The notes under the pieces are model-generated. The model was not told the DNA's origin. It did not search any database and worked only from the letters and a program-made list of their open reading frames with translations. Of a stretch of DNA of 61,429 nt, positions 1-61,429 are shown one piece after another (the stretch's first letter is position 1; the number at the start of each line of letters is the position of its first letter). The DNA is taken from the NCBI GenBank assembly GCA_043817235.1, contig JBDRHA010000003.1, positions 1 through 61,429 on the forward strand, given 5' to 3'. The translations under genes were made by a program, and so were the position numbers. Origin of the DNA: Candidatus Shapirobacteria bacterium (GTDB taxonomy: Bacteria; Patescibacteriota; Microgenomatia; UBA12405; BS750m-G30).

Positions 1-136
1 GCCTGTGGCGGGACTGCGCTTCGCTTGAATTCCAGCACTCTGGCCTATTCAATTATCTCATTTCGCCTAACGGCGAAAGTCTGCCCCCCGCCTGTGGCGG
101 GACTGCGCTTCGCTTGAATTCCAGCACTCTGGCCTA
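1..136. repeat. Two identical 47-nt direct repeats (1-47, 90-136) around a 42-nt spacer; truncated by the window edge
   Basis: gcctgtggcgggactgcgcttcgcttgaattccagcactctggccta read at both positions without mismatch; spacer holds a hairpin tttcgcc/taac/ggcgaaa (61-78). Confidence 0.8.
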
Positions 137-164
137 ATCACTGTCATCGCGATCCCCGAGGCCG

Positions 165-275
165 GTGTCATTGCGAGCAAAGCCAAGCACCATACGACTC
201 TTGGCGAAGCGCGGCAATCTCTCAACGGGATTGCAAATTCCGTCTGAGATTTCTTCACTGCGTTCGCAATGACAC
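165..275. repeat. REP/MITE-like palindromic element bounded by 12-bp inverted repeats
   Basis: gtgtcattgcga (165-176) and its reverse complement tcgcaatgacac (264-275); inner hairpin gcaatc (214-219)/gattgc (229-234); related half-copy at 28374-28409. Confidence 0.7.
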
Positions 276-319
276 TTACTCTGTCTAGTTTAACAAAAAT
301 AGGGGATTGGGAACAAATT

Positions 320-823
320 CTAGCGACTGGACGGATAGACTTGGTCCATAATGTTAGCTATTAAATAACCCCATTTAGGATTTGGAGGCGCGTAAACAGG
401 TCCTAATTTTTGAGGCGATTTATTTTCCGGGTAAGGAGTCTTATTTAATCCTCGGGCGACTTTCTCAAATCCATCTTTCCAGCTAGCAAAATAAATATAG
501 CCCCCTCCCCAGCCAAAGGGATTAAAGCTTCCGACGATTAGTCTTTTACCAAAGCTAGATTCTAAGCCCGCAATAGCCGGAAGCAAGCGCCAGTCAAGCT
601 TGTTTTTATCAGCAACCTGGACGAAGTCAGCCGCGAAAGCAGTTAAAGGCGAATCTTTTTCCTGAAGAAAGGATTGCAAAATAAGCACCCTTTCGTCAAT
701 TTCTTGGGAAGCCAACTCCTTACTTTTCAAAGTAGCTGAGTTGCCGGATACATTAACAGCTCCCGTGCTTGCGGGAAAAGCAAAAAACAACCATAGCAAT
801 GCGACAAAAAAAAGTTTTTTCAT
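320..823 (-). CDS. Secreted peptidoglycan hydrolase-like protein (glucosaminidase/lysozyme-type)
   Basis: ORF 320-856 begins with TTG; ATG at 823 gives signal peptide MKKLFFVALLWLFFAFPASTGA; LLPAIAGLESSFG...NPFGWGG resembles the muramidase/glucosaminidase active-site helix. Confidence 0.5.
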   Translation of the reverse strand: MKKLFFVALLWLFFAFPASTGAVNVSGNSATLKSKELASQEIDERVLILQSFLQEKDSPLTAFAADFVQVADKNKLDWRLLPAIAGLESSFGKRLIVGSFNPFGWGGGYIYFASWKDGFEKVARGLNKTPYPENKSPQKLGPVYAPPNPKWGYLIANIMDQVYPSSR

Positions 824-1006
824 TTTTGGAAAAATTGATAATGAAGCAAGAATCAAAAAAATCCCAGAGTGTACTTATATAATAAGTAACCCCAGGATCT
901 GGCTTTATTATACCATATCTTGTAGTAAAGTCAAGCCTAGGCTAAAACTAGCCAGGATTCACTTTTAGGATTAAGTCCGATAGACTATAAGGTGTTTGTG
1001 GAAAAA

Positions 1007-1660
1007 TCAGTTTGAAGAACCAAAGCCCTGGCTTAGTTCTTCTAAGAATTGATTTACGCCGATTGCCCAAGAGCCGTCCGAAAGAGGGCAGTACTTAACC
1101 ATCATCTCCTCCGGCGTATCCATTCCCAAATCAACATACTCTTCTTTAAAGTAACTAATTGCCTTTTTGATTCCCACTTCGTAAGAATCAAAGCAAAGAG
1201 TTCCTCGGGAATGAATGCCAATACCCCAGCAATTAAAACAGTCTGGCGGGGTTTTTTTACATAAATTTGACTCCTGCTGAGCAATAGCCACCACCAAATA
1301 GGGATTAATGCCTGCTTCTAAGCTTTCTTGAAAAATAAGGTCGACATAGGGGAGCAATGGGGAATGATAATGCTCAAGATAGTTCTTAATCGTTAAAGGG
1401 CGGGCATCATCAACCATTATTGAAGCTCGTAAATAATCGGAATCTTTCTTTTCCTGTTCCGCCGCCAGCAAAGACTGCGAAGAAGAAAAGGCAAACGAAG
1501 GAGAAAACGACCAGCTATCCTCGCTGAAATTCGCTCTTTTTTGCCAAGAAACAAGAAGGCCGGCCTGATAAATAATAAAAAAATTCAGGAAAAGAAGAAA
1601 TAGGGGAACGGAAAACAAGAAAACGGCAATCTTGGCCAAATGTCTCTTTTTGTTCTCCAC
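1007..1660 (-). CDS. Membrane-anchored lytic transglycosylase-like protein (SLT-type)
   Basis: GTG start, N-terminal TM helix (IAVFLFSVPLFLLFLNFFII), VVAIAQQESNLC catalytic Glu-Ser motif typical of the SLT family. Confidence 0.5.
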   Translation of the reverse strand: MENKKRHLAKIAVFLFSVPLFLLFLNFFIIYQAGLLVSWQKRANFSEDSWSFSPSFAFSSSQSLLAAEQEKKDSDYLRASIMVDDARPLTIKNYLEHYHSPLLPYVDLIFQESLEAGINPYLVVAIAQQESNLCKKTPPDCFNCWGIGIHSRGTLCFDSYEVGIKKAISYFKEEYVDLGMDTPEEMMVKYCPLSDGSWAIGVNQFLEELSQGFGSSN

Positions 1661-1739
1661 TTCTTTTTAGATAGTGACATAATTAAATAATCTTGTCAAA
1701 CATTGACTCTCGTGCCCCCTTTAAGCTAATATAGGGACA

Positions 1740-2591
1740 GTGAAAGACAAAACAGAGCTCAAGTGGCTGGACAAATCAACTTTTGAGCTGAACGCAACCA
1801 TTTCTCAAGAAAAGATTGAAAAAGAGTACCAGAAGGCCTTAAAGGAGCTGGCCCAAAATGTTTCCCTTCCCGGATTTCGCAAGGGGAAAGCCCCCTGGTC
1901 TCAAATAGAAAAAAAGCTGGGAAAAGAAGCCATTTATCAAGAAGTAATCAAAAAAGCCATTCCCCAAGTTTATCAGGAAGCAATAACCGAGCATCACCTT
2001 AAGCCCATTGCCGAGCCAAAAGTTAGCCTGGTTTCGGCCAAAGAGAAAAAAGACTGGAAAGTAAAAATTGTTTCTTGCATTCTTCCTCATATAGGCTTAG
2101 GCAAATATAAAGAGGAAATAAGAAAATTATCAGCCAGCGCCAAAATCTGGACCCCGGGAAAAGAAACCAAAGAGCCTGCACCCGAAAAAAAACAAAAACA
2201 AGAAGAAGAAAGACTCTCTTTAGTCATCAAAAAATTATTGGAGGTAGTAAAAACAGAGCTTCCTTCTTTTTTAATAGAAAGCGAAGAACAAAAAAGAATG
2301 GTTTCTTTAATTGATCAACTTCAAAAAGCAAATTTAACCATTGACCAGTATCTTTCTACCAAAAACCAAACCATTGAGCAACTAAAGGGGGAAATAGTTA
2401 AACAGATCAAATCCGACTGGACCCTGGAACTGGTGCTCGAAGAGATAGCCGATCAGGAAAAGATACAAGTCAGCCAAGAAGATCTTCAAAAAGCCTTAGC
2501 TAAAGGCAAAAAAGAACCAAAAGTCAATCCATATTTACTTGCTCGTTTTTTGCGAAGGCAAAAAACTCTTGAGTTTTTACTAAGCCTGTAA
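1740..2591 (+). CDS. tig: Trigger factor, short form lacking the PPIase domain
   Basis: Signature LPGFRKGKAP in the N-terminal ribosome-binding domain; C-terminal arm-like region; 283 aa; GTG start. Confidence 0.8.
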   Translation: MKDKTELKWLDKSTFELNATISQEKIEKEYQKALKELAQNVSLPGFRKGKAPWSQIEKKLGKEAIYQEVIKKAIPQVYQEAITEHHLKPIAEPKVSLVSAKEKKDWKVKIVSCILPHIGLGKYKEEIRKLSASAKIWTPGKETKEPAPEKKQKQEEERLSLVIKKLLEVVKTELPSFLIESEEQKRMVSLIDQLQKANLTIDQYLSTKNQTIEQLKGEIVKQIKSDWTLELVLEEIADQEKIQVSQEDLQKALAKGKKEPKVNPYLLARFLRRQKTLEFLLSL

Positions 2592-2605
2592 TATAATTGT
2601 GCATT

Positions 2606-3139
2606 ATGGCTCAAGATAATAATCAAAATCCTAAAAAAGGCCAGATTAATAGGAATTTTTTGGAGATGTTAAAAAATTCCCCAACAGCTTTTCCCCAAAG
2701 GTCTCTTTCTGAAACTCAAGCGTACCGGGAAAACTACTTGAGAGGAATCTTTAGCGAAAGAGTTAAAAAAAGCGAAAAAGAGATATATAACGGAAAAACC
2801 CGCCAGCTAGAGCGGGAAACTCAAACCTTGCTGAAAGAAACCCAAAAAGAACTTAAGGAGCTTAAAAAAACTAGAGCTTCCTTAGCCAAGGAAGTAGAAA
2901 AGGCAGTTTTTTCGCCTCCCAAAAAAACTACGCCTTATTTTTTAAGCTTTTTATTGCATCTTAAAAGCATTCTCTTGCAGTCTCGCGAAATACTGGAAAA
3001 CTCCGCTACCTGGCTTTCTGCTCAAAACACGCGCAGTGCTAAAAAGGGAGCTTTTTGGGGCACTTTCTTAAATAAGAAAAAGGGCGGAACTCAATTTTTG
3101 CTTTCCAATGAGCACTACATGGCTCGCTCGGCAGGCTAA
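2606..3139 (+). CDS. Hypothetical protein, Lys/Glu-rich coiled-coil N-half
   Basis: Long ORF in the operon gap between tig and thrS; ATG at 2606 preferred over TTG at 2597; no recognisable motif. Confidence 0.5.
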   Translation: MAQDNNQNPKKGQINRNFLEMLKNSPTAFPQRSLSETQAYRENYLRGIFSERVKKSEKEIYNGKTRQLERETQTLLKETQKELKELKKTRASLAKEVEKAVFSPPKKTTPYFLSFLLHLKSILLQSREILENSATWLSAQNTRSAKKGAFWGTFLNKKKGGTQFLLSNEHYMARSAG

Positions 3140-3192
3140 GTGTAAAATTCTCTCCCTGGTTTTTTTAGTACTAAAATTATATATTTAATAAG

Positions 3193-4959
3193 GTGAATAA
3201 ACAAAAAAAAGAAAATAATCTAGTTGCCTTGCGCCACTCGTGCGAGCATGTCCTAATGATGGCTATGCAAAATCTTTGGCCAAACAAAATTATTATGGCC
3301 ATGGGCCCCGCCACCGAACAGGGTTTTTATTTTGATTTTGAGGCTAAAAACAAACTTAAAATTTCCGAAGACGATTTCCCGAAAATAGAAAAGGAAATGC
3401 AAAAAATAATTTCCCAAAAACTCCCCATTCAAAAAGAAGAAATTTCTTTAAAAGAAGCGAGAAAACTTTTTAAAAATAATTCCTATAAACAAGAATGGCT
3501 GGATGAGATTGAAGAAAGGGGAGGAAGGCCAACTGTTTTTTGGGTTGGGAAAAAATTTGTTGACTTATGCGCTGGCCCTCATCTTAAAAATACCCAAGAG
3601 ATTAAGGCTTTTAAGCTTATGTCTGTTGCCGGAGCTTACTGGCGGGGGAGCGAAAAGAATAAAATGCTTATCCGCGTCTACGGCACCTGTTTTTTTGATC
3701 AAAAACAACTTAATAGCTATTTAAATATGATTCAGTTGGCCAAAGAAAGAGATCACCGTAAAATAGGCCAAGAACTTGACTGGTTTTCCTTTAATCCGGC
3801 AGCTCCCGGAGATATTTTTTGGCACGATAAAGGGTGGACAATAATGCGCCTAATGTATGATTATTGGCGAGAAATCCACCAAAAAGAAGGATATCAGGAG
3901 GTAAGAACTCCGGAAATATTAACAAGAAAAACCTGGGATCAAAGCGGCCATACTGGCTTTTTTTTGGAAAAAATGTACCGGACATTAAGCCCCAAGGCAA
4001 AAGAATGGGACTTGGCCATTAAGCCCATGAATTGCGACGGCGGCATTTTAATTTATAAGTCCCGACCGCGTTCTTACCGCGAATTTCCTTTGCGAATGGG
4101 TGAGTTGGGCGTGGTTCACCGCTATGAGTCTTCCGGCGAATTACATGGTATCTTAAGACCTAGAGAATTCACTCAAGACGATGCTCATATTTATTGCACG
4201 CCCGGGCAAGTCAAAGAGGAATTAAAAAGAGTGATTAGTCTATGCTTTGGGGTTTATAAAACTTTTGGCCTGGAGCTAGACCACCTAGAGCTCTCCACTA
4301 GGCCAAAAAAATTCATCGGCTCTAAAGAAGTTTGGCAAAAAGCAGAAGCGATTATGCTTAAGGTGTTAAAAGAAACCCAGGTTCCTTATCAAATTAATAA
4401 AGGCGAGGGTGCCTTTTACGGCCCAAAATTTGACTTTCACCTGAAAGACAGTTTAGCCCGCACTTGGCAGTGCTCTACAATCCAACTGGATTTCGCCCAG
4501 CCGGAAAATTTTAAACTGGAATATGCTAGCCCCAAATCCACCAAGAAGCGCCCGGTAATGATTCATCGCGTACTTTACGGATCAGTAGAAAGATTCTTAG
4601 GTATTGTTATTGAGCATTACGCTGGAAATTTACCCGTTTGGCTAATGCCTGTTCAGGTGCGTATTTTAGCTATTAGCGAGAAACAACTGGTCTACGCTCA
4701 AAAAATTAAAGAGAAATTAATAAAAAATAATATCCGGGCCGAATTAGATGAAAGCAGCCAAACCCTCTCTTATAAAGTAAGGCAAGCGCAAAGGGGAAAA
4801 ATACCCTTCTTTTTGATTGTCGGCTCCAAGGAAGAAAAAGAGCAAAAAATAACTCTCCGCCAGCGGGACGGCAAAGAACAATCTTCTTTGTCTTTAAATG
4901 AATTTGTCGAGAGTGTTAGAAAAATAATAAAATCAAAATCTTTAAAACTAATTGCATAA
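3193..4959 (+). CDS. thrS: Threonyl-tRNA synthetase (no N-terminal TGS domain)
   Basis: RHSCEHVLMMAMQNLWP editing-domain HxxxH motif at residue 14, class II core (FPLRMGELGVVHRYE, FTQDDAHIY, GAFYGPKFD), C-terminal anticodon-binding domain. Confidence 0.9.
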   Translation: MNKQKKENNLVALRHSCEHVLMMAMQNLWPNKIIMAMGPATEQGFYFDFEAKNKLKISEDDFPKIEKEMQKIISQKLPIQKEEISLKEARKLFKNNSYKQEWLDEIEERGGRPTVFWVGKKFVDLCAGPHLKNTQEIKAFKLMSVAGAYWRGSEKNKMLIRVYGTCFFDQKQLNSYLNMIQLAKERDHRKIGQELDWFSFNPAAPGDIFWHDKGWTIMRLMYDYWREIHQKEGYQEVRTPEILTRKTWDQSGHTGFFLEKMYRTLSPKAKEWDLAIKPMNCDGGILIYKSRPRSYREFPLRMGELGVVHRYESSGELHGILRPREFTQDDAHIYCTPGQVKEELKRVISLCFGVYKTFGLELDHLELSTRPKKFIGSKEVWQKAEAIMLKVLKETQVPYQINKGEGAFYGPKFDFHLKDSLARTWQCSTIQLDFAQPENFKLEYASPKSTKKRPVMIHRVLYGSVERFLGIVIEHYAGNLPVWLMPVQVRILAISEKQLVYAQKIKEKLIKNNIRAELDESSQTLSYKVRQAQRGKIPFFLIVGSKEEKEQKITLRQRDGKEQSSLSLNEFVESVRKIIKSKSLKLIA

Positions 4960-4995
4960 AAATATGATTCATGTTAAACTTCCTCCAACAAACTA

Positions 4996-5583
4996 GTGGC
5001 TAAGTCAACAGGAATTAAAAGGGTTTTTTACCGAACAAATTGGCAAATAAGAGCTCCGGAAATCCGGCTTATTGATCAGGGAGGAAAACAGATTGGAGTT
5101 TTTTCTTTGCAAAAAGCCCGGGAAAAAGCCCAAGAGGAAGGCCTGGATCTGGTGGAAATTGCTCCAAAGGCAATCCCGCCGGTGGTAAAGCTTATTGATT
5201 ATGAAAAGTTTAAATATCAAGAGGCAAAAAGACAAAAAGAGGAAAGAAAAAAACAGGCAAAAGGAATAAAAGAAGTTCAGGCTACCCCCTTTATTGGAGA
5301 GGAAGATCTGAAAGTAAGATTAAAAAGAATTAAGAAGTTTTTAGAAAAGGGCCACCGGGTTAGAGTGGTAGTAAAATTTTTGGGCCGGCAGATTACCCAA
5401 AAATCTTATGGTTTTGATTTAATTAACAGGATTGCAGAAGAGATAGCTGGTTTTGGCGAAATAGAAGAAAAGCCAAGACTCAGAGGAAAAAGGCTGATTA
5501 CCTTTTTTAGAGCAAAAAAAGAACATGAAAAAAAACAAAAAGAAAATCAGAAAATCAGTAGCCAAGAGATTCAAGGTAACTAA
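4996..5583 (+). CDS. infC: Translation initiation factor IF-3
   Basis: IRAPEIRLIDQGGKQIGVFSLQKAREKAQEEGLDLVEIAPKAIPPVVKLIDYEKFKY matches the IF-3 N and C domains; non-ATG start (GTG) is usual for infC. Confidence 0.9.
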   Translation: MAKSTGIKRVFYRTNWQIRAPEIRLIDQGGKQIGVFSLQKAREKAQEEGLDLVEIAPKAIPPVVKLIDYEKFKYQEAKRQKEERKKQAKGIKEVQATPFIGEEDLKVRLKRIKKFLEKGHRVRVVVKFLGRQITQKSYGFDLINRIAEEIAGFGEIEEKPRLRGKRLITFFRAKKEHEKKQKENQKISSQEIQGN

Positions 5584-5728
5584 AACTGGTAAAGTTTTGC
5601 GCCTTTCCTCTTTTACCGGCCACTTAAGAAGAAAAAAAAGCAGTAAACAAAAAAGAAGATTAAGAAAACCTAAAGTAGTAACCGGAGCTACAGCCAAAAA
5701 AGTTAAAAAAATGCTTGGTTATAAATAA
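5525..5728 (+). CDS. rpmI: Ribosomal protein L35
   Basis: KSVAKRFKVTKTGKV...HLRRKKSSKQKRRLRK; canonical infC-rpmI-rplT order; overlaps the infC tail by 59 nt. Confidence 0.85.
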   Translation: MKKNKKKIRKSVAKRFKVTKTGKVLRLSSFTGHLRRKKSSKQKRRLRKPKVVTGATAKKVKKMLGYK

Positions 5729-5737
5729 ATATTAACT

Positions 5738-6124
5738 ATGAGAGTAAAAACTGGAACAACCCGAAGAAAAAGACACAAAAAAATCATCAAGCTGGCCAAG
5801 GGCTACCGAATGACTAAGAGCCGGCTTTACAAAGTAGCTCACGAAGCGGTTATGCATGCTGGGGAATATGCTTTTCATGGCCGAAAAAGAAGAAAGCGGG
5901 ACTTGCGTCGCCTTTGGATTGTCAGGATCAATGCTGCCGTCAGAGAGCATAGCCTTAGCTACTCTCAATTTATAAAAAAGTTGGATAAAGCGAATATCAA
6001 CCTTAACCGGCAAATGCTTTCTTACCTTGCTTTATTTGAACCTAAAGTTTTTGAAGCAGTTGTTGATAAAATAAATGAAAAAAAACTTAATAGAATTAGA
6101 GAAAAAGTGTCAAAAGCTTATTAA
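5738..6124 (+). CDS. rplT: Ribosomal protein L20
   Basis: MRVKTGTTRRKRHKKIIKLAKGYR... Confidence 0.95.
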   Translation: MRVKTGTTRRKRHKKIIKLAKGYRMTKSRLYKVAHEAVMHAGEYAFHGRKRRKRDLRRLWIVRINAAVREHSLSYSQFIKKLDKANINLNRQMLSYLALFEPKVFEAVVDKINEKKLNRIREKVSKAY

Positions 6125-7085
6125 GCAAGCTAATTCTTCTTACGACCTTGAAAAGATTAGGATAAAACTTTTAGGCCGCAAAGGCTTGGCTAATCAGCTC
6201 TTTGCCGATTTGGCAAAAACACCTCTGAAAAAGAGAAAAAGGCTTGGCAGAAAAATTAATCTGCTTAAAAATAATTGGCAGGAGTTAATTGAAAGCCAAG
6301 AAAAAATTATCAAGCCTCAAAAAATCAAAAAAGAAAAAGAAGAGTTAAAGCAAATAACCCTAGTTAAATACGGACACCTGCATCCAATTACAGTAACAAT
6401 TAGAGAAATAAATCAGTTATTTAAAAAAATTGGCTTTTCTGTTTATGACGGGCCAGAAATAGAAACTGATGAATATTGTTTCTTGCGCTTAAATGTTCCT
6501 CAGAATCATCCAGCCCGTGATCTTCAGGACACGATTTACATTCAAAAACCGGAAATCTTACTTCGCACTCAAACTTCTTCTGTTGAGGCCCATCTGCTGG
6601 AAAACGAAAAGCCTCCATTTCGTGCAGTTATTCCTGGACGGGTTTATCGCTTTGAAAAGGTTACTAAAAGCAATCACTTTATTTTTCATCATTATCAAGG
6701 GGTCGCCGTTGATAAAAATTTGAACCTCAAAGACCTGGTCGGCCTTTTTCAGCTTCTTTTTGAACACATATATGGCCCTAAGGTGGCTGTGCGCTATCGC
6801 TGTAAATACTATCCGGAAGTAGAGCCCGGATTAGGACTAGATATTCGCTGTTTTAGCTGCCAAGGAAAGGGCTGTCCTTTATGCAAAAATGTTGGCTGGA
6901 TAGAAATGGGCGGATCCGGCATTATTCACCCGAAAGTAATGGAAAAAGCCGGCCTTAATCCCAAAAAATGGCGCGGGTTAGCTTTTGGTTTAGGCCTGGA
7001 CCGCTGGGCCATGGCCAAATACAATATTAAAGATATTCGCACGCTTACCGGCGGCAATTTAACCTATTTGCCATATCAACCATGA
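6075..7085 (+). CDS. pheS: Phenylalanyl-tRNA synthetase alpha subunit
   Basis: HPITVTIREI, NHPARDLQDTIY, class II motifs, GSGIIHPKV...FGLGLDRWAM. Confidence 0.9.
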   Translation: MKKNLIELEKKCQKLIKQANSSYDLEKIRIKLLGRKGLANQLFADLAKTPLKKRKRLGRKINLLKNNWQELIESQEKIIKPQKIKKEKEELKQITLVKYGHLHPITVTIREINQLFKKIGFSVYDGPEIETDEYCFLRLNVPQNHPARDLQDTIYIQKPEILLRTQTSSVEAHLLENEKPPFRAVIPGRVYRFEKVTKSNHFIFHHYQGVAVDKNLNLKDLVGLFQLLFEHIYGPKVAVRYRCKYYPEVEPGLGLDIRCFSCQGKGCPLCKNVGWIEMGGSGIIHPKVMEKAGLNPKKWRGLAFGLGLDRWAMAKYNIKDIRTLTGGNLTYLPYQP

Positions 7086-8932
7086 AAATTATTTATTCTC
7101 ATCTAAAAAACTTTTTGCCGAGCCTAGACATTCCGGCTAAAAAACTGGCCGACGACTTAACTCTGATTGGCCATTTTTGTGACGGATTGACCCAAAAACA
7201 GGGAGAAACAATCATTAGTTTAGAAGTGCGCCAGAACAGGGGAGACTGCCTCGGTTATTTAGGAATTGCCAAAGACCTGGCGGTTTTTTATGACCTTAAG
7301 CTAGATATGCCCCTCATAAGCTTACCTCCAATTTCCCGGCCGAAAGACCTAGATATCCAGATCAAAGCAAAAAAAATTGTGGAAAGAGTGATGGCCATAC
7401 GCATCTCCGATCTTAAAAACCGGCCTTCGCCCGCTTGGCTGAAAAAATTCTTATTCTTGCATGACATTAATTCCCTTAATACTCTTATTGACCTAACTAA
7501 TTATATTGCCTTGCTCTATGGAATTCCCTGCCATGCCTTTGATACAAAGAAAATGGGGCAAAAACTGGTTTGGGAAATAAATAAAGGTCAATATAAAACA
7601 ATCAGCACTTTTGAAGAAACTAAACTTGATTTAAAAAAAGGCGATTTTCTGATTACCAATGAGAAAGAAGCGGTCAGCCTTTCTTTTATTGGAGGGAAAA
7701 ATTCAGGCATTGATCTTAATACTCAAGAAACAATCATGGAAATGGCCGACTACGACCGGGCAGCAATCAGAAAAGAATGCAGAAAGTTTAATATCATCAC
7801 TGAAGCGGGAATCCGGCTGGAAAAAGACCTTGACCCGGAGCTTATCCCTCAATCCTTTAATCACTTAATCATGCTTGTTTTAAGGCACTGCGGCGGGAAA
7901 ATAAGCAGTAACTGCTCTGACTTTTATTTACATAAAGTCAAAATACCTAAAATTCCTTTTGGCCCGCAAAAACCAAAGGACTTTAGCGGAATTAACATTT
8001 CTGCCAAATTCTCTCTTCAAATATTAAAGCGACTGGGGTGCCAAGTAGAAAAAAAAGGGAAAAAATATCTTGTAATTCCACCCTCTTTAAGGCCTGATTT
8101 AGGCCTGGAAGAAGACTTAATAGAGGAGGTTCTCCGCTTCTATGGCTATGATAAAATTCCGACTAATCAGCCGTTGGCTCCCAAAAAACTTAGGGATATC
8201 ACTCCTAAAATAATTTATTTAATAGAAGTCTGCGCTAATATATTTATTAAAATGGGCTATGATGAAATCCGCTCCTGGCCTTTGACTAGTAAAAAGGGGT
8301 CAATTAAGGTTCTGAACAGTCCGGATTCCCGCCGACCTTATTTGCGCGCTTCAATGATTTCTTCTCTTCTTGCTCAAGCTCGGCAATACCAAAAGTATAA
8401 GGTCCGGCCCCTGCATTTTTTTGAAGTAGGTAAAACCTTTAGCCAAGTGTCTAAAAAATTTGAAGAAGTCTACTCTCTGGGCCTTTGCCAAGAAAATAAG
8501 CAAGCGCTTAAAAAAGACATTGAAGAATTTTCAGCCGCCTTAGGAGTAAAACCGATTGCCTCTTTGACCGAGAAAAAAGGACTAGCCTTAGCGGAAATTA
8601 ACTTAAACGAGCTCTTAAAAATTATTAAAAGATGGCCAAAAATAAAAAATCCAGAATCTAATCAGAATAGCGTAGTAGAACTTAATAAACAAATCATCTC
8701 CCTAGATGCCAACGTTGTTTTGGGCCAAAAGAAAAAACCCGAAGAAATAATTAAAAAATATGCTGTAAAAGTTAGCGAGAAAAGGCTTTGGAATTTAATT
8801 ATCACTGATCTTTTTTATCAGCCAAAAACCAAAAACTACAAATATACCTTTCGTGCTTCTTATTATAATCTAGACGCCAAGGCCGCTAAAAAACTTCATT
8901 TAAGAGTCTTTGGCCTTATGGAGAAAGAGTAG
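7082..8932 (+). CDS. pheT: Phenylalanyl-tRNA synthetase beta subunit, short form
   Basis: ATGA overlap with pheS; B1 start MKIIYSHLKNFLP, NRGDCLGYLGIAKDLA, B3/4 and B5 regions, C-terminal FDX-ACB-like end; 616 aa. Confidence 0.85.
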   Translation: MKIIYSHLKNFLPSLDIPAKKLADDLTLIGHFCDGLTQKQGETIISLEVRQNRGDCLGYLGIAKDLAVFYDLKLDMPLISLPPISRPKDLDIQIKAKKIVERVMAIRISDLKNRPSPAWLKKFLFLHDINSLNTLIDLTNYIALLYGIPCHAFDTKKMGQKLVWEINKGQYKTISTFEETKLDLKKGDFLITNEKEAVSLSFIGGKNSGIDLNTQETIMEMADYDRAAIRKECRKFNIITEAGIRLEKDLDPELIPQSFNHLIMLVLRHCGGKISSNCSDFYLHKVKIPKIPFGPQKPKDFSGINISAKFSLQILKRLGCQVEKKGKKYLVIPPSLRPDLGLEEDLIEEVLRFYGYDKIPTNQPLAPKKLRDITPKIIYLIEVCANIFIKMGYDEIRSWPLTSKKGSIKVLNSPDSRRPYLRASMISSLLAQARQYQKYKVRPLHFFEVGKTFSQVSKKFEEVYSLGLCQENKQALKKDIEEFSAALGVKPIASLTEKKGLALAEINLNELLKIIKRWPKIKNPESNQNSVVELNKQIISLDANVVLGQKKKPEEIIKKYAVKVSEKRLWNLIITDLFYQPKTKNYKYTFRASYYNLDAKAAKKLHLRVFGLMEKE

Positions 8933-10805
8933 GCGAAGGGCTAGGTGGCGGTGAGCTGGGAGCAGTGGTCGGACTGGGACTAGGGCTTTCAGGGGTGGGG
9001 GTCGGTGTGGGCGAAGGCTCCCAATCCCAAGGAACATTCACGCCAAGCTTAACTTCCTTTTGCCCAGTATTTCCCTCCACATCTTCCAAGACGGCTTTGA
9101 GAGTATAAGTGCCGTCTTTTAAGGTAATCTCTTTTTCAAAGGGACTTTCGTTTAAAATAAATTTTTCTTTCTCGTTGACATAAACTCTTACTTCTTTGAC
9201 CTGTTTAATTGAGTGAGGGCTAAGCTTTACTAAAAAAGTATTTTCCATAGTAGATTGATCACCCGGGGTGTCTATGCCAATATCTAAAAATCCCTCGCCT
9301 TGGCCGCAGTATTCTGTCGGCGGGTGATAGCGCCCATCAGACAAGGAAGCAACCCAGACATCAATGCCTTCTTGCCAACGATTTTTACCATCAGTAGAAA
9401 CCAAGTCATCTTCCTTAAAGATAAAATATTCCTTTTGATCATAGTCTCCGCTGGCCGCCTGGGCGGGAGTAGCCAATTTGTCTTGGTTTCGGCAAAGCTT
9501 AAGCAAAGCATGAACCGGATCAGCGCCCACCGGCTCTGTGCCTTTAATGAAGTATTCCGTTTTTTCAGCAAAACCATCGTGAGCCCGATACCCAGATATT
9601 TTATCCACCTGAGCGGTAACAACTGAATCCGGCACAGCAAAGTCTTTTTTGGGCAAACTAGACAATGCGGCCAAAATTACTTTTCTCCAAATGGGCGCTG
9701 CTCCAGTAATTCCTGAAGCAATTCGGCTCATAGCTGAATTATCATTATTGCCAACCCAAGCACCAACGAGCACTCCCGGAGTCCAGCCAATTGTCCAGTT
9801 GTCACGCATGTCGTTAGTTGTTCCAGTCTTTACCGCTACCTTAATTCCAGTAATGTTTAAAGAGCTATTTAGCCCAAAAGCGAGCGAGCGGGCATTATTA
9901 TCAGACAAGATATCGCTAATAATAAAAGCCGCTCCCGGCGACAATACTTGAGAACCTTTCTCGCTCTTAAAACTTTCTAAGAGTTTTCCGTCGCGGTCTT
10001 CCACTTTTAAAATAGCAACTGATTCCTGCCTTAATCCACCATTGGCAAAAGCTGAGTAAGCCGAAGCCAGATCAATAAGCTTTACCTCTCCGCCGCCTAA
10101 GGTTACTGCCAAACCGAACCGCCGGAGATTTTCAGCCGTAGGCTCCAAAGTAGAAAGACCCATTTGGTAAGCCTTGGAAATCATGGGCTCAATTCCCACC
10201 TTGGCCAGTATTTTTACCGCCGCTACGTTAATAGAGTTAGCCAAAGCCTCGCGCAGTAAAAGGGGACCATGATATTCACCGTCATAATTAACCGGAACAT
10301 AATCAGGCTGACCCTTAGAGGGAAAAACTGTTTTTGTATCCATAATTAAAGTAGAGGCGGTATAGTTCTTTTCCAAAGCCAAGGCATAAGTTATCGGCTT
10401 AATAGCCGAGCCTGGCTGTCTTAAGCCCTGGGTAGCAACATTAAACTTACCGGGAATATCCTCAGCAAAATAGTCTTTAGATCCGACCATAGATAAAATC
10501 TCTCCAGTCTGAGGATCCACTGCCATCACCGCCGCGTTGCTTATTTTATAAGCGCTCATCTTTTCTACTTCGTCTTTGACGATCTTTTCCACCTTTTCCT
10601 GAAGCTCCAAGTCTAGGGTTGTAGTCACCTTCAACCCGCCTTGCTCTACTAATTCCTCTCCATATTTTTCGGCTAGAATAGACTTAACATAGGCGACAAA
10701 ATGGGGAGCAGAAAGATAGTTTTTGCTTTCGCTAAACTGAATATCAGCTGCTTCTTTCAAAACCTTCTCTTCCTCATCAGGCGTAAGATAATCATCCTCA
10801 ACCAT
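8916..10805 (-). CDS. ponA: Penicillin-binding protein 1A, C-terminal fragment (transpeptidase + extra C-terminal module); frame continues upstream to about 10857
   Basis: Transpeptidase motifs (PGSAIKP = SxxK, SINV, KTGTTND = KTG); in-frame upstream codons read SDTPDAYLDRTKNVVRRMVEDD, which joins onto the GT51 fragment. Confidence 0.85.
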   Translation of the reverse strand: MVEDDYLTPDEEEKVLKEAADIQFSESKNYLSAPHFVAYVKSILAEKYGEELVEQGGLKVTTTLDLELQEKVEKIVKDEVEKMSAYKISNAAVMAVDPQTGEILSMVGSKDYFAEDIPGKFNVATQGLRQPGSAIKPITYALALEKNYTASTLIMDTKTVFPSKGQPDYVPVNYDGEYHGPLLLREALANSINVAAVKILAKVGIEPMISKAYQMGLSTLEPTAENLRRFGLAVTLGGGEVKLIDLASAYSAFANGGLRQESVAILKVEDRDGKLLESFKSEKGSQVLSPGAAFIISDILSDNNARSLAFGLNSSLNITGIKVAVKTGTTNDMRDNWTIGWTPGVLVGAWVGNNDNSAMSRIASGITGAAPIWRKVILAALSSLPKKDFAVPDSVVTAQVDKISGYRAHDGFAEKTEYFIKGTEPVGADPVHALLKLCRNQDKLATPAQAASGDYDQKEYFIFKEDDLVSTDGKNRWQEGIDVWVASLSDGRYHPPTEYCGQGEGFLDIGIDTPGDQSTMENTFLVKLSPHSIKQVKEVRVYVNEKEKFILNESPFEKEITLKDGTYTLKAVLEDVEGNTGQKEVKLGVNVPWDWEPSPTPTPTPESPSPSPTTAPSSPPPSPSPTLSP

Positions 10806-10831
10806 TCGACGAACAACATTTTTCGTGCGGT

Positions 10832-11560
10832 CTAAGTAAGCATCAGGAGTATCGGAAAAGGAGAATAAACAGATGGCCGCTGAGGAAGGCCAGCCAAAAT
10901 TACCGACTCCGCTAAACTAAGATCAGAAACATTTTTGTCGAAATATTGTTCTGCCGCCGCTCCTACTCCCCAAGCCGAGCCCCCGTATGGGGCTTCGTTT
11001 AAATACATGAGCAAAATCTCATCTTTAGTGTATTTGCGCTCCGTTTGCAAAGAAAGAATAAATTCTTTAAATTTGCGCGGCAAAGTTCTTTCCGAACTTA
11101 AAAGAACATTTTTAATCAGCTGCTGGGTTAAGGTAGACCCACCTTGCAGCCGGTGGTGAACAACAATATTGAAAAACGCCCGGGCAATTCCTCCGACACT
11201 AAAACCGGGATGAGAATAAAAGTGCTTATCTTCTATAGCAATCGTCGCCCACTTCAAATAATCCGGAACTTGCTCCCAAGTCACCGGAGTTCGCTTGGCC
11301 TCTTTATAAACATCATAAATCACTTCTCCGTTCCGATCGTAAATTCGGGTAGTAAACCCTTCTTTGCGCACTAGCTGATTAGGGGAGGGAAGATCGCGCG
11401 AATACCAGGTTAGCAGCCCTAAAAAAAGCAAAAAACCTAAAACAACTACGCCAAAAGCGCCAATGCTAACCCATAGCCAGAACCTTCCTTTTATCTTCTG
11501 GTCCAGCCAGTAGCAAACACGAAGATACCTCCTTCGCCAAAGTCTTTTTATATTGGCCAT
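10832..11560 (-). CDS. ponA: Penicillin-binding protein 1A, N-terminal fragment (TM anchor + GT51 glycosyltransferase)
   Basis: IAIEDKHFYSHPG, GGSTLTQQLIKN, RKFKEFILSLQTERKYTKDEILLMYLN GT51 motifs; ends at a premature stop after GLPQRPSVYSPF; ATG at 11560. Confidence 0.85.
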   Translation of the reverse strand: MANIKRLWRRRYLRVCYWLDQKIKGRFWLWVSIGAFGVVVLGFLLFLGLLTWYSRDLPSPNQLVRKEGFTTRIYDRNGEVIYDVYKEAKRTPVTWEQVPDYLKWATIAIEDKHFYSHPGFSVGGIARAFFNIVVHHRLQGGSTLTQQLIKNVLLSSERTLPRKFKEFILSLQTERKYTKDEILLMYLNEAPYGGSAWGVGAAAEQYFDKNVSDLSLAESVILAGLPQRPSVYSPFPILLMLT

Positions 11561-11751
11561 ATATAAATTACATTTTACCAAAAAATTATGTTTTTACCAA
11601 AAGTAAAATGCTATACTTTAAAAAAATGAAATTAAAAAAAGTGCTTAAGGGCAATAATCTAATCAAAGCGGCGATCATTATCGCTTCGCTTTCCTTGCTC
11701 GCTAGCAGCTTTTTACCGCTTTTATCTTTGTTTCGCTAAGTAAGCTAAAAA

Positions 11752-13740
11752 ATGCCTGAGCTGAAAGCAGATACCCCGATTCAATATCTTAAAGGCGTGG
11801 GGCCGAAAATGGCCAAAAAATTAGCTAAAATTAATATTAAAACCGCCTGGGATTTGTTGACCTATTTTCCTTTTCGCTACCAAAACTACGGTTTGGTCAC
11901 TCCTATTGAAAAACTTCAAGAAGGAGAGGCGGTTACTATTGTGGGCGAGATCAGACAAATAAGTAATCAATATACCCGAAGCAAAAAGCAAATCCAAAAA
12001 GCGGTGGTGGAAGACAGCACTGGCCAGCTTTTAGTTTCTTGGTTTAATCAGCCCTTTTTACTGCGGTTTCTTAGAAAGAATATAGTTGTTTCCCTTTCCG
12101 GAAAAATCCAAAAATATAACTCCAAACTGACCTTAGTTTCTCCGGACTACGAGCTAATAAGGCCAGGCCAGGCAACGATTCATACCGGCCGGCTTGTTCC
12201 GGTTTATTCGGAAACTTCCGGAATAAGCTCTAAATATCTTCGCAAACTTATTACTAATCTTCTTCCGCTAATTAAAGAAGAAATAAAAGAAGTTCTTCCG
12301 GTAAAAATAATTATTGACCAAAAACTTTTGCCGCGAAAAGAAGCATTTCTTAAGGTCCATTTTCCGGAAAGCAAACTCGCCGCCAAAAAAGCCCGGCACC
12401 GGCTTGCTTTTGAAGAACTATTTTTTTTACAATTAAAAATCCTAAAAAGAAAAAGGGCGCGCGAAAAAGAGCAAAAATCCTTCGCTTGGAAAATAGGCGA
12501 TAAAAAGCTAGAGAAAAAAATAAAGGAGTTTAAAAAAAGTTTCCCGTTTTTGCTTACTGCTTCCCAACAAAAAGCTGGCAAGGAAATAATCGCCAGTTTA
12601 AAAAAAGAATTTTGTGTCCAGCATCTGCTTTGCGGCGATGTAGGCTCTGGAAAAACAGTCGTTGCCGCTTTAGCCGCTTACGCGGTTTTGCTTAACGGTC
12701 ACTCGGTTGCTTTTCTTGCTCCGACTGAAATTCTTAGCTTTCAGCACTATCAAACTTTAAAAAAAATATTTTCTCCTTTTAATATTCCAGTAGAACTTAT
12801 AACCTCCAGTCAAAAAATTAGAAAAAGAGGCAGAGCAAAGATAATTTTAGGAACCCATGCCCTTCTTCATGAGAAAACTATTAATAATCTTGGACTGGTG
12901 ATCATTGATGAACAACAAAGATTTGGAGTAAAACAAAGAAGCAGGCTTTTGGCCAAAGGCAAGGAAGATTTTTACCCTCATTCGCTGATAATGACTGCAA
13001 CTCCTATTCCCCGAACGATTGCCCAAACTCTTTACGGCGACTTAGAAGTATCTATATTAACTGATCAGCCGCCGGGAAGAAGAAAAGTGGCTACTTTCAT
13101 TATCGCTAAAAAAGATAGAAAAAAATGCTATGTGTGGCTAAAAAAGGAAATAAAGAAAAATAAAATTCAGGCTTTTATTATCTGCCCGCTTATTGAGCCA
13201 TCGGAAACCTTAAAAACCGTTAAAGCGGCCAATAAAGAATTCGCCACTCTCCAAAAAAATATTTTTCCGGAACTTAAACTTTGCCTCCTTCATGGCCGAA
13301 TGAAAGGTAAAGAAAAGGAAGAAATACTTCATAAGATGCAAAAAAGAAAAATAGACATCTTAGTTACCACTCCGGTAGTAGAGGTCGGCATTGATCTGCC
13401 TTACGCGGCTGTGATGATTATTGAAGCAGCTGACCGCTTTGGCCTATCTGCTCTTCACCAGCTAAGAGGCCGGATTGGGAGAGGGGAGCACAAATCTTAT
13501 TGTTTTCTTTTTTCCGAAGAACCGGGTAAAAAAGCTCAAAAAAGACTAAAAGCCTTAACTCGGTATCACCAAGGGCTAAAACTAGCTAAATTGGACTTAA
13601 AATGGCGCGGGCCGGGAGAAATGTTCGGTCTTAAGCAACACGGCTTTCTTAAGCTAAAAATAGCCAACTTTAATGACCTGCCTTTGCTTGCGGCCGCCAA
13701 AAGAGAAGCTTGCAAGCTGGCTGATAAATCGGTAAAATAG
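11752..13740 (+). CDS. recG: ATP-dependent DNA helicase RecG
   Basis: LKGVGPKMAKKLAKINIKTAWDLLTYFPFRY wedge-domain start, Walker A GDVGSGKT, DEQQRFGV, TATPIPRT, helicase C motifs QLRGRIGRG. Confidence 0.9.
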   Translation: MPELKADTPIQYLKGVGPKMAKKLAKINIKTAWDLLTYFPFRYQNYGLVTPIEKLQEGEAVTIVGEIRQISNQYTRSKKQIQKAVVEDSTGQLLVSWFNQPFLLRFLRKNIVVSLSGKIQKYNSKLTLVSPDYELIRPGQATIHTGRLVPVYSETSGISSKYLRKLITNLLPLIKEEIKEVLPVKIIIDQKLLPRKEAFLKVHFPESKLAAKKARHRLAFEELFFLQLKILKRKRAREKEQKSFAWKIGDKKLEKKIKEFKKSFPFLLTASQQKAGKEIIASLKKEFCVQHLLCGDVGSGKTVVAALAAYAVLLNGHSVAFLAPTEILSFQHYQTLKKIFSPFNIPVELITSSQKIRKRGRAKIILGTHALLHEKTINNLGLVIIDEQQRFGVKQRSRLLAKGKEDFYPHSLIMTATPIPRTIAQTLYGDLEVSILTDQPPGRRKVATFIIAKKDRKKCYVWLKKEIKKNKIQAFIICPLIEPSETLKTVKAANKEFATLQKNIFPELKLCLLHGRMKGKEKEEILHKMQKRKIDILVTTPVVEVGIDLPYAAVMIIEAADRFGLSALHQLRGRIGRGEHKSYCFLFSEEPGKKAQKRLKALTRYHQGLKLAKLDLKWRGPGEMFGLKQHGFLKLKIANFNDLPLLAAAKREACKLADKSVK

Positions 13741-13746
13741 TCTGTT

Positions 13747-13965
13747 ATGGGTGCATTACCAAAAAGAAAACCATCTACTCATCGCCAAGGACGGAGAAGA
13801 AGTACTCAAAAACTAACTCTGCCAAAGTTAACTACTTGCCCCGAGTGCAGTGAGAAAAAAATTGCTCACCAAGTTTGCCCAACTTGCGGAAAATGGGGAA
13901 GAGCTAAAAATGAACCAAAATCTGAAAAAAGATCCGAGACACCAGGAAAGAAAAAAAGCCGTTAA
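13747..13965 (+). CDS. rpmF: Ribosomal protein L32 (zinc-ribbon form)
   Basis: ALPKRKPSTHRQGRRRS...CPECSEKKIAHQVCPTCG. Confidence 0.85.
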   Translation: MGALPKRKPSTHRQGRRRSTQKLTLPKLTTCPECSEKKIAHQVCPTCGKWGRAKNEPKSEKRSETPGKKKSR

Positions 13966-15028
13966 AGCTCTTTTTGCTTATACATTTTCCGGATCCAAAA
14001 AAAGCAAAAATTTTAGACTGACTGGCTCTTTGGGTAAAAAAGTTTTAAAAAATATAAAACCGGTTAATCGGACGATTGTTGGTGCCGCTCCAAAATGGCC
14101 GCTGGATAAAATTAACAGAATTGACCTGGCCGTGCTGCAGCTGGCTACCTGGGAACTGCTATACCGAAAGAAAGTGCCTCCCAAAGTAGTAATTAATGAG
14201 GCGGTAGAACTTTCTAAGGAGTATGGAGGCGAAACCAGCCCCGGATTTGTCAATGGAGTTTTAGGCACAATTTATAAAGATTTATTTGAAAAAAGAATTC
14301 AAAAAAAAAGGAAAGTCATGGAAAAAATAGAAAAATTGGAAAAAAAACTCAAAGTTAAATTTATCAACCCTGGCCTTTTAAAAAAGGCTCTTGTTCACCG
14401 CTCCTGGGTAAATGAAAATTTAGGCAAAGTCAAAGAGAGCAACGAGCGGCTAGAGTTTTTGGGAGACGCCGTTTTGGAATATTGGACTACCAAAAACCTT
14501 TTTCAATTTTTCCCAAAATTACCTGAAGGGTCTTTAACTAATATAAGGGCCGCTTTAGTAAGAACCGAAAATCTGGCGGTAAAAAGCCTAGATTTAACAA
14601 TTGATCGAGCCTTGTTTTTGGGTAAAGGAGAAGAGCAGGGAGGGGGGAGAGAGAATGTTTCTTTATTAGCCGATGCCTTTGAAGCAGTTTTAGGAGCAGT
14701 TTATCTTGACCAGGGTCTAGCCCAGACAGAAAAGTTTTTAAATAGGATTTTCTTAAAAGATCTGCAGAAATTAGGGAAAAAAGGCGATATCAAAGATGCC
14801 AAAACTCTGCTTCAAGAGCTCACCCAAGAAAAAAAGAAAATAACTCCGGACTATCGGGTAATAAAAGAATATGGGCCGGAACATGATAAAACCTTTGAGG
14901 TTGGAGTCTATTTAGGCAAGAAAAAAATCGCCAGCGCCCCGGGGCATTCCAAAAAAGAAGCCCAAGAAGCATCTGCGGCCAAAGCATTGACTGTTTTGAA
15001 AAAGAAAGATAAAATTACTCCATGTTAA
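13910..15028 (+). CDS. NusB-like domain fused in frame to RNase III
   Basis: N-part RHQERKKAVKALFAY...DLAVLQLATWELLY...VVINEAVELSKEYGGETSPGFVNGVLG (NusB); C-part ERLEFLGDAVLEY, DAFEAVLGAVYLD and a dsRBD (RNase III); no stop between them; internal ATG 14318 with an AGGA upstream. Confidence 0.7.
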   Translation: MNQNLKKDPRHQERKKAVKALFAYTFSGSKKSKNFRLTGSLGKKVLKNIKPVNRTIVGAAPKWPLDKINRIDLAVLQLATWELLYRKKVPPKVVINEAVELSKEYGGETSPGFVNGVLGTIYKDLFEKRIQKKRKVMEKIEKLEKKLKVKFINPGLLKKALVHRSWVNENLGKVKESNERLEFLGDAVLEYWTTKNLFQFFPKLPEGSLTNIRAALVRTENLAVKSLDLTIDRALFLGKGEEQGGGRENVSLLADAFEAVLGAVYLDQGLAQTEKFLNRIFLKDLQKLGKKGDIKDAKTLLQELTQEKKKITPDYRVIKEYGPEHDKTFEVGVYLGKKKIASAPGHSKKEAQEASAAKALTVLKKKDKITPC

Positions 15029-15255
15029 AGATCAAACTATTTCAGCGGGGAAAAAAGGGGCAGATAACTTACCGAGTCGTTGTCGCCGAGGCTAAAAGCA
15101 AAAGGGACGGCAAGTTTACTGCTGATCTCGGCCATTGGAACCCCGATAGTAAAACCTTAAAAATTGATCAAAAAGAGCTAGTCTCCTGGCAAGAAAAAGG
15201 CGCCCAATTAACCGAAGGCGTAAGGAAAATCCTAAAAAATGAAAAAATTAGTTAA
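15022..15255 (+). CDS. rpsP: Ribosomal protein S16
   Basis: MLKIKLFQRGKKGQITYRVVVAEAKSKRDGKF. Confidence 0.9.
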   Translation: MLKIKLFQRGKKGQITYRVVVAEAKSKRDGKFTADLGHWNPDSKTLKIDQKELVSWQEKGAQLTEGVRKILKNEKIS

Positions 15256-15475
15256 GTATATTGTTGACCAAATCACTCAGGAAAATAGCCAAGTAGATAT
15301 TTTGGATAAAGGAGGTCAATCTCTTATTCAGGTAAAAATCCCTCAAGAGAAAATCGGGCAAGTAATCGGTCGCCAAGGGAGAGTAATAAAAGCGATCAGG
15401 CAGTTGGTGAACATGAAAGCAGCTAAAGATAGTCTTAACTCCTATTATAAAATTGAAATCACTGACTTAGGCTGA
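15239..15475 (+). CDS. KH-domain RNA-binding protein (YlqC/UPF0109-like)
   Basis: Follows rpsP as in many bacteria; IGQVIGRQGRVIKAIRQLV = GxxG KH motif. Confidence 0.8.
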   Translation: MKKLVKYIVDQITQENSQVDILDKGGQSLIQVKIPQEKIGQVIGRQGRVIKAIRQLVNMKAAKDSLNSYYKIEITDLG

Positions 15476-16211
15476 AAGGATTATCTCTCCCAAGTATCAC
15501 TGGCACCAAGTCCTGACTTGTGAGGATTGAAGAAATACCTGCTTTCTCAAAACCATCCAATCTGACAAGAAGCTTTTCCTCCTCATCAGAAATAGTTAAA
15601 TCTTTTAAGCTTAGTTTTTCCGGGTCAAAACTGGGCAAACGGCTGCTTACCGAAAGGTAAAAATTAAAATTTGCGGTTACTCTTCCAGCTTCGCTATAGC
15701 TGGCCCTAACTTCGGTAAGGGAAATAACTGGCAAAACGTTTTCCATGTCCTCAATCAAAGAAGATAGTTTTTCACCTGAGCCTAAAACGCGCATTACTGC
15801 CGGTATCTGATCAATTGGTTTTTTGGTGCTTTTCAGTTCCTCCTCTCTTGCTTCCTCACTTCCAGAAACCACTTCACCCAAATTAAACTCCAGCTGGTCA
15901 GTATAAAAATCATTGTTTCTAACCGGTTCATTCAAGGCATAAAGAATTAGGCTTATATCTTTTTCTTTGGGCATCGCTAAGTTAGAAAGCTCAGCCTTAT
16001 GGTCTAAATCACTTTCGCTAAGAGTGCTAACCAGCTGGGCTTTGGCTAAAAAATCTTTTTTAGACTGAACAATTTTTTCATTTTCATGAAATTGTTTTTT
16101 TACTTTTTTAACCCGAGGAATCACTAAAAGCAAACTAATTAAAATAATAAATAAAAGTCCCCCGATGGGAATAAGCAACTTTTTTAAATAACTATCGCTA
16201 TTTAATTCCAT
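15459..16211 (-). CDS. pilO: PilO-like type IV pilus assembly protein (by position and topology)
   Basis: Third gene after pilM-pilN; single N-terminal TM helix (LLIPIGGLLFIILISLLLVI), coiled-coil then globular domain; no direct motif. Confidence 0.5.
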   Translation of the reverse strand: MELNSDSYLKKLLIPIGGLLFIILISLLLVIPRVKKVKKQFHENEKIVQSKKDFLAKAQLVSTLSESDLDHKAELSNLAMPKEKDISLILYALNEPVRNNDFYTDQLEFNLGEVVSGSEEAREEELKSTKKPIDQIPAVMRVLGSGEKLSSLIEDMENVLPVISLTEVRASYSEAGRVTANFNFYLSVSSRLPSFDPEKLSLKDLTISDEEEKLLVRLDGFEKAGISSILTSQDLVPVILGRDNPFSLSQ

Positions 16212-16732
16212 TGGATTTTTAAAGAAAAACTAACTTGGCCATTTGCCTCAAGACCTAAATTTTCTAAAAGCGCAGTCTGATAATCGTTATTATTTAATTT
16301 TTCTTCAAACCTTTTAAATTCAGTCAGGGTAGGAAAGCGTCCTCGCAAAGAAAGGTCGTCCTTAGCAATAGCCAAATTAGACAATTCTGTTTGTTTGCCT
16401 ACAAGCTCTTCCAAATTTCTTATTCCCTGGCCAAAAGGGTATCTGCTTTCTAAGGTTTGAGCCACCAGCTTGGTTCGAAAACGCAATATTTGAAGATCAC
16501 TAATCCGATCGCTAAATTCAAAGTATTGGCTCTTTGCATTCTCCAATTCCTGATTGTTCTTGCGTATTAATCGGCCAGAATAGTAATCAAGCAAAAAAAC
16601 CGCCAGAACAACAAGCAAAAAAACTCCCATTATGACCGTAGTTGCTAAATTAACTTTTTTTACAATCTCCAGCTGCTTAAGCTGGAGCCGAGACTTATTC
16701 GGCAGTAAATTTATGCTTATATTTTCTTTCAT
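16202..16732 (-). CDS. pilN: PilN-like type IV pilus assembly protein
   Basis: 4-nt overlap with pilM; short cytoplasmic N-terminus INLLP (PilM-binding motif), TM helix, coiled coil. Confidence 0.6.
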   Translation of the reverse strand: MKENISINLLPNKSRLQLKQLEIVKKVNLATTVIMGVFLLVVLAVFLLDYYSGRLIRKNNQELENAKSQYFEFSDRISDLQILRFRTKLVAQTLESRYPFGQGIRNLEELVGKQTELSNLAIAKDDLSLRGRFPTLTEFKRFEEKLNNNDYQTALLENLGLEANGQVSFSLKIQWN

Positions 16733-17733
16733 TTTTCTCTTTTAGCCAAGCCAACCGATAGCGCAAAACGAGCCAGCTCCTGTTTATCTTCAATAAGCAA
16801 ACGCGCTCCTTCTGCGCTTATCCCTGCCAGCGGCTGGCAAGTTTGCACCTCTATCCCCAATATTTTCACCAGTTCATCTGCCAGCCCAGGCAAAGAAGCT
16901 CCGCCGCCGGAAATTATTAAAAAACCGACCGGCTCTTGCCATTCCTGAGAAAAAGCCAAAAATCCTTTTTTAATTTCCTCGCCTAAATGAATAAAAACTT
17001 CCTGCAGAGACTCTCTAATCTTTCCCTCCCACTCGCCACCCTTAATACCATAGGCTTTTTTGTATTCTTCCGCCTGAAAATCATTCATTCCTAGAGCGCC
17101 ACTTAAAGACCGAGTAAAAGCCTCGCCTCCAAAGGGAACGGTTCGACTAAAATAAATAGATCTATCTTTAGCAACAATCATAGTTGAATCTCGCGCGCCT
17201 AAGTCCAAAACCATTACCGGCTTATCCAGATTTTCAGGGATAATCCGAGCTAGGCTAACAGCTGCAGTTTCTATGGCTACGGGAATCAAGCCTGCTTGAG
17301 TAATAATCTTCTCATAGCTTTCCACCAAGCTCCTTTTGGCTGCCACTGCAAAGGTAAGAATTCTATCAGCCGTCTTGCTGATTATCTGATAGTCAATTTG
17401 CACCTGATCAAGAGGGTGAGGAACAAAAGTTTCCGCCTCATAAAAAATCGCCTTATAGACTTCTTCGTCTTTCATCGGGGGAAAAGAAAGCACCCGACTT
17501 GTTGTTTCTTGCTCTGGCAGAGCTACAACAGCCATCTTTGTTTTAACACCTAAGTCAGCTGTCAGCTTTTTAATCTCCTCAGCTAAGCGGGTTTCGTTGC
17601 TTAGAAGCTGAGTGTGGCCCGTGGGGGTTTTGGTATCAGCTAATCCCAGCAAGCGCCACCCTTCCCCCTTTTTTTCTAAGCAGGAAATCTTTAGAGAGCT
17701 AATTCCTATGTCTATTCCCAGTTGAGCAGTCAT
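16729..17733 (-). CDS. pilM: PilM, actin-like ATPase of the type IV pilus alignment complex
   Basis: GIDIGISSLK, VLDLGARDSTM, IISGGGASLPGLADEL actin/FtsA-fold phosphate motifs. Confidence 0.8.
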   Translation of the reverse strand: MTAQLGIDIGISSLKISCLEKKGEGWRLLGLADTKTPTGHTQLLSNETRLAEEIKKLTADLGVKTKMAVVALPEQETTSRVLSFPPMKDEEVYKAIFYEAETFVPHPLDQVQIDYQIISKTADRILTFAVAAKRSLVESYEKIITQAGLIPVAIETAAVSLARIIPENLDKPVMVLDLGARDSTMIVAKDRSIYFSRTVPFGGEAFTRSLSGALGMNDFQAEEYKKAYGIKGGEWEGKIRESLQEVFIHLGEEIKKGFLAFSQEWQEPVGFLIISGGGASLPGLADELVKILGIEVQTCQPLAGISAEGARLLIEDKQELARFALSVGLAKREK

Positions 17734-17787
17734 ATGTCTTCTATTATATAAACAAATAGTGAAGCGAAAATCAATGGACTAATTACA

Positions 17788-18246
17788 CTAATTAACCAGC
17801 AAGACCTTTCCCGTAAAATCACCGGAATAACCTCCCTGGCCAAGAGTAAAGGAAAAGCTCACCAAAGTATCATTATTTTCCGTCGCTTGGCAGGCAAAAT
17901 TCATTTCTTGGCAAGCCACACTGCTGGAAGTTAGAAAAGCGCTATTCGAAGCAACTCTATTGTTGGCAGAGGAATCACACCTTAAGATTGTGCTTTCTCC
18001 TTTTACAATGATTGTTAAAGAATCACCAAAGGCAGCGCAATCCGCCTCCTGGGCCTGGCGAATAAGATCACCCATAACAGAAACTGCTGATTCACCATTT
18101 TGTTTTATTTCTTTTAGAATCTCTACTTTTTCTGAAGAGCGGAAAACTACATAAATAATGCTCGCCACCACTGTTGAAATAATCGCTAAAATAGCTAAAG
18201 ATACCAGTGTTTCAATTAAAGTGAAACCTTTATTAATTTTTATCAT
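17788..18246 (-). CDS. Minor pilin-like protein (prepilin N-terminal methylation motif)
   Basis: MIKINKG|FTLIETLVSLAILAII. Confidence 0.75.
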   Translation of the reverse strand: MIKINKGFTLIETLVSLAILAIISTVVASIIYVVFRSSEKVEILKEIKQNGESAVSVMGDLIRQAQEADCAAFGDSLTIIVKGESTILRCDSSANNRVASNSAFLTSSSVACQEMNFACQATENNDTLVSFSFTLGQGGYSGDFTGKVLLVN

Positions 18247-18701
18247 TGCTCCCAGTTAGAGATAATCGTCGTTAATATAACATTATTTTTTTTCTCTACT
18301 CCTCCTTCTTCCAGCTCCCACCAATTATCCGGCGCGCTAGCAGAATCCCACCAAACAATTACCCTCATCCGAACCTGACGCCTACTATCTTCTTCTTCTA
18401 AGTCAGTAAATATATACTCACAGCCAAAGGCTTCGGGAAGCGAATCTAAGGAGCAGTCCAAAAGACTATCTAGGTTTAAGTTTTCATCTTCCCAAAAGGA
18501 AGCACTTTTTTTCTCTGCTTTAACCATCTCTATCTGCTCTCTGGTCAAGCGAGCGGCTATTGCCTTGTTTTTTGAGTAGCGGGATGCCTTTACGCTAAAA
18601 ATTGCGGCCACCACCAAACCGGATAAAATAATCAAAGTAATCCCGATTAAAAAGACTATCTCTACTAGCGTTTGCCCTTTTTGGAAATTTTTCTTAATCA
18701 C
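18243..18701 (-). CDS. Minor pilin-like protein (degenerate prepilin motif)
   Basis: MIKKNFQKG|QTLVEIVFLIGITLIIL, Glu+5 retained, Gln at +1. Confidence 0.6.
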   Translation of the reverse strand: MIKKNFQKGQTLVEIVFLIGITLIILSGLVVAAIFSVKASRYSKNKAIAARLTREQIEMVKAEKKSASFWEDENLNLDSLLDCSLDSLPEAFGCEYIFTDLEEEDSRRQVRMRVIVWWDSASAPDNWWELEEGGVEKKNNVILTTIISNWEQ

Positions 18702-19171
18702 TCTATGTTTCCCGAGGGGCTAACAACTAAGCTCCGACTCTGTCCTTGAAAAGAAATAGTTAATACTGCCTCTTGACTAACCGTTCCTTCTAAAGCAGTA
18801 ATTCTAATCGGCCAGTTCCCATCCGGAGAAAGGCTGACCCGGTCAACTTCATATTCTTCCCCCACAGCCAGCTCCTCTTCCACTCCAAAGCAAACTGGAG
18901 AAAATAATATTTTATTACTTTCCGGAATATCAACCAAATAATAAAGCAATAGGGTGCAGTTCATACTTGGCTTTTCTCCACCCATTGCCTTGGCTCTAAT
19001 TAGTCTTAATTTATCTTTTACCTCTGATGTTCCCTCAGTTAAAGTCCGGCGTTCGCTAAAGGAGCGGAATCCGACTATGGAAAGACCAAAAACAAGAAGG
19101 GAAATACTCAAGACGATTATTATCTCCATCAGGCTAAAGCCTTGATTGGATTTCCCAAGCCGCGCCCTCAC
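18698..19171 (-). CDS. Minor pilin-like protein
   Basis: KSNQG|FSLMEIIIVLSISLLVF; GTG at 19171 lies 1 nt after the upstream stop (the ORF-track ATG at 19279 would overlap the upstream gene by 107 nt). Confidence 0.6.
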   Translation of the reverse strand: MRARLGKSNQGFSLMEIIIVLSISLLVFGLSIVGFRSFSERRTLTEGTSEVKDKLRLIRAKAMGGEKPSMNCTLLLYYLVDIPESNKILFSPVCFGVEEELAVGEEYEVDRVSLSPDGNWPIRITALEGTVSQEAVLTISFQGQSRSLVVSPSGNIE

Positions 19172-19172
19172 T

Positions 19173-19568
19173 TTAAGGATTTCGTAACTTGTAATTGCAG
19201 TTCTCTTCTCCACAGCCTGCAGAACAAGTGCCCGGATCAGTGCTTTCCAGATATGCACAAACTTCGTAACTATAGTCACTAATTTGGTTATAATAATAAT
19301 CTAAGCCGCTTACCGGATCATCAGGAACCACACTTAAATAAGGCTCCGAACCTTCGGTCAAAGTAACAAGGGCCGCCGGGTAAGTATCATAGTCCACCCG
19401 GTAAAGCTCCAGGGCAGCCCGAATCTGCTCTAAATCAGCGGCCCTACGATCATCCCTGGCCTTTTTATTAGCCGACCGAAAAGATACTAAGGCAAAAGTA
19501 GAAATAACAAGAATAATAGTTACGGAAACAAGAAGTTCAATGAAAGTAAAGCCCGATTTTCTGGTCAT
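19173..19568 (-). CDS. GspG/PilA-type pilin paralog
   Basis: MTRKSG|FTFIELLVSV then KKARDDRRAADLEQIRAALELY; Cys-rich C-terminus. Confidence 0.8.
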   Translation of the reverse strand: MTRKSGFTFIELLVSVTIILVISTFALVSFRSANKKARDDRRAADLEQIRAALELYRVDYDTYPAALVTLTEGSEPYLSVVPDDPVSGLDYYYNQISDYSYEVCAYLESTDPGTCSAGCGEENCNYKLRNP

Positions 19569-19576
19569 CTTAGTAG

Positions 19577-19987
19577 TTATTGAACATTTTGCAAGCAATA
19601 ATAATCCCCTCCGGAAGACCAAGTGCACGAAGCATCAGAAGCATTGCCCGTAGTTGCTTCCAGGCGGGCGCAAATACAATAGGCAGTAGTATCACAACTC
19701 CAATCGTCATAGCTATAAGTATCGTCGTTTTTGGGATCCGTGGGCAATCCTCCCGGAAGATAATCATTTCCCGGATTACAGCTTGCCGCCGGGTAAGCGG
19801 CATTAACCGCATAATATTGCTCCAGCGCTTCATGAGCTTGGCCAACATCCTGTTTTCTTTTGGCATCTCGGGCTCTTTTTTGAGCCGAAGAATAAGAGGC
19901 AAATCCAGCGGCAACAATAATCCCAATAATGGAAATCACCACCAAGAGCTCAAAAAGAGTAAAGCCATTTTTCTTATTTTTTTTCAT
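19577..19987 (-). CDS. GspG/PilA-type pilin paralog
   Basis: MKKNKKNG|FTLFELLVVISIIG then KRARDAKRKQDVGQAHEALEQYY; Cys-rich C-terminus. Confidence 0.8.
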   Translation of the reverse strand: MKKNKKNGFTLFELLVVISIIGIIVAAGFASYSSAQKRARDAKRKQDVGQAHEALEQYYAVNAAYPAASCNPGNDYLPGGLPTDPKNDDTYSYDDWSCDTTAYCICARLEATTGNASDASCTWSSGGDYYCLQNVQ

Positions 19988-20003
19988 TTTTGTTTTTTAA
20001 TTT

Positions 20004-20453
20004 TTAATGTCCGCAGGCAAAATAACAATTACTCTCAGAGCATCCTGACGAGCAGGTGCCGGCCGAATTGCAATAACTTTGAGAGCTTGCTGCATCCGCA
20101 TCACCCGGGTTTTCCAGGTTAGCTCCAAGTAAGAATTCTTCACCGTCCGAAGAAGAGCAATAATAATATTCCTGGTCGCTTTTGGGGTCTTGAGGAACCT
20201 CCTCCATGTACCCGTCCCAACCTTCCCCAAAAGAAACACCATCCGGATAACTTTGGTTATCATCATAATAAAGCCGGAGGGCATTTTTTATTTCATAAAG
20301 CTCCTGCTTTCTTTGAGAATCACGAGCTCTTTGGCGAGCGCTAATTAAATTAGGAAGAAGAAGACCGGTAAGCGACCCGATAATAAACAAAACTACCAAT
20401 AGTTCTATCAGGGAAAAGCCTCTTAAATTTTTATTCACAGCCAACTTCGGCAT
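20004..20453 (-). CDS. GspG/PilA-type pilin paralog
   Basis: MPKLAVNKNLRG|FSLIELLVVLFIIG then QRARDSQRKQELYEIKNALRLYY; ATG 20453 chosen over the long ORF start 20576. Confidence 0.75.
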   Translation of the reverse strand: MPKLAVNKNLRGFSLIELLVVLFIIGSLTGLLLPNLISARQRARDSQRKQELYEIKNALRLYYDDNQSYPDGVSFGEGWDGYMEEVPQDPKSDQEYYYCSSSDGEEFLLGANLENPGDADAASSQSYCNSAGTCSSGCSESNCYFACGH

Positions 20454-20931
20454 TTGGGCTGGCAACCGCATAACGATAGTCACTATCAGTATTGCAAGTA
20501 TAACCAGAAGCGCAGTAATTTGAATCATTGTCGTTTTCCAGTTTAGCATAAAGAGTAAAGCTATCGCTATCGCCAAAATAGCAATAGCTATAGTCTGTTT
20601 GTGGGTCCTTGGGCAGTCTTTTCATATAAACGACAGTTTGGTCGTCGCCCACATCAGCCTGAAAAGATTCGGTCCAGCCAACTCCCGTTTCTCCGTCAAC
20701 AGAAATTAATCCTTCGTAGTTTAGGGGATAGGAACCATGGTCAGAATAATACATTTCCAAAGCGCGAGCAATATTGTCTAAATCTGCTTTGCGCTGAGCA
20801 TCTCGAGCTTTTTTCTGGCTATTGCGATACTGGCCAAAAGCAATGCTTGCCAAAATAGCCATTATAGCCATAACCACTAGCAATTCCACTAAGGTAAATC
20901 CTTTTCTTTTCATAGTTAATATTCTTCCCAT
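20431..20931 (-). CDS. GspG/PilA-type pilin paralog
   Basis: (MGRILT)MKRKG|FTLVELLVVMAIMA then KKARDAQRKADLDNIARALEMYY; alternative ATG at 20913. Confidence 0.8.
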   Translation of the reverse strand: MGRILTMKRKGFTLVELLVVMAIMAILASIAFGQYRNSQKKARDAQRKADLDNIARALEMYYSDHGSYPLNYEGLISVDGETGVGWTESFQADVGDDQTVVYMKRLPKDPQTDYSYCYFGDSDSFTLYAKLENDNDSNYCASGYTCNTDSDYRYAVASPNAEVGCE

Positions 20932-20935
20932 TCTA

Positions 20936-22219
20936 TCATAGCTCTGGATCAGTACAGTAATTCCAACAACTCGAATCGCTATAGCAACAATCTGCTCTCA
21001 CGTCTGTTGGCCCTACTGGACCATTACAGGTGCTATGATCGCCCGCCGTAGACATTTGATAATAATCTCCCACGCAAACAGAAAACTCTTGCTCGGAGCA
21101 GTAATCTACTTCTAGCTTGGAAGCACTAGTTGGCGAACCTTCAACCGCCCGGTAGCCACGCAAACTGTCGGCTGCTGTCCCATTATCTTTGGTGATGATT
21201 AATAAAGAATTGCCGCTTGACCATCCGGGTCGGTCAACAATTTCTTGAATAACCTCGCCAATGTCCGGCGGCGAATACCAATTATTGTTAAGCCAATTAG
21301 TATTAATATTCCATTCGACGCCAGCGGAAGTTAAAGGCCGGCCTCTGAAATCAGTGCTAGACGCCGGAGAACTAGGGTTGTCTGCCGCGTTGGCCGCCAC
21401 ACTGATGCTTAGATTAGCCGAATACTCGGCAGCCGCTCTCCAGCTAAGAACAGCGCTATTAATCGTTGCTCCTTGAGGGATGGCTACATTAGTAAAGCGA
21501 TTCCAGGTCCCATAAGAATGGCCGCCAAGAAGTCGGCCGATCGTATTGCTGGTTAATCCACTGTCATAGCCGTCACCATTATCATCCCAGCAACGGCCAT
21601 CGTCTGGATTTTGGCTCACCTGAAGCTCAAGAGTATCACAAACAATAGCCGGAGTCGGGGTGGAAGTGGGAATTGTATCCGTGGGTGTTGCTGTTGGCTC
21701 AATTACCGGAGTAGGTGTCGGAGTCAGTTCATTACCCGGCAAACCGGGAACAGATTCGGATTCTAGGCCTTCAGCATAAACCACAAAATTATAATTTTCC
21801 GTGCCGATAACACAGCCGCTGTAACATTCATTCGCCAGCAGCTGATGGTCTTTTAAATATTCGATATTCGTGTAAATTGCATAATAGTCAGGACATTCAT
21901 CATCTTCCACCACTACTCTATAGAAATTGCCCAACGAATCGCAATAAACTTTTTCCAGCCAGGGAGTAAAGGCCTTTGACCCACAGTGCTCAAAAATAGC
22001 GGGGTCAGAAGGATAACAGCCCCAATCCGCAAAATAATCCTCAAAGGCAATTTTTATTTTTTGAATCTGGGCTTTTCTTTCGGCATCCCGAGCTTTTTTA
22101 AGCTGGCTAACATATGCCAGAGCCAGGAGCGTGGTCAAAAAACCAATAATAGTAATTACTATCAATAGTTCAGTTAGAGTAAAGCCCTTGAGCTTGTTTT
22201 TAATTAAAGGCCTAACCAT
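20936..22219 (-). CDS. Large pilin-like protein (427 aa): pilin N-domain, Thr/Pro linker, ~220-aa C-terminal domain
   Basis: MVRPLIKNKLKG|FTLTELLIVITIIG, KKARDAERKAQIQKIKIAFEDYF, linker TPTPTPVIEPTATPTDTIPTSTPTP, Cys-bounded C-terminal module. Confidence 0.75.
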   Translation of the reverse strand: MVRPLIKNKLKGFTLTELLIVITIIGFLTTLLALAYVSQLKKARDAERKAQIQKIKIAFEDYFADWGCYPSDPAIFEHCGSKAFTPWLEKVYCDSLGNFYRVVVEDDECPDYYAIYTNIEYLKDHQLLANECYSGCVIGTENYNFVVYAEGLESESVPGLPGNELTPTPTPVIEPTATPTDTIPTSTPTPAIVCDTLELQVSQNPDDGRCWDDNGDGYDSGLTSNTIGRLLGGHSYGTWNRFTNVAIPQGATINSAVLSWRAAAEYSANLSISVAANAADNPSSPASSTDFRGRPLTSAGVEWNINTNWLNNNWYSPPDIGEVIQEIVDRPGWSSGNSLLIITKDNGTAADSLRGYRAVEGSPTSASKLEVDYCSEQEFSVCVGDYYQMSTAGDHSTCNGPVGPTDVRADCCYSDSSCWNYCTDPEL

Positions 22220-22959
22220 AAATAAATTTTATCAATAATAGTCTCTCCCGACCAAATGCAAATTAAAAAACCTAAGGCTAAAAAAGGGCCAAAAGCAATC
22301 TGCTGCCCGAATTTTGCTTTTTTGCTCAGAATCATTATGACACCGGTTAAGCCGCCGGTCAAGACAGCTAAATAAAAAGCTAAAATTATTTGAGGAAAGC
22401 CTAAAAAGATGCCCATAAATAACGCAAACTTAACGTCGCCCAAGCCCATCCCTTGCCCTTTGGTCAGAAGATGAAGTAAAAGTAAAAAAAATGCCGCGGC
22501 CAACCCAGCGTAGACATAAGAAAAAAAATTGCTCCAGCTTAAAAAAGTAAAATAGCGATAAAAAAGAGTAATGATTAATAAGCTTAAAGTAATCCAGTCC
22601 GGAATAATTCTTTTTTGCCAATCAATAAAAATCATCAAAACCAAAAAAGAAACAATGGCCAGGTCTAAAAAAAGAATAACTAAAGAATGCTCCCGGGCTA
22701 AATAAGTCAAAAGAAAAAAGACTCCGCTTGCCAGCTCTACCAAAAGATAAGAGCAGGGAATAGGGGAGTGGCAGGTTCGGCACCTCCCCTTGAGCATTAC
22801 ATAAGAAATTAAAGGTATGTTTTCCCACCAACAAAGCTTTCGCTGACAGCGATCACAAAAAGAACGCTTCTTGTCTAATAAAGCCCCTCCCCTGAAAATT
22901 ACTACCCCTAAAAAACTGCCTATTGCTAAACCCAGTAGGGTTATTATCACTTGTGCCAT
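22204..22959 (-). CDS. pilD: Prepilin peptidase (A24 family)
   Basis: N-terminal Zn-like CDRCQRKL...GRCRTCHSPIP, polytopic membrane, GLGDVKF active-site Asp motif. Confidence 0.85.
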   Translation of the reverse strand: MAQVIITLLGLAIGSFLGVVIFRGGALLDKKRSFCDRCQRKLCWWENIPLISYVMLKGRCRTCHSPIPCSYLLVELASGVFFLLTYLAREHSLVILFLDLAIVSFLVLMIFIDWQKRIIPDWITLSLLIITLFYRYFTFLSWSNFFSYVYAGLAAAFFLLLLHLLTKGQGMGLGDVKFALFMGIFLGFPQIILAFYLAVLTGGLTGVIMILSKKAKFGQQIAFGPFLALGFLICIWSGETIIDKIYLWLGL

Positions 22960-22978
22960 AATAACTTCCTACTGGGTT

Positions 22979-23644
22979 TTATTCCGGAACACACTTAAAA
23001 TAAGAACTTTGAGCGTCTGAATAATCAAATTCTTCTTCATCAAGCTCTGTCACTTCTAATTTCTGGGTTGGAAAACCGTTATCATCGATGGCTAAGTCGT
23101 TAGGATTTGAGGTTAGCTGACGATTAGAATTCGCTTTGGGAATATAGCAAACATAGATCCCGCTTGTTCCTCCTTCGCGCCATAAATAGAGTTTATCAAT
23201 ATAAGTAACAGCTGAAGAGAATTGATCTTTACTTGCGAAAGAATCTTTAAGTTCATCTGTGCTAATTAATGCCCCCTCGTCGGAACCTGCGGTAATACAA
23301 GAACCAGCTACTTCTTCGTCTACAGACGCACCGCTACAAACTCCCATTCCTGGCATCCGGCTTGTTAAACCCACATCTACACTTTCACCGAGACCATTAC
23401 CCTCGAGCCAAACTTCATCAGCCCATGGATAATATAACTGGGTAGCATAATAACGCTCTACTGCCGCTAAAACCTCAGCCGAATCATTTTGAAAACGAGC
23501 ATCCCGCGCTTTGTTCACCTGTTCAATTGGATTAAGAGTAGCAATTAAGGCTACTGCCAAAACCGCAATCAAAGCAATAACGATTAATAATTCTACTAAG
23601 GTAAAACCACCATCGCTACCACCAAAATTTATTTTTTTTCTCAC
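22979..23644 (-). CDS. Candidate major type IV pilin
   Basis: MRKKINFGGSDGG|FTLVELLIVIALIAVLA, NKARDARFQNDSAEVLAAVERYY; GTG start preceded by the strongest SD in the locus (GGGAGGTG, 5-nt spacer); sits between pilC and pilD. Confidence 0.8.
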   Translation of the reverse strand: MRKKINFGGSDGGFTLVELLIVIALIAVLAVALIATLNPIEQVNKARDARFQNDSAEVLAAVERYYATQLYYPWADEVWLEGNGLGESVDVGLTSRMPGMGVCSGASVDEEVAGSCITAGSDEGALISTDELKDSFASKDQFSSAVTYIDKLYLWREGGTSGIYVCYIPKANSNRQLTSNPNDLAIDDNGFPTQKLEVTELDEEEFDYSDAQSSYFKCVPE

Positions 23645-23662
23645 TTTTTCACCTCCCTTCTT

Positions 23663-24865
23663 CTAAAATTGACTAGTTAAATTGTAAATCGGCATAATCA
23701 CCGCAAACACCAAAAAACCAACTCCCAGGCCTAGCAGAATCATAATAAGGGGTTCTATGGCAGTTGTCAAGTTCTTTACCAGCTGATCTACTTCCAGCTG
23801 AAAATAATCAGAAAGTTTGAATAAAATTTCATCTAATTTACCTGTTTCCTCACCCGTGCCAATCATCTGAGGGACAATCGGGGGAATTAATTCTCTTCCG
23901 TCTAGGGCCTCAGCTAAAGAAAAACCTTTTTCTACCCGAGACTTAGCTTGTTCAAAAATTTCTTCGTAAAGGCTGTTTCCGGCTGACTGGGCTACAATTT
24001 CCAAACCCTCCACTAAAGATACTCCGGTATGCACAAGCATGGCTAAGGTTCGGGCCATTTCGGTTAAAATCATCATCTTGCTTATTTTGCCCAGCAAAGG
24101 AACCTTAAATCGGAAGCGAGCAAACTTTTGCTCAAACTCTTTTTTTTGACACAGAAGGCGAAAAGCAATAAACCCCCCAAAAATCAATAAGGGGAAAATC
24201 CAAAAAAACCTAGACATAAAATTAGAAAACTGCATTAAAATGCGGGTGCTTACCGGCAAATCGGTTCCGAATTCTGAGTACAGGCCCATCATTTTCGGCA
24301 ATACAAAGGTGACCACAATAAAAACAACACCAGTCATCCCCAAAACCACAATTACCGGATAAATCATAGCCGATTTGACCCGTCCGACAAATTCTTTTTT
24401 TTTCTCCAAATTATCGGCCAGCCGAGAAAGAACCTTATCCAAGACCCCAGATTCTTCGCCAGCTTTCACCGAGGCAATATAAACCGGCCCAAAAATTTTC
24501 TCATATTTAATTAGAGCCTTAGATAGAGTATCTCCTCCTTCAATAATAGCCTGGATATCTTCTATAAGCAGACCCATCCGGCCGGTAAACTGTTTTTTGA
24601 GAAGCTCCAGAGCTTCAATTAACGATAACCCGGAGCTAATCATGGTAGATAGCTGGCGAGTAAAAGAAGTTACTTGATTTAAGCCGATTTTTTGGAAAAT
24701 TAGAGCCAGATACTCGTTCCAGCTTTTCCTGTAAGGGCTCAGACCCACAATCACCAGGCCTTTTTTCCGTAATAAACTTACCGCATCTTTGCTTGCCGCC
24801 GCCTCTACCAAGCCTTTTACTTTTTTCCCTTTTTGATCCCGAGCAATAAAATTAAATTTTTTCAT
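23663..24865 (-). CDS. pilC: Type IV pilus platform protein PilC (GspF family)
   Basis: Two GspF repeats (SSGLSLIEALELL / HTGVSLVEGLEIV), three TM segments, 400 aa. Confidence 0.9.
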   Translation of the reverse strand: MKKFNFIARDQKGKKVKGLVEAAASKDAVSLLRKKGLVIVGLSPYRKSWNEYLALIFQKIGLNQVTSFTRQLSTMISSGLSLIEALELLKKQFTGRMGLLIEDIQAIIEGGDTLSKALIKYEKIFGPVYIASVKAGEESGVLDKVLSRLADNLEKKKEFVGRVKSAMIYPVIVVLGMTGVVFIVVTFVLPKMMGLYSEFGTDLPVSTRILMQFSNFMSRFFWIFPLLIFGGFIAFRLLCQKKEFEQKFARFRFKVPLLGKISKMMILTEMARTLAMLVHTGVSLVEGLEIVAQSAGNSLYEEIFEQAKSRVEKGFSLAEALDGRELIPPIVPQMIGTGEETGKLDEILFKLSDYFQLEVDQLVKNLTTAIEPLIMILLGLGVGFLVFAVIMPIYNLTSQF

Positions 24866-25933
24866 TTACTTTCTAAAATATCGGTTTAATTCACTTTTAC
24901 GAATAGCAAAATCCCTAGCCGTTTCCGCCGCAATTTTGTTTTCTTTTACTAACTGTATCAAAGATTTTTCCAGCAAAACCATTCCCGTATCGTTAGAAGT
25001 CTGAATAATATTATCTATCATGTAGCTTTTTCCTTCCCGAATAGCATTCTTAACCGCCGGATTATTAATTAAAATTTCTAAAGCAGGAACGCGCCCGGGC
25101 CGCAATCCAGGAACTAGCCTCTGAGAAATAACCATGCCTAAAACGGCGGCCAGCTGAGAAGTAACCTGCTGTTTTGCCGAACCCGGAAAAACATCAATTA
25201 TTCGGTCTACTGTTTCGGCCGCACTGTTAGTGTGCAGGGTAGAAAAAACCAGATGACCAGTTTCGGCAATGGTTAAAGCGGCGCCAATTGTTTCCAAGTC
25301 CCGCATTTCGCCGATAAAAACCACGTCTGGATCTTGGCGCAAGCTTGAGCGCAAAGCCCGGCTCCAGTCTTTAGTGTCCGCACCAACTTCACGCTGAGAA
25401 ATTATTGACTTATTGGGGCGAAAACGATATTCAATCGGGTCTTCAACGCTAATTATGTGAGCCCGGCGGCTAGAATTAATTTCCTCAAGTAAGCTGGCAA
25501 CCGTAGTTGACTTGCCATGCCCGGTTGGGCCGGTAATCAAAACTAAACCTTGGCGCCAATTTACCACCTGACTTAAAAGCGACGGCAAGCCAAGCTTATT
25601 AAGAGAGGGGACCTCGCCAGCCAAGTAGCGCAAGCTGGCTGATGCCTGCCCTTGCTGAAAGTAAACATTAACTCTAAATTGTCCATCGCTATGGATAAAA
25701 GAAAAGTCCACTTCCTTTTCCTTTAAAAAACGCTCTTTTCTTTGACTCAAAAGCAGCTCTATTAGCCGGCCTAGTCTTTCTTCCTCTATTGCCGGCTCGT
25801 TAGCCAGAGGGTAAAGCTCACCATAAACACGAACGACTGGGGGGTAGCCGGCCACCAAATGCAAGTCTGAGGCCATATTATTAATAGTAAGCTCTAATAA
25901 TTTGTCTAAATAAGCTTTTATATCTTTTTCCAT
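24866..25933 (-). CDS. pilT: Retraction ATPase PilT
   Basis: Walker A GPTGHGKST, Asp box, His box, AVKNAIREGK (PilT AIRNLIREGK-type motif), no N-terminal GSPII domain. Confidence 0.9.
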   Translation of the reverse strand: MEKDIKAYLDKLLELTINNMASDLHLVAGYPPVVRVYGELYPLANEPAIEEERLGRLIELLLSQRKERFLKEKEVDFSFIHSDGQFRVNVYFQQGQASASLRYLAGEVPSLNKLGLPSLLSQVVNWRQGLVLITGPTGHGKSTTVASLLEEINSSRRAHIISVEDPIEYRFRPNKSIISQREVGADTKDWSRALRSSLRQDPDVVFIGEMRDLETIGAALTIAETGHLVFSTLHTNSAAETVDRIIDVFPGSAKQQVTSQLAAVLGMVISQRLVPGLRPGRVPALEILINNPAVKNAIREGKSYMIDNIIQTSNDTGMVLLEKSLIQLVKENKIAAETARDFAIRKSELNRYFRK

Positions 25934-25941
25934 GTTGATCT

Positions 25942-27663
25942 TTAGTACTTAATTACCCGTAATATTTCTTCTAAAGTAGTAATCCCTTCAATTGCTTTTA
26001 AATAACCGTCTTGGCCCATCGTAAGCATGCCGGCCTTCACCGCCGATTTTTGAATTTCGCCACCAGCTGACCTTTGCAAGGTCAGCTTGGCAATTTCGTC
26101 GTTCATTAAAAAAACTTCAAATATTCCCACCCGACCATAATAGCCGGTTTTCCCGCATTCTTCGCACCCTTTGCCCCGATAAAGCTTTATTTCTTTTTGC
26201 CTTGCTTCATCTAAATAAGAACCCAAAACTTTTTTTATACCTTCCGCCACTTCTGGCGGAGGAGCATATTCTTCTTTGCAATGAGTGCAAATTTTTCTTA
26301 CTACCCGCTGAGCAACTATCGCGTTTAAAGAAGAAACCAGCAAAAAAGACTCGGTTTTCATATCCAAAAGCCGGGGAATCGCTCCGGCGGCATCGTTAGT
26401 GTGCAGAGTAGAAAAAACCAGGTGGCCGGTTAGAGCCGCATGCACTGCCAAAGCAGCTGTTTCTTCATCCCGAATTTCGCCAACCATAATAATATCCGGA
26501 TCCTGGCGCAAAAAAGAACGCATGGCCGAAGAGAAAGTCAGCCCGGCCCGAGGATTAACCTGAACCTGATTAACACCCCCAATCTGATACTCTACCGGAT
26601 CTTCGATAGTCATCACGTTTACCTTAGTAGTGCTTATTTTGGAAAGAGCCGAATAAAGAGTAGTTGTTTTTCCGGAACCGGTTGGCCCGCAAACAATAAT
26701 AATCCCGTGCGGACGAGAAATAGCCTCATTAAAATCGCGCAAAGCTTTGCCTCGCAGTCCCAGCTCAGGCAGATCAGGAATTTTTTGGGATTTTTTCAAA
26801 AGCCGCATCACTACCTTTTCCCCGAAAACAGTTGGGGCTGTGGAAACCCGTAGATCTACTTCCTGACTATCGGCAGTAAAATTAAACCGGCCATCCTGAG
26901 GCACCCTTTTCTCGTCAATTTTTAGGTCAGAAAGAATTTTAATCCGAGAAACAACTGCCTCATGAATCCTTTTGGGCAAAAGCAGTTTCTCCTGTAAAAT
27001 TCCGTCTATCCGGTAGCGAACACGAGTTTCGTCTTCTTCCGGCTCAATGTGTACATCCGAAGCCCGAGCTTTCATCGCAAACTCCAAAATAATAGAAACT
27101 ACCTTGGCAATTGGCGCCTCTTTAATAACGTCATCCAGGTGGCCAAGATCCGGGGTTGCTGTTTTATTCTCCGGACTGGTGGACTTAAGCGCTTCAGTAA
27201 CCTCTTCTGTAATTTCCTGAGCATAACCCTGTTTAATCGCATTAGTGATTTGCTCCGGGTCAGCCAAATGAGCAATTACCTTAAGGTCTGTCTTTTTTTC
27301 CAAAAAATCAATTGTTTCCAGGTCTAAAGGATTAGCCATGGCAACTAGCAGAGTTTTTTTTGCCAAGTCAATATCAAAAGGGACCAGGCGATAATGTTCG
27401 GCCAAATTTTTGGGTACTTGTTCAAAACTTTGAGGAGAAAAAGCCGCAGACGAAAGGTCAATAAAGGGCACCTTCCAAAACTCAGCTTTAGCTTTAAGCA
27501 AGTCGGTGATATTCACCCAGCCTTTTTGCTGTAAGATAACTTCTTCTCTTTGTCCACCGCTAAGATGAAGAAGACGCGCTTCCTCCGCTTGTTTTTGATC
27601 AATCAATTGCTTTTGCAAGAGAATCCCAACCAGGTCATCGCTCTTTTCGGGCAGTTTTACCAT
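25942..27663 (-). CDS. pilB: Assembly ATPase PilB (GspE family)
   Basis: N-terminal T2SSE_N domain, Walker A GPTGSGKTT, tetracysteine CTHC...CEECGKTGY. Confidence 0.9.
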   Translation of the reverse strand: MVKLPEKSDDLVGILLQKQLIDQKQAEEARLLHLSGGQREEVILQQKGWVNITDLLKAKAEFWKVPFIDLSSAAFSPQSFEQVPKNLAEHYRLVPFDIDLAKKTLLVAMANPLDLETIDFLEKKTDLKVIAHLADPEQITNAIKQGYAQEITEEVTEALKSTSPENKTATPDLGHLDDVIKEAPIAKVVSIILEFAMKARASDVHIEPEEDETRVRYRIDGILQEKLLLPKRIHEAVVSRIKILSDLKIDEKRVPQDGRFNFTADSQEVDLRVSTAPTVFGEKVVMRLLKKSQKIPDLPELGLRGKALRDFNEAISRPHGIIIVCGPTGSGKTTTLYSALSKISTTKVNVMTIEDPVEYQIGGVNQVQVNPRAGLTFSSAMRSFLRQDPDIIMVGEIRDEETAALAVHAALTGHLVFSTLHTNDAAGAIPRLLDMKTESFLLVSSLNAIVAQRVVRKICTHCKEEYAPPPEVAEGIKKVLGSYLDEARQKEIKLYRGKGCEECGKTGYYGRVGIFEVFLMNDEIAKLTLQRSAGGEIQKSAVKAGMLTMGQDGYLKAIEGITTLEEILRVIKY

Positions 27664-27703
27664 CTTCCTTACATCTTAAAGCTAAATGCGGTAAAATGTC
27701 AAT

Positions 27704-28351
27704 GTGGTTTTACCAAAATTAACCTCCGGAGCTTATTTAATAATCAGCCAACCAAAGGATTTCTTAAAAATTTCTGCATCTTTATTAAAAGAAAAAGATC
27801 TAAGTTTTACCAATAACCCAGACTGGCTTTTTTTAGATTCTCCCCAAACTGGAATTGACGAAATTAGAAAGCTAAAAAATTTTTTTAACCAAAAAAAATG
27901 GGGAACAGGTAAAAGAATTGTCTTTATCGCTCATGGCCAGGGATTAAGCCAAGAAGCGCAAAATGCCTTACTCAAAACCCTAGAAGAACTAAGAGAGAAT
28001 AACTTTGTTTTTATTGGGGCAACCAATCCCACTCTTCTTCTTCCCACTATAATCTCCCGCAGCCAAGTAATTTTCCCGCCAGCAAACAAAATCAGCACCC
28101 AAGCTAAGCCCCTAAGCTTAGAAAAAATTACTAAGCTTCCTATTCCGGAAAGATTTTTATATTTTGACAAGAACTTTAATTCTGACATTCTTTTTTCTAC
28201 TATTATTTTTTATCAAAAAAAGCTGGTTAAAAAGAAAAGGGGACTAAAGCGAATAAAAAAATGGCTGGAGTCTTGCCTTCGGGCTCAAGTCATGCTGGAG
28301 GCTAATCTTCGGCCGGAAACAGTTGTTGATTGGCTCCTTTTAAACCTTTAA
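27704..28351 (+). CDS. holB: DNA polymerase III delta-prime-like clamp-loader subunit
   Basis: SQEAQNALLKTLEE, FVFIGATNPTLLLPTIISRSQV; GTG start; short (215 aa). Confidence 0.6.
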   Translation: MVLPKLTSGAYLIISQPKDFLKISASLLKEKDLSFTNNPDWLFLDSPQTGIDEIRKLKNFFNQKKWGTGKRIVFIAHGQGLSQEAQNALLKTLEELRENNFVFIGATNPTLLLPTIISRSQVIFPPANKISTQAKPLSLEKITKLPIPERFLYFDKNFNSDILFSTIIFYQKKLVKKKRGLKRIKKWLESCLRAQVMLEANLRPETVVDWLLLNL

Positions 28352-28373
28352 AATGTAACATGATAATTATCAG

Positions 28374-28409
28374 AAAGATTGCCACGCCCCTCCGGGGCTC
28401 GCAATGACA
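28374..28409. repeat. Solo right half of the GTCATTGCGAG-type palindromic element
   Basis: agattgccacgcccctccggggctcgcaatgaca; compare ggcaatct and gtcattgcgagc in the element at 165-275. Confidence 0.55.
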
Positions 28410-28419
28410 GCAACTAACA

Positions 28420-29550
28420 ATGTATAAGCCAAAATTTCAAATAAATAACGCCATTCTCGCCAATATCTCCCAAATAGAGGGAGCTCGGGCAATTATTAAT
28501 GCCGCACCTTTAGTCCCTGCTTATGAAAGGCAATTTCGGCAGGAAGCAATTACTAAAACTGTCCACTATGCCACTAAGCTGGAAGGCAACGACCTTTCTT
28601 TTGAGCAGGTAGCCAAAGTTATTGAAGGAAAGTCTTTGCCCGGCTTTGAAAGAGATGTTCAAGAGGTCATTAATTACCGGCAAGTGATCAAATATTTGGA
28701 GGAGCTGCTTGCTCTTCATGAGCAAAAACTGCCTCTTCCCGGAGAAAATATTGACCCTCAAGAAAAAATGGACCAGGCAAAGGTGGATTTTCGCTACTCC
28801 GAAGAAATGCTTAAACGGGTCTATCAGCTGGTAGTGCAAATGGTTATTGCTCCGGAACAAGCTCAAGATTACCGGAAAGCCCAGGTGGTCTTGGAAAATA
28901 CGCGTACGGGAGAGGTTGTTTTTCGCCCGCCGCCCAGCCCGGAAGTTCCTTACTTGATTAAAAATTTTTTTGAATGGATCAATTCTTCTTTGACTAAAGA
29001 TCTTCATCCGGTCATCCGCGCCGGAGTTAGCCACTATGCTCTAGTTGCCATCCATCCTTTTATTGAAGGGAACGGAAGAACAGCCCGCGCCTTTTCTACC
29101 CTGGTTTTAATGGTAGAAAGTTACGATATCCGGGGGCTTTTTGCCTTGGAAGAGTATTTTGACCGCAATGCCGGTGAATACTATCGTTCTTTGCAATCGG
29201 TTTCTTCCCAACCCCTGCCCCTGCCAGATCATGATTTAACCAATTGGCTGGATTATTTCACCAAAGCCCTGGCGGTAGAGCTTATTAAAATCAAAGAGAA
29301 AGTAGAGCGGCTGTCCTCGGATATTCGCCTGAAACAAAAACTGGGGGGAAAACAGCTTCCCTTAAGCGAAAGACAGGTTAAGTTGATTGAGTATATGCGT
29401 CAATTCGGGGGCTTGAGAATTACCGATGCCAAAGAGCTTTTCCCAATGATTTCCCAAGATACAATTTGGCGCGACTTAAAAAAACTAATCAAAGACAAAA
29501 TCGTGGTCAAAAAAGGGTCAACTAAAGGGGCCTATTACACTCTGGTTTAA
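28420..29550 (+). CDS. Fic family protein (AMPylase-type) with C-terminal winged-helix-like domain
   Basis: HPFIEGNGRTARAF = Fic motif HPFxxGNGRxxR; N-terminal YATKLEGN resembles the inhibitory-helix motif. Confidence 0.9.
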   Translation: MYKPKFQINNAILANISQIEGARAIINAAPLVPAYERQFRQEAITKTVHYATKLEGNDLSFEQVAKVIEGKSLPGFERDVQEVINYRQVIKYLEELLALHEQKLPLPGENIDPQEKMDQAKVDFRYSEEMLKRVYQLVVQMVIAPEQAQDYRKAQVVLENTRTGEVVFRPPPSPEVPYLIKNFFEWINSSLTKDLHPVIRAGVSHYALVAIHPFIEGNGRTARAFSTLVLMVESYDIRGLFALEEYFDRNAGEYYRSLQSVSSQPLPLPDHDLTNWLDYFTKALAVELIKIKEKVERLSSDIRLKQKLGGKQLPLSERQVKLIEYMRQFGGLRITDAKELFPMISQDTIWRDLKKLIKDKIVVKKGSTKGAYYTLV

Positions 29551-29554
29551 TAAA

Positions 29555-31342
29555 ATGAAACTAAGCCAATTTTCCCATTTCTTAGAAAAACTAGAAAAAA
29601 CAAGCGAGCGGATTAAAATGACCGAAATCCTAGCCGCTCTTTTTACTAAAGCCAAAAAAAAAGAGATAGATAAAATCGTTTATTTATCACTTGGCCGGCT
29701 AATGCCTTCTTTTGCGGGGATTGAATTTAATATTGCCGAAAAAATGATGATCAAAATCATTGCCTCGGCTTTTAATAAAGAGGTGAAAGAAGTTCAAGAG
29801 GAGGTTAAAAAAAGCGGAGACCTGGGAGAAACCGTTTTTGAATACAAAAAGCAAGTTAAAAGCCAAGCTTCAACCCTGAGCGTCAGCCAAGCTTATGACA
29901 AACTTATGCAAATTGCTAATGAAGGGGGAGCCGGAAGCCAAGAGAGAAAAATAAAATTAATGGCCGAGCTTATCAAAGAAAGCGATGCTTCCTCCTCTAA
30001 ATATATCGTCAGAATCCCGATCGGCCGGCTGCGTCTCGGCTTTTCAGACATGACTGTTCTAGATGCCCTCTCTTGGATGGAAAAAGAAGATAAGAGCTTA
30101 AGACCTAAAATTGAGGCGGCTTACAGCATCGCTGCGGACACCGGCTTAATTGCCAAAACTTTTAAAGCTAGGGGCCTTTCGGGCCTTAAAAAAATCAGAT
30201 CTCAGCCCGGTATCCCGATTCTGCCCGCCCGAGCTGAGCGCTTGCCTGATGTTCAAAGCATTATTGACAAGCTGGGAAAATGCGCCCTGGAGCCGAAAAT
30301 TGACGGTTTTCGAGTTCAAATTCATCTAGATCGCCAGCTCCCCGGAAAAAAATTAATTAAAAAACAAGCCCATCTTTGGGAAGATAAAGAAAATAAGTTT
30401 TTCTTAAAAATATTTTCCCGCAATTTGGAAGATACCACCAATATGTTTCCGGATATTGCTCTTGCCTGCCAGCATCTTCTTTCTCAAAAGAAAAACCTAA
30501 GAAATTGTATTTTAGACGGAGAAGCGGTGGGCATGAATTTTCAAACTGGAAAACCCTTTTCTTTTCAAAAAACAGCCCAAAGAAAAAGAAAATATGATAT
30601 TAAAAAAACAAGCGAGGACATTCCTTTGGTAGTTTTTGTTTTTGACCTTCTTTTTCATAATGATAAATTATTAATTAATAAAAAATTTCGCCAAAGAAGG
30701 AAACAGCTCGCAAGTCTATTAAATTTTAAGGGTAAAGATTTACGTTTAACTTTTCAAAAAATTGCCTCCAAACCAGAGCAAATAACCAAAGAATTTAATC
30801 GGGCCGTCAAAGGGGGATGGGAGGGGCTAATGGCCAAGCGATTATATGCTCCATACCGGCCCGGAGCCCGAAATTACAATTGGGTAAAATTCAAAAAAAG
30901 TACAGACAGCAAATTACTGGATACTTTAGACTGCCTGGTCCTTGGCTACTACCGAGGGAGGGGAAAAAGGGCTTCTTTTGGCATCGGCGCTTTTTTAGTG
31001 GGAGTACGTGATCCGGCTAAACAAGAATTTCCAACCATTGCCAAGATTGGAACAGGGCTGAGTGACAAGCAGTGGGTCAGCTTAAGAAAGAAATGTGACC
31101 AGGTAAAAGTTCGCGACCAACCAAAGCAGTACATCGTTGATAAAAATTTATTTCCCGATATTTGGTGCGAGCCTCAAATTGTCGTGGAAATAGCCGCTGA
31201 TGAAATTACCAAATCTCCAATTCACAAAGCAGGCATTGGCTTGGCTCTACGCTTCCCCCGGCTAAAAAGATTTCGAGACAAAAATCCGGAAGACATCACC
31301 ACCATTAAGGAGGTTCAGAAACTCTATCAAAAACAAAAATGA
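29555..31342 (+). CDS. lig: ATP-dependent DNA ligase (archaeal/eukaryotic LigI-like, with N-terminal DNA-binding domain)
   Basis: EPKIDGFRVQIH (KxDG adenylation motif), ILDGEAV, VFVFDLLF, EGLMAK, NWVKFKK OB-domain motif. Confidence 0.85.
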   Translation: MKLSQFSHFLEKLEKTSERIKMTEILAALFTKAKKKEIDKIVYLSLGRLMPSFAGIEFNIAEKMMIKIIASAFNKEVKEVQEEVKKSGDLGETVFEYKKQVKSQASTLSVSQAYDKLMQIANEGGAGSQERKIKLMAELIKESDASSSKYIVRIPIGRLRLGFSDMTVLDALSWMEKEDKSLRPKIEAAYSIAADTGLIAKTFKARGLSGLKKIRSQPGIPILPARAERLPDVQSIIDKLGKCALEPKIDGFRVQIHLDRQLPGKKLIKKQAHLWEDKENKFFLKIFSRNLEDTTNMFPDIALACQHLLSQKKNLRNCILDGEAVGMNFQTGKPFSFQKTAQRKRKYDIKKTSEDIPLVVFVFDLLFHNDKLLINKKFRQRRKQLASLLNFKGKDLRLTFQKIASKPEQITKEFNRAVKGGWEGLMAKRLYAPYRPGARNYNWVKFKKSTDSKLLDTLDCLVLGYYRGRGKRASFGIGAFLVGVRDPAKQEFPTIAKIGTGLSDKQWVSLRKKCDQVKVRDQPKQYIVDKNLFPDIWCEPQIVVEIAADEITKSPIHKAGIGLALRFPRLKRFRDKNPEDITTIKEVQKLYQKQK

Positions 31343-32289
31343 TTATTCTTCAAATAGTTGCTTTAGCTGTTTTATTTGGGCTCCTTTCCTTATCCACCCG
31401 TTTGCTTATAGATTCTTTCAAAAAAATTACTTCCCAGCTCAAAATAGGGGAATATGCTTTATCTAACTTAATTATTGCCACCGGCACCTCTATTCCCGAG
31501 CTAATTATTGCTCTTGAGTGCGTTGCGAAAAACAAACCGGATCTTTCTTTTGGTAATGTTTTGGGGAGCAATATTGCCGACCTTTCTTTGGTTATCGGCG
31601 GAGCTACTTTGCTTTCCGGAAGTCTAAAGGTGGTGGGCTCGGTTGTTAAACATGATATTTACTATGCTTTTCTGATTTCGGCTGCCCCTCTTTTGCTTAT
31701 CAGCGATGGAGTTCTTTCCCGCCCGGATGGGGTAATTTTGCTTTCTTTGTATTTTGCCTGGCAAGCGCTAATGTTTGCCAAAAAAAGCAGGAAGAAGACT
31801 AGTTTTTGGAGTAATTTAAAAGAAAAAGCAATGGCAGTTTTCATTGTTCCTCGGCCAATAATAACCCTTATTATTAGTATTGCTCTGCTGATAGGATCAG
31901 CTGACTTTTTAGTAAAAATATCTCTTAATTTAGCACGCGAGCTTCATATTCCCGACTTTATTTTAGGCGTATTTATTTTAGGGGTGGGAAGTTCACTACC
32001 GGAGCTAGCTTTTGAATCTCGGGCCATAAAAAATAAAGAATCGGCTATTGCCCTAGGCGACTTGCTGGGCTCTATTGTGGCTAATGCCTCCTTAATTTTG
32101 GGAATAACCGCAGTTTTGGCGCCTATCACAATCTTTAGGCCTCAGCAATATTTTACAATTACTTTATATTTCTTAATTACCTTTTTTCTTTTTTATACTT
32201 TTATTAAAACAAAGCACATTTTAGAGCGCTGGGAAGCGGCTTTCTTAGTCGCCAGCTATTTTATTCTTCTTGCCCTAGAATTTGGTTAA
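31339..32289 (+). CDS. Ca2+/cation antiporter (CaCA family, YrbG-like)
   Basis: Two alpha-repeats GNVLGSNIADLSLVIG and GDLLGSIVANASLILG; about 10 TM segments. Confidence 0.8.
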   Translation: MIILQIVALAVLFGLLSLSTRLLIDSFKKITSQLKIGEYALSNLIIATGTSIPELIIALECVAKNKPDLSFGNVLGSNIADLSLVIGGATLLSGSLKVVGSVVKHDIYYAFLISAAPLLLISDGVLSRPDGVILLSLYFAWQALMFAKKSRKKTSFWSNLKEKAMAVFIVPRPIITLIISIALLIGSADFLVKISLNLARELHIPDFILGVFILGVGSSLPELAFESRAIKNKESAIALGDLLGSIVANASLILGITAVLAPITIFRPQQYFTITLYFLITFFLFYTFIKTKHILERWEAAFLVASYFILLALEFG

Positions 32290-32291
32290 GC

Positions 32292-33566
32292 GTGAAAAAA
32301 ATTATTGCTGACCTGCATCTCCACTCAAAATACTCCAGAGCCGTCAGCCAGGAAATGGTTTTAGAAAACATGACTGATTGGGCTAAAATAAAAGGTTTAA
32401 ATTTATTAGCCGCTCCCGATTTTACTCATCCTCTTTGGTTTAAAGAGCTGAAAAACAAACTTAAATTAAAAAGCAGAGGAGTCTATTGTTTAAAAAACGC
32501 ACCCGAGATAGGATTTATTGTCAGCGGTGAAATTTCTTCCATTTACTCCCAAAACGGCAAGACCCGGCGAATTCATAACTTAGTTTTTGCTCCTGACCTG
32601 GACAGCGCTTTTAAAATTAATAAAGCCTTGCTCCGGGCGGGAGCTAATCTTTCCTCAGATGGCCGGCCAATAATTGGCCTTTCTTCAATCCAGCTAGCAG
32701 ACTTGGTTCTTAGTGCTAATCCCGAATGCTTAATTATCCCTGCACATATTTGGACTCCCTGGTTTTCTCTTTATGGATCTCGCTCCGGTTTTGACTCACT
32801 CCAGGAGTGTTTTGGCCAATACGCAAACAATATTTTCGCCATTGAAACCGGAATAAGCAGTGACCCAAAAATGAACTGGCCAATAAAAGATCTTGAAAAC
32901 TTATCTATTTTAAGTTTTTCCGATGCCCATTCCCTGCCCAAAATCGGCCGGGAAGCAACTATTTTTAAAACCAAAAACAAAAAAGGTCTTGATTTTACTT
33001 ATTCTGATCTAGCCTTAGCAGTAAAAAGAGACAAGGCCGCCCGATGGCATATTTCTTCAACCATAGAATTTTACCCTGAAGAAGGAAGGTATCATTATGA
33101 CGGCCACCGTAAATGCAAAATAAGGCGCTCGCCTGAAGAAACCCGGAAAAAGGGCAATATTTGCCCTGTTTGCGCCAAGTCTCTAACTTTAGGAGTTGCT
33201 TATCAAGTGGCCAAAATAGCGAATTTGGGCGGATCAGCTTCTTTCCAAAAAAGACCTCCTTTTATCACTGTCATCCCTTTACTAGAAATCATTGCCGAGG
33301 TAGAGCAAGTGGGAGCAAACAGCAAGAGAGTAAAAGAAAAATATAGCCGAATGGTAAAATCATTAGGAAGCGAAATTGATGTTTTGCTTAATGTATCATT
33401 AGAAAAAATTAAGAACCTTTTTGGTTTAAGAATGAGCGAAGCAATTGAAAGAAACCGACTAGGCAAAATCAGCATTGACCCGGGATTTGATGGTCAGTTT
33501 GGGAAAGTTAATATTTGGCCAAAAAAAGGCGAGAGCCTAGCTGAAAAACAAATTGCTTTGTTTTAA
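32292..33566 (+). CDS. Endonuclease Q-like PHP-domain nuclease
   Basis: ADLHLHSKYSRA PHP start, IPAHIWTPWFSLYG, SFSDAHS, Zn-ribbon CKIRR...CPVCAKSLTLGV, PGFDGQFGKV end; length (424 aa) and order match my memory of archaeal EndoQ; GTG start. Confidence 0.6.
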   Translation: MKKIIADLHLHSKYSRAVSQEMVLENMTDWAKIKGLNLLAAPDFTHPLWFKELKNKLKLKSRGVYCLKNAPEIGFIVSGEISSIYSQNGKTRRIHNLVFAPDLDSAFKINKALLRAGANLSSDGRPIIGLSSIQLADLVLSANPECLIIPAHIWTPWFSLYGSRSGFDSLQECFGQYANNIFAIETGISSDPKMNWPIKDLENLSILSFSDAHSLPKIGREATIFKTKNKKGLDFTYSDLALAVKRDKAARWHISSTIEFYPEEGRYHYDGHRKCKIRRSPEETRKKGNICPVCAKSLTLGVAYQVAKIANLGGSASFQKRPPFITVIPLLEIIAEVEQVGANSKRVKEKYSRMVKSLGSEIDVLLNVSLEKIKNLFGLRMSEAIERNRLGKISIDPGFDGQFGKVNIWPKKGESLAEKQIALF

Positions 33567-33571
33567 ATAAG

Positions 33572-34225
33572 ATGTTTAAAAATCGCAATGATGCCGGGCA
33601 AAAACTGGCTTTAAAAATAAAAGAGGAGGAAAATTTAAATTTTTCCAACACCATTATTGTTTCCTTGCCTAGAGGGGGAACAGTTATCGGAGCCGCCTTG
33701 GCCGCCCTTTTGGACTTACCCCATTATCCTCTGGTCATCAGAAAAATTTCGCTTAAGCTTAATCCAGAATTAGCAATTGGAGCTATTGGCCAAACTCCAG
33801 ACAGCCTTTTCTTAAATAAAAAGCTAATAAATGAATTAGGAGCAGACCAAGAGGAAGTAAATACAGCAATAAAAGCAGCCCAGAAGGAAATTAAAGAAAT
33901 ACAAGAAAGAACAAAATTTACCCAGTTGCCGGATTTAAAAAATAAAGAAGTAATTATCACTGATGACGGCGCGGCTACAGGAGCGACCTTGCTAAGTGCT
34001 TTGCGCCAGGTTAAAAAATTAAGAGCAAGAAAAACAATTATCGCCCTGCCCGTTGCTCCGGCTGATACAGTTTCTTTTCTTAAAAAAGAAACTGACAGGG
34101 TAATCGTCCTTCTCCAGCCAAAAATGTTTTTTAGCGTGTCTGAGTTTTACCAGGATTTTCCCCAAGTTTCTTGGGATGAGGTGGGAAATTTGTTAAAATT
34201 ACAGGAGGGTTTACCTCGCCGATAA
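33572..34225 (+). CDS. Phosphoribosyltransferase-family protein
   Basis: PRPP-binding loop VIITDDGAATGATL. Confidence 0.7.
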   Translation: MFKNRNDAGQKLALKIKEEENLNFSNTIIVSLPRGGTVIGAALAALLDLPHYPLVIRKISLKLNPELAIGAIGQTPDSLFLNKKLINELGADQEEVNTAIKAAQKEIKEIQERTKFTQLPDLKNKEVIITDDGAATGATLLSALRQVKKLRARKTIIALPVAPADTVSFLKKETDRVIVLLQPKMFFSVSEFYQDFPQVSWDEVGNLLKLQEGLPRR

Positions 34226-34228
34226 GGC

Positions 34229-34299
34229 GGGCTTGTAGGTAAATGGCATACCGTACCCTTCGCATGGGTATATTCCGGGTTCGACTCCCGGCAAGTCCA
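34229..34299 (+). tRNA. tRNA-Ala (anticodon CGC), CCA not encoded
   Basis: Hand-folded: acceptor gggcttg/caagtcc with G3:U70, D stem ggta/tacc, anticodon stem taccc/gggta, loop ttCGCat, T arm ccggg-ttcgact-cccgg, discriminator A. Confidence 0.85.
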
Positions 34300-34363
34300 C
34301 TCTTCGACTCCCCTGACGTCTATTGCTAGTTTTTGCCAAAATTGTTACGATACTCATAGAACA

Positions 34364-35518
34364 ATGGGAACAACAAAAACTTTAAAGCTTTTAGATAACA
34401 TTCAGTTTATTTATGAACTAGCGTTAGCAAGATTAGAGCTGCAATCTTTTAATCCCGATCTAAGGGTCACCAATGACTTCAGGGAATTTGAGCTAAAAGA
34501 TGATGGGAATTTTGAGACACTCAAAAGAAGGCTCGCATATTTTAAGACGATAAACGGCAGTTACTCCGATTATTACTATCTACAAAAATACAATCAAACC
34601 AAATCAGTCAATCAATATCTAACCCACTGGATTTATCCATATAAGGGCAAATTCCACCCCCAAATGATTAGAGCCTTAATGAATATTATGAAAATCCAAA
34701 GAGGGGAAACATTATTTGATCCATTTGTTGGAAGCGGCACAGCTGTTTTGGAAGCCCAAATTTTGGGGATAAACGCAATAGGATTAGACATCAGCCCGCT
34801 TTGCGTTCTTATCTCAAAAGCAAAAACAGAATCTGTTGGTGTTCTTGATGAAATTAAAAAATATAAAGATTTTTATCTTTTCAAAAAAAGCGGAAAAGAA
34901 GCAAGCGATGAGAAAGTTAGAAATTTTTACAAAGTTGCCGAAATGATGGCCCATAGCGATCAATCAAGAAGAGGTAAAAATTTCCAGTCATCGTTTGTAA
35001 ACGATGCCCTAAAAATGATTGCATCTGTTGAGGATTACAGCAACGCCATTAAAAAGCAAAATTTAAAAATAGGGAAGACAAAAATTATACAGGGCGATAC
35101 TAGAAAAGTAAACCTGAAAGATGATTCTGTAGACGGAATTATTACATCCCCACCATACTCTATTGCTCTAAATTATGTGGCCAATGATGCCCACTCATTA
35201 GAAGCATTGGGTTATGATTTAGACAAGATAAAAGAAGACTTTATCGGAGTCCGTGGAACTGGATTAAATAAATTTGAGCTTTATGATAAAGATATGGAAA
35301 AGGCATATAGTGAAATGTTTAGGGTTTTGAAGAAAGATAAATATTGCGTGATAATCATAGGAAACGTAACATTCCAGGGCAAGGAAATAAATACAGCCCA
35401 GAATGTTATTGACTACTGCGAAAAAATAGGTTTTAAGACTATTAAAAAAATTGAGAAAATAATCTACGGACTTTATAACATTATGCAGAAAGAATATATT
35501 TTAATTTTTCAAAAATAA
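34364..35518 (+). CDS. DNA methyltransferase (N4-cytosine or N6-adenine type)
   Basis: AdoMet motif I FDPFVGSGTAVLEA and catalytic motif IV ITSPPYS about 135 aa apart; AT-rich gene next to a PD-ExK ORF. Confidence 0.7.
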   Translation: MGTTKTLKLLDNIQFIYELALARLELQSFNPDLRVTNDFREFELKDDGNFETLKRRLAYFKTINGSYSDYYYLQKYNQTKSVNQYLTHWIYPYKGKFHPQMIRALMNIMKIQRGETLFDPFVGSGTAVLEAQILGINAIGLDISPLCVLISKAKTESVGVLDEIKKYKDFYLFKKSGKEASDEKVRNFYKVAEMMAHSDQSRRGKNFQSSFVNDALKMIASVEDYSNAIKKQNLKIGKTKIIQGDTRKVNLKDDSVDGIITSPPYSIALNYVANDAHSLEALGYDLDKIKEDFIGVRGTGLNKFELYDKDMEKAYSEMFRVLKKDKYCVIIIGNVTFQGKEINTAQNVIDYCEKIGFKTIKKIEKIIYGLYNIMQKEYILIFQK

Positions 35519-35519
35519 T

Positions 35520-36155
35520 ATGGATAAAAACAACTACATAAAACAATTAGAAGAGACTATCTCGAAATTTATAGAGCCATTAAAAAATATCCCCTTTCCT
35601 GTTGCAGTAAAAGCAATATCTGGCCACGGTGTTTTATCCTTTGATAAAAATAACCCTAAAGATAAAAAATTATTAGGCCGCCTAACAGAAGCAATGGACA
35701 CAGCAATTAAAAATGCTTATGAAAAAGGAATTTCGACGGCCAGACCAAACGAAGTCGGTAATCATATAGAGCCATTCGTTAAAGATGCACTTAATAGCGT
35801 AGGATTAAAAGCCGAAATTCCTTTAACAACAAATGGCAAACACCAAAGCGCGGGCTATCCTGATATCTATATCGAGGATGCTGACCGAAGGAAGATTTAC
35901 TTGGAATGCAAAACCTATAATAAGAAGAGTATTAAATCTTCTTTTAGAGCCTTCTATTTTCAACCTTCCAAAAGCTCTAAAATTACTTGTTCTGCAAAGA
36001 AATGTATAAATCAGAAGCACTATTGGCAGAAGGCGGAATCTAATATCTTGCAAAGGGGAGGGGAGTTGAATAGAATGGGATTGTTATGGCCAAATGAAAG
36101 TTATATACACAAAGCACCTATATCAAAAAATTGCCGAAAGAAAGTTTCCCATTGA
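35520..36155 (+). CDS. Putative type II restriction endonuclease (PD-(D/E)xK), 3' end runs through a 33-bp repeat
   Basis: GYPDIYIED...IYLECKT fits PD...ExK; starts 1 nt after the methyltransferase stop; last ~36 codons cross repeat copy 1 and overlap the next gene by 62 nt. Confidence 0.5.
   Translation: MDKNNYIKQLEETISKFIEPLKNIPFPVAVKAISGHGVLSFDKNNPKDKKLLGRLTEAMDTAIKNAYEKGISTARPNEVGNHIEPFVKDALNSVGLKAEIPLTTNGKHQSAGYPDIYIEDADRRKIYLECKTYNKKSIKSSFRAFYFQPSKSSKITCSAKKCINQKHYWQKAESNILQRGGELNRMGLLWPNESYIHKAPISKNCRKKVSH
36047..36079. repeat. 33-bp direct repeat, copy 1
   Basis: cttgcaaaggggaggggagttgaatagaatggg, identical to 37174-37206. Confidence 0.95.
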
Positions 36156-36381
36156 CTATCCTAAAAAAATTTATTACCGACCCGAAAATAAATTCTATGA
36201 TTCCCAACTAGAGAATAACGTGTCGATTAAAGAAATGTTTTATAACTGTAGAAAAAGGCCAATCCAGTTATCGTGGGTATATGACAAAGATTCTCGATGT
36301 GTTAAAATGATTACAATTATGCCAGTTAGGCCTAGAAATCTGGCTAATAGAATAAAAACTGGAAGATGGGTTCCAAGATGA
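36094..36381 (+). CDS. DUF4258-like small protein (putative toxin)
   Basis: MKVIYTKHLYQKIAERKFP resembles the DUF4258 N-terminus (xxTxHaxxRmxeRxi) from memory; 95 aa. Confidence 0.5.
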   Translation: MKVIYTKHLYQKIAERKFPIDYPKKIYYRPENKFYDSQLENNVSIKEMFYNCRKRPIQLSWVYDKDSRCVKMITIMPVRPRNLANRIKTGRWVPR

Positions 36382-36698
36382 AAATAAGCAATAAATCAAT
36401 AAAAAAAGCAAAAAGATATTATGACCCCGACAGTGATGTGCTTTGGATTATCACAAAAAGCGGTGAAGTAGAGGCTGTGGAAGAATTATCACCAGGGATA
36501 AATATTGAATTTGATAAAAATGGTTTATTGCTCGGAATTGAGGTTCTTAATTACTCCAAGCAGAAACAATTTGTTGATTATTCATTTAAAGCCATAAAGG
36601 TTAAGGATAGCTCAAGAGAGTTGAGTATTTTTCCTGATAAATATCGCAGTCCCATTGTCAGGGCTAATAATCCTTCTTCCTATTTCTCTAGCCTATGA
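36378..36698 (+). CDS. DUF2283-like small protein (putative antitoxin)
   Basis: YYDPDSDVLWI...FDKNGLLLGIEVLNYSK matches the DUF2283 pattern from memory; ATGA overlap with the upstream gene. Confidence 0.5.
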   Translation: MKISNKSIKKAKRYYDPDSDVLWIITKSGEVEAVEELSPGINIEFDKNGLLLGIEVLNYSKQKQFVDYSFKAIKVKDSSRELSIFPDKYRSPIVRANNPSSYFSSL

Positions 36699-37153
36699 TT
36701 AAACACATCTGGTCAGTGATCTGCCAAAAGTCTTTAATAGATAAGGAAACTAATAATATAAGCTTAATTGAGGTTCTTGAAGAAGTTTCGGTAAATATCA
36801 CTTCTCCTGGTGAAATTAATAAAAAGATCAACATTCCTTTTAAATATGAAGTAGTAAATTATTGGATGAAAAAGGGAAGAGTGAAAGACGTAGATATCAG
36901 GATACGCCTTGTTGATCCCGATCAAAAAGTAATAAAGAGCTTCATTAACAGGCTATCCATTCCACCGGACAAGGACAGAATGAGATCTCGATTAAGAATA
37001 TTAGGTTTAGAATTAACCCGGTCAGGAAGCTATACTTTCTGGATAGAAATCAAAGAAGAAGGTAAAAAAACCTTCAAGCGAGTTGCCGAACTTCCTCTTG
37101 AAGTAAAACTAACTAAAAAAGCATTGCCGCTTGATCCACAAAAACTCAATTAA
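36695..37153 (+). CDS. Hypothetical 152-aa protein, third gene of the coupled cassette
   Basis: ATGA overlap with the upstream gene; no recognised motif. Confidence 0.6.
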   Translation: MIKHIWSVICQKSLIDKETNNISLIEVLEEVSVNITSPGEINKKINIPFKYEVVNYWMKKGRVKDVDIRIRLVDPDQKVIKSFINRLSIPPDKDRMRSRLRILGLELTRSGSYTFWIEIKEEGKKTFKRVAELPLEVKLTKKALPLDPQKLN

Positions 37154-37173
37154 CTCTTTGCTAGCTAAAAAAC

Positions 37174-37206
37174 CTTGCAAAGGGGAGGGGAGTTGAATAG
37201 AATGGG
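37174..37206. repeat. 33-bp direct repeat, copy 2
   Basis: Identical to 36047-36079; ends 3 nt before the MFS start codon; contains SD-like GGAGGGGAG. Confidence 0.95.
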
Positions 37207-37209
37207 CAT

Positions 37210-38403
37210 ATGCCAAACGGAGCAGAGCAGCAGCGGGTTTTTCATTTACCTCATTGGAAATATCCGGCTCGGCTGCCAGGACTAACCGGATTATATTTAA
37301 ACAGTGTTTTTCGCACTTTGGCTCTAGGCTTAATCGGCATTTTTATTCCGGTCTTTGTTTTTCAAATTACTTCCGGCTGGTCAGGAGTTTTAAAGTTTTA
37401 TCTTATTTCAGAGACAACAACACTTATTCTCTCTTCCCCAACAGCAATGTTAATAAAAAAGTGGGGTCCCGATTGGCTCGTTGGCTTGGGAGCTTTAACC
37501 TTAATTACAGCTTTGGGATTTCTTATCCTATCTCAAAATAATTTAGTTTTTATCTGGTGGGCGGCTCTTTTTTTAGGAATTACAGTTCCTTTCCACTGGC
37601 TGCCCTATCATCTTGCTTTTTGCCAGGAAAGTCAGCGCCACTGCCTTCACCGTCAGTTGGCAAATCGCAATATTTTAAACAAAATTTCTACGGCTGCCGC
37701 TCCTTTATTGGGCGGAATAATTGCCGCTAAACTCGGGTTCACTTCTCTTTATCTAATTGCTGGAATAGTGATCGCTCTTTCTTTAATACCCATTTTAATG
37801 GACCAGTACAACCAAAAAGGCAGAGCTCTTTCTTGGGAAAGGGTTAAAAAAACACTTAGAAAGCCCAATTTGCACTCAACCTGGCTCGGGTTTTTTGGCT
37901 GGGGAATAGAATCAGCCATTTATGCTATATTTTTACCTATTTACTTTTTTCAGTCACTAACTAATTTAGAAGAAATGGGTTCGCTTTTTACTCTTTCTTT
38001 ATTGATTTCTCTTTTAGCCATTGCCTTTATCGGCAAAAAGTCAGCGGACAATGAGGGCAAAGTATTTGGCTTAGGAATGATTGGCAGCTTTCCTTTTTGG
38101 CTAATTGTTGCTAATTTTTCCTCATTCTTAGGCTTGGCTAGTGCTAATGCTTTTTACAATATAACTTCCCAAGCAATCTGGATTCCAGTAGAGGGAGTAG
38201 TTTACCGGCAGGGCAAAAAAGAGGGTAAGTCTTATTTTGTCCTTCGCAATACTTTCTTACGCCTCGGAATTATCAGCGCTCTTTTGATGGGTGGAGTATT
38301 AAAGCTCTTTAATTTTGGCTGGAATTATGTCTTTTTTGGAGGAGTAATCGGATTACTTATCGTTACGAACCTTAGCAAAGGATTTAAAAAATGCAGGGCT
38401 TGA
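37210..38403 (+). CDS. MFS-type transporter
   Basis: 397 aa, about 12 hydrophobic segments in 6+6 layout with a central loop (NQKGRALSWERVKKTLRKPN). Confidence 0.6.
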   Translation: MPNGAEQQRVFHLPHWKYPARLPGLTGLYLNSVFRTLALGLIGIFIPVFVFQITSGWSGVLKFYLISETTTLILSSPTAMLIKKWGPDWLVGLGALTLITALGFLILSQNNLVFIWWAALFLGITVPFHWLPYHLAFCQESQRHCLHRQLANRNILNKISTAAAPLLGGIIAAKLGFTSLYLIAGIVIALSLIPILMDQYNQKGRALSWERVKKTLRKPNLHSTWLGFFGWGIESAIYAIFLPIYFFQSLTNLEEMGSLFTLSLLISLLAIAFIGKKSADNEGKVFGLGMIGSFPFWLIVANFSSFLGLASANAFYNITSQAIWIPVEGVVYRQGKKEGKSYFVLRNTFLRLGIISALLMGGVLKLFNFGWNYVFFGGVIGLLIVTNLSKGFKKCRA

Positions 38404-38702
38404 AAAGCATTAAAGAGCTTTTAAAAGATCTGGACCTTAGTAAGCGCAAACGCTATATTAGCCAGGAGTTTCAGGCTTATGGACTATTGCTGGCCAAAGA
38501 ACTTAAAGATTGGGAAAATCGGTCTCTTTATATTAAGCTAGCTAAAATTAATTCTCGGGACTTGCTGGAAAAAGCGCGTTGTTTTGTCAAAGATCAAGAC
38601 GCCAAAATAATTAAAAGTCGGGCACGCCTTTTTATGTGGAAGCTAGGGGAATTAAAGAAGTCAGGTGGTAAGCAACGACAGAAGCAGCCACCAAAACATT
38701 AA
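38391..38702 (+). CDS. Hypothetical basic protein (103 aa)
   Basis: ORF overlapping the MFS stop by 13 nt; 3' end overlaps convergent trmH-like gene by 71 nt. Confidence 0.45.
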   Translation: MQGLKSIKELLKDLDLSKRKRYISQEFQAYGLLLAKELKDWENRSLYIKLAKINSRDLLEKARCFVKDQDAKIIKSRARLFMWKLGELKKSGGKQRQKQPPKH

Positions 38703-39168
38703 GCGACCTATTAACTCCATAAAGAGGAATATTAATTATTTCGTCTGCTTGGTTAAGAATTTTTGTCGAAACTCCCTCGGTTTCATGCCCCACTGCCAAA
38801 GCGACAGGAAAGCGCGGTTTAATATCCAAATAACTTTTGCTATTTTTCGTCTGCTCAAGAGCAATAATCTGCCAGTTGTCTTTTTTTAATTTTTTTATTA
38901 CCGGCACGGCAGAAGAGTGGTGCTCCCAGGGAACCCAGCGCCATAAACCCACGGAGGCCCGATGGATTTTCGGGTTCGGAGGGAGAACAACTTGTCCGGT
39001 TAAATAAATTTTTTGCGCACCCAGCGCATCAGCTAATCTAAAAAACGAACCAATGTTATAAGTGTCGGTAACATTATCCAAAATAAAAACCAGAGGATTA
39101 GCGTAAATTTCTTCCGGTTTTTTTGTCCCCAAAGAAACCCGAAGTTGTTTGGCATTAAGCTTGGTCAT
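38632..39168 (-). CDS. SpoU/TrmH-family RNA 2'-O-methyltransferase
   Basis: NIGSFFRLADALG, LAVGHETEGVS, IPLYGVNRSLNVLVAASVVAYHL; ATG 39168 in ATGA overlap with the upstream stop. Confidence 0.85.
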   Translation of the reverse strand: MTKLNAKQLRVSLGTKKPEEIYANPLVFILDNVTDTYNIGSFFRLADALGAQKIYLTGQVVLPPNPKIHRASVGLWRWVPWEHHSSAVPVIKKLKKDNWQIIALEQTKNSKSYLDIKPRFPVALAVGHETEGVSTKILNQADEIINIPLYGVNRSLNVLVAASVVAYHLTSLIPLAST

Positions 39169-40139
39169 CAACAGCCGCCGCTGCTTCCGGCCGCAGTGTC
39201 TTCCAGTTTTTCTTGGCATTCTGGTGGTTGATTCTGCCACCCGGCACAAACAGCAGTTTTAAGTACCTCAGGAGAGCGGTACTGATCGGGAGTAAAAAAA
39301 TCGCTGCCAATTTTCAAACTAACCGACCCTTCACTTTCACCCGGGTAAGCGTTATCCGGCGGAAATTTTAAATCATTGATAATAAAAGTAGGGGAAGCGC
39401 TGGCCTGATATTTCTCACTAACCGCAATCTCTTCATCCAATATCTTCTGGGCCCGGGCACTCAAACAGTTTTTTATTTCCTCAAGATTTAAGCCAGCACC
39501 CAGCGCTTGGCTCTCCCAACAGCTTTCTATATTGTCTGCAGCACAATTACTATTTACTTTATCCACAAAGTCCCACCAAGAACTTTTATCACTGCCCAAA
39601 TTTTGATATGCACAAACTTCTCGAATGCCCTGTTTTAATTCGCCCAAGCCATGAAGTGAAGTATAGGCACTCTCACCAATTATCAAACCCTGGTCGTTCA
39701 TGCACTCCTGCTTGTTAACATAAAGCTGAGCTTCGCAGCTTTGAGCATCAGGAAAATAACCCTTGGCCACATAATCAGCACAGCGATTGACTGTAAAAAC
39801 TTGCTGATCACATCGGCTTTCAAAATCAGCCAAATTTACTTTGTTAAAAATATAATGCGGCGTCAATTCAAGATTAGTATCTTTTAAGAGATTAGCTACC
39901 GGCTTTAAAACTGTTTCTGCCTGATTGCCGTAGGGGCAAAAACTCATTACAAAAAATTGAAGATTAGAAGCTGTTTTAAGCTCAGGGACGAAAGTTACCA
40001 CTCTTCCTTCAGCCCCTATAGACTGCTTGTTTCCAGAAATTTTAGAAGAAATCCGGCCCCCTAAAAAAGCAACTAAGACAATTGCCGATATTAATACAAA
40101 GGGTATAATCATTCCTCCTGGTTGCTTATTTTTAGCCAT
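39168..40139 (-). CDS. Membrane-anchored thioredoxin/DsbA-fold protein, Cys-rich, CPYG site
   Basis: N-terminal TM helix, FFVMSFCPYGNQAE where CxxC is expected, C-terminal SASPTFIINDLKF like DsbA-family SPTFxING. Confidence 0.4.
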   Translation of the reverse strand: MAKNKQPGGMIIPFVLISAIVLVAFLGGRISSKISGNKQSIGAEGRVVTFVPELKTASNLQFFVMSFCPYGNQAETVLKPVANLLKDTNLELTPHYIFNKVNLADFESRCDQQVFTVNRCADYVAKGYFPDAQSCEAQLYVNKQECMNDQGLIIGESAYTSLHGLGELKQGIREVCAYQNLGSDKSSWWDFVDKVNSNCAADNIESCWESQALGAGLNLEEIKNCLSARAQKILDEEIAVSEKYQASASPTFIINDLKFPPDNAYPGESEGSVSLKIGSDFFTPDQYRSPEVLKTAVCAGWQNQPPECQEKLEDTAAGSSGGC

Positions 40140-40143
40140 TTTA

Positions 40144-40332
40144 TTAATTTTCTTTTGCGATTATTGCCTCAGTCGGGCAAATTTCTATTGCCTCTTTAAC
40201 CTTGCTTAAGTTTTTAGGTTGTTTCTTAATGGCCGCTTTCCCTCGATCAAAATTAATTTCAAAATAATCGGGGCTAACAGCAGCACAAGATCCACAACCA
40301 AGACACTTTTTATTATTAATAGATATTTTCAT
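40144..40332 (-). CDS. Small ferredoxin (single [3Fe/4Fe-4S] cluster)
   Basis: CLGCGSCAAVSP...ICPTEAI; ATG 40332. Confidence 0.75.
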   Translation of the reverse strand: MKISINNKKCLGCGSCAAVSPDYFEINFDRGKAAIKKQPKNLSKVKEAIEICPTEAIIAKEN

Positions 40333-40828
40333 CGCCCCTATTATCGTTAATCGGCTTAGTTTTGTCAATCACTTGGCCAGCCTGATTAATCGCCTCCAAA
40401 ATCATTTCAATTGTTTCCCGAGCACCAAAAAAAGTCAGCTTGTTAAGATTAAAAGGGAAGTAGTGAAAAATTTGGTTCCGTCCTTGCCTCCAGGCTTCCC
40501 AAAGCTGAGAAGCTAAGTTGTTATTGTTCTGCTTTAAATTTTCTAGTCTGAGATAAACAGAAAAGCGCCGATGGGAAAGATTGGGATTTAAAACTTTACC
40601 TACTCGAAAATGATCGGAATTATAATCAGATTTGGTAATCAAATTTAATTTTAGAAAAAAATCTTTTAAGAAGCCTTCATAGGCCTTGGCAAAAGGGGCC
40701 ACTAAAAAAGAGTAATCGGAAATAGTATCTAGCCCGCGTATTTCTATCTCCTCTAACAAATAAAGCCCGTCTTTAATCAAAGACTGCTGATCGGCGGATA
40801 AATATTTCCAATTAACGGATAAAGGCAC
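40316..40828 (-). CDS. Hypothetical protein with HEPN-like Rx4H motif
   Basis: WEAWRQGRNQIFHYF contains R-N-x3-H; all-helical looking; GTG start. Confidence 0.35.
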   Translation of the reverse strand: MPLSVNWKYLSADQQSLIKDGLYLLEEIEIRGLDTISDYSFLVAPFAKAYEGFLKDFFLKLNLITKSDYNSDHFRVGKVLNPNLSHRRFSVYLRLENLKQNNNNLASQLWEAWRQGRNQIFHYFPFNLNKLTFFGARETIEMILEAINQAGQVIDKTKPINDNRGDENIY

Positions 40829-41381
40829 CGGCTATTCCTCCAACTAAAAAAGCATAAGCTAACCAATAAATTTTCAGCCAAGAAACAGGAAGATGCAAGG
40901 AGGCTAAGGGAGAGCGGGCAAAAAGCCAATTTCTTAAGTGATTAGGATCTGCTTTTAGATCTTCACGTATATCTACTAATAAATGCAAATCAAGAGCCAA
41001 AACTAAACCTTTGCCAAAAACATTACTCGTTGAGGTAAAAATAAAAAAGGTTAAAACTAAAAGCAGAACCTGAAAAATAAAATGATGAAAAACAAGAGAA
41101 ACATGATTTTTGTGATTTGCTTCAAGATGTTTAAGCAATCCCTTCCAATTCTTTTTTTGCCACAATTCTCTTGCTATTTTTGATTCTTCAAAATCAGGTT
41201 TTAGAAAGAACCAGTAAATCAGGTGATCTGCGTCTAATAAAAAGGTACCAATAATTAAACCCGAAGCAAAAATAAAAGCCTTTAAAATAGAAAAACTACC
41301 GGTAAAAAGCCAGATTATTTCGAGCAAAACAAAAGCCGCCAAACTAGCAATTAAATGACTATATACTTCTTTTTTAATCAC
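40812..41381 (-). CDS. Polytopic membrane protein, His-rich (possible membrane-bound metal hydrolase)
   Basis: 5-6 TM segments; LLDADHLIYW, HKNHVSLVFHHF. Confidence 0.4.
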   Translation of the reverse strand: MIKKEVYSHLIASLAAFVLLEIIWLFTGSFSILKAFIFASGLIIGTFLLDADHLIYWFFLKPDFEESKIARELWQKKNWKGLLKHLEANHKNHVSLVFHHFIFQVLLLVLTFFIFTSTSNVFGKGLVLALDLHLLVDIREDLKADPNHLRNWLFARSPLASLHLPVSWLKIYWLAYAFLVGGIAGAFIR

Positions 41382-42505
41382 AATATCTTTTCCAAAAAGT
41401 CTAAAGATTTTTTCACTTCCGGTTTTTGAAAATGCTCTCGGGCTGGAGCCAGTTTCTTAATTAACCAATCAGCCACCGCTTTTTTCAAGTCCTGCGGGTG
41501 AAGCTCGCCCTCTTTGTAGTCTTGTATCAATGTATCGATACATCGATACATTTTGTCGCCGCCGAACTTGGCCGGCCGCTTTATTTTAAGCTCACCTTCA
41601 TTTTGCCCCCAGAAAACCAAATACTGGACCCAATTAATAACCGGGTTAAATTCAACTTCCCTGGGCGGACAGTAAGCTTTATTTATTTTCTCTTCAATAA
41701 TTTTTGGTAAATCGTGAACAAAAATAGCCGAATTAGGTTTAGACTTGCTCATCTTCAAGCTAATCTCCAAATCTTGCCTGTCTTTTTTTAATTCATCTTT
41801 TTTCGGTCCTTCAAGGCCAGCAATAGTATTCTGATGAATAGCTGCCGGCGCGATAACCTCTCCTGATTTATTCTTTATTGGATTAATAGTCAGTTTCTTA
41901 GCTACTGATCGGGCCACCACATGGGCCTTGCGTTGATCAATCCCCGCATGAGCCAAATTCACTCCTAAAGTAAAAATATCCGCTACTTGAAGCGGGGGAT
42001 AGAAAAGAGTGGCCATATTTACTTCCTTGCCCTGCTTTTTACCCATAATAGAAATAGAGCGCAAATTGCGGGCCAAAGTAACGTGCTGGCCGATTTCCAT
42101 AAAAGTCTCCCAGTGAATTAAATTATTAGCATAAAGCTCTTTGCCGGTGACAAATTGAACTTGCTCTTTTTTGACCCCAAAGCACATTAAAGAAGCAATC
42201 AAGGCATTTTTAAAATAGCCCTCAGTGGCAATTCTAATATTTTCCCAATTGCCGCCCAGCTTATTATTTAAATATGAATGAAAATCCGCCAAAAAAATAG
42301 TACACTCCGCTCCGGCTTGAAGAAAGTCGGCAGTTTTCCCCATCGACATTAATCCCGTGCCCAAATGAACTTTGCCAGAAATCTCAAAGCCAATATAGTG
42401 TTTTAAAGGAGTTTTGGAAATTATTAATTCTTCTAGATCTTCTTTAGTTAAAACCTCTTCGCAGTTGCGAGTAATTAAATCAATTTTTTTCGCCGTATCC
42501 ATCAA
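41378..42505 (-). CDS. tyrS: Tyrosyl-tRNA synthetase, archaeal/eukaryotic type
   Basis: HYIGFEISGKVHLGTG (HIGH region), KMSKSKP, NKAYCPP, ELHPQDLKKAVADWLIKKLAPAREHF; collinear with my memory of M. jannaschii TyrRS. Confidence 0.85.
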   Translation of the reverse strand: MMDTAKKIDLITRNCEEVLTKEDLEELIISKTPLKHYIGFEISGKVHLGTGLMSMGKTADFLQAGAECTIFLADFHSYLNNKLGGNWENIRIATEGYFKNALIASLMCFGVKKEQVQFVTGKELYANNLIHWETFMEIGQHVTLARNLRSISIMGKKQGKEVNMATLFYPPLQVADIFTLGVNLAHAGIDQRKAHVVARSVAKKLTINPIKNKSGEVIAPAAIHQNTIAGLEGPKKDELKKDRQDLEISLKMSKSKPNSAIFVHDLPKIIEEKINKAYCPPREVEFNPVINWVQYLVFWGQNEGELKIKRPAKFGGDKMYRCIDTLIQDYKEGELHPQDLKKAVADWLIKKLAPAREHFQKPEVKKSLDFLEKIL

Positions 42506-42671
42506 AATCTATTCTAGCAGGGGTTGCCCGGCAAGACAAGCAATAAGAATATACATTACCCCCAGGACTGGCTATATTTGTCAAGCTAATTGTAAAGGTT
42601 ATTGTAAGACCAAAGAACTGTTTCGTGCCTAAGTTTGTCAAGTTTAGGCATAAGCTGTCAAAACTAGCTTT

Positions 42672-42719
42672 GTCCAAAGCCACAGACAGAGTTAGAACCT
42701 TTTATGGGAAAATTATATC
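42672..42719. repeat. Cassette-associated repeat, copy A
   Basis: gtccaaagccacagacagagttagaaccttttatgggaaaattatatc; aligns with copies B and C; overlaps the stop of the hydrolase gene. Confidence 0.8.
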
Positions 42720-43762
42720 TTTAAGTACTTATCGAAAAATTCAACTGAACGTTTTAGAGCTAAGGTGAGGTTGTTTGATAAATTATGATTATCGTTTTCG
42801 TAAACAAAAAGCTCTACTGGTTTATTAGCTTTTTTCAAAGCTTGCTCCAGTTCCTGGCTAAAAAGCAAGGGCACTTCAGCATCAGCGGTTCCGTGCTGGA
42901 GCTGAATTGGGCCGGAAATATCAGAAACAAAAGAAATAGGAGAAATTGATTGCCAAAATTGAGGATTTTGCTCAAAATCGCCGTATTGATCAATTAATTC
43001 CTGTCTGCCCGGCCGCTGAGCCGCCTGTTCTCTTTGTGAGGGAACCCAGGGTTGGGGATTGTGAACCGGATGATGCCAGTTTTTAGCTAAATCTTCGTAG
43101 GAAGCAACCACTCCCGCCCAAACTTCACCCACTTTAATGTCCTTGGTTACTGCCATTGATCTTAAGGTAATCATCCCTCCCATGGAATGACCCCACATTC
43201 CGATCTTTTCAGGATTAACTTCTTCGAAATTCTTTAAAGAAGAAACCGCATTTAAAACATCAATTGTATAAGCAGAAGAATAATAGGCTCCTTCTGGCTT
43301 ACCCTCAGAATTACCGTGCCCCCGAAAATCAGGCTTAAAAACAATATATCCGTTTTTAGAAAAAGCGTCAGTATAGGCAAGGTATTTTTCCGTAGTACGG
43401 TATTGTTCGGGCTGAATATAACCATGGTTAAAAACAATAGCCGGCCAACCCCCCTCTGGTTTTTCTCCTAAGGGCACTGTCAGCAAAGCATAGATTTTTA
43501 AACCATCTGACCTATATGAGACAAGATAGCGATTGTAATTTGAACCAGGAGGAAGAGTTTGTTCAATCACAATTTCACTCCCCGGATATTCTTGCTGTCT
43601 CATGTATTCTATTGAAAGGGGAATCGGCTCATCAATTAGTCCACCCTGATCTTGCAAATCTATGGGGCTGAAAAGGTTTTTTGATGATCTATTTTTACCA
43701 ACAACAATACCCCCTAGTATAAAAACGGCCAAAATGGAAATGATAAAAATGCGCTTAATCAC
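42713..43762 (-). CDS. Membrane-anchored alpha/beta hydrolase (S9 peptidase / dienelactone hydrolase-like)
   Basis: GHSMGG nucleophile elbow, HGTADAEVP, N-terminal TM helix. Confidence 0.7.
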   Translation of the reverse strand: MIKRIFIISILAVFILGGIVVGKNRSSKNLFSPIDLQDQGGLIDEPIPLSIEYMRQQEYPGSEIVIEQTLPPGSNYNRYLVSYRSDGLKIYALLTVPLGEKPEGGWPAIVFNHGYIQPEQYRTTEKYLAYTDAFSKNGYIVFKPDFRGHGNSEGKPEGAYYSSAYTIDVLNAVSSLKNFEEVNPEKIGMWGHSMGGMITLRSMAVTKDIKVGEVWAGVVASYEDLAKNWHHPVHNPQPWVPSQREQAAQRPGRQELIDQYGDFEQNPQFWQSISPISFVSDISGPIQLQHGTADAEVPLLFSQELEQALKKANKPVELFVYENDNHNLSNNLTLALKRSVEFFDKYLKI

Positions 43763-43865
43763 TTATCCTAAAAAAGCATTGTATCAGATTACTCTGACAA
43801 AACTTAATTCCCCTTATAAATAATACAAAGAAAAGAGCAAATTAATTTCAACTATGCAAGCCGCA

Positions 43866-43915
43866 GTCCAGAGCCACGGAGAAAGTTCGAGCCTTTTTCA
43901 GAAGAAATTATATGC
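43866..43915. repeat. Cassette-associated repeat, copy B
   Basis: gtccagagccacggagaaagttcgagcctttttcagaagaaattatatgc. Confidence 0.8.
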
Positions 43916-43966
43916 TCTTTAAACCTAGCTATTCTACTTCTCTTGCCTTTGAAAAAATAGTCTCTG

Positions 43967-44359
43967 CTATATTTTAGTAATGATAAAATAACTAGCTAGA
44001 GAAACTGAGGCTCCTAAGACTGTTCCCCAAACTATGTCTACAATTGTGACAATCAGCGGCCAGTCTTTAATCGTAGCAAGATTTGTCAAATCATAGGTAG
44101 CATAAGAAATAAGTCCAAGTAAGGCTCCCAAAAAAAGGGCTTGGGTCCAAGAGTTTTTCTCCAAGGCTGGTAAAACCGAAAAAACTACCAACCCAACTAC
44201 AAAGAGTAAGTAAAATAAACCAGCGGCTGCAAAATTAACATTTGTCTTCATTAAATAGCCTAGGTATTTAGCATAAAAATTTTTGGCAATTAAAGTAAGC
44301 CAAACAAAATCAATTGCTAAAAAAACCGGCAGGGTAATTAAATAGGCTTTAATAAACAT
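43967..44359 (-). CDS. DUF2177-like small membrane protein
   Basis: Four TM segments; MFIKAYLITLPVFLAIDFVWLTLIAKNFY start resembles DUF2177 from memory. Confidence 0.5.
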   Translation of the reverse strand: MFIKAYLITLPVFLAIDFVWLTLIAKNFYAKYLGYLMKTNVNFAAAGLFYLLFVVGLVVFSVLPALEKNSWTQALFLGALLGLISYATYDLTNLATIKDWPLIVTIVDIVWGTVLGASVSLASYFIITKI

Positions 44360-44360
44360 C

Positions 44361-44756
44361 TTAACGATTTAAATAAGTAATGGTTAATTGTAATACAGTT
44401 GCAAAGCTAACCCACAATAAATAGGGGATTTGTATAAAGGCAATCCATTTATGATGGGGATAAATAGCAACCATTGCCCAAATAAGGGTGACCAAGACGA
44501 GAAGGATGTCAATTGCCGCTAGTAAATTATTTCTTAATCCAAATTGCAGGGGAGTAAAGGCAAAGTTAAAAACAAGATTAAGGATAAATGGGAGCGCAAT
44601 CAAAAAAGAAATTCGCTTCTGAAAGGTTAATTGAAATACCTTGAAAAAGGAAATTGCAATCAAAACATAAAGAAAAGTCCAAACTGGACCGAAAAGCCAA
44701 GATGGTGGTGACCATGAGGGCCTAACCAGTTGTTGATACCAATTACTACTCTCCAT
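44361..44756 (-). CDS. tspO: TspO/MBR family tryptophan-rich sensory protein
   Basis: WYQQLVRPSWSPPSWLFGPVWTFLY, five TM segments. Confidence 0.75.
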   Translation of the reverse strand: MESSNWYQQLVRPSWSPPSWLFGPVWTFLYVLIAISFFKVFQLTFQKRISFLIALPFILNLVFNFAFTPLQFGLRNNLLAAIDILLVLVTLIWAMVAIYPHHKWIAFIQIPYLLWVSFATVLQLTITYLNR

Positions 44757-44847
44757 TGTATTAACTATAACAGATATTTAAAATCCATTCTACAAAGGAG
44801 AAAACGACTTATTCAAATAAACTAAAAGAAATTCATAGAAAACCTGA

Positions 44848-44898
44848 GTCCAGAACTACGGACAGAGTTCGAACCCTTTTTAGGGGAAAATTATATCC
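44848..44898. repeat. Cassette-associated repeat, copy C
   Basis: gtccagaactacggacagagttcgaaccctttttaggggaaaattatatcc; left flank 44828-44844 matches 45518-45534 (16/17). Confidence 0.8.
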
Positions 44899-44924
44899 TC
44901 GAAAACAAAAATACTTACCTAAAT

Positions 44925-45446
44925 TTATAAATACCTTTTTGAAGAGTAAATAGTATTTTGATTATTTTGCCTGTTGGCCACCAGAATGAAGTCAAAAAAA
45001 ACCATTTTTTTTACTTTTTCTAATTCTTTCATTGCTTTTTCCTGGTTTTCTTTAGAAACAAACCAAACTACTTTCGTATAGTAAGTGGCTATCACTCCTT
45101 TTGAAAAAAAATGAGAAGCTAGCTTTCTTATTTTTTCTGTTTGTTTAAGGTCAAATGACAAGGCTAGATGTTTTTCATCCTTAACAGTCACTCCCGAAGT
45201 TTTAATCTTAAAAGGAAGATAAGGCTTTAATTCTCTTAGCAGGTCCAAATAATTAGGCATTTCCCCAACCGGAACATCATTATTAATAACTAAAGATAAA
45301 TGATTAAAAATGCCATTAGCGTCACTATTTTTCGGTCTTTTACTAAACTTTGATTCTAATTTAGCAAAATACTTTTCTTGCTCCGGCTTCAGTCTTCCAA
45401 AAATGCCCAGAGCGTTAATAGTATTTGAGGTTGAAGAAAGTGCCAT
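44925..45446 (-). CDS. Hypothetical 173-aa protein (weak 2H-phosphoesterase-like HxS)
   Basis: Clean ORF; only NHLSLV reminiscent of an HxS/T motif, no second motif. Confidence 0.5.
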   Translation of the reverse strand: MALSSTSNTINALGIFGRLKPEQEKYFAKLESKFSKRPKNSDANGIFNHLSLVINNDVPVGEMPNYLDLLRELKPYLPFKIKTSGVTVKDEKHLALSFDLKQTEKIRKLASHFFSKGVIATYYTKVVWFVSKENQEKAMKELEKVKKMVFFDFILVANRQNNQNTIYSSKRYL

Positions 45447-45535
45447 GGCTTATTCTACCAAAAAACTCTCTCCATCTTTTAATTCTATCAAAAAATAGCC
45501 TATTTAATAAATTAGAAGAAATCCATAGAAAACCG

Positions 45536-45555
45536 TAGTCCAGGGGGTAAGATTC
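45536..45555. repeat. Duplicate of the tRNA-Tyr 3' end (copy D, att-like)
   Basis: tagtccagggggtaagattc, 20/20 identical to 45861-45880, which covers the last 17 nt of tRNA-Tyr plus 3 nt of trailer. Confidence 0.9.
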
Positions 45556-45559
45556 CCAA

Positions 45560-45858
45560 CTTCGCTAAAGCTTCGTAGGGCAAGCCAGTTAAACGAAAAA
45601 TCTCTTGCGCATAAAGGCAATACCTGATCCAGATTTCAGATATCTCTCAAACGAAACCGCTTGCTCCCTTGTTCTGAAAACACAATACCACTTTAATTTA
45701 TAATTTAAATTTGATTTTGTACTTTTTACTTCACCAGAAAAGTGTTTATTTAAACGATTTTTCAAGTCTTTTGTCGAACCAATGTAATATCTTCCAGTTT
45801 TCGAGTTTTTTAGTATATAAGTATAAAACATGGCCTGCTATCTGTAGCTTTAGCGAAA
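45560..45858 (-). mobile_element. 0.3-kb mini-element carrying only a GIY-YIG gene, bounded by 13-bp inverted repeats
   Basis: cttcgctaaagct (45560-45572) and its reverse complement agctttagcgaag (45846-45858) flank ORF 45589-45831; outside them lies the 20-nt duplication of the tRNA-Tyr end. Confidence 0.45.
45589..45831 (-). CDS. GIY-YIG (URI-domain) nuclease family protein, 80 aa
   Basis: FYTYILKNSKTGRYYIGSTKDLKNRLNKH = GIY...YIG...R...N signature. Confidence 0.85.
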   Translation of the reverse strand: MFYTYILKNSKTGRYYIGSTKDLKNRLNKHFSGEVKSTKSNLNYKLKWYCVFRTREQAVSFERYLKSGSGIAFMRKRFFV

Positions 45859-45863
45859 GATAG

Positions 45864-45947
45864 TCCAGGGGGTAAGATTCGAACCTACGTAGGGATAATC
45901 CCGCGGGTTTTACAGACCCGTGCGTTTGACCACTCCGCCACCCCTGG
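45864..45947 (-). tRNA. tRNA-Tyr (anticodon GTA), C1:G72, long variable arm, CCA not encoded
   Basis: Hand-folded on minus strand: acceptor ccagggg/cccctgg, D stem gcg/cgc, anticodon stem cgggt/acccg, loop ctGTAaa, 15-nt variable arm (ggga-tta-tccc), T arm gtagg-ttcgaat-cttac, discriminator A. Confidence 0.85.
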
Positions 45948-46104
45948 TGATTGGTATTTTACCGTTATTCTAGAATTGTTTCAAACTAAAGCGGACTTTT
46001 AAGAGGTTAGAAAAATATTATCCCAAAAACTAGCTAGATTTAAAGTTCTAATAATTCTTTCTTTTGCTCTCTTTTGTTCTTTTTTTTCTAATGTTTCTAG
46101 GTAC

Positions 46105-46665
46105 CTATATATAGTATATTTTCAATAATCGGCTCTTTTTATCTTCTTTTAAGAGAGTTGCATATTCTTTGTTGCTTTTTTTATTAAGCTTTTGCACTTC
46201 AAGAATCGCCTTTACTATTTCTTTTTTATCCTTGGTTTTTATTTTTACTTTAAATTTCTTTTCAAAATTTTCTAAATTAGCTAGTTCTCCTAAAACCAGG
46301 GTAGAGAAGAGGGGAGTGATAAAATTTTTAATAGCGATTATAAGGTTTGAATGATACTCGGCAAGGGCACCGTCAACTCCTAATTCTTTTTTAAATTCAT
46401 CCAAAAAATCAGTTGCTTTTTTATCTTTCTTAAAGATAGCATTAGATATTCGGGAGGTGAGATAATCATAAAGCCCGTTCCAATAGTATTGAGCATAGGC
46501 AAAATACAAAAGTTTTTCCCGATTATCTTTGGAAAGCTTGAGCATTTCCTTAACTCTGGGATTATTTTTTTTCTTTTTGGGATTTTTAAAACAAGCAACT
46601 AGATCCTGGGCTAGGGCAGCATCATTATAAGCATTTAGAAAGTAAAGATAGGGCTTGGGTCTCAT
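46105..46665 (-). CDS. Hypothetical 186-aa protein
   Basis: 4-nt overlap with the upstream Nudix gene; Lys-rich; no motif recognised. Confidence 0.55.
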   Translation of the reverse strand: MRPKPYLYFLNAYNDAALAQDLVACFKNPKKKKNNPRVKEMLKLSKDNREKLLYFAYAQYYWNGLYDYLTSRISNAIFKKDKKATDFLDEFKKELGVDGALAEYHSNLIIAIKNFITPLFSTLVLGELANLENFEKKFKVKIKTKDKKEIVKAILEVQKLNKKSNKEYATLLKEDKKSRLLKIYYI

Positions 46666-47147
46666 TGCAAATCTTTTAAAGTTTTAAGAACCAGTTTGTA
46701 CTGACCAGGAAAATTAAAGTGTTTTTTAAATTCAGCTTTCTTAATCCATTTTATTTTTTTAATCTCCCTGGGGTTTATTTTGATCTCGTTTTTATTTCCC
46801 GCAAATCTGACTAAGTATTGATCCTGCTCCTGTCCTTTCCAAGTTTTTCCTAGCCTTTGCAAGGTATTAGCAACTACTTTTTGAGGCCAAGGGAATTTAT
46901 TAACCATCTTGCTTTTTTTAATAATCTTAAATTGGTCGGTTCCCAGCTCTTCTTTTAATTCCCGAAGTAAAGCTTTTTTAGAAGTTTCGTTATTTTTAAT
47001 TCCTCCGCTCGGAAACTTCCAGTCCTTGTAAGAATAAGAAGATCCTTGAACAATCAAGTAATTGTTGTCTTGATCAATAATTATTCCTATTACTCCCTCT
47101 CTGTAGGAAAGATTATCTTTAGTCTTGAGGGCTTTATCAATTTTCAT
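46662..47147 (-). CDS. NUDIX hydrolase
   Basis: Nudix box GGIKNNETSKKALLRELKEELG. Confidence 0.85.
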   Translation of the reverse strand: MKIDKALKTKDNLSYREGVIGIIIDQDNNYLIVQGSSYSYKDWKFPSGGIKNNETSKKALLRELKEELGTDQFKIIKKSKMVNKFPWPQKVVANTLQRLGKTWKGQEQDQYLVRFAGNKNEIKINPREIKKIKWIKKAEFKKHFNFPGQYKLVLKTLKDLQ

Positions 47148-47231
47148 CTAATAGCATTATTATACTACGCCTAATTCCCAGCAATGATGATCCTAGAAGT
47201 TAGAATTCTTTAGATCTTGATATAATAGGCA

Positions 47232-48197
47232 ATGCTTATTACTAAAGTAAACATTGTTTTTAAGGCAGGGGATGGGGGAGACGGCATGGTTGCCTTCTAC
47301 AAATACCGCAAAGGCCCCAGCGGGGGAAACGGAGAAAGAGGAGGAAGCATCTACCTTTCTCCCACTACCAATATCTATGCCCTAAACTCACTGGCCAGAG
47401 CCCAAAAAATTGAGGCCCCAAAAGGGGGAAAAGGAATGATCGAGTGCAGAGACGGAAGAGCGGCCAAGGACTTGGAAATAAAACTCCCTGTTGGCACAAT
47501 GATTACTGATAAAAACTCCAGGGAAGTGTGGGAAATAACTAATGAAACAAAGCGTTTTTTGTTTTGCAAGGGAGGGGCAGGAGGAAGGGGTAATTATGAG
47601 TTGCGCTCCAGCACCAATGCCACTCCCCAAAATGCGGAAAAAGGAAAAGCGGGACAAGAGAGGGATTTGGAAATTAATCTTAAACTGATTGCTCAGTACG
47701 GGCTAATTGGTTTTCCCAATGCCGGGAAAAGCAGCCTTCTTAAGGAATTAACCGAGGCTCATCCAAAAATAGCCAGCTATCCTTTTACCACCTTAGAGCC
47801 TAATTTAGGAGAAATAAACGGGAAAGTTATTGCCGATATTCCCGGACTGATTAAAGGAGCTTCCGAAGGAAAAGGGTTGGGGATTAAGTTCTTGAAGCAT
47901 ATTGAGAAAGTTTCTCTTTTACTGCATTGTATTTCCTGTGAAGAGGAAGACTTGAGAGCCGCTTACCAGACAATAAGAAACGAGCTTAAAAAGTATAATC
48001 CTCAATTATTAAAACTTCCGGAAGTTATTTTACTAACCAAAACCGATTTAAAACCAAAAGCAGAAATTACCTCCTTGCTTAAAAAACTAAAAAGCCTAAA
48101 AAAAGAGGTAATTCCTGTCTCAATTCATAACCGGGAAAGTATTGAAAAGCTAAAAAAGCTTTTTGCTAAAAAAGGAAAAAGTGGTAAAGTAGATTAG
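47232..48197 (+). CDS. obg: GTPase Obg
   Basis: Gly-rich Obg fold FKAGDGGDGMVAF...GGNGERGGSIYL, G1 GFPNAGKSSLL, G3 DIPG, G4 TKTD. Confidence 0.9.
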   Translation: MLITKVNIVFKAGDGGDGMVAFYKYRKGPSGGNGERGGSIYLSPTTNIYALNSLARAQKIEAPKGGKGMIECRDGRAAKDLEIKLPVGTMITDKNSREVWEITNETKRFLFCKGGAGGRGNYELRSSTNATPQNAEKGKAGQERDLEINLKLIAQYGLIGFPNAGKSSLLKELTEAHPKIASYPFTTLEPNLGEINGKVIADIPGLIKGASEGKGLGIKFLKHIEKVSLLLHCISCEEEDLRAAYQTIRNELKKYNPQLLKLPEVILLTKTDLKPKAEITSLLKKLKSLKKEVIPVSIHNRESIEKLKKLFAKKGKSGKVD

Positions 48198-48241
48198 GTT
48201 ATTATTAATTGTTATCAATTATTTAAAAGAAAGATAAGAAA

Positions 48242-48505
48242 ATGGCTAAAACAAAGAAAAAAGAAACTTTTCGAGTAAACGGCGAGGAGCTAGTTAAAAA
48301 AGTTAAAGAACTGGTAAAAGAGGGGAATGTTCGCAAAGTAACTATTTCTGACAAAAAAGGAAATGAGCTTCTTAGTTTTCCTTTAACTATCGGTGTCGTA
48401 GGCACTCTTTTGGCTCCGGTTTTAGCGGGGCTGGGAGCTATTGCCGCTCTAATAGGGGAGTGCACCATTTCGGTGGAAAGAGTTTCGGTAAAAAAGAAAA
48501 GCTAA
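48242..48505 (+). CDS. DUF4342-like small protein
   Basis: ETFRVNGEELVKKVKELVKEGNVRKVTI...PLTIGVVGTLLAPVLAGLGAIAAL pattern recalled for DUF4342. Confidence 0.5.
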   Translation: MAKTKKKETFRVNGEELVKKVKELVKEGNVRKVTISDKKGNELLSFPLTIGVVGTLLAPVLAGLGAIAALIGECTISVERVSVKKKS

Positions 48506-48508
48506 AAT

Positions 48509-48529
48509 GCTCCTCCTGGAGCCTTTTTT
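48509..48529 (+). terminator. Weak intrinsic terminator after the DUF4342 gene
   Basis: gctcc-tcct-ggagc stem-loop followed by c-tttttt. Confidence 0.35.
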
Positions 48530-48647
48530 ACGCTCGAAATTTGACTGATTTTACAGTATAATATAATGTATATTACGAACATAAAACTTCTTTGGGCAGG
48601 CCCCATATCGCTCTGGCACGGGGCAGGGAAGTGCTAAGTTAAAATAA

Positions 48648-50576
48648 ATGAATAAGTCACAATATACCGGTGAACAGATTGTAGTGCTGGAAGGGCTTTC
48701 TCCAGTACGTAAAAGGCCAGCCATGTATATTGGCTCAACTGACACCAACGGCCTTCATCATTGCGTTAATGAGATTATTGACAATTCAATTGATGAAGCT
48801 TTGGCTGGCTTTGCCACCGATATTTGGGTAGTCTTAAACAAAGATGGGTCGGTTACTATTGGCGATAACGGCCGGGGCATTCCGGTAGACATTCTACCCA
48901 AGTATAAGGTTAGCGCCCTGGAAATTGTGATGACCAAACTCCACGCTGGCGGTAAATTTGACGGCAAAGCCTATAAAGTTTCCGGAGGATTGCACGGCGT
49001 AGGGTCAAGTGTGGTCAATGCCCTGTCTTCCTTTTTAAAAGTCGAAAGTCACCGAGACGGCAAAATTTATTTCCAGGAATATAACGAGGGGGTGCCCAAG
49101 AAGGCTGTTTCTGTAGCCAAAAAAAGTCATGCTCGGTTTTTGGAAAACTTTTTTCCGGCGAAATACACCGGAACTATCACCACCTTTAAACCCGACCCAA
49201 AGATTTTTAAAGAAACTACTAAATTTAGCTCTAAGCGGATTAAGCAGGCTTTGCGGCAAAGAGCCTACTTAGTGCCCAAGATTCATTTTCATTTTTATAA
49301 TCTCAAAAAAGGGAGCGAGTATCATTTTTACTTTGAAGGCGGACTAATTTCTTTATTGAATAGCCTTAACCGACACACCGAAACCCTACATGAACCAATT
49401 CTTATTCGGGCCGAAGAAAACGAGAAAGAAATAGAGGTTGCCCTGCAATATACTACCTCCACCAAAGAAAGCATTCACTCTTATGTTAATGTGATAAATA
49501 CGACCGAGGGAGGAACGCATGTGGCTGGCTTCAGGACCGCCATCACTCGCTCTTTAAAAGAATATGCCCAGAAAATAGAGAACTTAAAAGAAAAAGAAGA
49601 CCTAACCGGAGACGACACTCGAGAAGGAATTACAGCCGTAGTCTCGGTAAAAATGTCTTCTCGCGACCTGCAGTTCGAGGGCCAAACCAAAGGCAAACTA
49701 GGCAACAGCGAAATTCAGCCTTTAGTAGCTAAGGTAGTCAAAGAACAGCTTGATATGTATTTAGAAGAGCACCCGGCAGATGCCCGAGCCATCTTAGGCA
49801 AGGCCATGCTTGCTCTAAAAGCGCGAAAAGCAGCCAAGGCGGCCAAAGACTCTATTATGCGCAAAGGCGTGTTTGATTCTTTAGGCCTTCCTGGAAAGCT
49901 GGCCGACTGCCAAAGCAAACAACCTTCTGAAAGCGAGATTTTCATCGTTGAGGGCCCATCAGCTGGCGGAAGCGCCAAGCAAGGGAGAGATAGAAAATTT
50001 CAAGCCATTCTGCCTCTGGGCGGAAAAATCTTAAATACTGAGAAGGCCAGGCTAGACAGAATTATTGAATTTGAAGAACTTAAAGACCTTATTACCGCTT
50101 TAGGCATGGGTATTGGCGAGGCGGTTGATAAAAGCAAGCTTCGCTACCACCACGTTATTATTATGACTGATGCTGACGTTGACGGCGCCCACATCTGCAC
50201 ACTCCTTTTAACCTTTTTTTATCGACATCTGCCTGCTGTTATCGAAGGGGGCTATCTTTATATTGCCCAACCTCCCCTTTATAAAATTAGTAATCGTAAA
50301 GAAGAGCACTATGTTTTCACAGACAAGGAGAGAGAAGAGGTTCTGGCGAAAATTGGGGAAAGCGCTACCATTCAGCGCTATAAGGGCTTAGGCGAGATGA
50401 ATCCCGAGCAACTTTGGGAAACAACCATGAACCCCAAAAATCGCATTTTAAAAAAGGTCAACGTGGAGGATGCGCAAAAAGCCGATCAGGTTTTTCAAAC
50501 TCTTATGGGCAGTGAAGTTCCCCCCCGAAAGAAATTTATTCAAGTAAACGCCAAAATGGCTACTTTAGATATTTAA
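48648..50576 (+). CDS. gyrB: DNA gyrase subunit B
   Basis: GLEAVRKRPGMYIG-type start ([18 protein letters not shown]), GHKL ATPase, Toprim [32 protein letters not shown]. Confidence 0.97.
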
Positions 50577-50577
50577 A

Positions 50578-53223
50578 ATGAAAAAAGAAAAAACTATTTT
50601 ACAAGAGAACGAAAAAAATACGAGAAAAGGCAGAATCAGAACTGTTGGAATTGTGCCCGAGATGGAAAAGTCCTATTTAGACTACGCGATGAGCGTTATT
50701 GTGCAACGGGCTTTGCCCGAGGTGCGCGACGGGCTTAAGCCAGTTCACCGCCGGATCTTATATGCCATGCACCAGATGGGCTTAACTTATGGCTCCAGGC
50801 ACTCCAAGTCCGCCAAAATTGTCGGAGAGGTTTTGGGAAAATATCACCCTCATGGAGATATGGCCGTCTACGAATCTTTGGTCAGAATGGCCCAAAATTT
50901 TTCTTTGCGCTACCCATTAATTGATGGCCAAGGAAATTTTGGCTCCATTGATAATGATCCCCAAGCAGCTATGCGCTACACCGAAGCCCGAATGGCTAAA
51001 ATCAGCGCCGAAATGCTATCAGATATTAAAAAAGAAACTGTAGAATTCACTCCTAATTTTGATAATAGCTTAGACGAACCACTGGTGCTGCCTACTAAGT
51101 TGCCTAACCTCCTTTTAAACGGAGGCGATGGCATTGCTGTAGGCATGGCCACCAAAATTCCACCTCATAATTTGGAAGAAGTAGTCAGTGCCTGCATTGC
51201 CGTCTTAGAAGCAGGAAAACTGGAAAAACAGGAAGCTGAAGAAGAAAGCACAGAATTCCAAAAAATTGATCTCGTTCCCCAGGACGAAAAAGAAATAATC
51301 TTTAAAGAGGTTACTAAGCTTGAAAAAGAAAGGCTTGAATTTGAAACAGAGAGAACTTCTCAAGAATTACTAAAATATATTAAGGGCCCGGATTTTCCTA
51401 CCGGCGGCCAAATCTTTGACAAAGAGGCAATTTCCGAGATTTACACTACTGGCCGAGGCAAAGTCATTATTCGGGGAAAGGCAGAAATAGAAGAAGCTAA
51501 AGGAGGAAAATTTCAAATTATTATTTCGGAAGTTCCTTACCAAGTCAACAAAGCCCAAATGGTCGCTAAAATCGCTGATTTAGCTAAGGAAAAAAAGATT
51601 GTGGGAATTGCCGACCTTCGTGATGAATCTGACCAGAGAGGGATTCGGGTTGTGGTTGAGCTAAGAAAAACCTCCATGCCCAGATCTGTTTTAAACAAAC
51701 TCTATAAACTGACTCCTTTGCAAACCAGCTATCCGGCTAATGTTGTCGCTTTAGTTGACGGAATTCCTCAAACCTTAAATTTGCGCCAAATTTTGCTTCT
51801 CTTTATTCGCCACCGCCACCAAGTAATTCGGCGGCGAACTATTTTTGACCTTAAAGAAGCCAAGCTGCGCTCCCATATCCTGGAAGGATTAAAAATTGCT
51901 CTAGATAATCTAGATGCGGTCATTGAAACTATTAAAAAATCTAAAGATTCGGAAGCAGCCAAGATTAATTTGATGGAAAAGTTTAAATTAACTTCACTCC
52001 AGGCAACAGCTATTCTAGACATGCAGCTTCGCCGTTTAGCGGCCTTGGAAAGGCAGAAAATTGAAGACGAATATCAAGAAATTAAAAAATTTATGGACCT
52101 GCTTATCGCCATTCTAACCAAGCCTGAAAAAATGCTCGGGGTAATCAAAGACGAATTGCAACAGATCAAGGAAAAATATAAAGACAAAAGACGAACTAAA
52201 GTATTCTCCCAAAAAATAGGGAATTTTTCTGAAGAGGATCTAATACCAGACAAAAAAACAATTATAACCATTACTAAAACCGGCTATGTTAAGAGACTGC
52301 CGCCTTCCACTTTCCGCAGCCAGAGAAGGGGAGGGAAAGGAATAATGGGCATGACTAAAAAAGAAGAAGATGAAATTGAGCACTTTCTTTTTGCTCAAAC
52401 CCATGATGAAATTTTCTTTTTTACGGACAAGGGCAGGGTTTTCAAGCTCAGAGTTTGGGATATTCCCGAAGGGTCACGCCAGTCTAAAGGGCAGGCAATT
52501 ATTAACTTGATTAACATTGAGCAAAAGGAAAAAGTTCAAGCTGTTTTAACCGCAAAAAAGGACACCAAGGGTTACATTGCCATTGTCACCAAAAACGGAC
52601 AGATTAAAAAAACTGACTTAAAAAAGTTTGACAATATCCGAGTTTCGGGAATTATTGCTATCAGCTTAAAAAGCAATGACCAGGTGGTGGATGTCAAGCT
52701 TACGCAAGGAAATGATCAAATATTTATCGTCACTCAAAGCGGGAAATGCATTCGTTTTCCCGAAAGAGACGTTCGGCCCATGGGCCGGGATGTTCAGGGC
52801 GTAAAGGGAATTTCCTTAAAGGATCGCGACAAAGTAATTACCATGGACATTATCCCTGAAAAACTTCCTGAGCCGGAAGACAAGCGAAAAAAAGTTTACC
52901 GACACCTGTTGGTGGTGATGGAAAACGGAATCGGAAAAAGAACAGATGTTTATGATTATCCCTTGCAAAAGAGGGGCGGGGTGGGAGTAAAAGTAGCAAA
53001 CATTACGGCAAAAACCGGCCAGGTTTCCTGCGCCAAAGTAATTTCGGAAAAAGATGCCCAAGCAGTTTTAACTTCACGGCAAGCACAAGTTATTAAGCTT
53101 CCGATTAAAAATATTCCGGTTCTTTCTCGGGCTACCCAAGGAGTTATTTTAATGAGGCTAAAAAAAGAAAAAGGCAAAACAACCGATAAGCTGGCAGACA
53201 TCACTTGTTTAAAGAAAGCCTAA
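50578..53223 (+). CDS. gyrA: DNA gyrase subunit A
   Basis: [30 protein letters not shown], catalytic AMRYTE, GyrA-box QRRGGKG, beta-pinwheel repeats. Confidence 0.97.
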
Positions 53224-54203
53224 GATTTTTTATTCCCGCTGTGATATTTGTCGTGAATTTCTTTTAGCCTTTTGTCTGTTACGTGAGTATAAATCTGGGT
53301 AGTGACAATGCTTTGGTGGCCCAAAAGTTCTTGCACTGATCTTAGGTCCGCCCCGGACGAAAGCAGATCAGTGGCAAAACTATGACGCAAAACATGAGGT
53401 GTCACTCTTATTACTAATCCCGCCTTTCTTTGATACTTCTTAACCATTCTTTGAATGGAGCGCACTGATAATCGCAAAACTTCACCCTTGGTGCTCGGGT
53501 CGCTTTTTTTGCCTGAATAGCGAATAAATAAAGGCTGGTAGTGGTCATTACGAGCAACCAAATAGCGATCCAGCCATTTTTTGGCCCTGTGAGAAATAAA
53601 TATTACCCTTTGGCGCCCACCTTTTCCAATCACGCCTACCTCGCGAGAATCTAAGTTAATTTGATCACGGTTAAGACCAACCAGCTCGGAAACCCGCAGT
53701 CCTGAGGAAAAAAGAAGCTCTAAAACAGCTTTGTCTCTTAAGCCAATGATCGTAGAAATCGTAGGCTGGCCAAGCAGTCTTTCTGCCTCTTTAGCACTCA
53801 AAAACTTAACCCCGCTTTTTTCTCCCCGAGGAAGCTCAATTTTATCGGGCGAAAGGGCCTCGTAGTCATTTTTAATGAGCCACCGCAAAAAAGACCTTAA
53901 GGCAACAATATAATATCCTTGTGTTTTCTTTTTTAAATAAGTGCCCTTCTTTGTTTTTTTATTACTAAGCAGTTTCCTAAACTGGCGAATATTTGGCCCA
54001 TTAAGGTCCAATAGGGTAGGGGACTTATTCTTTTTAGAAACGAAATCTAAAAAACTAATTAAATACTGGTGGTAATTGCGAATCGTCAGGGGAGAGCGGT
54101 TTTTTTCAATTTCTAAATATTCTAAAAAATTAAAAATTAATTTAGACAAATCGTTATTCTCGGTCATCTTCAATAGCATAATCTTATTATTTTCTTTTGT
54201 CAA
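53220..54203 (-). CDS. Tyrosine recombinase, XerC/XerD family
   Basis: RLSVRS...[39 protein letters not shown] (R-H-R-Y catalytic set); ORF opens with TTG; ATGs at 54179 and 54167 are alternative starts. Confidence 0.9.
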
Positions 54204-55127
54204 GATTGTGCGACGTTATAGTTATTTGACTTCTCGCCTGCCGCCTTCTTCAATAAATATTAAATATTTAATTAATGTATTTATTCTCTTTTTACTTATG
54301 AAAATAACTCAGGCAATCTAGACAAGCTTAAAAGCAAAAGTAAAAAAACAAAAAGATAAAAAATAAGAAGCATTTACTCAAAACCAAAATATTTAAGTTT
54401 TTTAAAGAGGCAATAAGATACTGGTTCGTCTAAAAAAAGGGCTCTGGCGGGCGCTAAAAAAGAGGCTTATTCTGAAAAAAAAGGTCTGTTTTTAAAATGG
54501 GGGAAGAGCTAGAATTTTAGCTTAAAACAAAAAATAACAAAACAACTTAATAAAACAACAGTCTGATTTTAAATTATATAACTAATTATTTTCTTAATAA
54601 ATAAAAATTAAAATTAAAATTATAAACATTCAAAAAAAGCACTTCTTTACTCCTTTGCTTTTCCTCCTGTTCGTAAAAGATATATTGTGCGTCATTATTA
54701 AAAGGGAAACAATCTCGTAAGGGGAAGCAAATTTATCTAAAATACTTTTTCTTTTCCCTTTTTTTAGTGTTCTACTCAACAATTTAATAAGCCTAAGTCA
54801 GTTTTAAACTCCTTCCCCTTTAAGCAGTCAAGCAAGAATGCAAGAGAGCCATAATATACTTTTCCACAACTAATAGCTAAGAAAGAGATATTAGTATCAA
54901 ACTATATCAAATTTATCTGTTTATATTTTCCCTATCTATAGGAGAGATATTTAGATAAAGAGCTATCTAGCACTCTAGTTATATATTTGCTAATAATCTG
55001 CTAACCGTGAAAATAACCCCATAGTAATAGTGAAAAGGTCTATGGGTTATAGGACTTAAGCATATTGCTATAGGATATTAGCCTCTTCCCTCTCCCCTGT
55101 TTTGACCTTGACCTAAGTTTCTTATAG

Positions 55128-55907
55128 TTATGACGAAGAAAAAATCAAGGCAAGTAAAGATGCCATTCCTATAAAAATATATTCTCTTAATATTTTAGGG
55201 AAAAGGCGCTCTCTCAAATGAGACTGAAACACTCCCCCGAAAACATAAAACCAGCTTACCAAATAAATTGCTTTTAGCGTTGCCGATAAGGGCCAAAAAG
55301 AGAGAATCAAGGCTAGCTGGCCGCTTATCAAAGCAGGAATTAGTGAATAAAGCCAGAGATTTGCTTTTTGTGATTCTGTAATCACCACTGACCAGAAAAG
55401 ATGATAAAAAAGAAGAAAATAGATTAAGCTAACCAACGCCGCATTGGCCCAAGGATAATATTCTAAGGAAAAAAGGGCGCCAAGCAAGAGCAAACAAATC
55501 AACAAACTAAAAGCAAAGCCGGTCACAAAGGCCGTGCGGTAAAGAGGAACGGCCTTATAATGCTTTGAGAAAATAAATAGATTTTCAGTCAAAAGAACTA
55601 GGTAAAAACTTATTATTAAAATTGCTGTTGCAATAAGCTGCCAACCAAAAGTTGGCGAAAGCAAAGGAGTAAACCAGCTAAAGCCAATACTTAAAAATAC
55701 CGGAAGAACTATTATAGGCAAAAAATCTTTTGGATTAGATACCTGGCGGTGGAAAAGAAAATACAAAATAATCGCCGAGAAAAAAGCCAAAACTAAACCA
55801 TTAAGCCAAAAAACCGAGCTTTGCGACCAAGAAGCGAGCCAGTTAGTAGCCCAAAAGCCCAAGCCCATCAGCAGCGAAGCAATAACAAAGTTCTTTCTTT
55901 TATTCAC
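55128..55907 (-). CDS. Polytopic membrane protein (hypothetical)
   Basis: 259 aa, about 8 hydrophobic segments; overlaps yebC-like stop by 8 nt. Confidence 0.6.
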   Translation of the reverse strand: MNKRKNFVIASLLMGLGFWATNWLASWSQSSVFWLNGLVLAFFSAIILYFLFHRQVSNPKDFLPIIVLPVFLSIGFSWFTPLLSPTFGWQLIATAILIISFYLVLLTENLFIFSKHYKAVPLYRTAFVTGFAFSLLICLLLLGALFSLEYYPWANAALVSLIYFLLFYHLFWSVVITESQKANLWLYSLIPALISGQLALILSFWPLSATLKAIYLVSWFYVFGGVFQSHLRERLFPKILREYIFIGMASLLALIFSSS

Positions 55908-56595
55908 AATTAGTGAAAACAGCTATTGTGTCCTCGTTATCTTCCAGCTCGTTTAAAAATTTCCCGACCTCTTCTTGGCTATCTACTTTTATAAGATTTT
56001 TGGGCCGCATTATCCAATCCTCAGAAATAATTTTTATTTTTGCTTTATTCAATCCTTCTTTAAAAGAGGTGAGCTTTTCGGCTGATAAATAAAAAACAAC
56101 TTTTCCTTTCTCTTGTTTAAAATCAGCTGCTCCCCAATCGCCCGCTTGTAAAATCTTCTCTTCGTCAAGAGCAGGGGTTTCAATAACCACCTGCCTTTGA
56201 AATTGAAAAGAAACTGCCCCCGGCTCAGCCAGACTACCCCGATACCGGCGAAAAATACTTTTAATCTCCTGAGTAGTTCTTTGCCGATTATCAGTTGCCA
56301 TTTGAATCATAACCGCTAAACCACAAGGACCATAACCTTCTAAAAAAAAGTTTTCCAGTTCTTTTTGGGCATTGCCTTTTTGCAAAAGCCTATCAATGTT
56401 GCTTTTGGGCATGTTTGCCGCCTTGGCCTCATCAATAATTGCCCTAAGCCGAGCATTATTTTCCGGCTCGGATGATCCACCTTCTTTAATGGCCGCCAAG
56501 ATTAGATTTGCATACCGGCTAAAAACCTGGCCCCTTTTCTTATCTTCTGCTCCTTTTCTTCTTTTTATGTTCTCCCACTTTGAATGTCCGGACAT
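55900..56595 (-). CDS. yebC: YebC/PmpR family transcriptional regulator
   Basis: MSGHSKWENIKRRKGAEDKKRGQVFSR. Confidence 0.9.
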   Translation of the reverse strand: MSGHSKWENIKRRKGAEDKKRGQVFSRYANLILAAIKEGGSSEPENNARLRAIIDEAKAANMPKSNIDRLLQKGNAQKELENFFLEGYGPCGLAVMIQMATDNRQRTTQEIKSIFRRYRGSLAEPGAVSFQFQRQVVIETPALDEEKILQAGDWGAADFKQEKGKVVFYLSAEKLTSFKEGLNKAKIKIISEDWIMRPKNLIKVDSQEEVGKFLNELEDNEDTIAVFTNCE

Positions 56596-56603
56596 GATTT
56601 ATT

Positions 56604-57497
56604 TTACCGTATTTGGAAAAAGTTTTCTCCCAAATAAATATTAATTTGGGTTGGGTCCTTAAACTCATCGCCCGAAAGAACCTGCTCCCGGCAAGGAGAA
56701 ATTACATTAACCAGTCGTTTATAAGTCCAGCTGCCCTTTTGACTAGCTGAGTCTAAACCGAGCAAACAAGATTCCTCTTCTCTTGAGCTATCTTTAACCA
56801 CTACCACGCTCATCCCCATATTGGTCAATACTCTTTCCAGTTTTCCTCCCCAGCCCTCCACACTTGTTGTGTTGTAAATAGCAATAGGAATCTTCTCTTT
56901 TTTTAACACCGGGTCTGCCAAATAAACACTGGCCCAGGTATCCCAAGTTTCTTGATTTAATTTTAATATCTCTCCTTCCTTCGTGCTAAACTCCCTCTGC
57001 CCCTCTTTGCTTTCCCAAACAAGGTGACCCTGGCCCAAAAAGCGACTAACTTTTAAAAGATTAATTCTTTCAGAAAAAGATAAGTGTTTGCCAAGGATAG
57101 CTAATTTATTTAGCTGGCCCCTTACAAAACCTAGCCTATCCCCCACCCAGTCCTGGTTATGGGAAACCCAAAGATCAACCGCTAAGCCAAAATTATATTC
57201 AATAGTTTTAGGAACAATTCCTGGCTCTTTTTCCTGCAGCGCCAGACCAGTTAGTTTGCTTATTTTAAATTCACCATACTGGCCAAACGACTCTACTGAA
57301 AGATCAAGAGGAAATGAGACAAAAAAACTAGTTTCATTTACCGGATCGCAGGATAGCAAAACAAGATCTTTTGTTCCTAAAAGAACCAAATTATATTGTC
57401 TTTGCGAAGACCAAAGCTGAGGGGCTATTGCTTTAAACCAATAAAAAACAAAAGCAATAATAACCAAGCAAAGAAAAAATACTATTTTTCTTTTCAT
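56604..57497 (-). CDS. LytR/CpsA/Psr-like envelope protein with LytR_C-like end (degenerate)
   Basis: N-terminal TM, NLVLLGTKDLVLLSCDPVNETSFFVSFPLDL resembles the LCP core, IPIAIYNTTSVEGWGGKLERVLTNMG resembles LytR_C. Confidence 0.4.
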   Translation of the reverse strand: MKRKIVFFLCLVIIAFVFYWFKAIAPQLWSSQRQYNLVLLGTKDLVLLSCDPVNETSFFVSFPLDLSVESFGQYGEFKISKLTGLALQEKEPGIVPKTIEYNFGLAVDLWVSHNQDWVGDRLGFVRGQLNKLAILGKHLSFSERINLLKVSRFLGQGHLVWESKEGQREFSTKEGEILKLNQETWDTWASVYLADPVLKKEKIPIAIYNTTSVEGWGGKLERVLTNMGMSVVVVKDSSREEESCLLGLDSASQKGSWTYKRLVNVISPCREQVLSGDEFKDPTQINIYLGENFFQIR

Positions 57498-58222
57498 TAT
57501 TTCTTTTCTTTTAATTTAGCCAGAATACTTACTAATTCGTAAGGAATCGGACTATTAATAGATATAATTTTCTCTGTCTGAGGGTGTTTAAAGCTCAAGA
57601 AGCTAGCATGTAAAAAAAGGCGGGGAAAAAGCTTTTTATCTTTTGAAGAGGAATAAAGTTGGTCTCCGGCTAGGGGAAAGCCTAAATATTTTAAATGAAC
57701 CCGAATCTGATGGGTGCGTCCGGTTTCGGGTTTGACCTTAAGTAAAGAATATGCTTGGCCGCCATCAATATAAATATTAAGCCGCTCATAGCTGGTTTTC
57801 GCACTTTTACCCATCGGATAAACTCTCCATTTGTTTTTGTAGTTTTTTTGCCTTTTAATCGGAGCCTGGATAATCCCCTCTTTTGTTGTTTCGCCTTTAG
57901 CCAAAGCAAAATATTCCTTTTTTACCTGTCGATTGGCAAATTGCTCCTGTAAATCTTTAAAGTCTTTGCTATTCTTGGCGACCAAAAGCAGGCCGGAGGT
58001 TTCTTTATCAAGCCGGTGAACAATGCCGCTCCTTCTTTTAAAAATCCCCTTCTCTTCGGCAAAAAATACTTCTTTTTCCAGCCACTTTTGTAGTTCAGTT
58101 TTTTCTCGCAAATCACGAAGAGTTGCCCAAAAATAAGGCTTATCTATTACCAGAAGCCGGGAGTCTTCAAAGATAATCTTAGGAAGATTTTCTTGTCTTT
58201 TTTTTCTGAACACATTTAACAC
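57497..58222 (-). CDS. RluA-family pseudouridine synthase (no S4 domain)
   Basis: GIVHRLDKETSGLLLVAKN catalytic Asp motif, GRTHQIRVH. Confidence 0.85.
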   Translation of the reverse strand: MLNVFRKKRQENLPKIIFEDSRLLVIDKPYFWATLRDLREKTELQKWLEKEVFFAEEKGIFKRRSGIVHRLDKETSGLLLVAKNSKDFKDLQEQFANRQVKKEYFALAKGETTKEGIIQAPIKRQKNYKNKWRVYPMGKSAKTSYERLNIYIDGGQAYSLLKVKPETGRTHQIRVHLKYLGFPLAGDQLYSSSKDKKLFPRLFLHASFLSFKHPQTEKIISINSPIPYELVSILAKLKEKK

Positions 58223-58577
58223 ATATTGTCGCTTCCGGAAAAACCATTAGTCTTTCTGTATCTATAAACTCGCCGCAAGCCTCACAGGTGCCATAACGCC
58301 CTATTTTTATTCTGGATAAGGCCTTGCGGACCTGAACTATCCTTTTATCTAAAAGCTTTTTAATCGCCTCGGCCTGAGCATGACCAAATTGTTCGGCCGC
58401 CTCTGCATCTTCAGCTGCATTATCATTGGTGCGAGAAGGGTCGGAAAAGGGATCAGACTTCTCCACCGCTTTTCGCCGCTTTAAAAGCTTTTTCAGTTCT
58501 TTGGTTAAAAAATCGTTAACCGGCTTGAGAACTTTTGCCGGGAAAACAAAAACAGACCTGGTTTTTTTCTTTTTCAT
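58179..58577 (-). CDS. DksA/TraR-family C4 zinc-finger protein
   Basis: GRYGTCEACGEFIDTERLMVFPEATICVKC. Confidence 0.7.
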   Translation of the reverse strand: MKKKKTRSVFVFPAKVLKPVNDFLTKELKKLLKRRKAVEKSDPFSDPSRTNDNAAEDAEAAEQFGHAQAEAIKKLLDKRIVQVRKALSRIKIGRYGTCEACGEFIDTERLMVFPEATICVKCVQKKKTRKSS

Positions 58578-59218
58578 TTTTTAATATTTCTTGCTCTATA
58601 AAACAGTAACACGCTGCCTGCCGTGGCCCCTGCTGCGGATAATAAACTCCGCCAGTATAAACCATTACTCAAACTAAAATCAAGTCCAGCTTCTAAGACT
58701 AAAATAATAGATAAAGGAAGCAAAAACAAAAAGCCGGCTTTGCCCGAACGGTACCAGTTAAAGGAACGATACCCTTTCGCTAATTTTACTGATAAATAAG
58801 CAATAAGAAAAAACAATGTTTGAATAAAATAAGAAACCCTGCCAAAGGTTATGCTCATTCCCAAAAGGATGATTCCTGAAAGAAACAATATAGCTGGCGT
58901 AATGCTTTCCAGCATATACCAAATATTCCATTTATTTTGCCAAGAAGCAATAATTGAAGAGACTATCACCCCGCTTAAGCCAACGGCTAAAAAATATTCT
59001 TTTTGGCCCAAAAAATAAGGTAAAAGCGCAAAAAGAGCAAAAAACAATAAGGTAAACAAGCTATAGCTAATAATCATTTTCTCTGGATATTCGCCCTTAA
59101 ATTTGGCCCAGAGAGAAAATAAATAAATTATTACCCCTAAAGGAAAAAAGAGAAAAAGTAAAGAAAAATTAATCCCATAAAAATTCCAAACTAAAGGACT
59201 AAATAATGTCTTTTCCAT
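58574..59218 (-). CDS. Polytopic membrane protein (hypothetical)
   Basis: 214 aa, 6-7 hydrophobic segments, 4-nt overlap with the dksA-like gene. Confidence 0.55.
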   Translation of the reverse strand: MEKTLFSPLVWNFYGINFSLLFLFFPLGVIIYLFSLWAKFKGEYPEKMIISYSLFTLLFFALFALLPYFLGQKEYFLAVGLSGVIVSSIIASWQNKWNIWYMLESITPAILFLSGIILLGMSITFGRVSYFIQTLFFLIAYLSVKLAKGYRSFNWYRSGKAGFLFLLPLSIILVLEAGLDFSLSNGLYWRSLLSAAGATAGSVLLFYRARNIKK

Positions 59219-59249
59219 CTAGCTTATGATACCATAAATAAAGAAAATA

Positions 59250-59338
59250 GCCGTGGTGCTGGAACTGGCAGACAGGTAGGTCTCAAAAACCTATGGTAGC
59301 TAACTACCGTGTGGGTTCAACTCCCACCCACGGCACCA
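59250..59338 (+). tRNA. tRNA-Leu (anticodon CAA), CCA encoded
   Basis: Hand-folded: acceptor gccgtgg/ccacggc, anticodon stem taggt/accta, loop ctCAAaa, long variable arm ggtag-ctaa-ctacc, T arm gtggg-ttcaact-cccac, A73, cca. Confidence 0.9.
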
Positions 59339-59376
59339 CGTAATCCCGAAATATCGGAAAACGTGGTGCGCCTTCT

Positions 59377-60711
59377 TCACTCACTCTTTTTCTGCTCCAG
59401 ATCAAAAAAGCTAATAAATTTAGAATTAAAATACATCCCAAATTTATCCACCGGGCCATTGCGATGTTTAGCTACTTCGCAAGTTACCGTTTCCCTGTTA
59501 TCTTCGTCCTCCCGATAAAGAAACACCACTACATCTGAATCTTGCTCAATTCCCCCTGATTCCCTTAAATCAGCCAGCCTAGGCCGCTGGGTTCCCCGCG
59601 CCTCCACCGCCCGGTTTAGTTGAGATAAAGCCAGCACCGGAACCTTCAACTCCCGAGCCATATTTTTTAACCCCTGAGAGATCTCTGACACTTCTTGAGC
59701 CCTATTTTCCAATCCCCTGCCGGCAATTAACTGCATATAGTCAATAATTACTAATTCTAATCCGTTTTCAGACTGAAGCCTTCTGGCCTTGGTGCGCATT
59801 TCTAAAACGGAAAGAGCAGGAGTGTCATCAATATATAAGGGAGCCTCGGCCAAAACTCCCATTGCTTCGGATAAATTATTAAAATCTCCTTCATCCAGCC
59901 GGCCGGTTTTCATTTTCCAAGAATCAATCTGTGCCTGGCGAACAAGCAAACGGTCAACAAGTTCCTCCTTGCTCATTTCTAAGGAAAAAAAACAAACTGG
60001 AAGTTTACTATCAACAGAGACAAAGCGACCAATGCTCAAGGCAAAAGCTGTTTTCCCAATTCCGGGCCGAGAGGCCAAAACAATCATATTGCTTTTTTGC
60101 ATGCCAGCCAGCAAATTATCAAGATCAGTAAATCCGGTCGGAATCCCTCTAATCCCCCCTCCTCTTTTTTGAAGCTCATCCAGCCGGTCAAAGCTTTCGG
60201 CTAAAGCATCTCGCAAAGAAACGAGCGTCCCTCTTAGGTTATGCTGGGCCAGGGAAAAAAGCAGTTTTTCAGACTTATCCAAAGCCTCATCAGAACCCAA
60301 GCCTTCATCAAAGGCGGCCGTATTAATTTCTCCGGCAATAGAAATTAATTCCCTTTTAATATATAAGTTTTTAATGATTTTGGCATAGTGAAGTGCATGA
60401 GAGGAGGTGGGAACAGAATTAGCTAAGCTTATTAATTGAGAGCGGCCACCGATTTTTTTCAATACTTTCTTCTTTTTCAGCTTTTCGGCCACTGTAATCA
60501 GATCAATAGGCGTTCCCTCTTCGTACAAAGAAATTATCGCCTCATAAATACTGGCATAATTGGGGTTGTAAAAATGTGTCGGTCTTAAAATTTCGGCTGT
60601 AGCTAAAACCGCATCCTTATCAATAAGCATAGCACCCAAAACAGAGACTTCTGCTTCTTCTGACTGGGGTGGCAATTTTATTTCGGAATTTCTTTTGTTA
60701 GATTCAGCCAT
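59377..60711 (-). CDS. dnaB: Replicative DNA helicase DnaB
   Basis: PPQSEEAEVSVLGAMLID start, Walker A ASRPGIGKTAFAL, IIDYMQL, SQLNR, RESGGIEQDSD. Confidence 0.95.
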   Translation of the reverse strand: MAESNKRNSEIKLPPQSEEAEVSVLGAMLIDKDAVLATAEILRPTHFYNPNYASIYEAIISLYEEGTPIDLITVAEKLKKKKVLKKIGGRSQLISLANSVPTSSHALHYAKIIKNLYIKRELISIAGEINTAAFDEGLGSDEALDKSEKLLFSLAQHNLRGTLVSLRDALAESFDRLDELQKRGGGIRGIPTGFTDLDNLLAGMQKSNMIVLASRPGIGKTAFALSIGRFVSVDSKLPVCFFSLEMSKEELVDRLLVRQAQIDSWKMKTGRLDEGDFNNLSEAMGVLAEAPLYIDDTPALSVLEMRTKARRLQSENGLELVIIDYMQLIAGRGLENRAQEVSEISQGLKNMARELKVPVLALSQLNRAVEARGTQRPRLADLRESGGIEQDSDVVVFLYREDEDNRETVTCEVAKHRNGPVDKFGMYFNSKFISFFDLEQKKSE

Positions 60712-60713
60712 CC

Positions 60714-61328
60714 CTAAATTTTGGGCTCTAATAAAACGATCCTTGATTCTTCGCTCCCTATCTCTTCCTGGCCAATCACCAGCTTTTCCTGAGCCTTGAC
60801 ATCCTCCTGATCAAGAGCATCCAAAAAAGGCTTAGCCCAAATTCCATTTTTCAGCTCGACTAAGGGAATGTTTTCTGAACAAAAAGGAATAATAATTTCC
60901 GGAGAAATCTTTTGGCTGATTTCTTTTACCCGCCGGGCAAAATTACCACTGCTTTGATCTACTTTTAAAAATAGGATATTAACATTAGGAAAGTCTTGAA
61001 CAAGGTCTTTAGTCTCGTCTGATTTAAGACTCCACCAGAAAGCGAGCCGAAAATTATTTATTCTAAACCAATAGCCCGAATGATAACCCCGAATATCAAC
61101 ACCCGCCACTTCGTACTCCCCGGGTCCCTTTGGCCAAAATGGCTTTTTGCGAGTGACTCCTTCAATTCTTTTGGCTAAATCTGCTTTGGTTTTTCTATTT
61201 TGAAAAACTAAATCCGCTTTACTTTTAGGAAAAAGCATTTTAGTTTGAGCCAAAGAATAGGGTTGAGTTAAAACTATTTGTTTTTTTTCTGAAATACGAA
61301 AGCTTTGCCAGCCCAAATACTTAATTTC
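60714..61328 (-). CDS. Hypothetical protein, possibly a degenerate metallo-beta-lactamase-fold
   Basis: MEIKYLGWQSFRI resembles the first strand of MBL-fold hydrolases, but no HxHxDH seen; ATG at 61328 preferred. Confidence 0.4.
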   Translation of the reverse strand, partial: EIKYLGWQSFRISEKKQIVLTQPYSLAQTKMLFPKSKADLVFQNRKTKADLAKRIEGVTRKKPFWPKGPGEYEVAGVDIRGYHSGYWFRINNFRLAFWWSLKSDETKDLVQDFPNVNILFLKVDQSSGNFARRVKEISQKISPEIIIPFCSENIPLVELKNGIWAKPFLDALDQEDVKAQEKLVIGQEEIGSEESRIVLLEPKI

Positions 61329-61429
61329 CATTAATAGAAATATAACACGAGGCAAAAAACTTCACAACTTTTTTAAAATGGTCTTCTTGACACTCGGGCT
61401 TAATCTGAGTTATAGTAACTTTATAATTT

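Follow-up and report, generated by a model that had tools for sequence, protein, structure and literature searches.

Within a 61,429-nucleotide stretch of a Candidatus Shapirobacteria contig (the window, meaning the whole of the DNA analyzed here), three small genes are bracketed by two identical 33-bp sequences, raising the questions of what this repeated sequence is and how it came to flank the genes. The two copies of the 33-mer, CTTGCAAAGGGGAGGGGAGTTGAATAGAATGGG, are on the same strand and match without a mismatch (33/33), as the preliminary description had reported, and their positions are listed with those of the surrounding features in Table 1. The window contains no further match at three or fewer mismatches, with 0 expected from shuffled sequences, and the next-best match has 11 mismatches. 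The edges of the repeat were described as sharp and proved to be so, as both the left flanks and the right flanks of the two copies align no better than shuffled sequence. No sign of an extension of the repeat was found in the left flanks, and a repeat longer than 33 bp was rejected because the likeness that follows the copies, TATG(G)CCAAA, is equalled by 12% of shuffles. A candidate third, diverged copy 5' of the M gene (TTGCTAG...TTGCCAAA...ATAGAA) was also rejected (local alignment p ~0.2), with other upstream regions in the window outscoring it. The 33-mer is not a frequent promoter motif, a possibility that had been raised at the outset: it occurs nowhere else in the window, it is single-locus in three sequencing runs, and its 24-nt core gave 0 matches among the genome, metagenome, and viral contigs of three public collections.

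Table 1. Features of the island and of its two anchors, with coordinates in the window
Feature	Position	Strand	Remarks
tRNA-Ala(CGC)	34229..34300	+	Conserved left anchor; ARAGORN; Rfam 59.4 bits
Degenerate direct copy of tRNA-Ala 3' end	34300..34323	+	TTCGACTCCC exact, 15/24 overall
DNA methyltransferase N6_N4_Mtase (M gene)	34364..35518	+	MjaV-type type II R-M; Pfam PF01555 5.8e-16
Restriction endonuclease pseudogene (R)	35520..36043	+	PF27324 MjaV family, family match clear; 136-nt internal deletion
Copy 1 of 33-mer, predicted promoter	36047-36079	+	Starts 3 nt past native R stop; predicted to drive the three-gene cassette
Copy 1 hexamers	-35 TTGCAA 36048-36053; -10 TAGAAT 36071-36076	+	17-nt spacer
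Three-codon mini-ORF, ATG GCC AAA TGA	36086..36097	+	9 nt past -10 box; stop overlaps ORF95 ATG (ATGA)
ORF95	36094..36381	+	First cassette gene; putative toxin partner of DUF2283; conserved family without Pfam assignment
ORF110	36366..36698	+	DUF2283 protein, putative antitoxin; Pfam PF10049 1.1e-13
ORF152	36695..37153	+	Third cassette gene, DUF6941 family; start overlaps ORF110 stop (ATGA)
Copy 2 of 33-mer, predicted promoter	37174-37206	+	Ends 3 nt short of MFS ATG at 37210
Copy 2 hexamers	-35 37175-37180; -10 37198-37203	+	
MFS transporter	37210..38403	+	Host gene, conserved right anchor; Pfam MFS_1

A pair of perfect repeats might be created during assembly by a graph loop at a shared 33-mer, in which case the DNA would hold one true copy together with a separate circle or a strain variant. 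The junction leading from copy 2 into the MFS gene is indeed seen in the window alone. Among public-run contigs at ~5x depth no empty-site or circle junction turned up, and those of the independent groundwater run have a gap at 37194-37294. The k-mer assembly (k = 31) of the same run nevertheless contains copy 1 with both of its flanks (35998-36407), continuous from R through the 33-mer into ORF95, as well as a second contig (36381-37193) in which the end of the cassette runs 20 nt into copy 2 and so enters a copy with a distinct left flank. Because both left junctions are present in independent contigs, at least two copies of the 33-mer exist in the DNA. A repeat of 33 bp is, moreover, shorter than the read length and the final k of common assemblers, and a downstream MFS gene agrees with the synteny of the relatives, so that we regard an assembly artefact as exceedingly improbable.

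The extent of the inserted DNA was delimited by comparison with four syntenic loci (L001-L004), which share the gene order Na_Ca_ex, MJ0043_C, PRTase, and tRNA-Ala, followed by MFS, a small ORF, SpoU, VSR_TRX, and Fer4. The 2.9 kb that separate tRNA-Ala from the MFS gene in the window are absent from all of them, and since tRNA-Ala directly abuts the MFS gene in these relatives, the whole of this segment (34301-37209) is an insertion. The preliminary description was thus right that the region is inserted relative to syntenic relatives, but it had confined the insertion to 1.1 kb, whereas the comparison shows that the M gene, the R gene, and the cassette are all additional. The GC content of this island is 0.344 compared to 0.398 for the window, which is among the lowest 2.4% of windows of the same size. 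The MFS orthologues are 48-54% identical, have the same synteny, and share a conserved N-terminus (MPNG/MSNG), confirming the start codon from which the 3-nt distance to copy 2 had been counted. MFS-based locus scans of metagenome and genome contigs returned no relatives, and at 48-54% MFS identity the tRNA-MFS spacers of the relatives found are unalignable. At the other end of the island, the degenerate copy of the tRNA-Ala 3' end is the sole match at nine or fewer mismatches within 33000-39000 and is missing behind the tRNA in L001, L003, and L004; it may be the scar of an earlier integration at the tRNA, and it marks the left edge of the island. A tRNA 3'-end copy at the right edge, which would have qualified as attR, was sought and rejected, as the single copy is the one directly following the tRNA.

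The left part of the island holds the two genes of an MjaV-type R-M system. The M gene encodes 384 amino acids, a length equal to that of its homologues, and appears intact; M genes of 384 amino acids also adjoin the R homologues in L007-L009. Homologues of the R protein have ~220 amino acids, and the homology of the window's protein to them breaks after the residues KIT. Alignment of the DNA with L005, L007, and L008 places a frameshifting deletion of 136 nt at 35995/35996, beyond which the last native codons are kept (36014-36040, EALLAEGGI*) together with the stop codon (36041-36043), 3 nt 5' of copy 1. The deletion allele is also present in two Logan contigs (35713-36025 and 35998-36407). 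The open reading frame that starts with R (35520-36155) does pass through copy 1 and overlap ORF95 by 62 nt, as had been noted, and the overlap had been taken as a sign that the repeat or the insert replaced the native C-terminus. The alignment gives another origin for this tail, which is read out of frame after the internal deletion while the native stop survives. The restriction gene at this locus is therefore a deletion pseudogene and not a fusion, and the pair is not an intact MjaV-type R-M system, as R is frameshifted and M alone looks intact. Look-up of the window's R and MFS proteins gave no exact record match. The 33-mer was also considered as a part of the R-M module, which was rejected because homology with the R-M loci L005-L011 ends at the R stop codon; the R-M homologues sit in unrelated genomic contexts.

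The right part of the island, between the copies, is a cassette of three genes that recurs as the same set (ORF95, DUF2283, DUF6941) in unrelated contexts in L012 and L013, bearing out the proposal of a coherent mobile unit. Based on these comparisons, the 2.9-kb islet consists of two independently mobile modules, the MjaV-type M-R pair and the three-gene cassette. Pfam scans of all island genes detected no integrase, transposase, or recombinase in 34301-37209, and neither terminal inverted repeats nor hairpins were found at the ends of the cassette.

With the limits of the modules defined, the 33-mer itself was examined, and both copies read as a sigma-70-type promoter (TTGCAA-17 nt-TAGAAT) with 9/12 consensus matches. 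This anatomy fits one of two options in the preliminary description, namely that a promoter module was duplicated. In copy 2, 6 nt separate the end of the -10 box from the conserved ATG of the MFS gene, which predicts transcription from the A of this ATG and a leaderless mRNA. Promoters of leaderless mRNAs, in which the -10 box lies ~7 nt 5' of the start codon, have been described in Actinobacteria, Deinococcus, and archaea, and the window resembles them in having such an arrangement in front of a quarter of its genes: 16 of 64 genes have a TAnn[AT]T box whose last base is 4-10 nt 5' of the start, compared to a background of 9.3% (p = 1.9e-4). Distances from the -10 box to the start of local genes range from 5 to 10 nt, TAGAAT also serves three other genes as -10 box, and Shine-Dalgarno (SD) motifs are at background level (5/64). 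This bacterium appears to rely on leaderless mRNAs. In L001, L003, and L004 the MFS gene starts 3-38 nt past tRNA-Ala, again without an SD motif, suggesting that its leaderless translation is ancestral. The G-rich tract GGAGGGGAG had been read as SD-like, but the genome is not enriched in SD motifs and ~25-28 nt separate the tract from each of the two start codons; it is the spacer of the promoter, not a ribosome-binding site. The use of copy 1 is less clear-cut because, unlike in typical leaderless promoters, its -10 box is 17 nt from the ATG of ORF95; the mini-ORF that intervenes could admit ribosomes in a leaderless manner and be coupled to ORF95. The MFS gene and the junction of ORF95 with ORF110 are covered by low-depth, transcript-derived contigs of an RNA run, which stop short of the 5' ends, and we infer the promoter activity of the 33-mer and the leaderless starts from the sequence.

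We consider it more probable than not that the cassette entered between the promoter and the start codon of the MFS gene and that its entry duplicated the 33-bp promoter, that is, an insertion with long target duplication. The most likely order of events would begin with a promoter that served the MFS gene, as suggested by the canonical distance of 6 nt between the -10 box of copy 2 and the MFS ATG. A promoterless cassette would then have been inserted between this promoter and the ATG in an event that duplicated the 33-bp target, possibly through the joining of taken-up DNA, with homology at one end and an illegitimate join at the other, or else through Campbell-type recombination at the shared 33-mer. 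Copy 1 would consequently drive the cassette, and copy 2 would maintain expression of the MFS gene. Such an insertion would cost the host gene nothing, as what it duplicates is precisely one promoter. Clean loss of the cassette could follow if the two copies underwent RecA-type recombination.

Two copies would also result if the promoter had been recruited the other way round, with the 33-mer as the cassette's own promoter that was later copied in front of the MFS gene by local duplication or gene conversion. The toxin-antitoxin (TA)-like cassettes of L013, L015, and L017 bear promoter-like boxes of their own near the first start codon, and the 3-nt gap between tRNA-Ala and the MFS gene in L001 leaves no space for a dedicated MFS promoter, such that an inserted island would create the need for one by cutting the MFS gene off from tRNA-driven transcription. 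That no terminator separates the cassette from the MFS gene is likewise consistent with this order. Moving exactly 33 bp over 1.1 kb downstream without flanking homology has no simple known mechanism, however, and it is copy 2 whose spacing is canonical for this genome. The 38-nt tRNA-MFS spacer of L003 contains -10-like boxes, making it plausible that the MFS gene ancestrally had a promoter of roughly such a length. On balance, recruitment from the cassette appears unlikely, and target duplication at an MFS promoter is the preferred reading.

Insertion with long target duplication has been documented for R-M units (Nobusato et al. 2000, Gene 259:99; Furuta, Abe & Kobayashi 2010, NAR 38:2428, PMC2853133), where inserts without mobility genes are bordered by direct target repeats of >30 bp that often span the starts or stops of genes (PMC2853133). 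[quoted passage not shown] The repeats abut the stop and the start of the neighboring genes, so these stay functional. Two differences are apparent. The published cases concern R-M units, Furuta et al. 2010 (PMC2853133) having screened for inserts that carry R and M, whereas here a TA-like cassette lies between the repeats with the R-M pair just outside, left of copy 1; and the sequence duplicated here amounts to exactly one promoter. The repeat pair would then be an insertion footprint of a fairly ordinary kind. If this reading is true, the locus is a clean case, outside the classic R-M ones, of the entry of a gene module with long target duplication, and it shows the assembly of small defence or addiction islets beside tRNA genes of an uncultivated bacterium from groundwater. 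DNA transposons and MITEs fit less well, given the lack of terminal inverted repeats and the 33-bp length of the duplication.

The same repeats could instead be attL and attR, with the 33-mer as the identity core and an integrase-less cassette mobilized in trans as a CIME or IMEX. A sharp block of identity of a few tens of bp around an insert resembles att sites, and the cassette lies in a hot spot next to a tRNA gene whose 3' end is present as a degenerate copy. A tyrosine recombinase gene is found 16 kb away (53220-54203), and the homologous cassette in L012 lies between the genes for tRNA-Ile and a tyrosine recombinase. The recombinase in the window, the nearest to the island, is however Xer-type (SAM_1 plus catalytic architecture) and located among housekeeping genes, and neither the island nor its borders encode one. 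The 33-mer has no dyad symmetry, inverted repeats, or binding-arm structure, the insert is without inverted repeats, no 33-mer was found beyond this locus in the window, runs, and collections searched, and the promoter elements fully account for the repeat. Direct matches flanking the cassettes of L012, L015, and L017 do not exceed 9 nt, and although these homologues are distant, the absence of flanking repeats argues against a dedicated recombination site, the other option that had been proposed for the 33-mer. We accordingly view an att origin as rather improbable. The island does resemble tRNA-adjacent islets and CIMEs that grow by accretion: it lies directly 3' of a tRNA together with the degenerate 3'-end copy, is low in GC, lacks an integrase of its own, and combines two modules for defence or addiction that are independently mobile. 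It differs from them in that the repeats inside it and on its right are a promoter and not tRNA-derived att sites, with no third copy at the left end. Integron cassettes (attC) and Xer-dependent dif modules are similar in being small, promoter-proximal, and often composed of TA genes between repeated sites. The 33-mer differs from those sites in forming non-palindromic, direct, identical repeats without an integron integrase or attI, and homologous cassettes elsewhere are without repeats.

A more elaborate version of the preferred insertion would give the 33-mer a double role, as promoter and as exchange site in a promoter-targeting cassette system. A trans-acting recombinase or the competence machinery would then carry integrase-less TA-type cassettes to positions between a promoter and a leaderless start. 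As the promoter would be duplicated at each entry, the cassette and the host gene would both stay expressed, and a system of this type, if real, would be a general route to defence or addiction islets in an organism with leaderless genes. We consider its existence quite improbable.

The proteins encoded by the cassette resemble those of type II toxin-antitoxin and tripartite TAC operons in the organization of their genes, which are small and overlapping with ATGA couplings, include a DUF2283 partner, and have a third gene joined to the operon. ORF95 had been described as DUF4258-like, but it has no Pfam DUF4258 match; searches of Pfam, NCBIfam, and PDB sequences gave no match, a spurious Cas6_C being the only Pfam hit at E = 10. 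Homologues of 93 and 95 amino acids, for which there is no Pfam family on record, hold the same position in L012 and L013, and a single-sequence structure model of ORF95 was unusable (pLDDT 47). Unlike the toxins of type II systems, ORF95 is outside the toxin families recognized by Pfam and is a putative toxin by position. For ORF110, the DUF2283 assignment was confirmed (51.5 bits, cut-off 23), and its true start is probably the ATG at 36378, which overlaps the ORF95 stop (ATGA) and agrees with homologues beginning MSKIKK and MKSIKT. ORF152 has 1986 representative homologues, and 25 of the 62 members of its family match DUF6941. Its model is an all-beta sandwich (AF2 pLDDT 95) with a predicted Ig-like fold of the PDE6delta/RhoGDI type (TM about 0.46-0.5), unlike the SecB-like chaperone or regulator of TAC operons. 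No match to ORF152 was obtained in viral contigs, nor to ORF95 or ORF152 in plasmids, and the literature search found no papers on DUF6941 or on DUF2283 with DUF4258. An ORF152-type gene is also third in L012, L013, L015, and L017, and DUF6941 proteins come third behind three different toxin-antitoxin-like pairs. While the practical lessons of the locus are modest, DUF6941 as a recurrent third gene behind unrelated TA-like pairs is the more promising lead.

The 33-mer CTTGCAAAGGGGAGGGGAGTTGAATAGAATGGG occurs twice in the window with 0 mismatches between the copies, as the preliminary description, made by a model from the sequence alone, had reported (33/33). The copies lie 1127 nt apart start to start, and the intervening 1094 nt hold a cassette of three genes (ORF95, ORF110, and ORF152). 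Searching the window with up to 3 mismatches returned no further match, with 0 expected in shuffles, and the next-best match in the 61 kb has 11 mismatches. The repeat boundaries proved as sharp as described, since local alignment of the flanks (40 nt on each side) revealed no similarity between the copies above shuffled controls. A rightward extension into the start of the adjacent transporter gene (MFS) via TATG(G)CCAAA, which follows both copies, was rejected as not significant (reached by 12% of shuffles), as was a third, diverged copy upstream of the methyltransferase gene (M). A check of the 33-mer as a frequent motif found no contigs bearing it with different flanks among the 2.9, 5.6, and 3.1 million contigs of three runs, and it was absent from three public collections. 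The repeat is real and non-random, and the 33-mer is not a multicopy motif. A public groundwater metagenome run (X1, about 5x depth), assembled independently at k = 31, yielded one contig (35998-36407) that spans the end of the restriction gene (R), copy 1, and ORF95, and another (36381-37193) that runs from the cassette into the first 20 nt of copy 2; therefore, two copies exist in the DNA. Because 37194-37294 is a coverage gap in X1, the junction between copy 2 and MFS rests on the window assembly and synteny. We regard an assembly loop artefact as most improbable.

The 33-mer can be parsed without remainder into 1 base, a -35 box (TTGCAA), a 17-nt spacer (AGGGGAGGGGAGTTGAA), a -10 box (TAGAAT), and GGG, from which we infer a sigma-70-type promoter with predicted activity and transcription starts. 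As both copies share this TTGCAA-17-TAGAAT arrangement, the earlier suggestion of a duplicated promoter module is supported. The -10 box of copy 2 has its last base at 37203, and the MFS gene begins with an ATG at 37210, such that the predicted start, ~7 nt past the box, would be the A of the ATG and the mRNA would be leaderless. Such spacing is characteristic of this genome. Among the 64 long ORFs in the window, 16 carry a TAnn[AT]T hexamer whose end falls 4-10 nt ahead of the start codon, against a background of 9.3% at random positions (binomial p = 1.9e-4). A number of the 16 are also preceded by a good -35 box, for example TTGACA-18-TAAGAT-9-ATG and TTGACT-18-TAATAT-7-GTG, and TAGAAT is found three more times among the -10-box genes. 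SD-like motifs precede the start codons of 5/64 long ORFs in the window, which equals background, and much of the initiation in this genome appears to be leaderless or SD-independent. Because the promoter geometry recurs and SD motifs are at background, the G-rich tract of the 33-mer, about 25-28 nt from either start codon, is better read as predicted promoter spacer than as the SD-like element originally proposed. The -10 box of copy 1, with its last base at 36076, is 17 nt from the ORF95 ATG (36094). A three-codon ORF, ATG GCC AAA TGA (MAK*), starts 9 nt past this box and its stop overlaps the ORF95 ATG (ATGA); it might serve ORF95 as a coupled, leaderless entry ORF. Sparse contigs from the single RNA run include portions of M, R, the ORF95/ORF110 junction (36243-36458), and MFS, none reaching the 5' ends.

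Contigs of syntenic relatives (L001/L002, L003, and L004) are collinear with the window on both sides, sharing on the left the order Fic, ATP-dependent DNA ligase, Na_Ca_ex, MJ0043_C, phosphoribosyltransferase, and tRNA-Ala(CGC), and on the right MFS, a small ORF, SpoU(-), VSR_TRX(-), ferredoxin(-), and TrpRS(-). The MFS orthologues, found only at 48-54% identity, conserve the N-terminus (MPNG/MSNG) and lack an SD. The tRNA-Ala is separated from the MFS start codon by 3 nt in L001, 38 nt in L003, and about 11 nt in L004; between the same tRNA and the same ATG, the window has 2909 nt (34301-37209), with a GC content of 0.344 versus 0.398 for the window (lowest 2.4% of same-size windows). Gain of this 2.9 kb in the window's lineage is the most parsimonious explanation. 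The tRNA-Ala 3' end is followed at once by a degenerate direct copy of itself, which the three syntenic relatives lack and which an earlier integrase-mediated event at this tRNA may have left as a scar. In L001 (6926-7003) and L004 (6966-7052), with the MFS start codon only 3-11 nt past the tRNA 3' end, the MFS mRNA may be made by co-transcription with tRNA-Ala followed by tRNA 3' processing.

The left part of this island carries an MjaV-type restriction-modification (R-M) pair. In protein alignments of R, whose family members are about 220 aa, homology stops after ...SSKIT, and DNA alignment with three homologous loci shows that the window cleanly lacks 136 nt between 35995 and 35996. The original C-terminal codons and stop codon survive unaltered past this point (GAAGCACTATTGGCAGAAGGCGGAATCTAA, EALLAEGGI*, stop at 36041-36043), though out of frame; the tail of the R ORF, which continues through copy 1 and then 62 nt into ORF95, is therefore a frameshift read-through. 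The 62-nt overlap noted in the preliminary description is present, but the repeat did not rewrite the 3' end of R as claimed: the native stop is retained and copy 1 starts 3 nt past it. The deletion allele was also found in independent contigs. The 33-mer lies outside the R-M module, as similarity to R-M loci elsewhere extends no further than the stop codon of R. With R frameshifted and the adjacent M apparently intact, the system has decayed to an orphan methylase. In L005/L006 (3767-5660), a homologous pair separates a pilin-like gene from a T2SSE ATPase within a type IV pilus operon, with intergenic gaps of only 3 and 10 nt and no flanking repeats; another follows a CCA-adding enzyme (L007), a third is in a Thermodesulfovibrionales MAG (L008), and a small HTH controller gene is sometimes upstream. 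The pair, tightly inserted in very different contexts, is one of two mobile modules in the island, the other being the three-gene cassette.

Coordinates of features in the window and in homologous loci
Feature	Location	Strand	Remarks
tRNA-Ala(CGC)	34229-34300		left anchor of the locus, common to relatives
Degenerate direct copy of tRNA-Ala 3' end	34300-34323		TTCGACTCCC exact (10 nt), 15/24 overall
M gene	34364-35518		PF01555; full length relative to homologues
R ORF	35520-36155		PF27324 (MjaV) family
33-mer, copy 1	36047-36079	+	
MAK* ORF	36086-36097		
33-mer, copy 2	37174-37206	+	
Xer-type tyrosine recombinase	53220-54203	-	Phage_int_SAM_1 + Phage_integrase; next to gyrA
DUF6941-family gene (about 150 aa), window	36695-37153		
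DUF6941-family gene, L012	886-1335		
DUF6941-family gene, L013	4571-5029		
DUF6941-family gene, L015	1738-2217		
DUF6941-family gene, L016	262-741		
DUF6941-family gene, L017	1358-1822		

No integrase or transposase is present among the island genes, the insert has no terminal inverted repeats, and the 33-mer has no dyad symmetry; the site-specific cassette insertion first proposed is accordingly not supported. The only recombinase among the 38 ORFs scanned against Pfam (64 long ORFs were predicted in the window) is the Xer-type enzyme, 16 kb from the island among housekeeping genes, and it is distinctly unlikely that the 33-mer is an att core for a recombinase acting in trans. 'Insertion with long target duplication' has been described for R-M units (Nobusato et al. 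(2000); Furuta et al. (2010), PMC2853133). According to Furuta et al. [quoted passage not shown] The window resembles these cases in having a direct repeat of >30 bp, unique in the genome, around a module without mobility genes, with the repeats abutting the stop and start of neighbouring genes, and insertion with target duplication is favoured on these grounds. The promoter would originally have served MFS, since the geometry of copy 2 is canonical for this genome and the L003 tRNA-MFS spacer is of about promoter length, with -10-like boxes. The cassette would then have inserted between promoter and MFS ATG, duplicating the promoter, such that copy 1 would now feed the cassette and copy 2 MFS. 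We lean, by a little, toward this history as a whole. That the promoter came with the cassette and was later copied to the MFS gene, despite the canonical setting of copy 2 and the L003 spacer, is a minority possibility. The 33/33 identity includes the unconstrained spacer, which argues that the event was recent. Recombination between the copies, plausible with 33 bp of identity, would delete the cassette and restore R-promoter-MFS.

The cassette genes are predicted to be translationally coupled through ATGA overlaps between ORF95 and ORF110 (36378-36381, assuming that translation of ORF110 begins at the second ATG, in line with its homologues) and between ORF110 and ORF152 (36695-36698). ORF110 is a DUF2283 protein, as anticipated; the DUF4258-like label for the first gene did not hold, as no family assignment was found for ORF95, whose clear homologues occupy the equivalent position in L012 and L013. 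The ORF152 family has 1986 representatives, with 25 of 62 members matching DUF6941. The structural model of ORF152 (pLDDT 95) predicts an Ig-like beta sandwich, and its closest matches among solved structures, PDE6delta, UNC119, and RhoGDI (TM about 0.46-0.5), do not assign a function. The same gene order (93-95 aa, DUF2283, DUF6941) occurs in L012 (214-2208), directly after tRNA-Ile(TAT), of whose end no repeat was found, and before a convergent tyrosine recombinase gene, a setting that may be that of a mini integrative element, and in L013, adjoining an HD-domain gene. DUF6941 homologues (46-47% identity) form the overlapping third gene behind other pairs, namely Gp49/HigB-like and HTH_XRE in L015/L016 and DUF6883 and DUF4926 in L017. 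That three distinct TA-like pairs are followed by such a gene suggests a tripartite module not described before, and a literature search returned no paper mentioning DUF6941. When homologous cassettes were checked for flanking direct repeats, those in L012, L015, and L017 showed none beyond 7-9 nt, a result that speaks against the 33-mer being a dedicated recombination site, although these homologues are distant. While the repeat is a new example of a known insertion footprint and modest in interest, more interesting by-products are the DUF6941 gene that recurs in third place after unrelated TA-like pairs and the mode of expression in this genome, which appears to be leaderless and SD-free. 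Elsewhere, a GC-rich 51-nt sequence is present twice at the contig start (1-140), the copies being 98% identical and 89 nt apart, in a stretch unlike the AT-rich rest of the window.

Follow-up and report, generated by a model that had tools for sequence, protein, structure and literature searches.

On balance, we read the interval between tRNA-Tyr and tyrS in the 61,429-nucleotide stretch analysed here (the window) as an array of small mobile gene cassettes, which would have started at the tRNA-Tyr 3′ end and extended in the direction of tyrS through an enzyme acting in trans. The cassettes, the tRNA and tyrS all lie on the minus strand, as the initial annotation had it, and the sequences and coordinates it quoted are all present in the window. 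Its gene calls were also sound (TyrRS, alpha/beta hydrolase, DUF2177, TspO and a 173-aa protein with no Pfam match). It described four cassettes as filling the gap, however, and overlooked a GIY-YIG nuclease ORF between copy D and the tRNA. From the tRNA to tyrS, the features are:

45864..45947, minus strand: tRNA-Tyr (GTA) (ARAGORN; Rfam RF00005, 56.7 bits)
45556..45863, minus strand: GIY-YIG mini-element, 308 bp, directly after the tRNA-Tyr discriminator base
45589-45831, minus strand: GIY-YIG nuclease ORF, 80 aa (Pfam PF01541, E = 6.7e-17)
45536..45555, minus strand: copy D, 20 nt, 20/20 identity with 45861-45880
45447..45535, minus strand: right arm into the 173-aa cassette, with a leader of about 42 nt and an extended -10 box
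44925..45446, minus strand: cassette gene for the 173-aa protein, no match in Pfam or NCBIfam
44848..44898, minus strand: site C, left arm and core, GGATATAATTTTCCCCTAAAAAGGGTTCGAACTCTGTCCGTAGTTCTGGAC (family HMM E = 3e-18)
44757..44847, minus strand: right arm of site C, with promoter-like boxes for TspO
43967..44756, minus strand: two-gene cassette, TspO (44361-44756; Pfam E = 2.8e-33) and DUF2177 (43967-44359; Pfam E = 1.5e-45)
43866..43915, minus strand: site B, left arm and core (family HMM E = 2e-17)
43763..43865, minus strand: right arm of site B, diverged (from sequence reading and alignment)
42713..43762, minus strand: cassette gene, alpha/beta hydrolase, 349 aa (Pfam)
42672 to about 42719-42721, minus strand: site A, the terminal site (family HMM E = 5e-16)
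42575..42653, minus strand: conserved chromosomal region, rich in TTGACA and TTACAAT motifs
41378..42505, minus strand: tyrS, an archaeal-type class I TyrRS (Pfam PF00579, E = 6e-41)

Sites A, B and C, previously proposed as copies of one repeat, do form a single family of about 50 nt (family HMM E = 5e-16 to 3e-18). With up to three mismatches allowed, their consensus matches nowhere else in the 61,429 bases, and it had no match in 100 shuffles. Across 530 kb of CPR loci the HMM built from the family matched only three sites in the window, two in a related Shapirobacteria contig (L023) and three long-type sites in a Roizmanbacteria locus, all co-oriented and all in arrays. The family thus occurs in three genomic contexts spanning two CPR classes, one of these contexts having come up by chance; DNA scans of the metagenome collection returned no matches to it. 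Identity among A–C is 69-76%, and within and between the window and L023 it is 69-80%, with A–C as similar between genomes (69-76%) as they are within the window. The family persists across two CPR classes, and A–C are maintained, conserved sites rather than decaying relics. Their mutual identity shows that they are old, so the window's array is perhaps inactive by now.

Each site starts at the upstream stop codon or no more than about 50 nt from it (site A overlaps the stop codon of the hydrolase gene). After the site comes a leader, in which the next gene has a promoter-like -10 box. All sites but one end in TGGAC, mostly with a C before it; the second site of L023 (L023_2) ends in TGGAT. 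The right arm before the 173-aa gene has a conserved leader of about 42 nt (TACGGTTTTCTATGGATTTCTTCT...) and the extended -10 box TGGTAGAAT at 45452-45460. TspO has the boxes TTGAAT-18-TAGAAT and TACAAT in the right arm of C, and the hydrolase gene has a -10 box, TGATACAAT, at 43778-43786 in the right arm of B. The flank that C and D had been said to share extends to 38 nt (87% identity, 44816-44853 against 45506-45543), and 32 bases of the right arm that D adjoins are 97% identical to L023:356-387. In order, a cassette would comprise a right arm (a leader of about 40 nt with its own -10 promoter), one or two ORFs and a left arm. The left arm, of about 50 nt, would begin at the last stop codon or no more than about 50 nt from it, carry the blocks TATAATTT(T)C ... 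GTTC[G/T]AAC ... TCTGT ... and terminate in a core, (C)CTGGAC, equal to the last bases of tRNA-Tyr.

The core CCTGGAC of the sites is the 3′ terminus of tRNA-Tyr, whose last bases, CCCCTGGA plus C, are the proposed insertion core. The wider echo of the tRNA end that the initial annotation perceived in the repeats is weak for A, B and C taken singly, where 362, 48 and 75 of 2000 shuffles reach the observed score, mostly because of the generic GGTTCGAA T-loop. It is clear at the first site of L023 (L023_1, L023:314-373), which matches 24 of 26 aligned tRNA-Tyr bases with two gaps (5 gap positions in total); none of 2000 shuffles reaches its score, and tRNA-Tyr is the best scorer among 17 tRNAs tested.

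Comparison with relatives supports the tRNA-Tyr–tyrS interval as an insertion hotspot. In L003 the tRNA lies 54 nt upstream of tyrS, so the two genes were probably adjacent ancestrally, as had been suggested. Three paralogous genes occupy the interval in L010, and L024, L026 and L039 have Fic, AbiE or ABC genes there; L023, whose TyrRS is 76% identical to that of the window, carries the same site family around other cassettes (an NTPase gene and a partial PEP-utilising-enzyme gene). Downstream of the array tyrS is a conserved anchor, and the gene order beyond it is common to L023-L026. The last L023 site (L023:951-1007) is the positional orthologue of A, beside the same conserved region: 42575..42653 and L023:1072-1150 are 87% identical over 79 nt, and the region is also found in L024, L026 and L039. 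As a Fic gene and then tyrS come after it in relatives, this region marks the fixed end of the array. For the window's lineage the comparison is at genus level only, and the strain-level evidence, that of Roizmanbacteria, comes from a different class.

The cargo of the window's array looks accessory-like. GC is 0.32-0.36 between about 43.5 and 47 kb, where the TspO/DUF2177 and 173-aa cassettes lie; the flanks have 0.38-0.47 and the hydrolase cassette about 0.38-0.42. For the 173-aa protein, a set of 1.84 billion proteins yields only 27 representative homologues; the hydrolase is S9/S33-like, and secreted or membrane-anchored. The spacers in the interval (207, 204, 168 and 142 nt) are indeed long beside a median gap of 5 nt in the window, but they are not unique, as four gaps of at least 210 nt lie elsewhere.

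The Roizmanbacteria locus (L028) has seven sites in 8.3 kb, which abut or overlap the upstream stop codon where examined; after several of them comes a right arm bearing a promoter of the TGATATAAT type. Typical accessory genes make up the cargo: an MNT/HepT toxin-antitoxin pair and genes for a zeta-like kinase, a methyltransferase, DUF2283, a hydrolase and an S26 peptidase. No anchoring tRNA lies within the 8.3 kb covered. Two further strains (L030 and L031) are 99.8-99.9% identical to L028 from L028:1577 onward. The slot upstream differs: it contains the hydrolase gene in L028 and an IS30-family transposase gene (NCBIfam NF033563, E = 2.8e-34) in L030 and L031. Five mismatches cluster at 1582-1593, followed by 16 identical nucleotides (TTCAACCAGCCTGGAC) and then only 3-6 mismatches in 6.7 kb. 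The breakpoint falls inside this 16-nt stretch, which ends in the core CCTGGAC. Cassette polymorphism is thus seen directly at a site boundary.

Copy D has a different history. Its 20/20 match to the tRNA, already noted by the initial annotation, spans mid T-loop to discriminator plus CTA. D is the displaced original terminus of tRNA-Tyr, still joined to a cassette right arm, and it is the target duplication of the hairpin-ended GIY-YIG mini-element, whose ORF occupies the interval from D to the tRNA. The insertion would be a separate, later event, exactly after the discriminator, duplicating the last 17-20 nt of the tRNA. The element has a left hairpin at 45838-45863 (CTATCT..AGATAG) and a right one at 45555-45580, and its 27-nt flanking arms are 78% complementary; such elements show compensatory changes in both hairpin stems, and the loops are complementary. 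Homologous elements with the same ends lie directly after tRNA-Glu (L033) and tRNA-Lys (L034), with tRNA-end duplicates of 19/19 and 17/18, respectively, and the left end always directly follows ...GGA or ...CA. The proteins, of 80-100 aa, conserve the catalytic residues Y, Y, R, H and E and lack a DNA-binding domain. In its catalytic domain and its use of one precise position in conserved RNA genes the element resembles homing endonucleases of the I-TevI type, but it differs in its small protein, in not lying in an intron, in its two covarying hairpins and in the target duplication, which homing does not yield.

D is also a hybrid junction, with a tRNA left side and a site-type right arm. L028 carries a GIY-YIG element at 3917-4355 and a solo left hairpin at 6958-6990; there a site left arm and core are joined directly to the GIY-YIG left hairpin, and at the right end a tRNA-like 3′ fragment is retained, joined to a right arm. 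These junctions suggest that cassettes came in next to the tRNA end, ahead of the GIY-YIG element. The same junctions are also expected from homologous recombination between conserved sites after DNA uptake.

We suggest that cassettes are inserted, removed or swapped by recombination at the core, probably site-specific. One partner could be a free cassette whose left and right arms have been joined, and the other the end of the tRNA or any site already in the array. As an insertion partner the tRNA end would have an attI-like role and the inter-cassette sites an attC-like role. The integron-like capture that the initial annotation offered as its alternative therefore fits better than relics, but the sites are not attC-like and an integron integrase is absent. 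As in integrons (intI, attI, attC arrays), co-oriented one- or two-gene cassettes have a recombination site just 3′ of the coding region, there is a single fixed entry site at one end, to which newer cassettes would be nearest, and a cargo rich in toxin-antitoxin and unknown-function genes varies among close strains. In contrast to integrons, the window's array has no adjacent integron integrase, its sites are conserved in sequence and do not show the imperfect-palindrome fold of attC, its cassettes have their own promoter instead of a common Pc promoter, and a tRNA gene provides the entry site with its 3′ end.

The enzyme would be encoded outside the array. The window's array has no linked recombinase gene, and the only one in 61 kb is the Xer-type gene (53220-54203), 7 kb off, which the initial annotation had named as the nearest; with the integron-integrase model its score is 112 bits, against a cut-off of 265. 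This tyrosine recombinase is one candidate. Xer-dependent modules (pdif modules, IMEX elements) are likewise small and recombinase-free and could be moved in trans by the host Xer, but the array's sites are direct repeats without visible dif-like inverted binding arms, and nothing ties the window's Xer gene to the array. Another candidate is the IS30-family DDE transposase found in the cassette slot of some Roizmanbacteria strains. IS30 elements reportedly form circular intermediates and target their own inverted repeats, giving head-to-tail tandems (Olasz and Kiss). The array's units are also head to tail, but cassette ends are not mutual inverted repeats, the window has no IS30 gene and the transposase is only a candidate. 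The GIY-YIG nuclease is a less likely candidate.

An alternative that we consider unlikely dispenses with a dedicated recombinase: the sites would be portable homology blocks, and cassettes would change places through natural transformation followed by recombination, either RecA-dependent or homology-facilitated, much like the 'minimal mobile elements' of Neisseria. A type IV pilus/competence-like cluster (PilM, pseudopilins, prepilin peptidase, T2SSF) is encoded in the window, both arms are conserved over 50-130 nt and the array has no linked recombinase, all of which suit this explanation. However, the Roizmanbacteria breakpoint offers a 16-nt identical stretch beside a divergent left arm, which is little for RecA-dependent exchange; in two lineages the hybrid junctions fall exactly at the core, and homology alone leaves the start of the array at the tRNA end unexplained.

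Somewhat less likely again are serial integrase-bearing islands at the tRNA-Tyr 3′ end, with integrases and most island DNA later deleted and A–C as decaying relics. The sites do end in the tRNA-Tyr terminus, most clearly at L023_1, and the adjacency of tRNA-Tyr and tyrS in L003 is compatible with such a history. Tycheposons of Prochlorococcus insert at tRNA genes, newer elements pushing older ones further in, and show tandem accretion with scattered partial tRNAs between units; like the array, they include cargo-only units in streamlined genomes (bioRxiv 10.1101/2020.12.28.424599). They span multiple kilobases, bring a tyrosine or serine recombinase of their own and have genuine partial tRNAs as repeats (bioRxiv 10.1101/2020.12.28.424599). 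The array's units, in contrast, measure about 1 kb and have no recombinase, and the site that bounds them, though diverged, is conserved and has a promoter-bearing arm. Against relics, A–C share with the L023 and Roizmanbacteria sites derived blocks without tRNA counterpart (TATAAT, extra bases between T-loop and core, the common right arm), which independent decay cannot yield. Site identity is also equal within and between genomes, integrase fragments are absent from the array, and the cassettes are compact, with the promoter just ahead of the next start codon. The earlier proposal of repeated insertion at the tRNA thus keeps its hotspot with variable content and loses its decaying series of D, then C, B and A.

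It is improbable that the repeats are simply cis-regulatory modules of co-regulated accessory genes, acting as factor-dependent terminators, as promoters with a leader or as tiny transcription units (TATAAT, about 40 nt, T-run) whose RNA resembles the 3′ half of tRNA-Tyr. A perfect TATAAT in four of five Shapirobacteria sites, a T-run 4-8 nt past GGAC in 10 of 12 site junctions, the -10 boxes of the right arms and the retention of the terminal site between genera, which suggests selection, would fit. But no stable hairpin, terminator or attC-like fold was found at the sites: gene-strand RNA fold z-scores are -0.3 to +0.6, RNAalifold gives five pairs with no compensatory change, no gene-strand terminator is called and Rfam has no match. 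The TATAAT has no -35 box or TG extension, the sites are missing from all other gene ends in 61 kb, and regulation does not explain a cassette swap at the core. Least probable is the GIY-YIG nuclease as driver, cutting after tRNA-like 3′ ends, cassette sites included, and spreading cassettes by homing-type break repair: its element or solo hairpin is in both arrays seen at length (the window and L028), with a constant left end and conserved catalytic residues, but the same elements lie at tRNA-Glu and tRNA-Lys with no array nearby, the small protein has no DNA-binding domain, and cassette ends and the element's hairpin ends have no common features.

We therefore return to an array of mobile cassettes. 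In other CPR lineages, too, swappable cassettes are bounded by sites of this family, which points to an undescribed integron-like gene-capture system.

The interval between tRNA-Tyr and tyrS is filled by co-oriented cassettes, each with a right arm (leader and -10 box), one or two ORFs and a left arm ending in the core (C)CTGGAC. The source organism is a CPR bacterium near Candidatus Shapirobacteria, its TyrRS being 64-79% identical to those MAGs' proteins.

Features of the interval, in minus-strand order
tRNA-Tyr, 45947..45864, minus strand
80-aa GIY-YIG ORF, 45831..45589, minus strand
Copy D of the tRNA-Tyr end, 45555..45536, minus strand
173-aa ORF, minus strand
Site C, 44848-44898, minus strand
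TspO gene, then DUF2177 gene, minus strand
Site B, 43866-43915, minus strand
Alpha/beta hydrolase gene, minus strand
Site A, 42672-42719, minus strand
tyrS, last in the interval, minus strand

A consensus of sites A, B and C matches the 61 kb at three places only, where chance would give none. Copy D is identical to the tRNA-Tyr end at 20/20 positions, and C and D have a common 38-nt flank with 87% identity. The initial annotation described these repeats accurately. It was also right that the array spacers are long (142-207 nt against a median gap of 5 nt in the window), although four further gaps are equally long or longer, and its features were as described except that it missed the GIY-YIG gene, which occupies the space from D to the tRNA. 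Exact look-ups of window proteins (two valid queries) returned no record. Directly upstream of tRNA-Tyr lies a 186-aa ORF (46105-46665) which, tried as an anchor, had zero homologues among 5.8 billion clustered proteins. As a low-GC zone (0.32-0.34) reaches across this ORF and a Nudix gene, the 5' side of tRNA-Tyr may be variable as well.

The GIY-YIG ORF (Pfam PF01541, E = 6.7e-17) lies between two 27-nt arms with 78% complementarity, and homologues with 70-80% identity are common in CPR genomes. Residues Y3, Y5, Y16, G18, R26, H30 and E62 are invariant across 20 homologues, and the protein, at 80-100 aa, is a catalytic domain only. At locus L033 the homologue starts 32 nt past tRNA-Glu(CTC), and at loci L034-L037 it starts 52 nt past tRNA-Lys(TTT). 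In every case CTATCTTTCGCTAAAGCTACAGATAG comes directly after the tRNA discriminator base, and 3' of the gene a second hairpin is followed by a copy of that tRNA's last 17-19 nt (19/19 for tRNA-Glu in L033, 17/18 for tRNA-Lys in L034). The tRNA end is duplicated over 17-20 nt in 3/3 cases with an intact tRNA. Compensatory changes on both sides of the stem occur in 2/6 pairs of the left hairpin and 4/6 pairs of the right; pairing in the right stem covers 93% of cells and drops to 43-57% once the partner columns are slid, and the two hairpin loops are complementary to each other. Because the L033 and L034 elements likewise sit after, and duplicate, their own tRNA ends, D is the target duplication of a 308-bp mini-element inserting at the exact 3' end of tRNA genes. 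Before that insertion, the sequence now after D directly followed tRNA-Tyr.

This element shares with GIY-YIG homing endonucleases the catalytic domain and its conserved catalytic residues. However, those enzymes have a C-terminal DNA-binding domain, which the mini-element protein lacks, and homing targets an intron or intergenic site without target duplication, whereas the element duplicates the tRNA end. A literature search on GIY-YIG with tRNA in CPR found nothing relevant, the element being undescribed in the searchable literature, and a viral scan for its left hairpin gave 0 matches. In the longer homologues (90-100 aa) a left-hairpin copy in inverted orientation codes for the C-terminal tail, ..VALAKD.. 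(L033:1500-1545, L034:4255-4285); the window copy is without this segment and ends at 80 aa (45589-45600). At L013:7223-7275 the 30-nt left hairpin stands twice in tandem directly after tRNA-Tyr, without a GIY-YIG gene, and might be either a remnant standing alone or a tRNA trailer element in its own right.

On the gene strand, sites A-C read TATAATTTTC..CTAAAAAGG-GTTCGAAC-TCTGTCCGTGGyyCTGGAC. They are not generic repeats, as a family HMM run over 530 kb of CPR loci had matches in arrays only; copies at unrelated gene ends, which had been thought worth looking for, were absent there. A terminator or structured-RNA reading was rejected: RNA fold z-scores on the gene strand were about zero, RNAalifold gave five pairs with zero compensatory changes, neither strand had a stable or covarying structure, terminator calling on the gene strand gave none, and Rfam had no match even with E up to 1. 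A REP-like or intrinsic-terminator class was likewise dismissed, there being no hairpin and copies only in arrays (61-kb window, 530 kb of CPR loci). A predicted -10 box of TGnTAnAAT type lies near the start codon in every right arm. DNA pattern scans for the site gave 0 matches in a metagenome collection and 0 in viral contigs; a looser viral scan gave two, both in coding sequence, which look like chance.

The same family is present on L023, a Shapirobacteria contig whose TyrRS is 76% identical to that of the window. One of its two site copies has the right flank of C and D. The other has the same position as A, beside a conserved TTGACA/TTACAAT-rich region that in relatives is followed by Fic and tyrS, and between the two copies lies an NTPase gene unlike the window's cassettes. 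Pairwise site identity is 69-80% whether the sites compared come from one genome or from both, so the sites are old and maintained and are not independently decayed tRNA products. The initial annotation had taken the repeats for decaying relics of the tRNA end, and this pattern argues against it. In the region corresponding to window 42506-42660, a Fic/MarR-like gene separates the TTGACA/TTACAAT-rich region from tyrS in L023, L024 and L026, and in L039 two ABC-2 membrane genes stand between Fic and tyrS as well. From the window the Fic gene has been lost except for an apparent start, ATGTATA. An inverted tRNA-end copy at 42557-42570 (13/14), within what seems to be left of the promoter and start codon of the deleted Fic gene, is probably chance.

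All sites except L023_2, one of the L023 pair (TGGAT), end in TGGAC, usually after C, and this is also the tRNA-Tyr terminus in 4/4 Shapirobacteria copies examined. The likeness to the tRNA end noticed at the outset is near chance for A, B and C each taken alone, but it is strong for the other L023 copy, L023_1, which matched tRNA-Tyr at 24/26 bases with a score reached in 0/2000 shuffles and had tRNA-Tyr as its best match (rank 1 of 17 tRNAs). Set against the direct repeats of a tRNA 3' part expected around units of a tRNA-integrating island, the sites agree with the tRNA in their core and T-loop block, yet they are a diverged family of their own. Extending the similarity leftward into the variable arm did not raise the local alignment score, so no such extension is claimed. 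In L003 tRNA-Tyr lies 54 nt upstream of tyrS, and other relatives have unrelated genes there. Two other Shapirobacteria have three paralogous genes (~320-650 aa) beside tRNA-Tyr (L010:5965-10000, L013:2852-6624), in L010 between tRNA-Tyr and tyrS and without site repeats.

A further array, in Candidatus Roizmanbacteria (loci L027-L032), was reached by chance via a GIY-YIG homologue. Seven co-oriented sites of the A-C family lie within 8.3 kb, some long (..GTTCTAACGTCTGTTACGAGCCTGGAC) and some short (TAATAATTTCCTACATATTCAACCAGCCTGGAC). Those examined abut or overlap the upstream stop codon, and several are followed by a ~85-nt right arm whose last part is a TGATATAAT-type promoter, immediately ahead of the next start codon. 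The cargo (MNT/HepT toxin-antitoxin pair, zeta-like kinase, methyltransferase, DUF2283, S26 peptidase, hydrolase) is typical accessory material. Six assemblies of the species are 99.8-99.96% identical across the shared part, but in L030 and L031 the match to L028 begins only at L028:1577. Upstream of this point L028 has a hydrolase cassette, whereas L030 and L031 have the C-terminal 110-aa fragment of an IS30-family transposase (NF033563, E = 2.8e-34, 119 bits, cut-off 80), a gene absent from the window and every other locus examined. Five mismatches cluster in the left arm at 1582-1593, followed by 16 identical nt (TTCAACCAGCCTGGAC) and then only 3-6 mismatches across 6.7 kb. The same swap junction is found in two independent assemblies, and the strain breakpoint maps to the core. 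Cassette content differs between relatives, with boundaries at sites, both here and between the window and L023, as had been anticipated for mobile cassettes. Three of the six mismatches between L028 and L031 outside the swapped region (L028:4939, 4971, 5339) fall inside cassette sites, which make up ~6% of the compared sequence, a hint that recombination or mutation is concentrated at the sites.

Hybrid junctions suggest how the arrays were built. At D the tRNA left side is joined to a site-type right arm. In L028 a site left arm and core are joined directly to the GIY-YIG left hairpin, and at the right end of that element a tRNA-like 3' fragment is joined to a right arm. On the simplest reading, the GIY-YIG element would have arrived first, at the tRNA end, and later cassettes would have entered between tRNA and element, at the core, so that the array would grow at its tRNA-proximal end. 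We conclude, with moderate confidence, that cassettes are inserted, exchanged or lost through recombination at a tRNA-Tyr-derived core, so that the system works like an integron.

By its parts, however, the system is not an integron. Integrons have an adjacent intI, their attC sites are imperfect inverted repeats folding as single-stranded hairpins, and their cassettes are promoterless and read from a common Pc. The array has no intI and each cassette has its own predicted promoter. Single-strand folding of whole sites in the manner of attC was not found, the DNA z-scores being -0.2 to +0.6 on both strands except for an idiosyncratic pairing in B, and the sites had no inverted repeats in common. 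The likeness lies in the variable cassette content of close relatives. No recombinase gene was found in 41.3-47.2 kb of the window, as the initial annotation had said; the only one in the window, an Xer-type gene 7 kb off the array (53220-54203), scores 112.6 bits on TIGR02249 (cut-off 265), and its matches are to the XerC, XerD and XerA models. Beside it is a 924-nt AT-rich stretch (54204-55127) without an ORF or an Rfam match, which might be related to replication or be what is left of a gene.

Among published systems, tycheposons come closest as an analogue of accretion at tRNA genes (bioRxiv 10.1101/2020.12.28.424599). Such tRNA-integrating islands encode their own integrase, whereas the cassettes of the window, L023 and L028 have no integrase or integrase fragment. 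IS30-family elements or their derivatives should have terminal inverted repeats at the unit ends, but inverted repeats between left and right arms were found in 0/7 sites examined. Literature searches on cassettes or integrons in Patescibacteria gave nothing relevant, and no account of the site family was found in the searchable literature. Cassettes might alternatively be exchanged by homologous recombination following DNA uptake, for which the window has a type IV pilus/competence-like cluster (15459-27663: PilM, several pseudopilins, a prepilin peptidase and a T2SSF platform protein), but we think this improbable. For recombination at the core, the IS30-type gene would be one candidate for the enzyme.

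The 3' side of tRNA-Ala(CGC) looks like a second tRNA-3' insertion hotspot. Directly 3' of it, ~2.9 kb (34301-37209) hold an N6/N4 DNA methylase and ORFs of 211, 110 (DUF2283-like by eye) and 152 aa; in L023-L025 tRNA-Ala directly adjoins an MFS gene. No duplicate tRNA-Ala end bounding this island was found, and the T-loop string TTCGACTCCC occurs again right after tRNA-Ala (34303-34312).

Little is understood of how CPR bacteria acquire and swap accessory genes, as their genomes are tiny and few mobile elements have been recognised in them. We suggest, tentatively and with some doubt, that Microgenomates-group CPR may have a new gene-capture platform. The tRNA-Tyr 3' terminus would be the entry site, sequence-conserved and promoter-bearing sites of ~100-150 bp would bound freely exchangeable cassettes, and a recombinase would act in trans, possibly a cassette-borne IS30-family transposase. 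The same genomes would also carry a new class of hairpin-ended mini-elements, with a GIY-YIG catalytic domain only, that inserts at the mature tRNA 3' end. These are a separate lead, as they would be nuclease-only elements that target various tRNA genes precisely at the 3' end. As the sites are short and sequence-conserved, arrays can be found across thousands of MAGs by a simple model search, and the cassette idea is therefore directly testable. If it is true, tRNA-anchored cassettes, bounded by conserved sites and bringing their own promoters, would give CPR bacteria a compact means of gene flux and be a second, independent answer to the problem that integrons solve.
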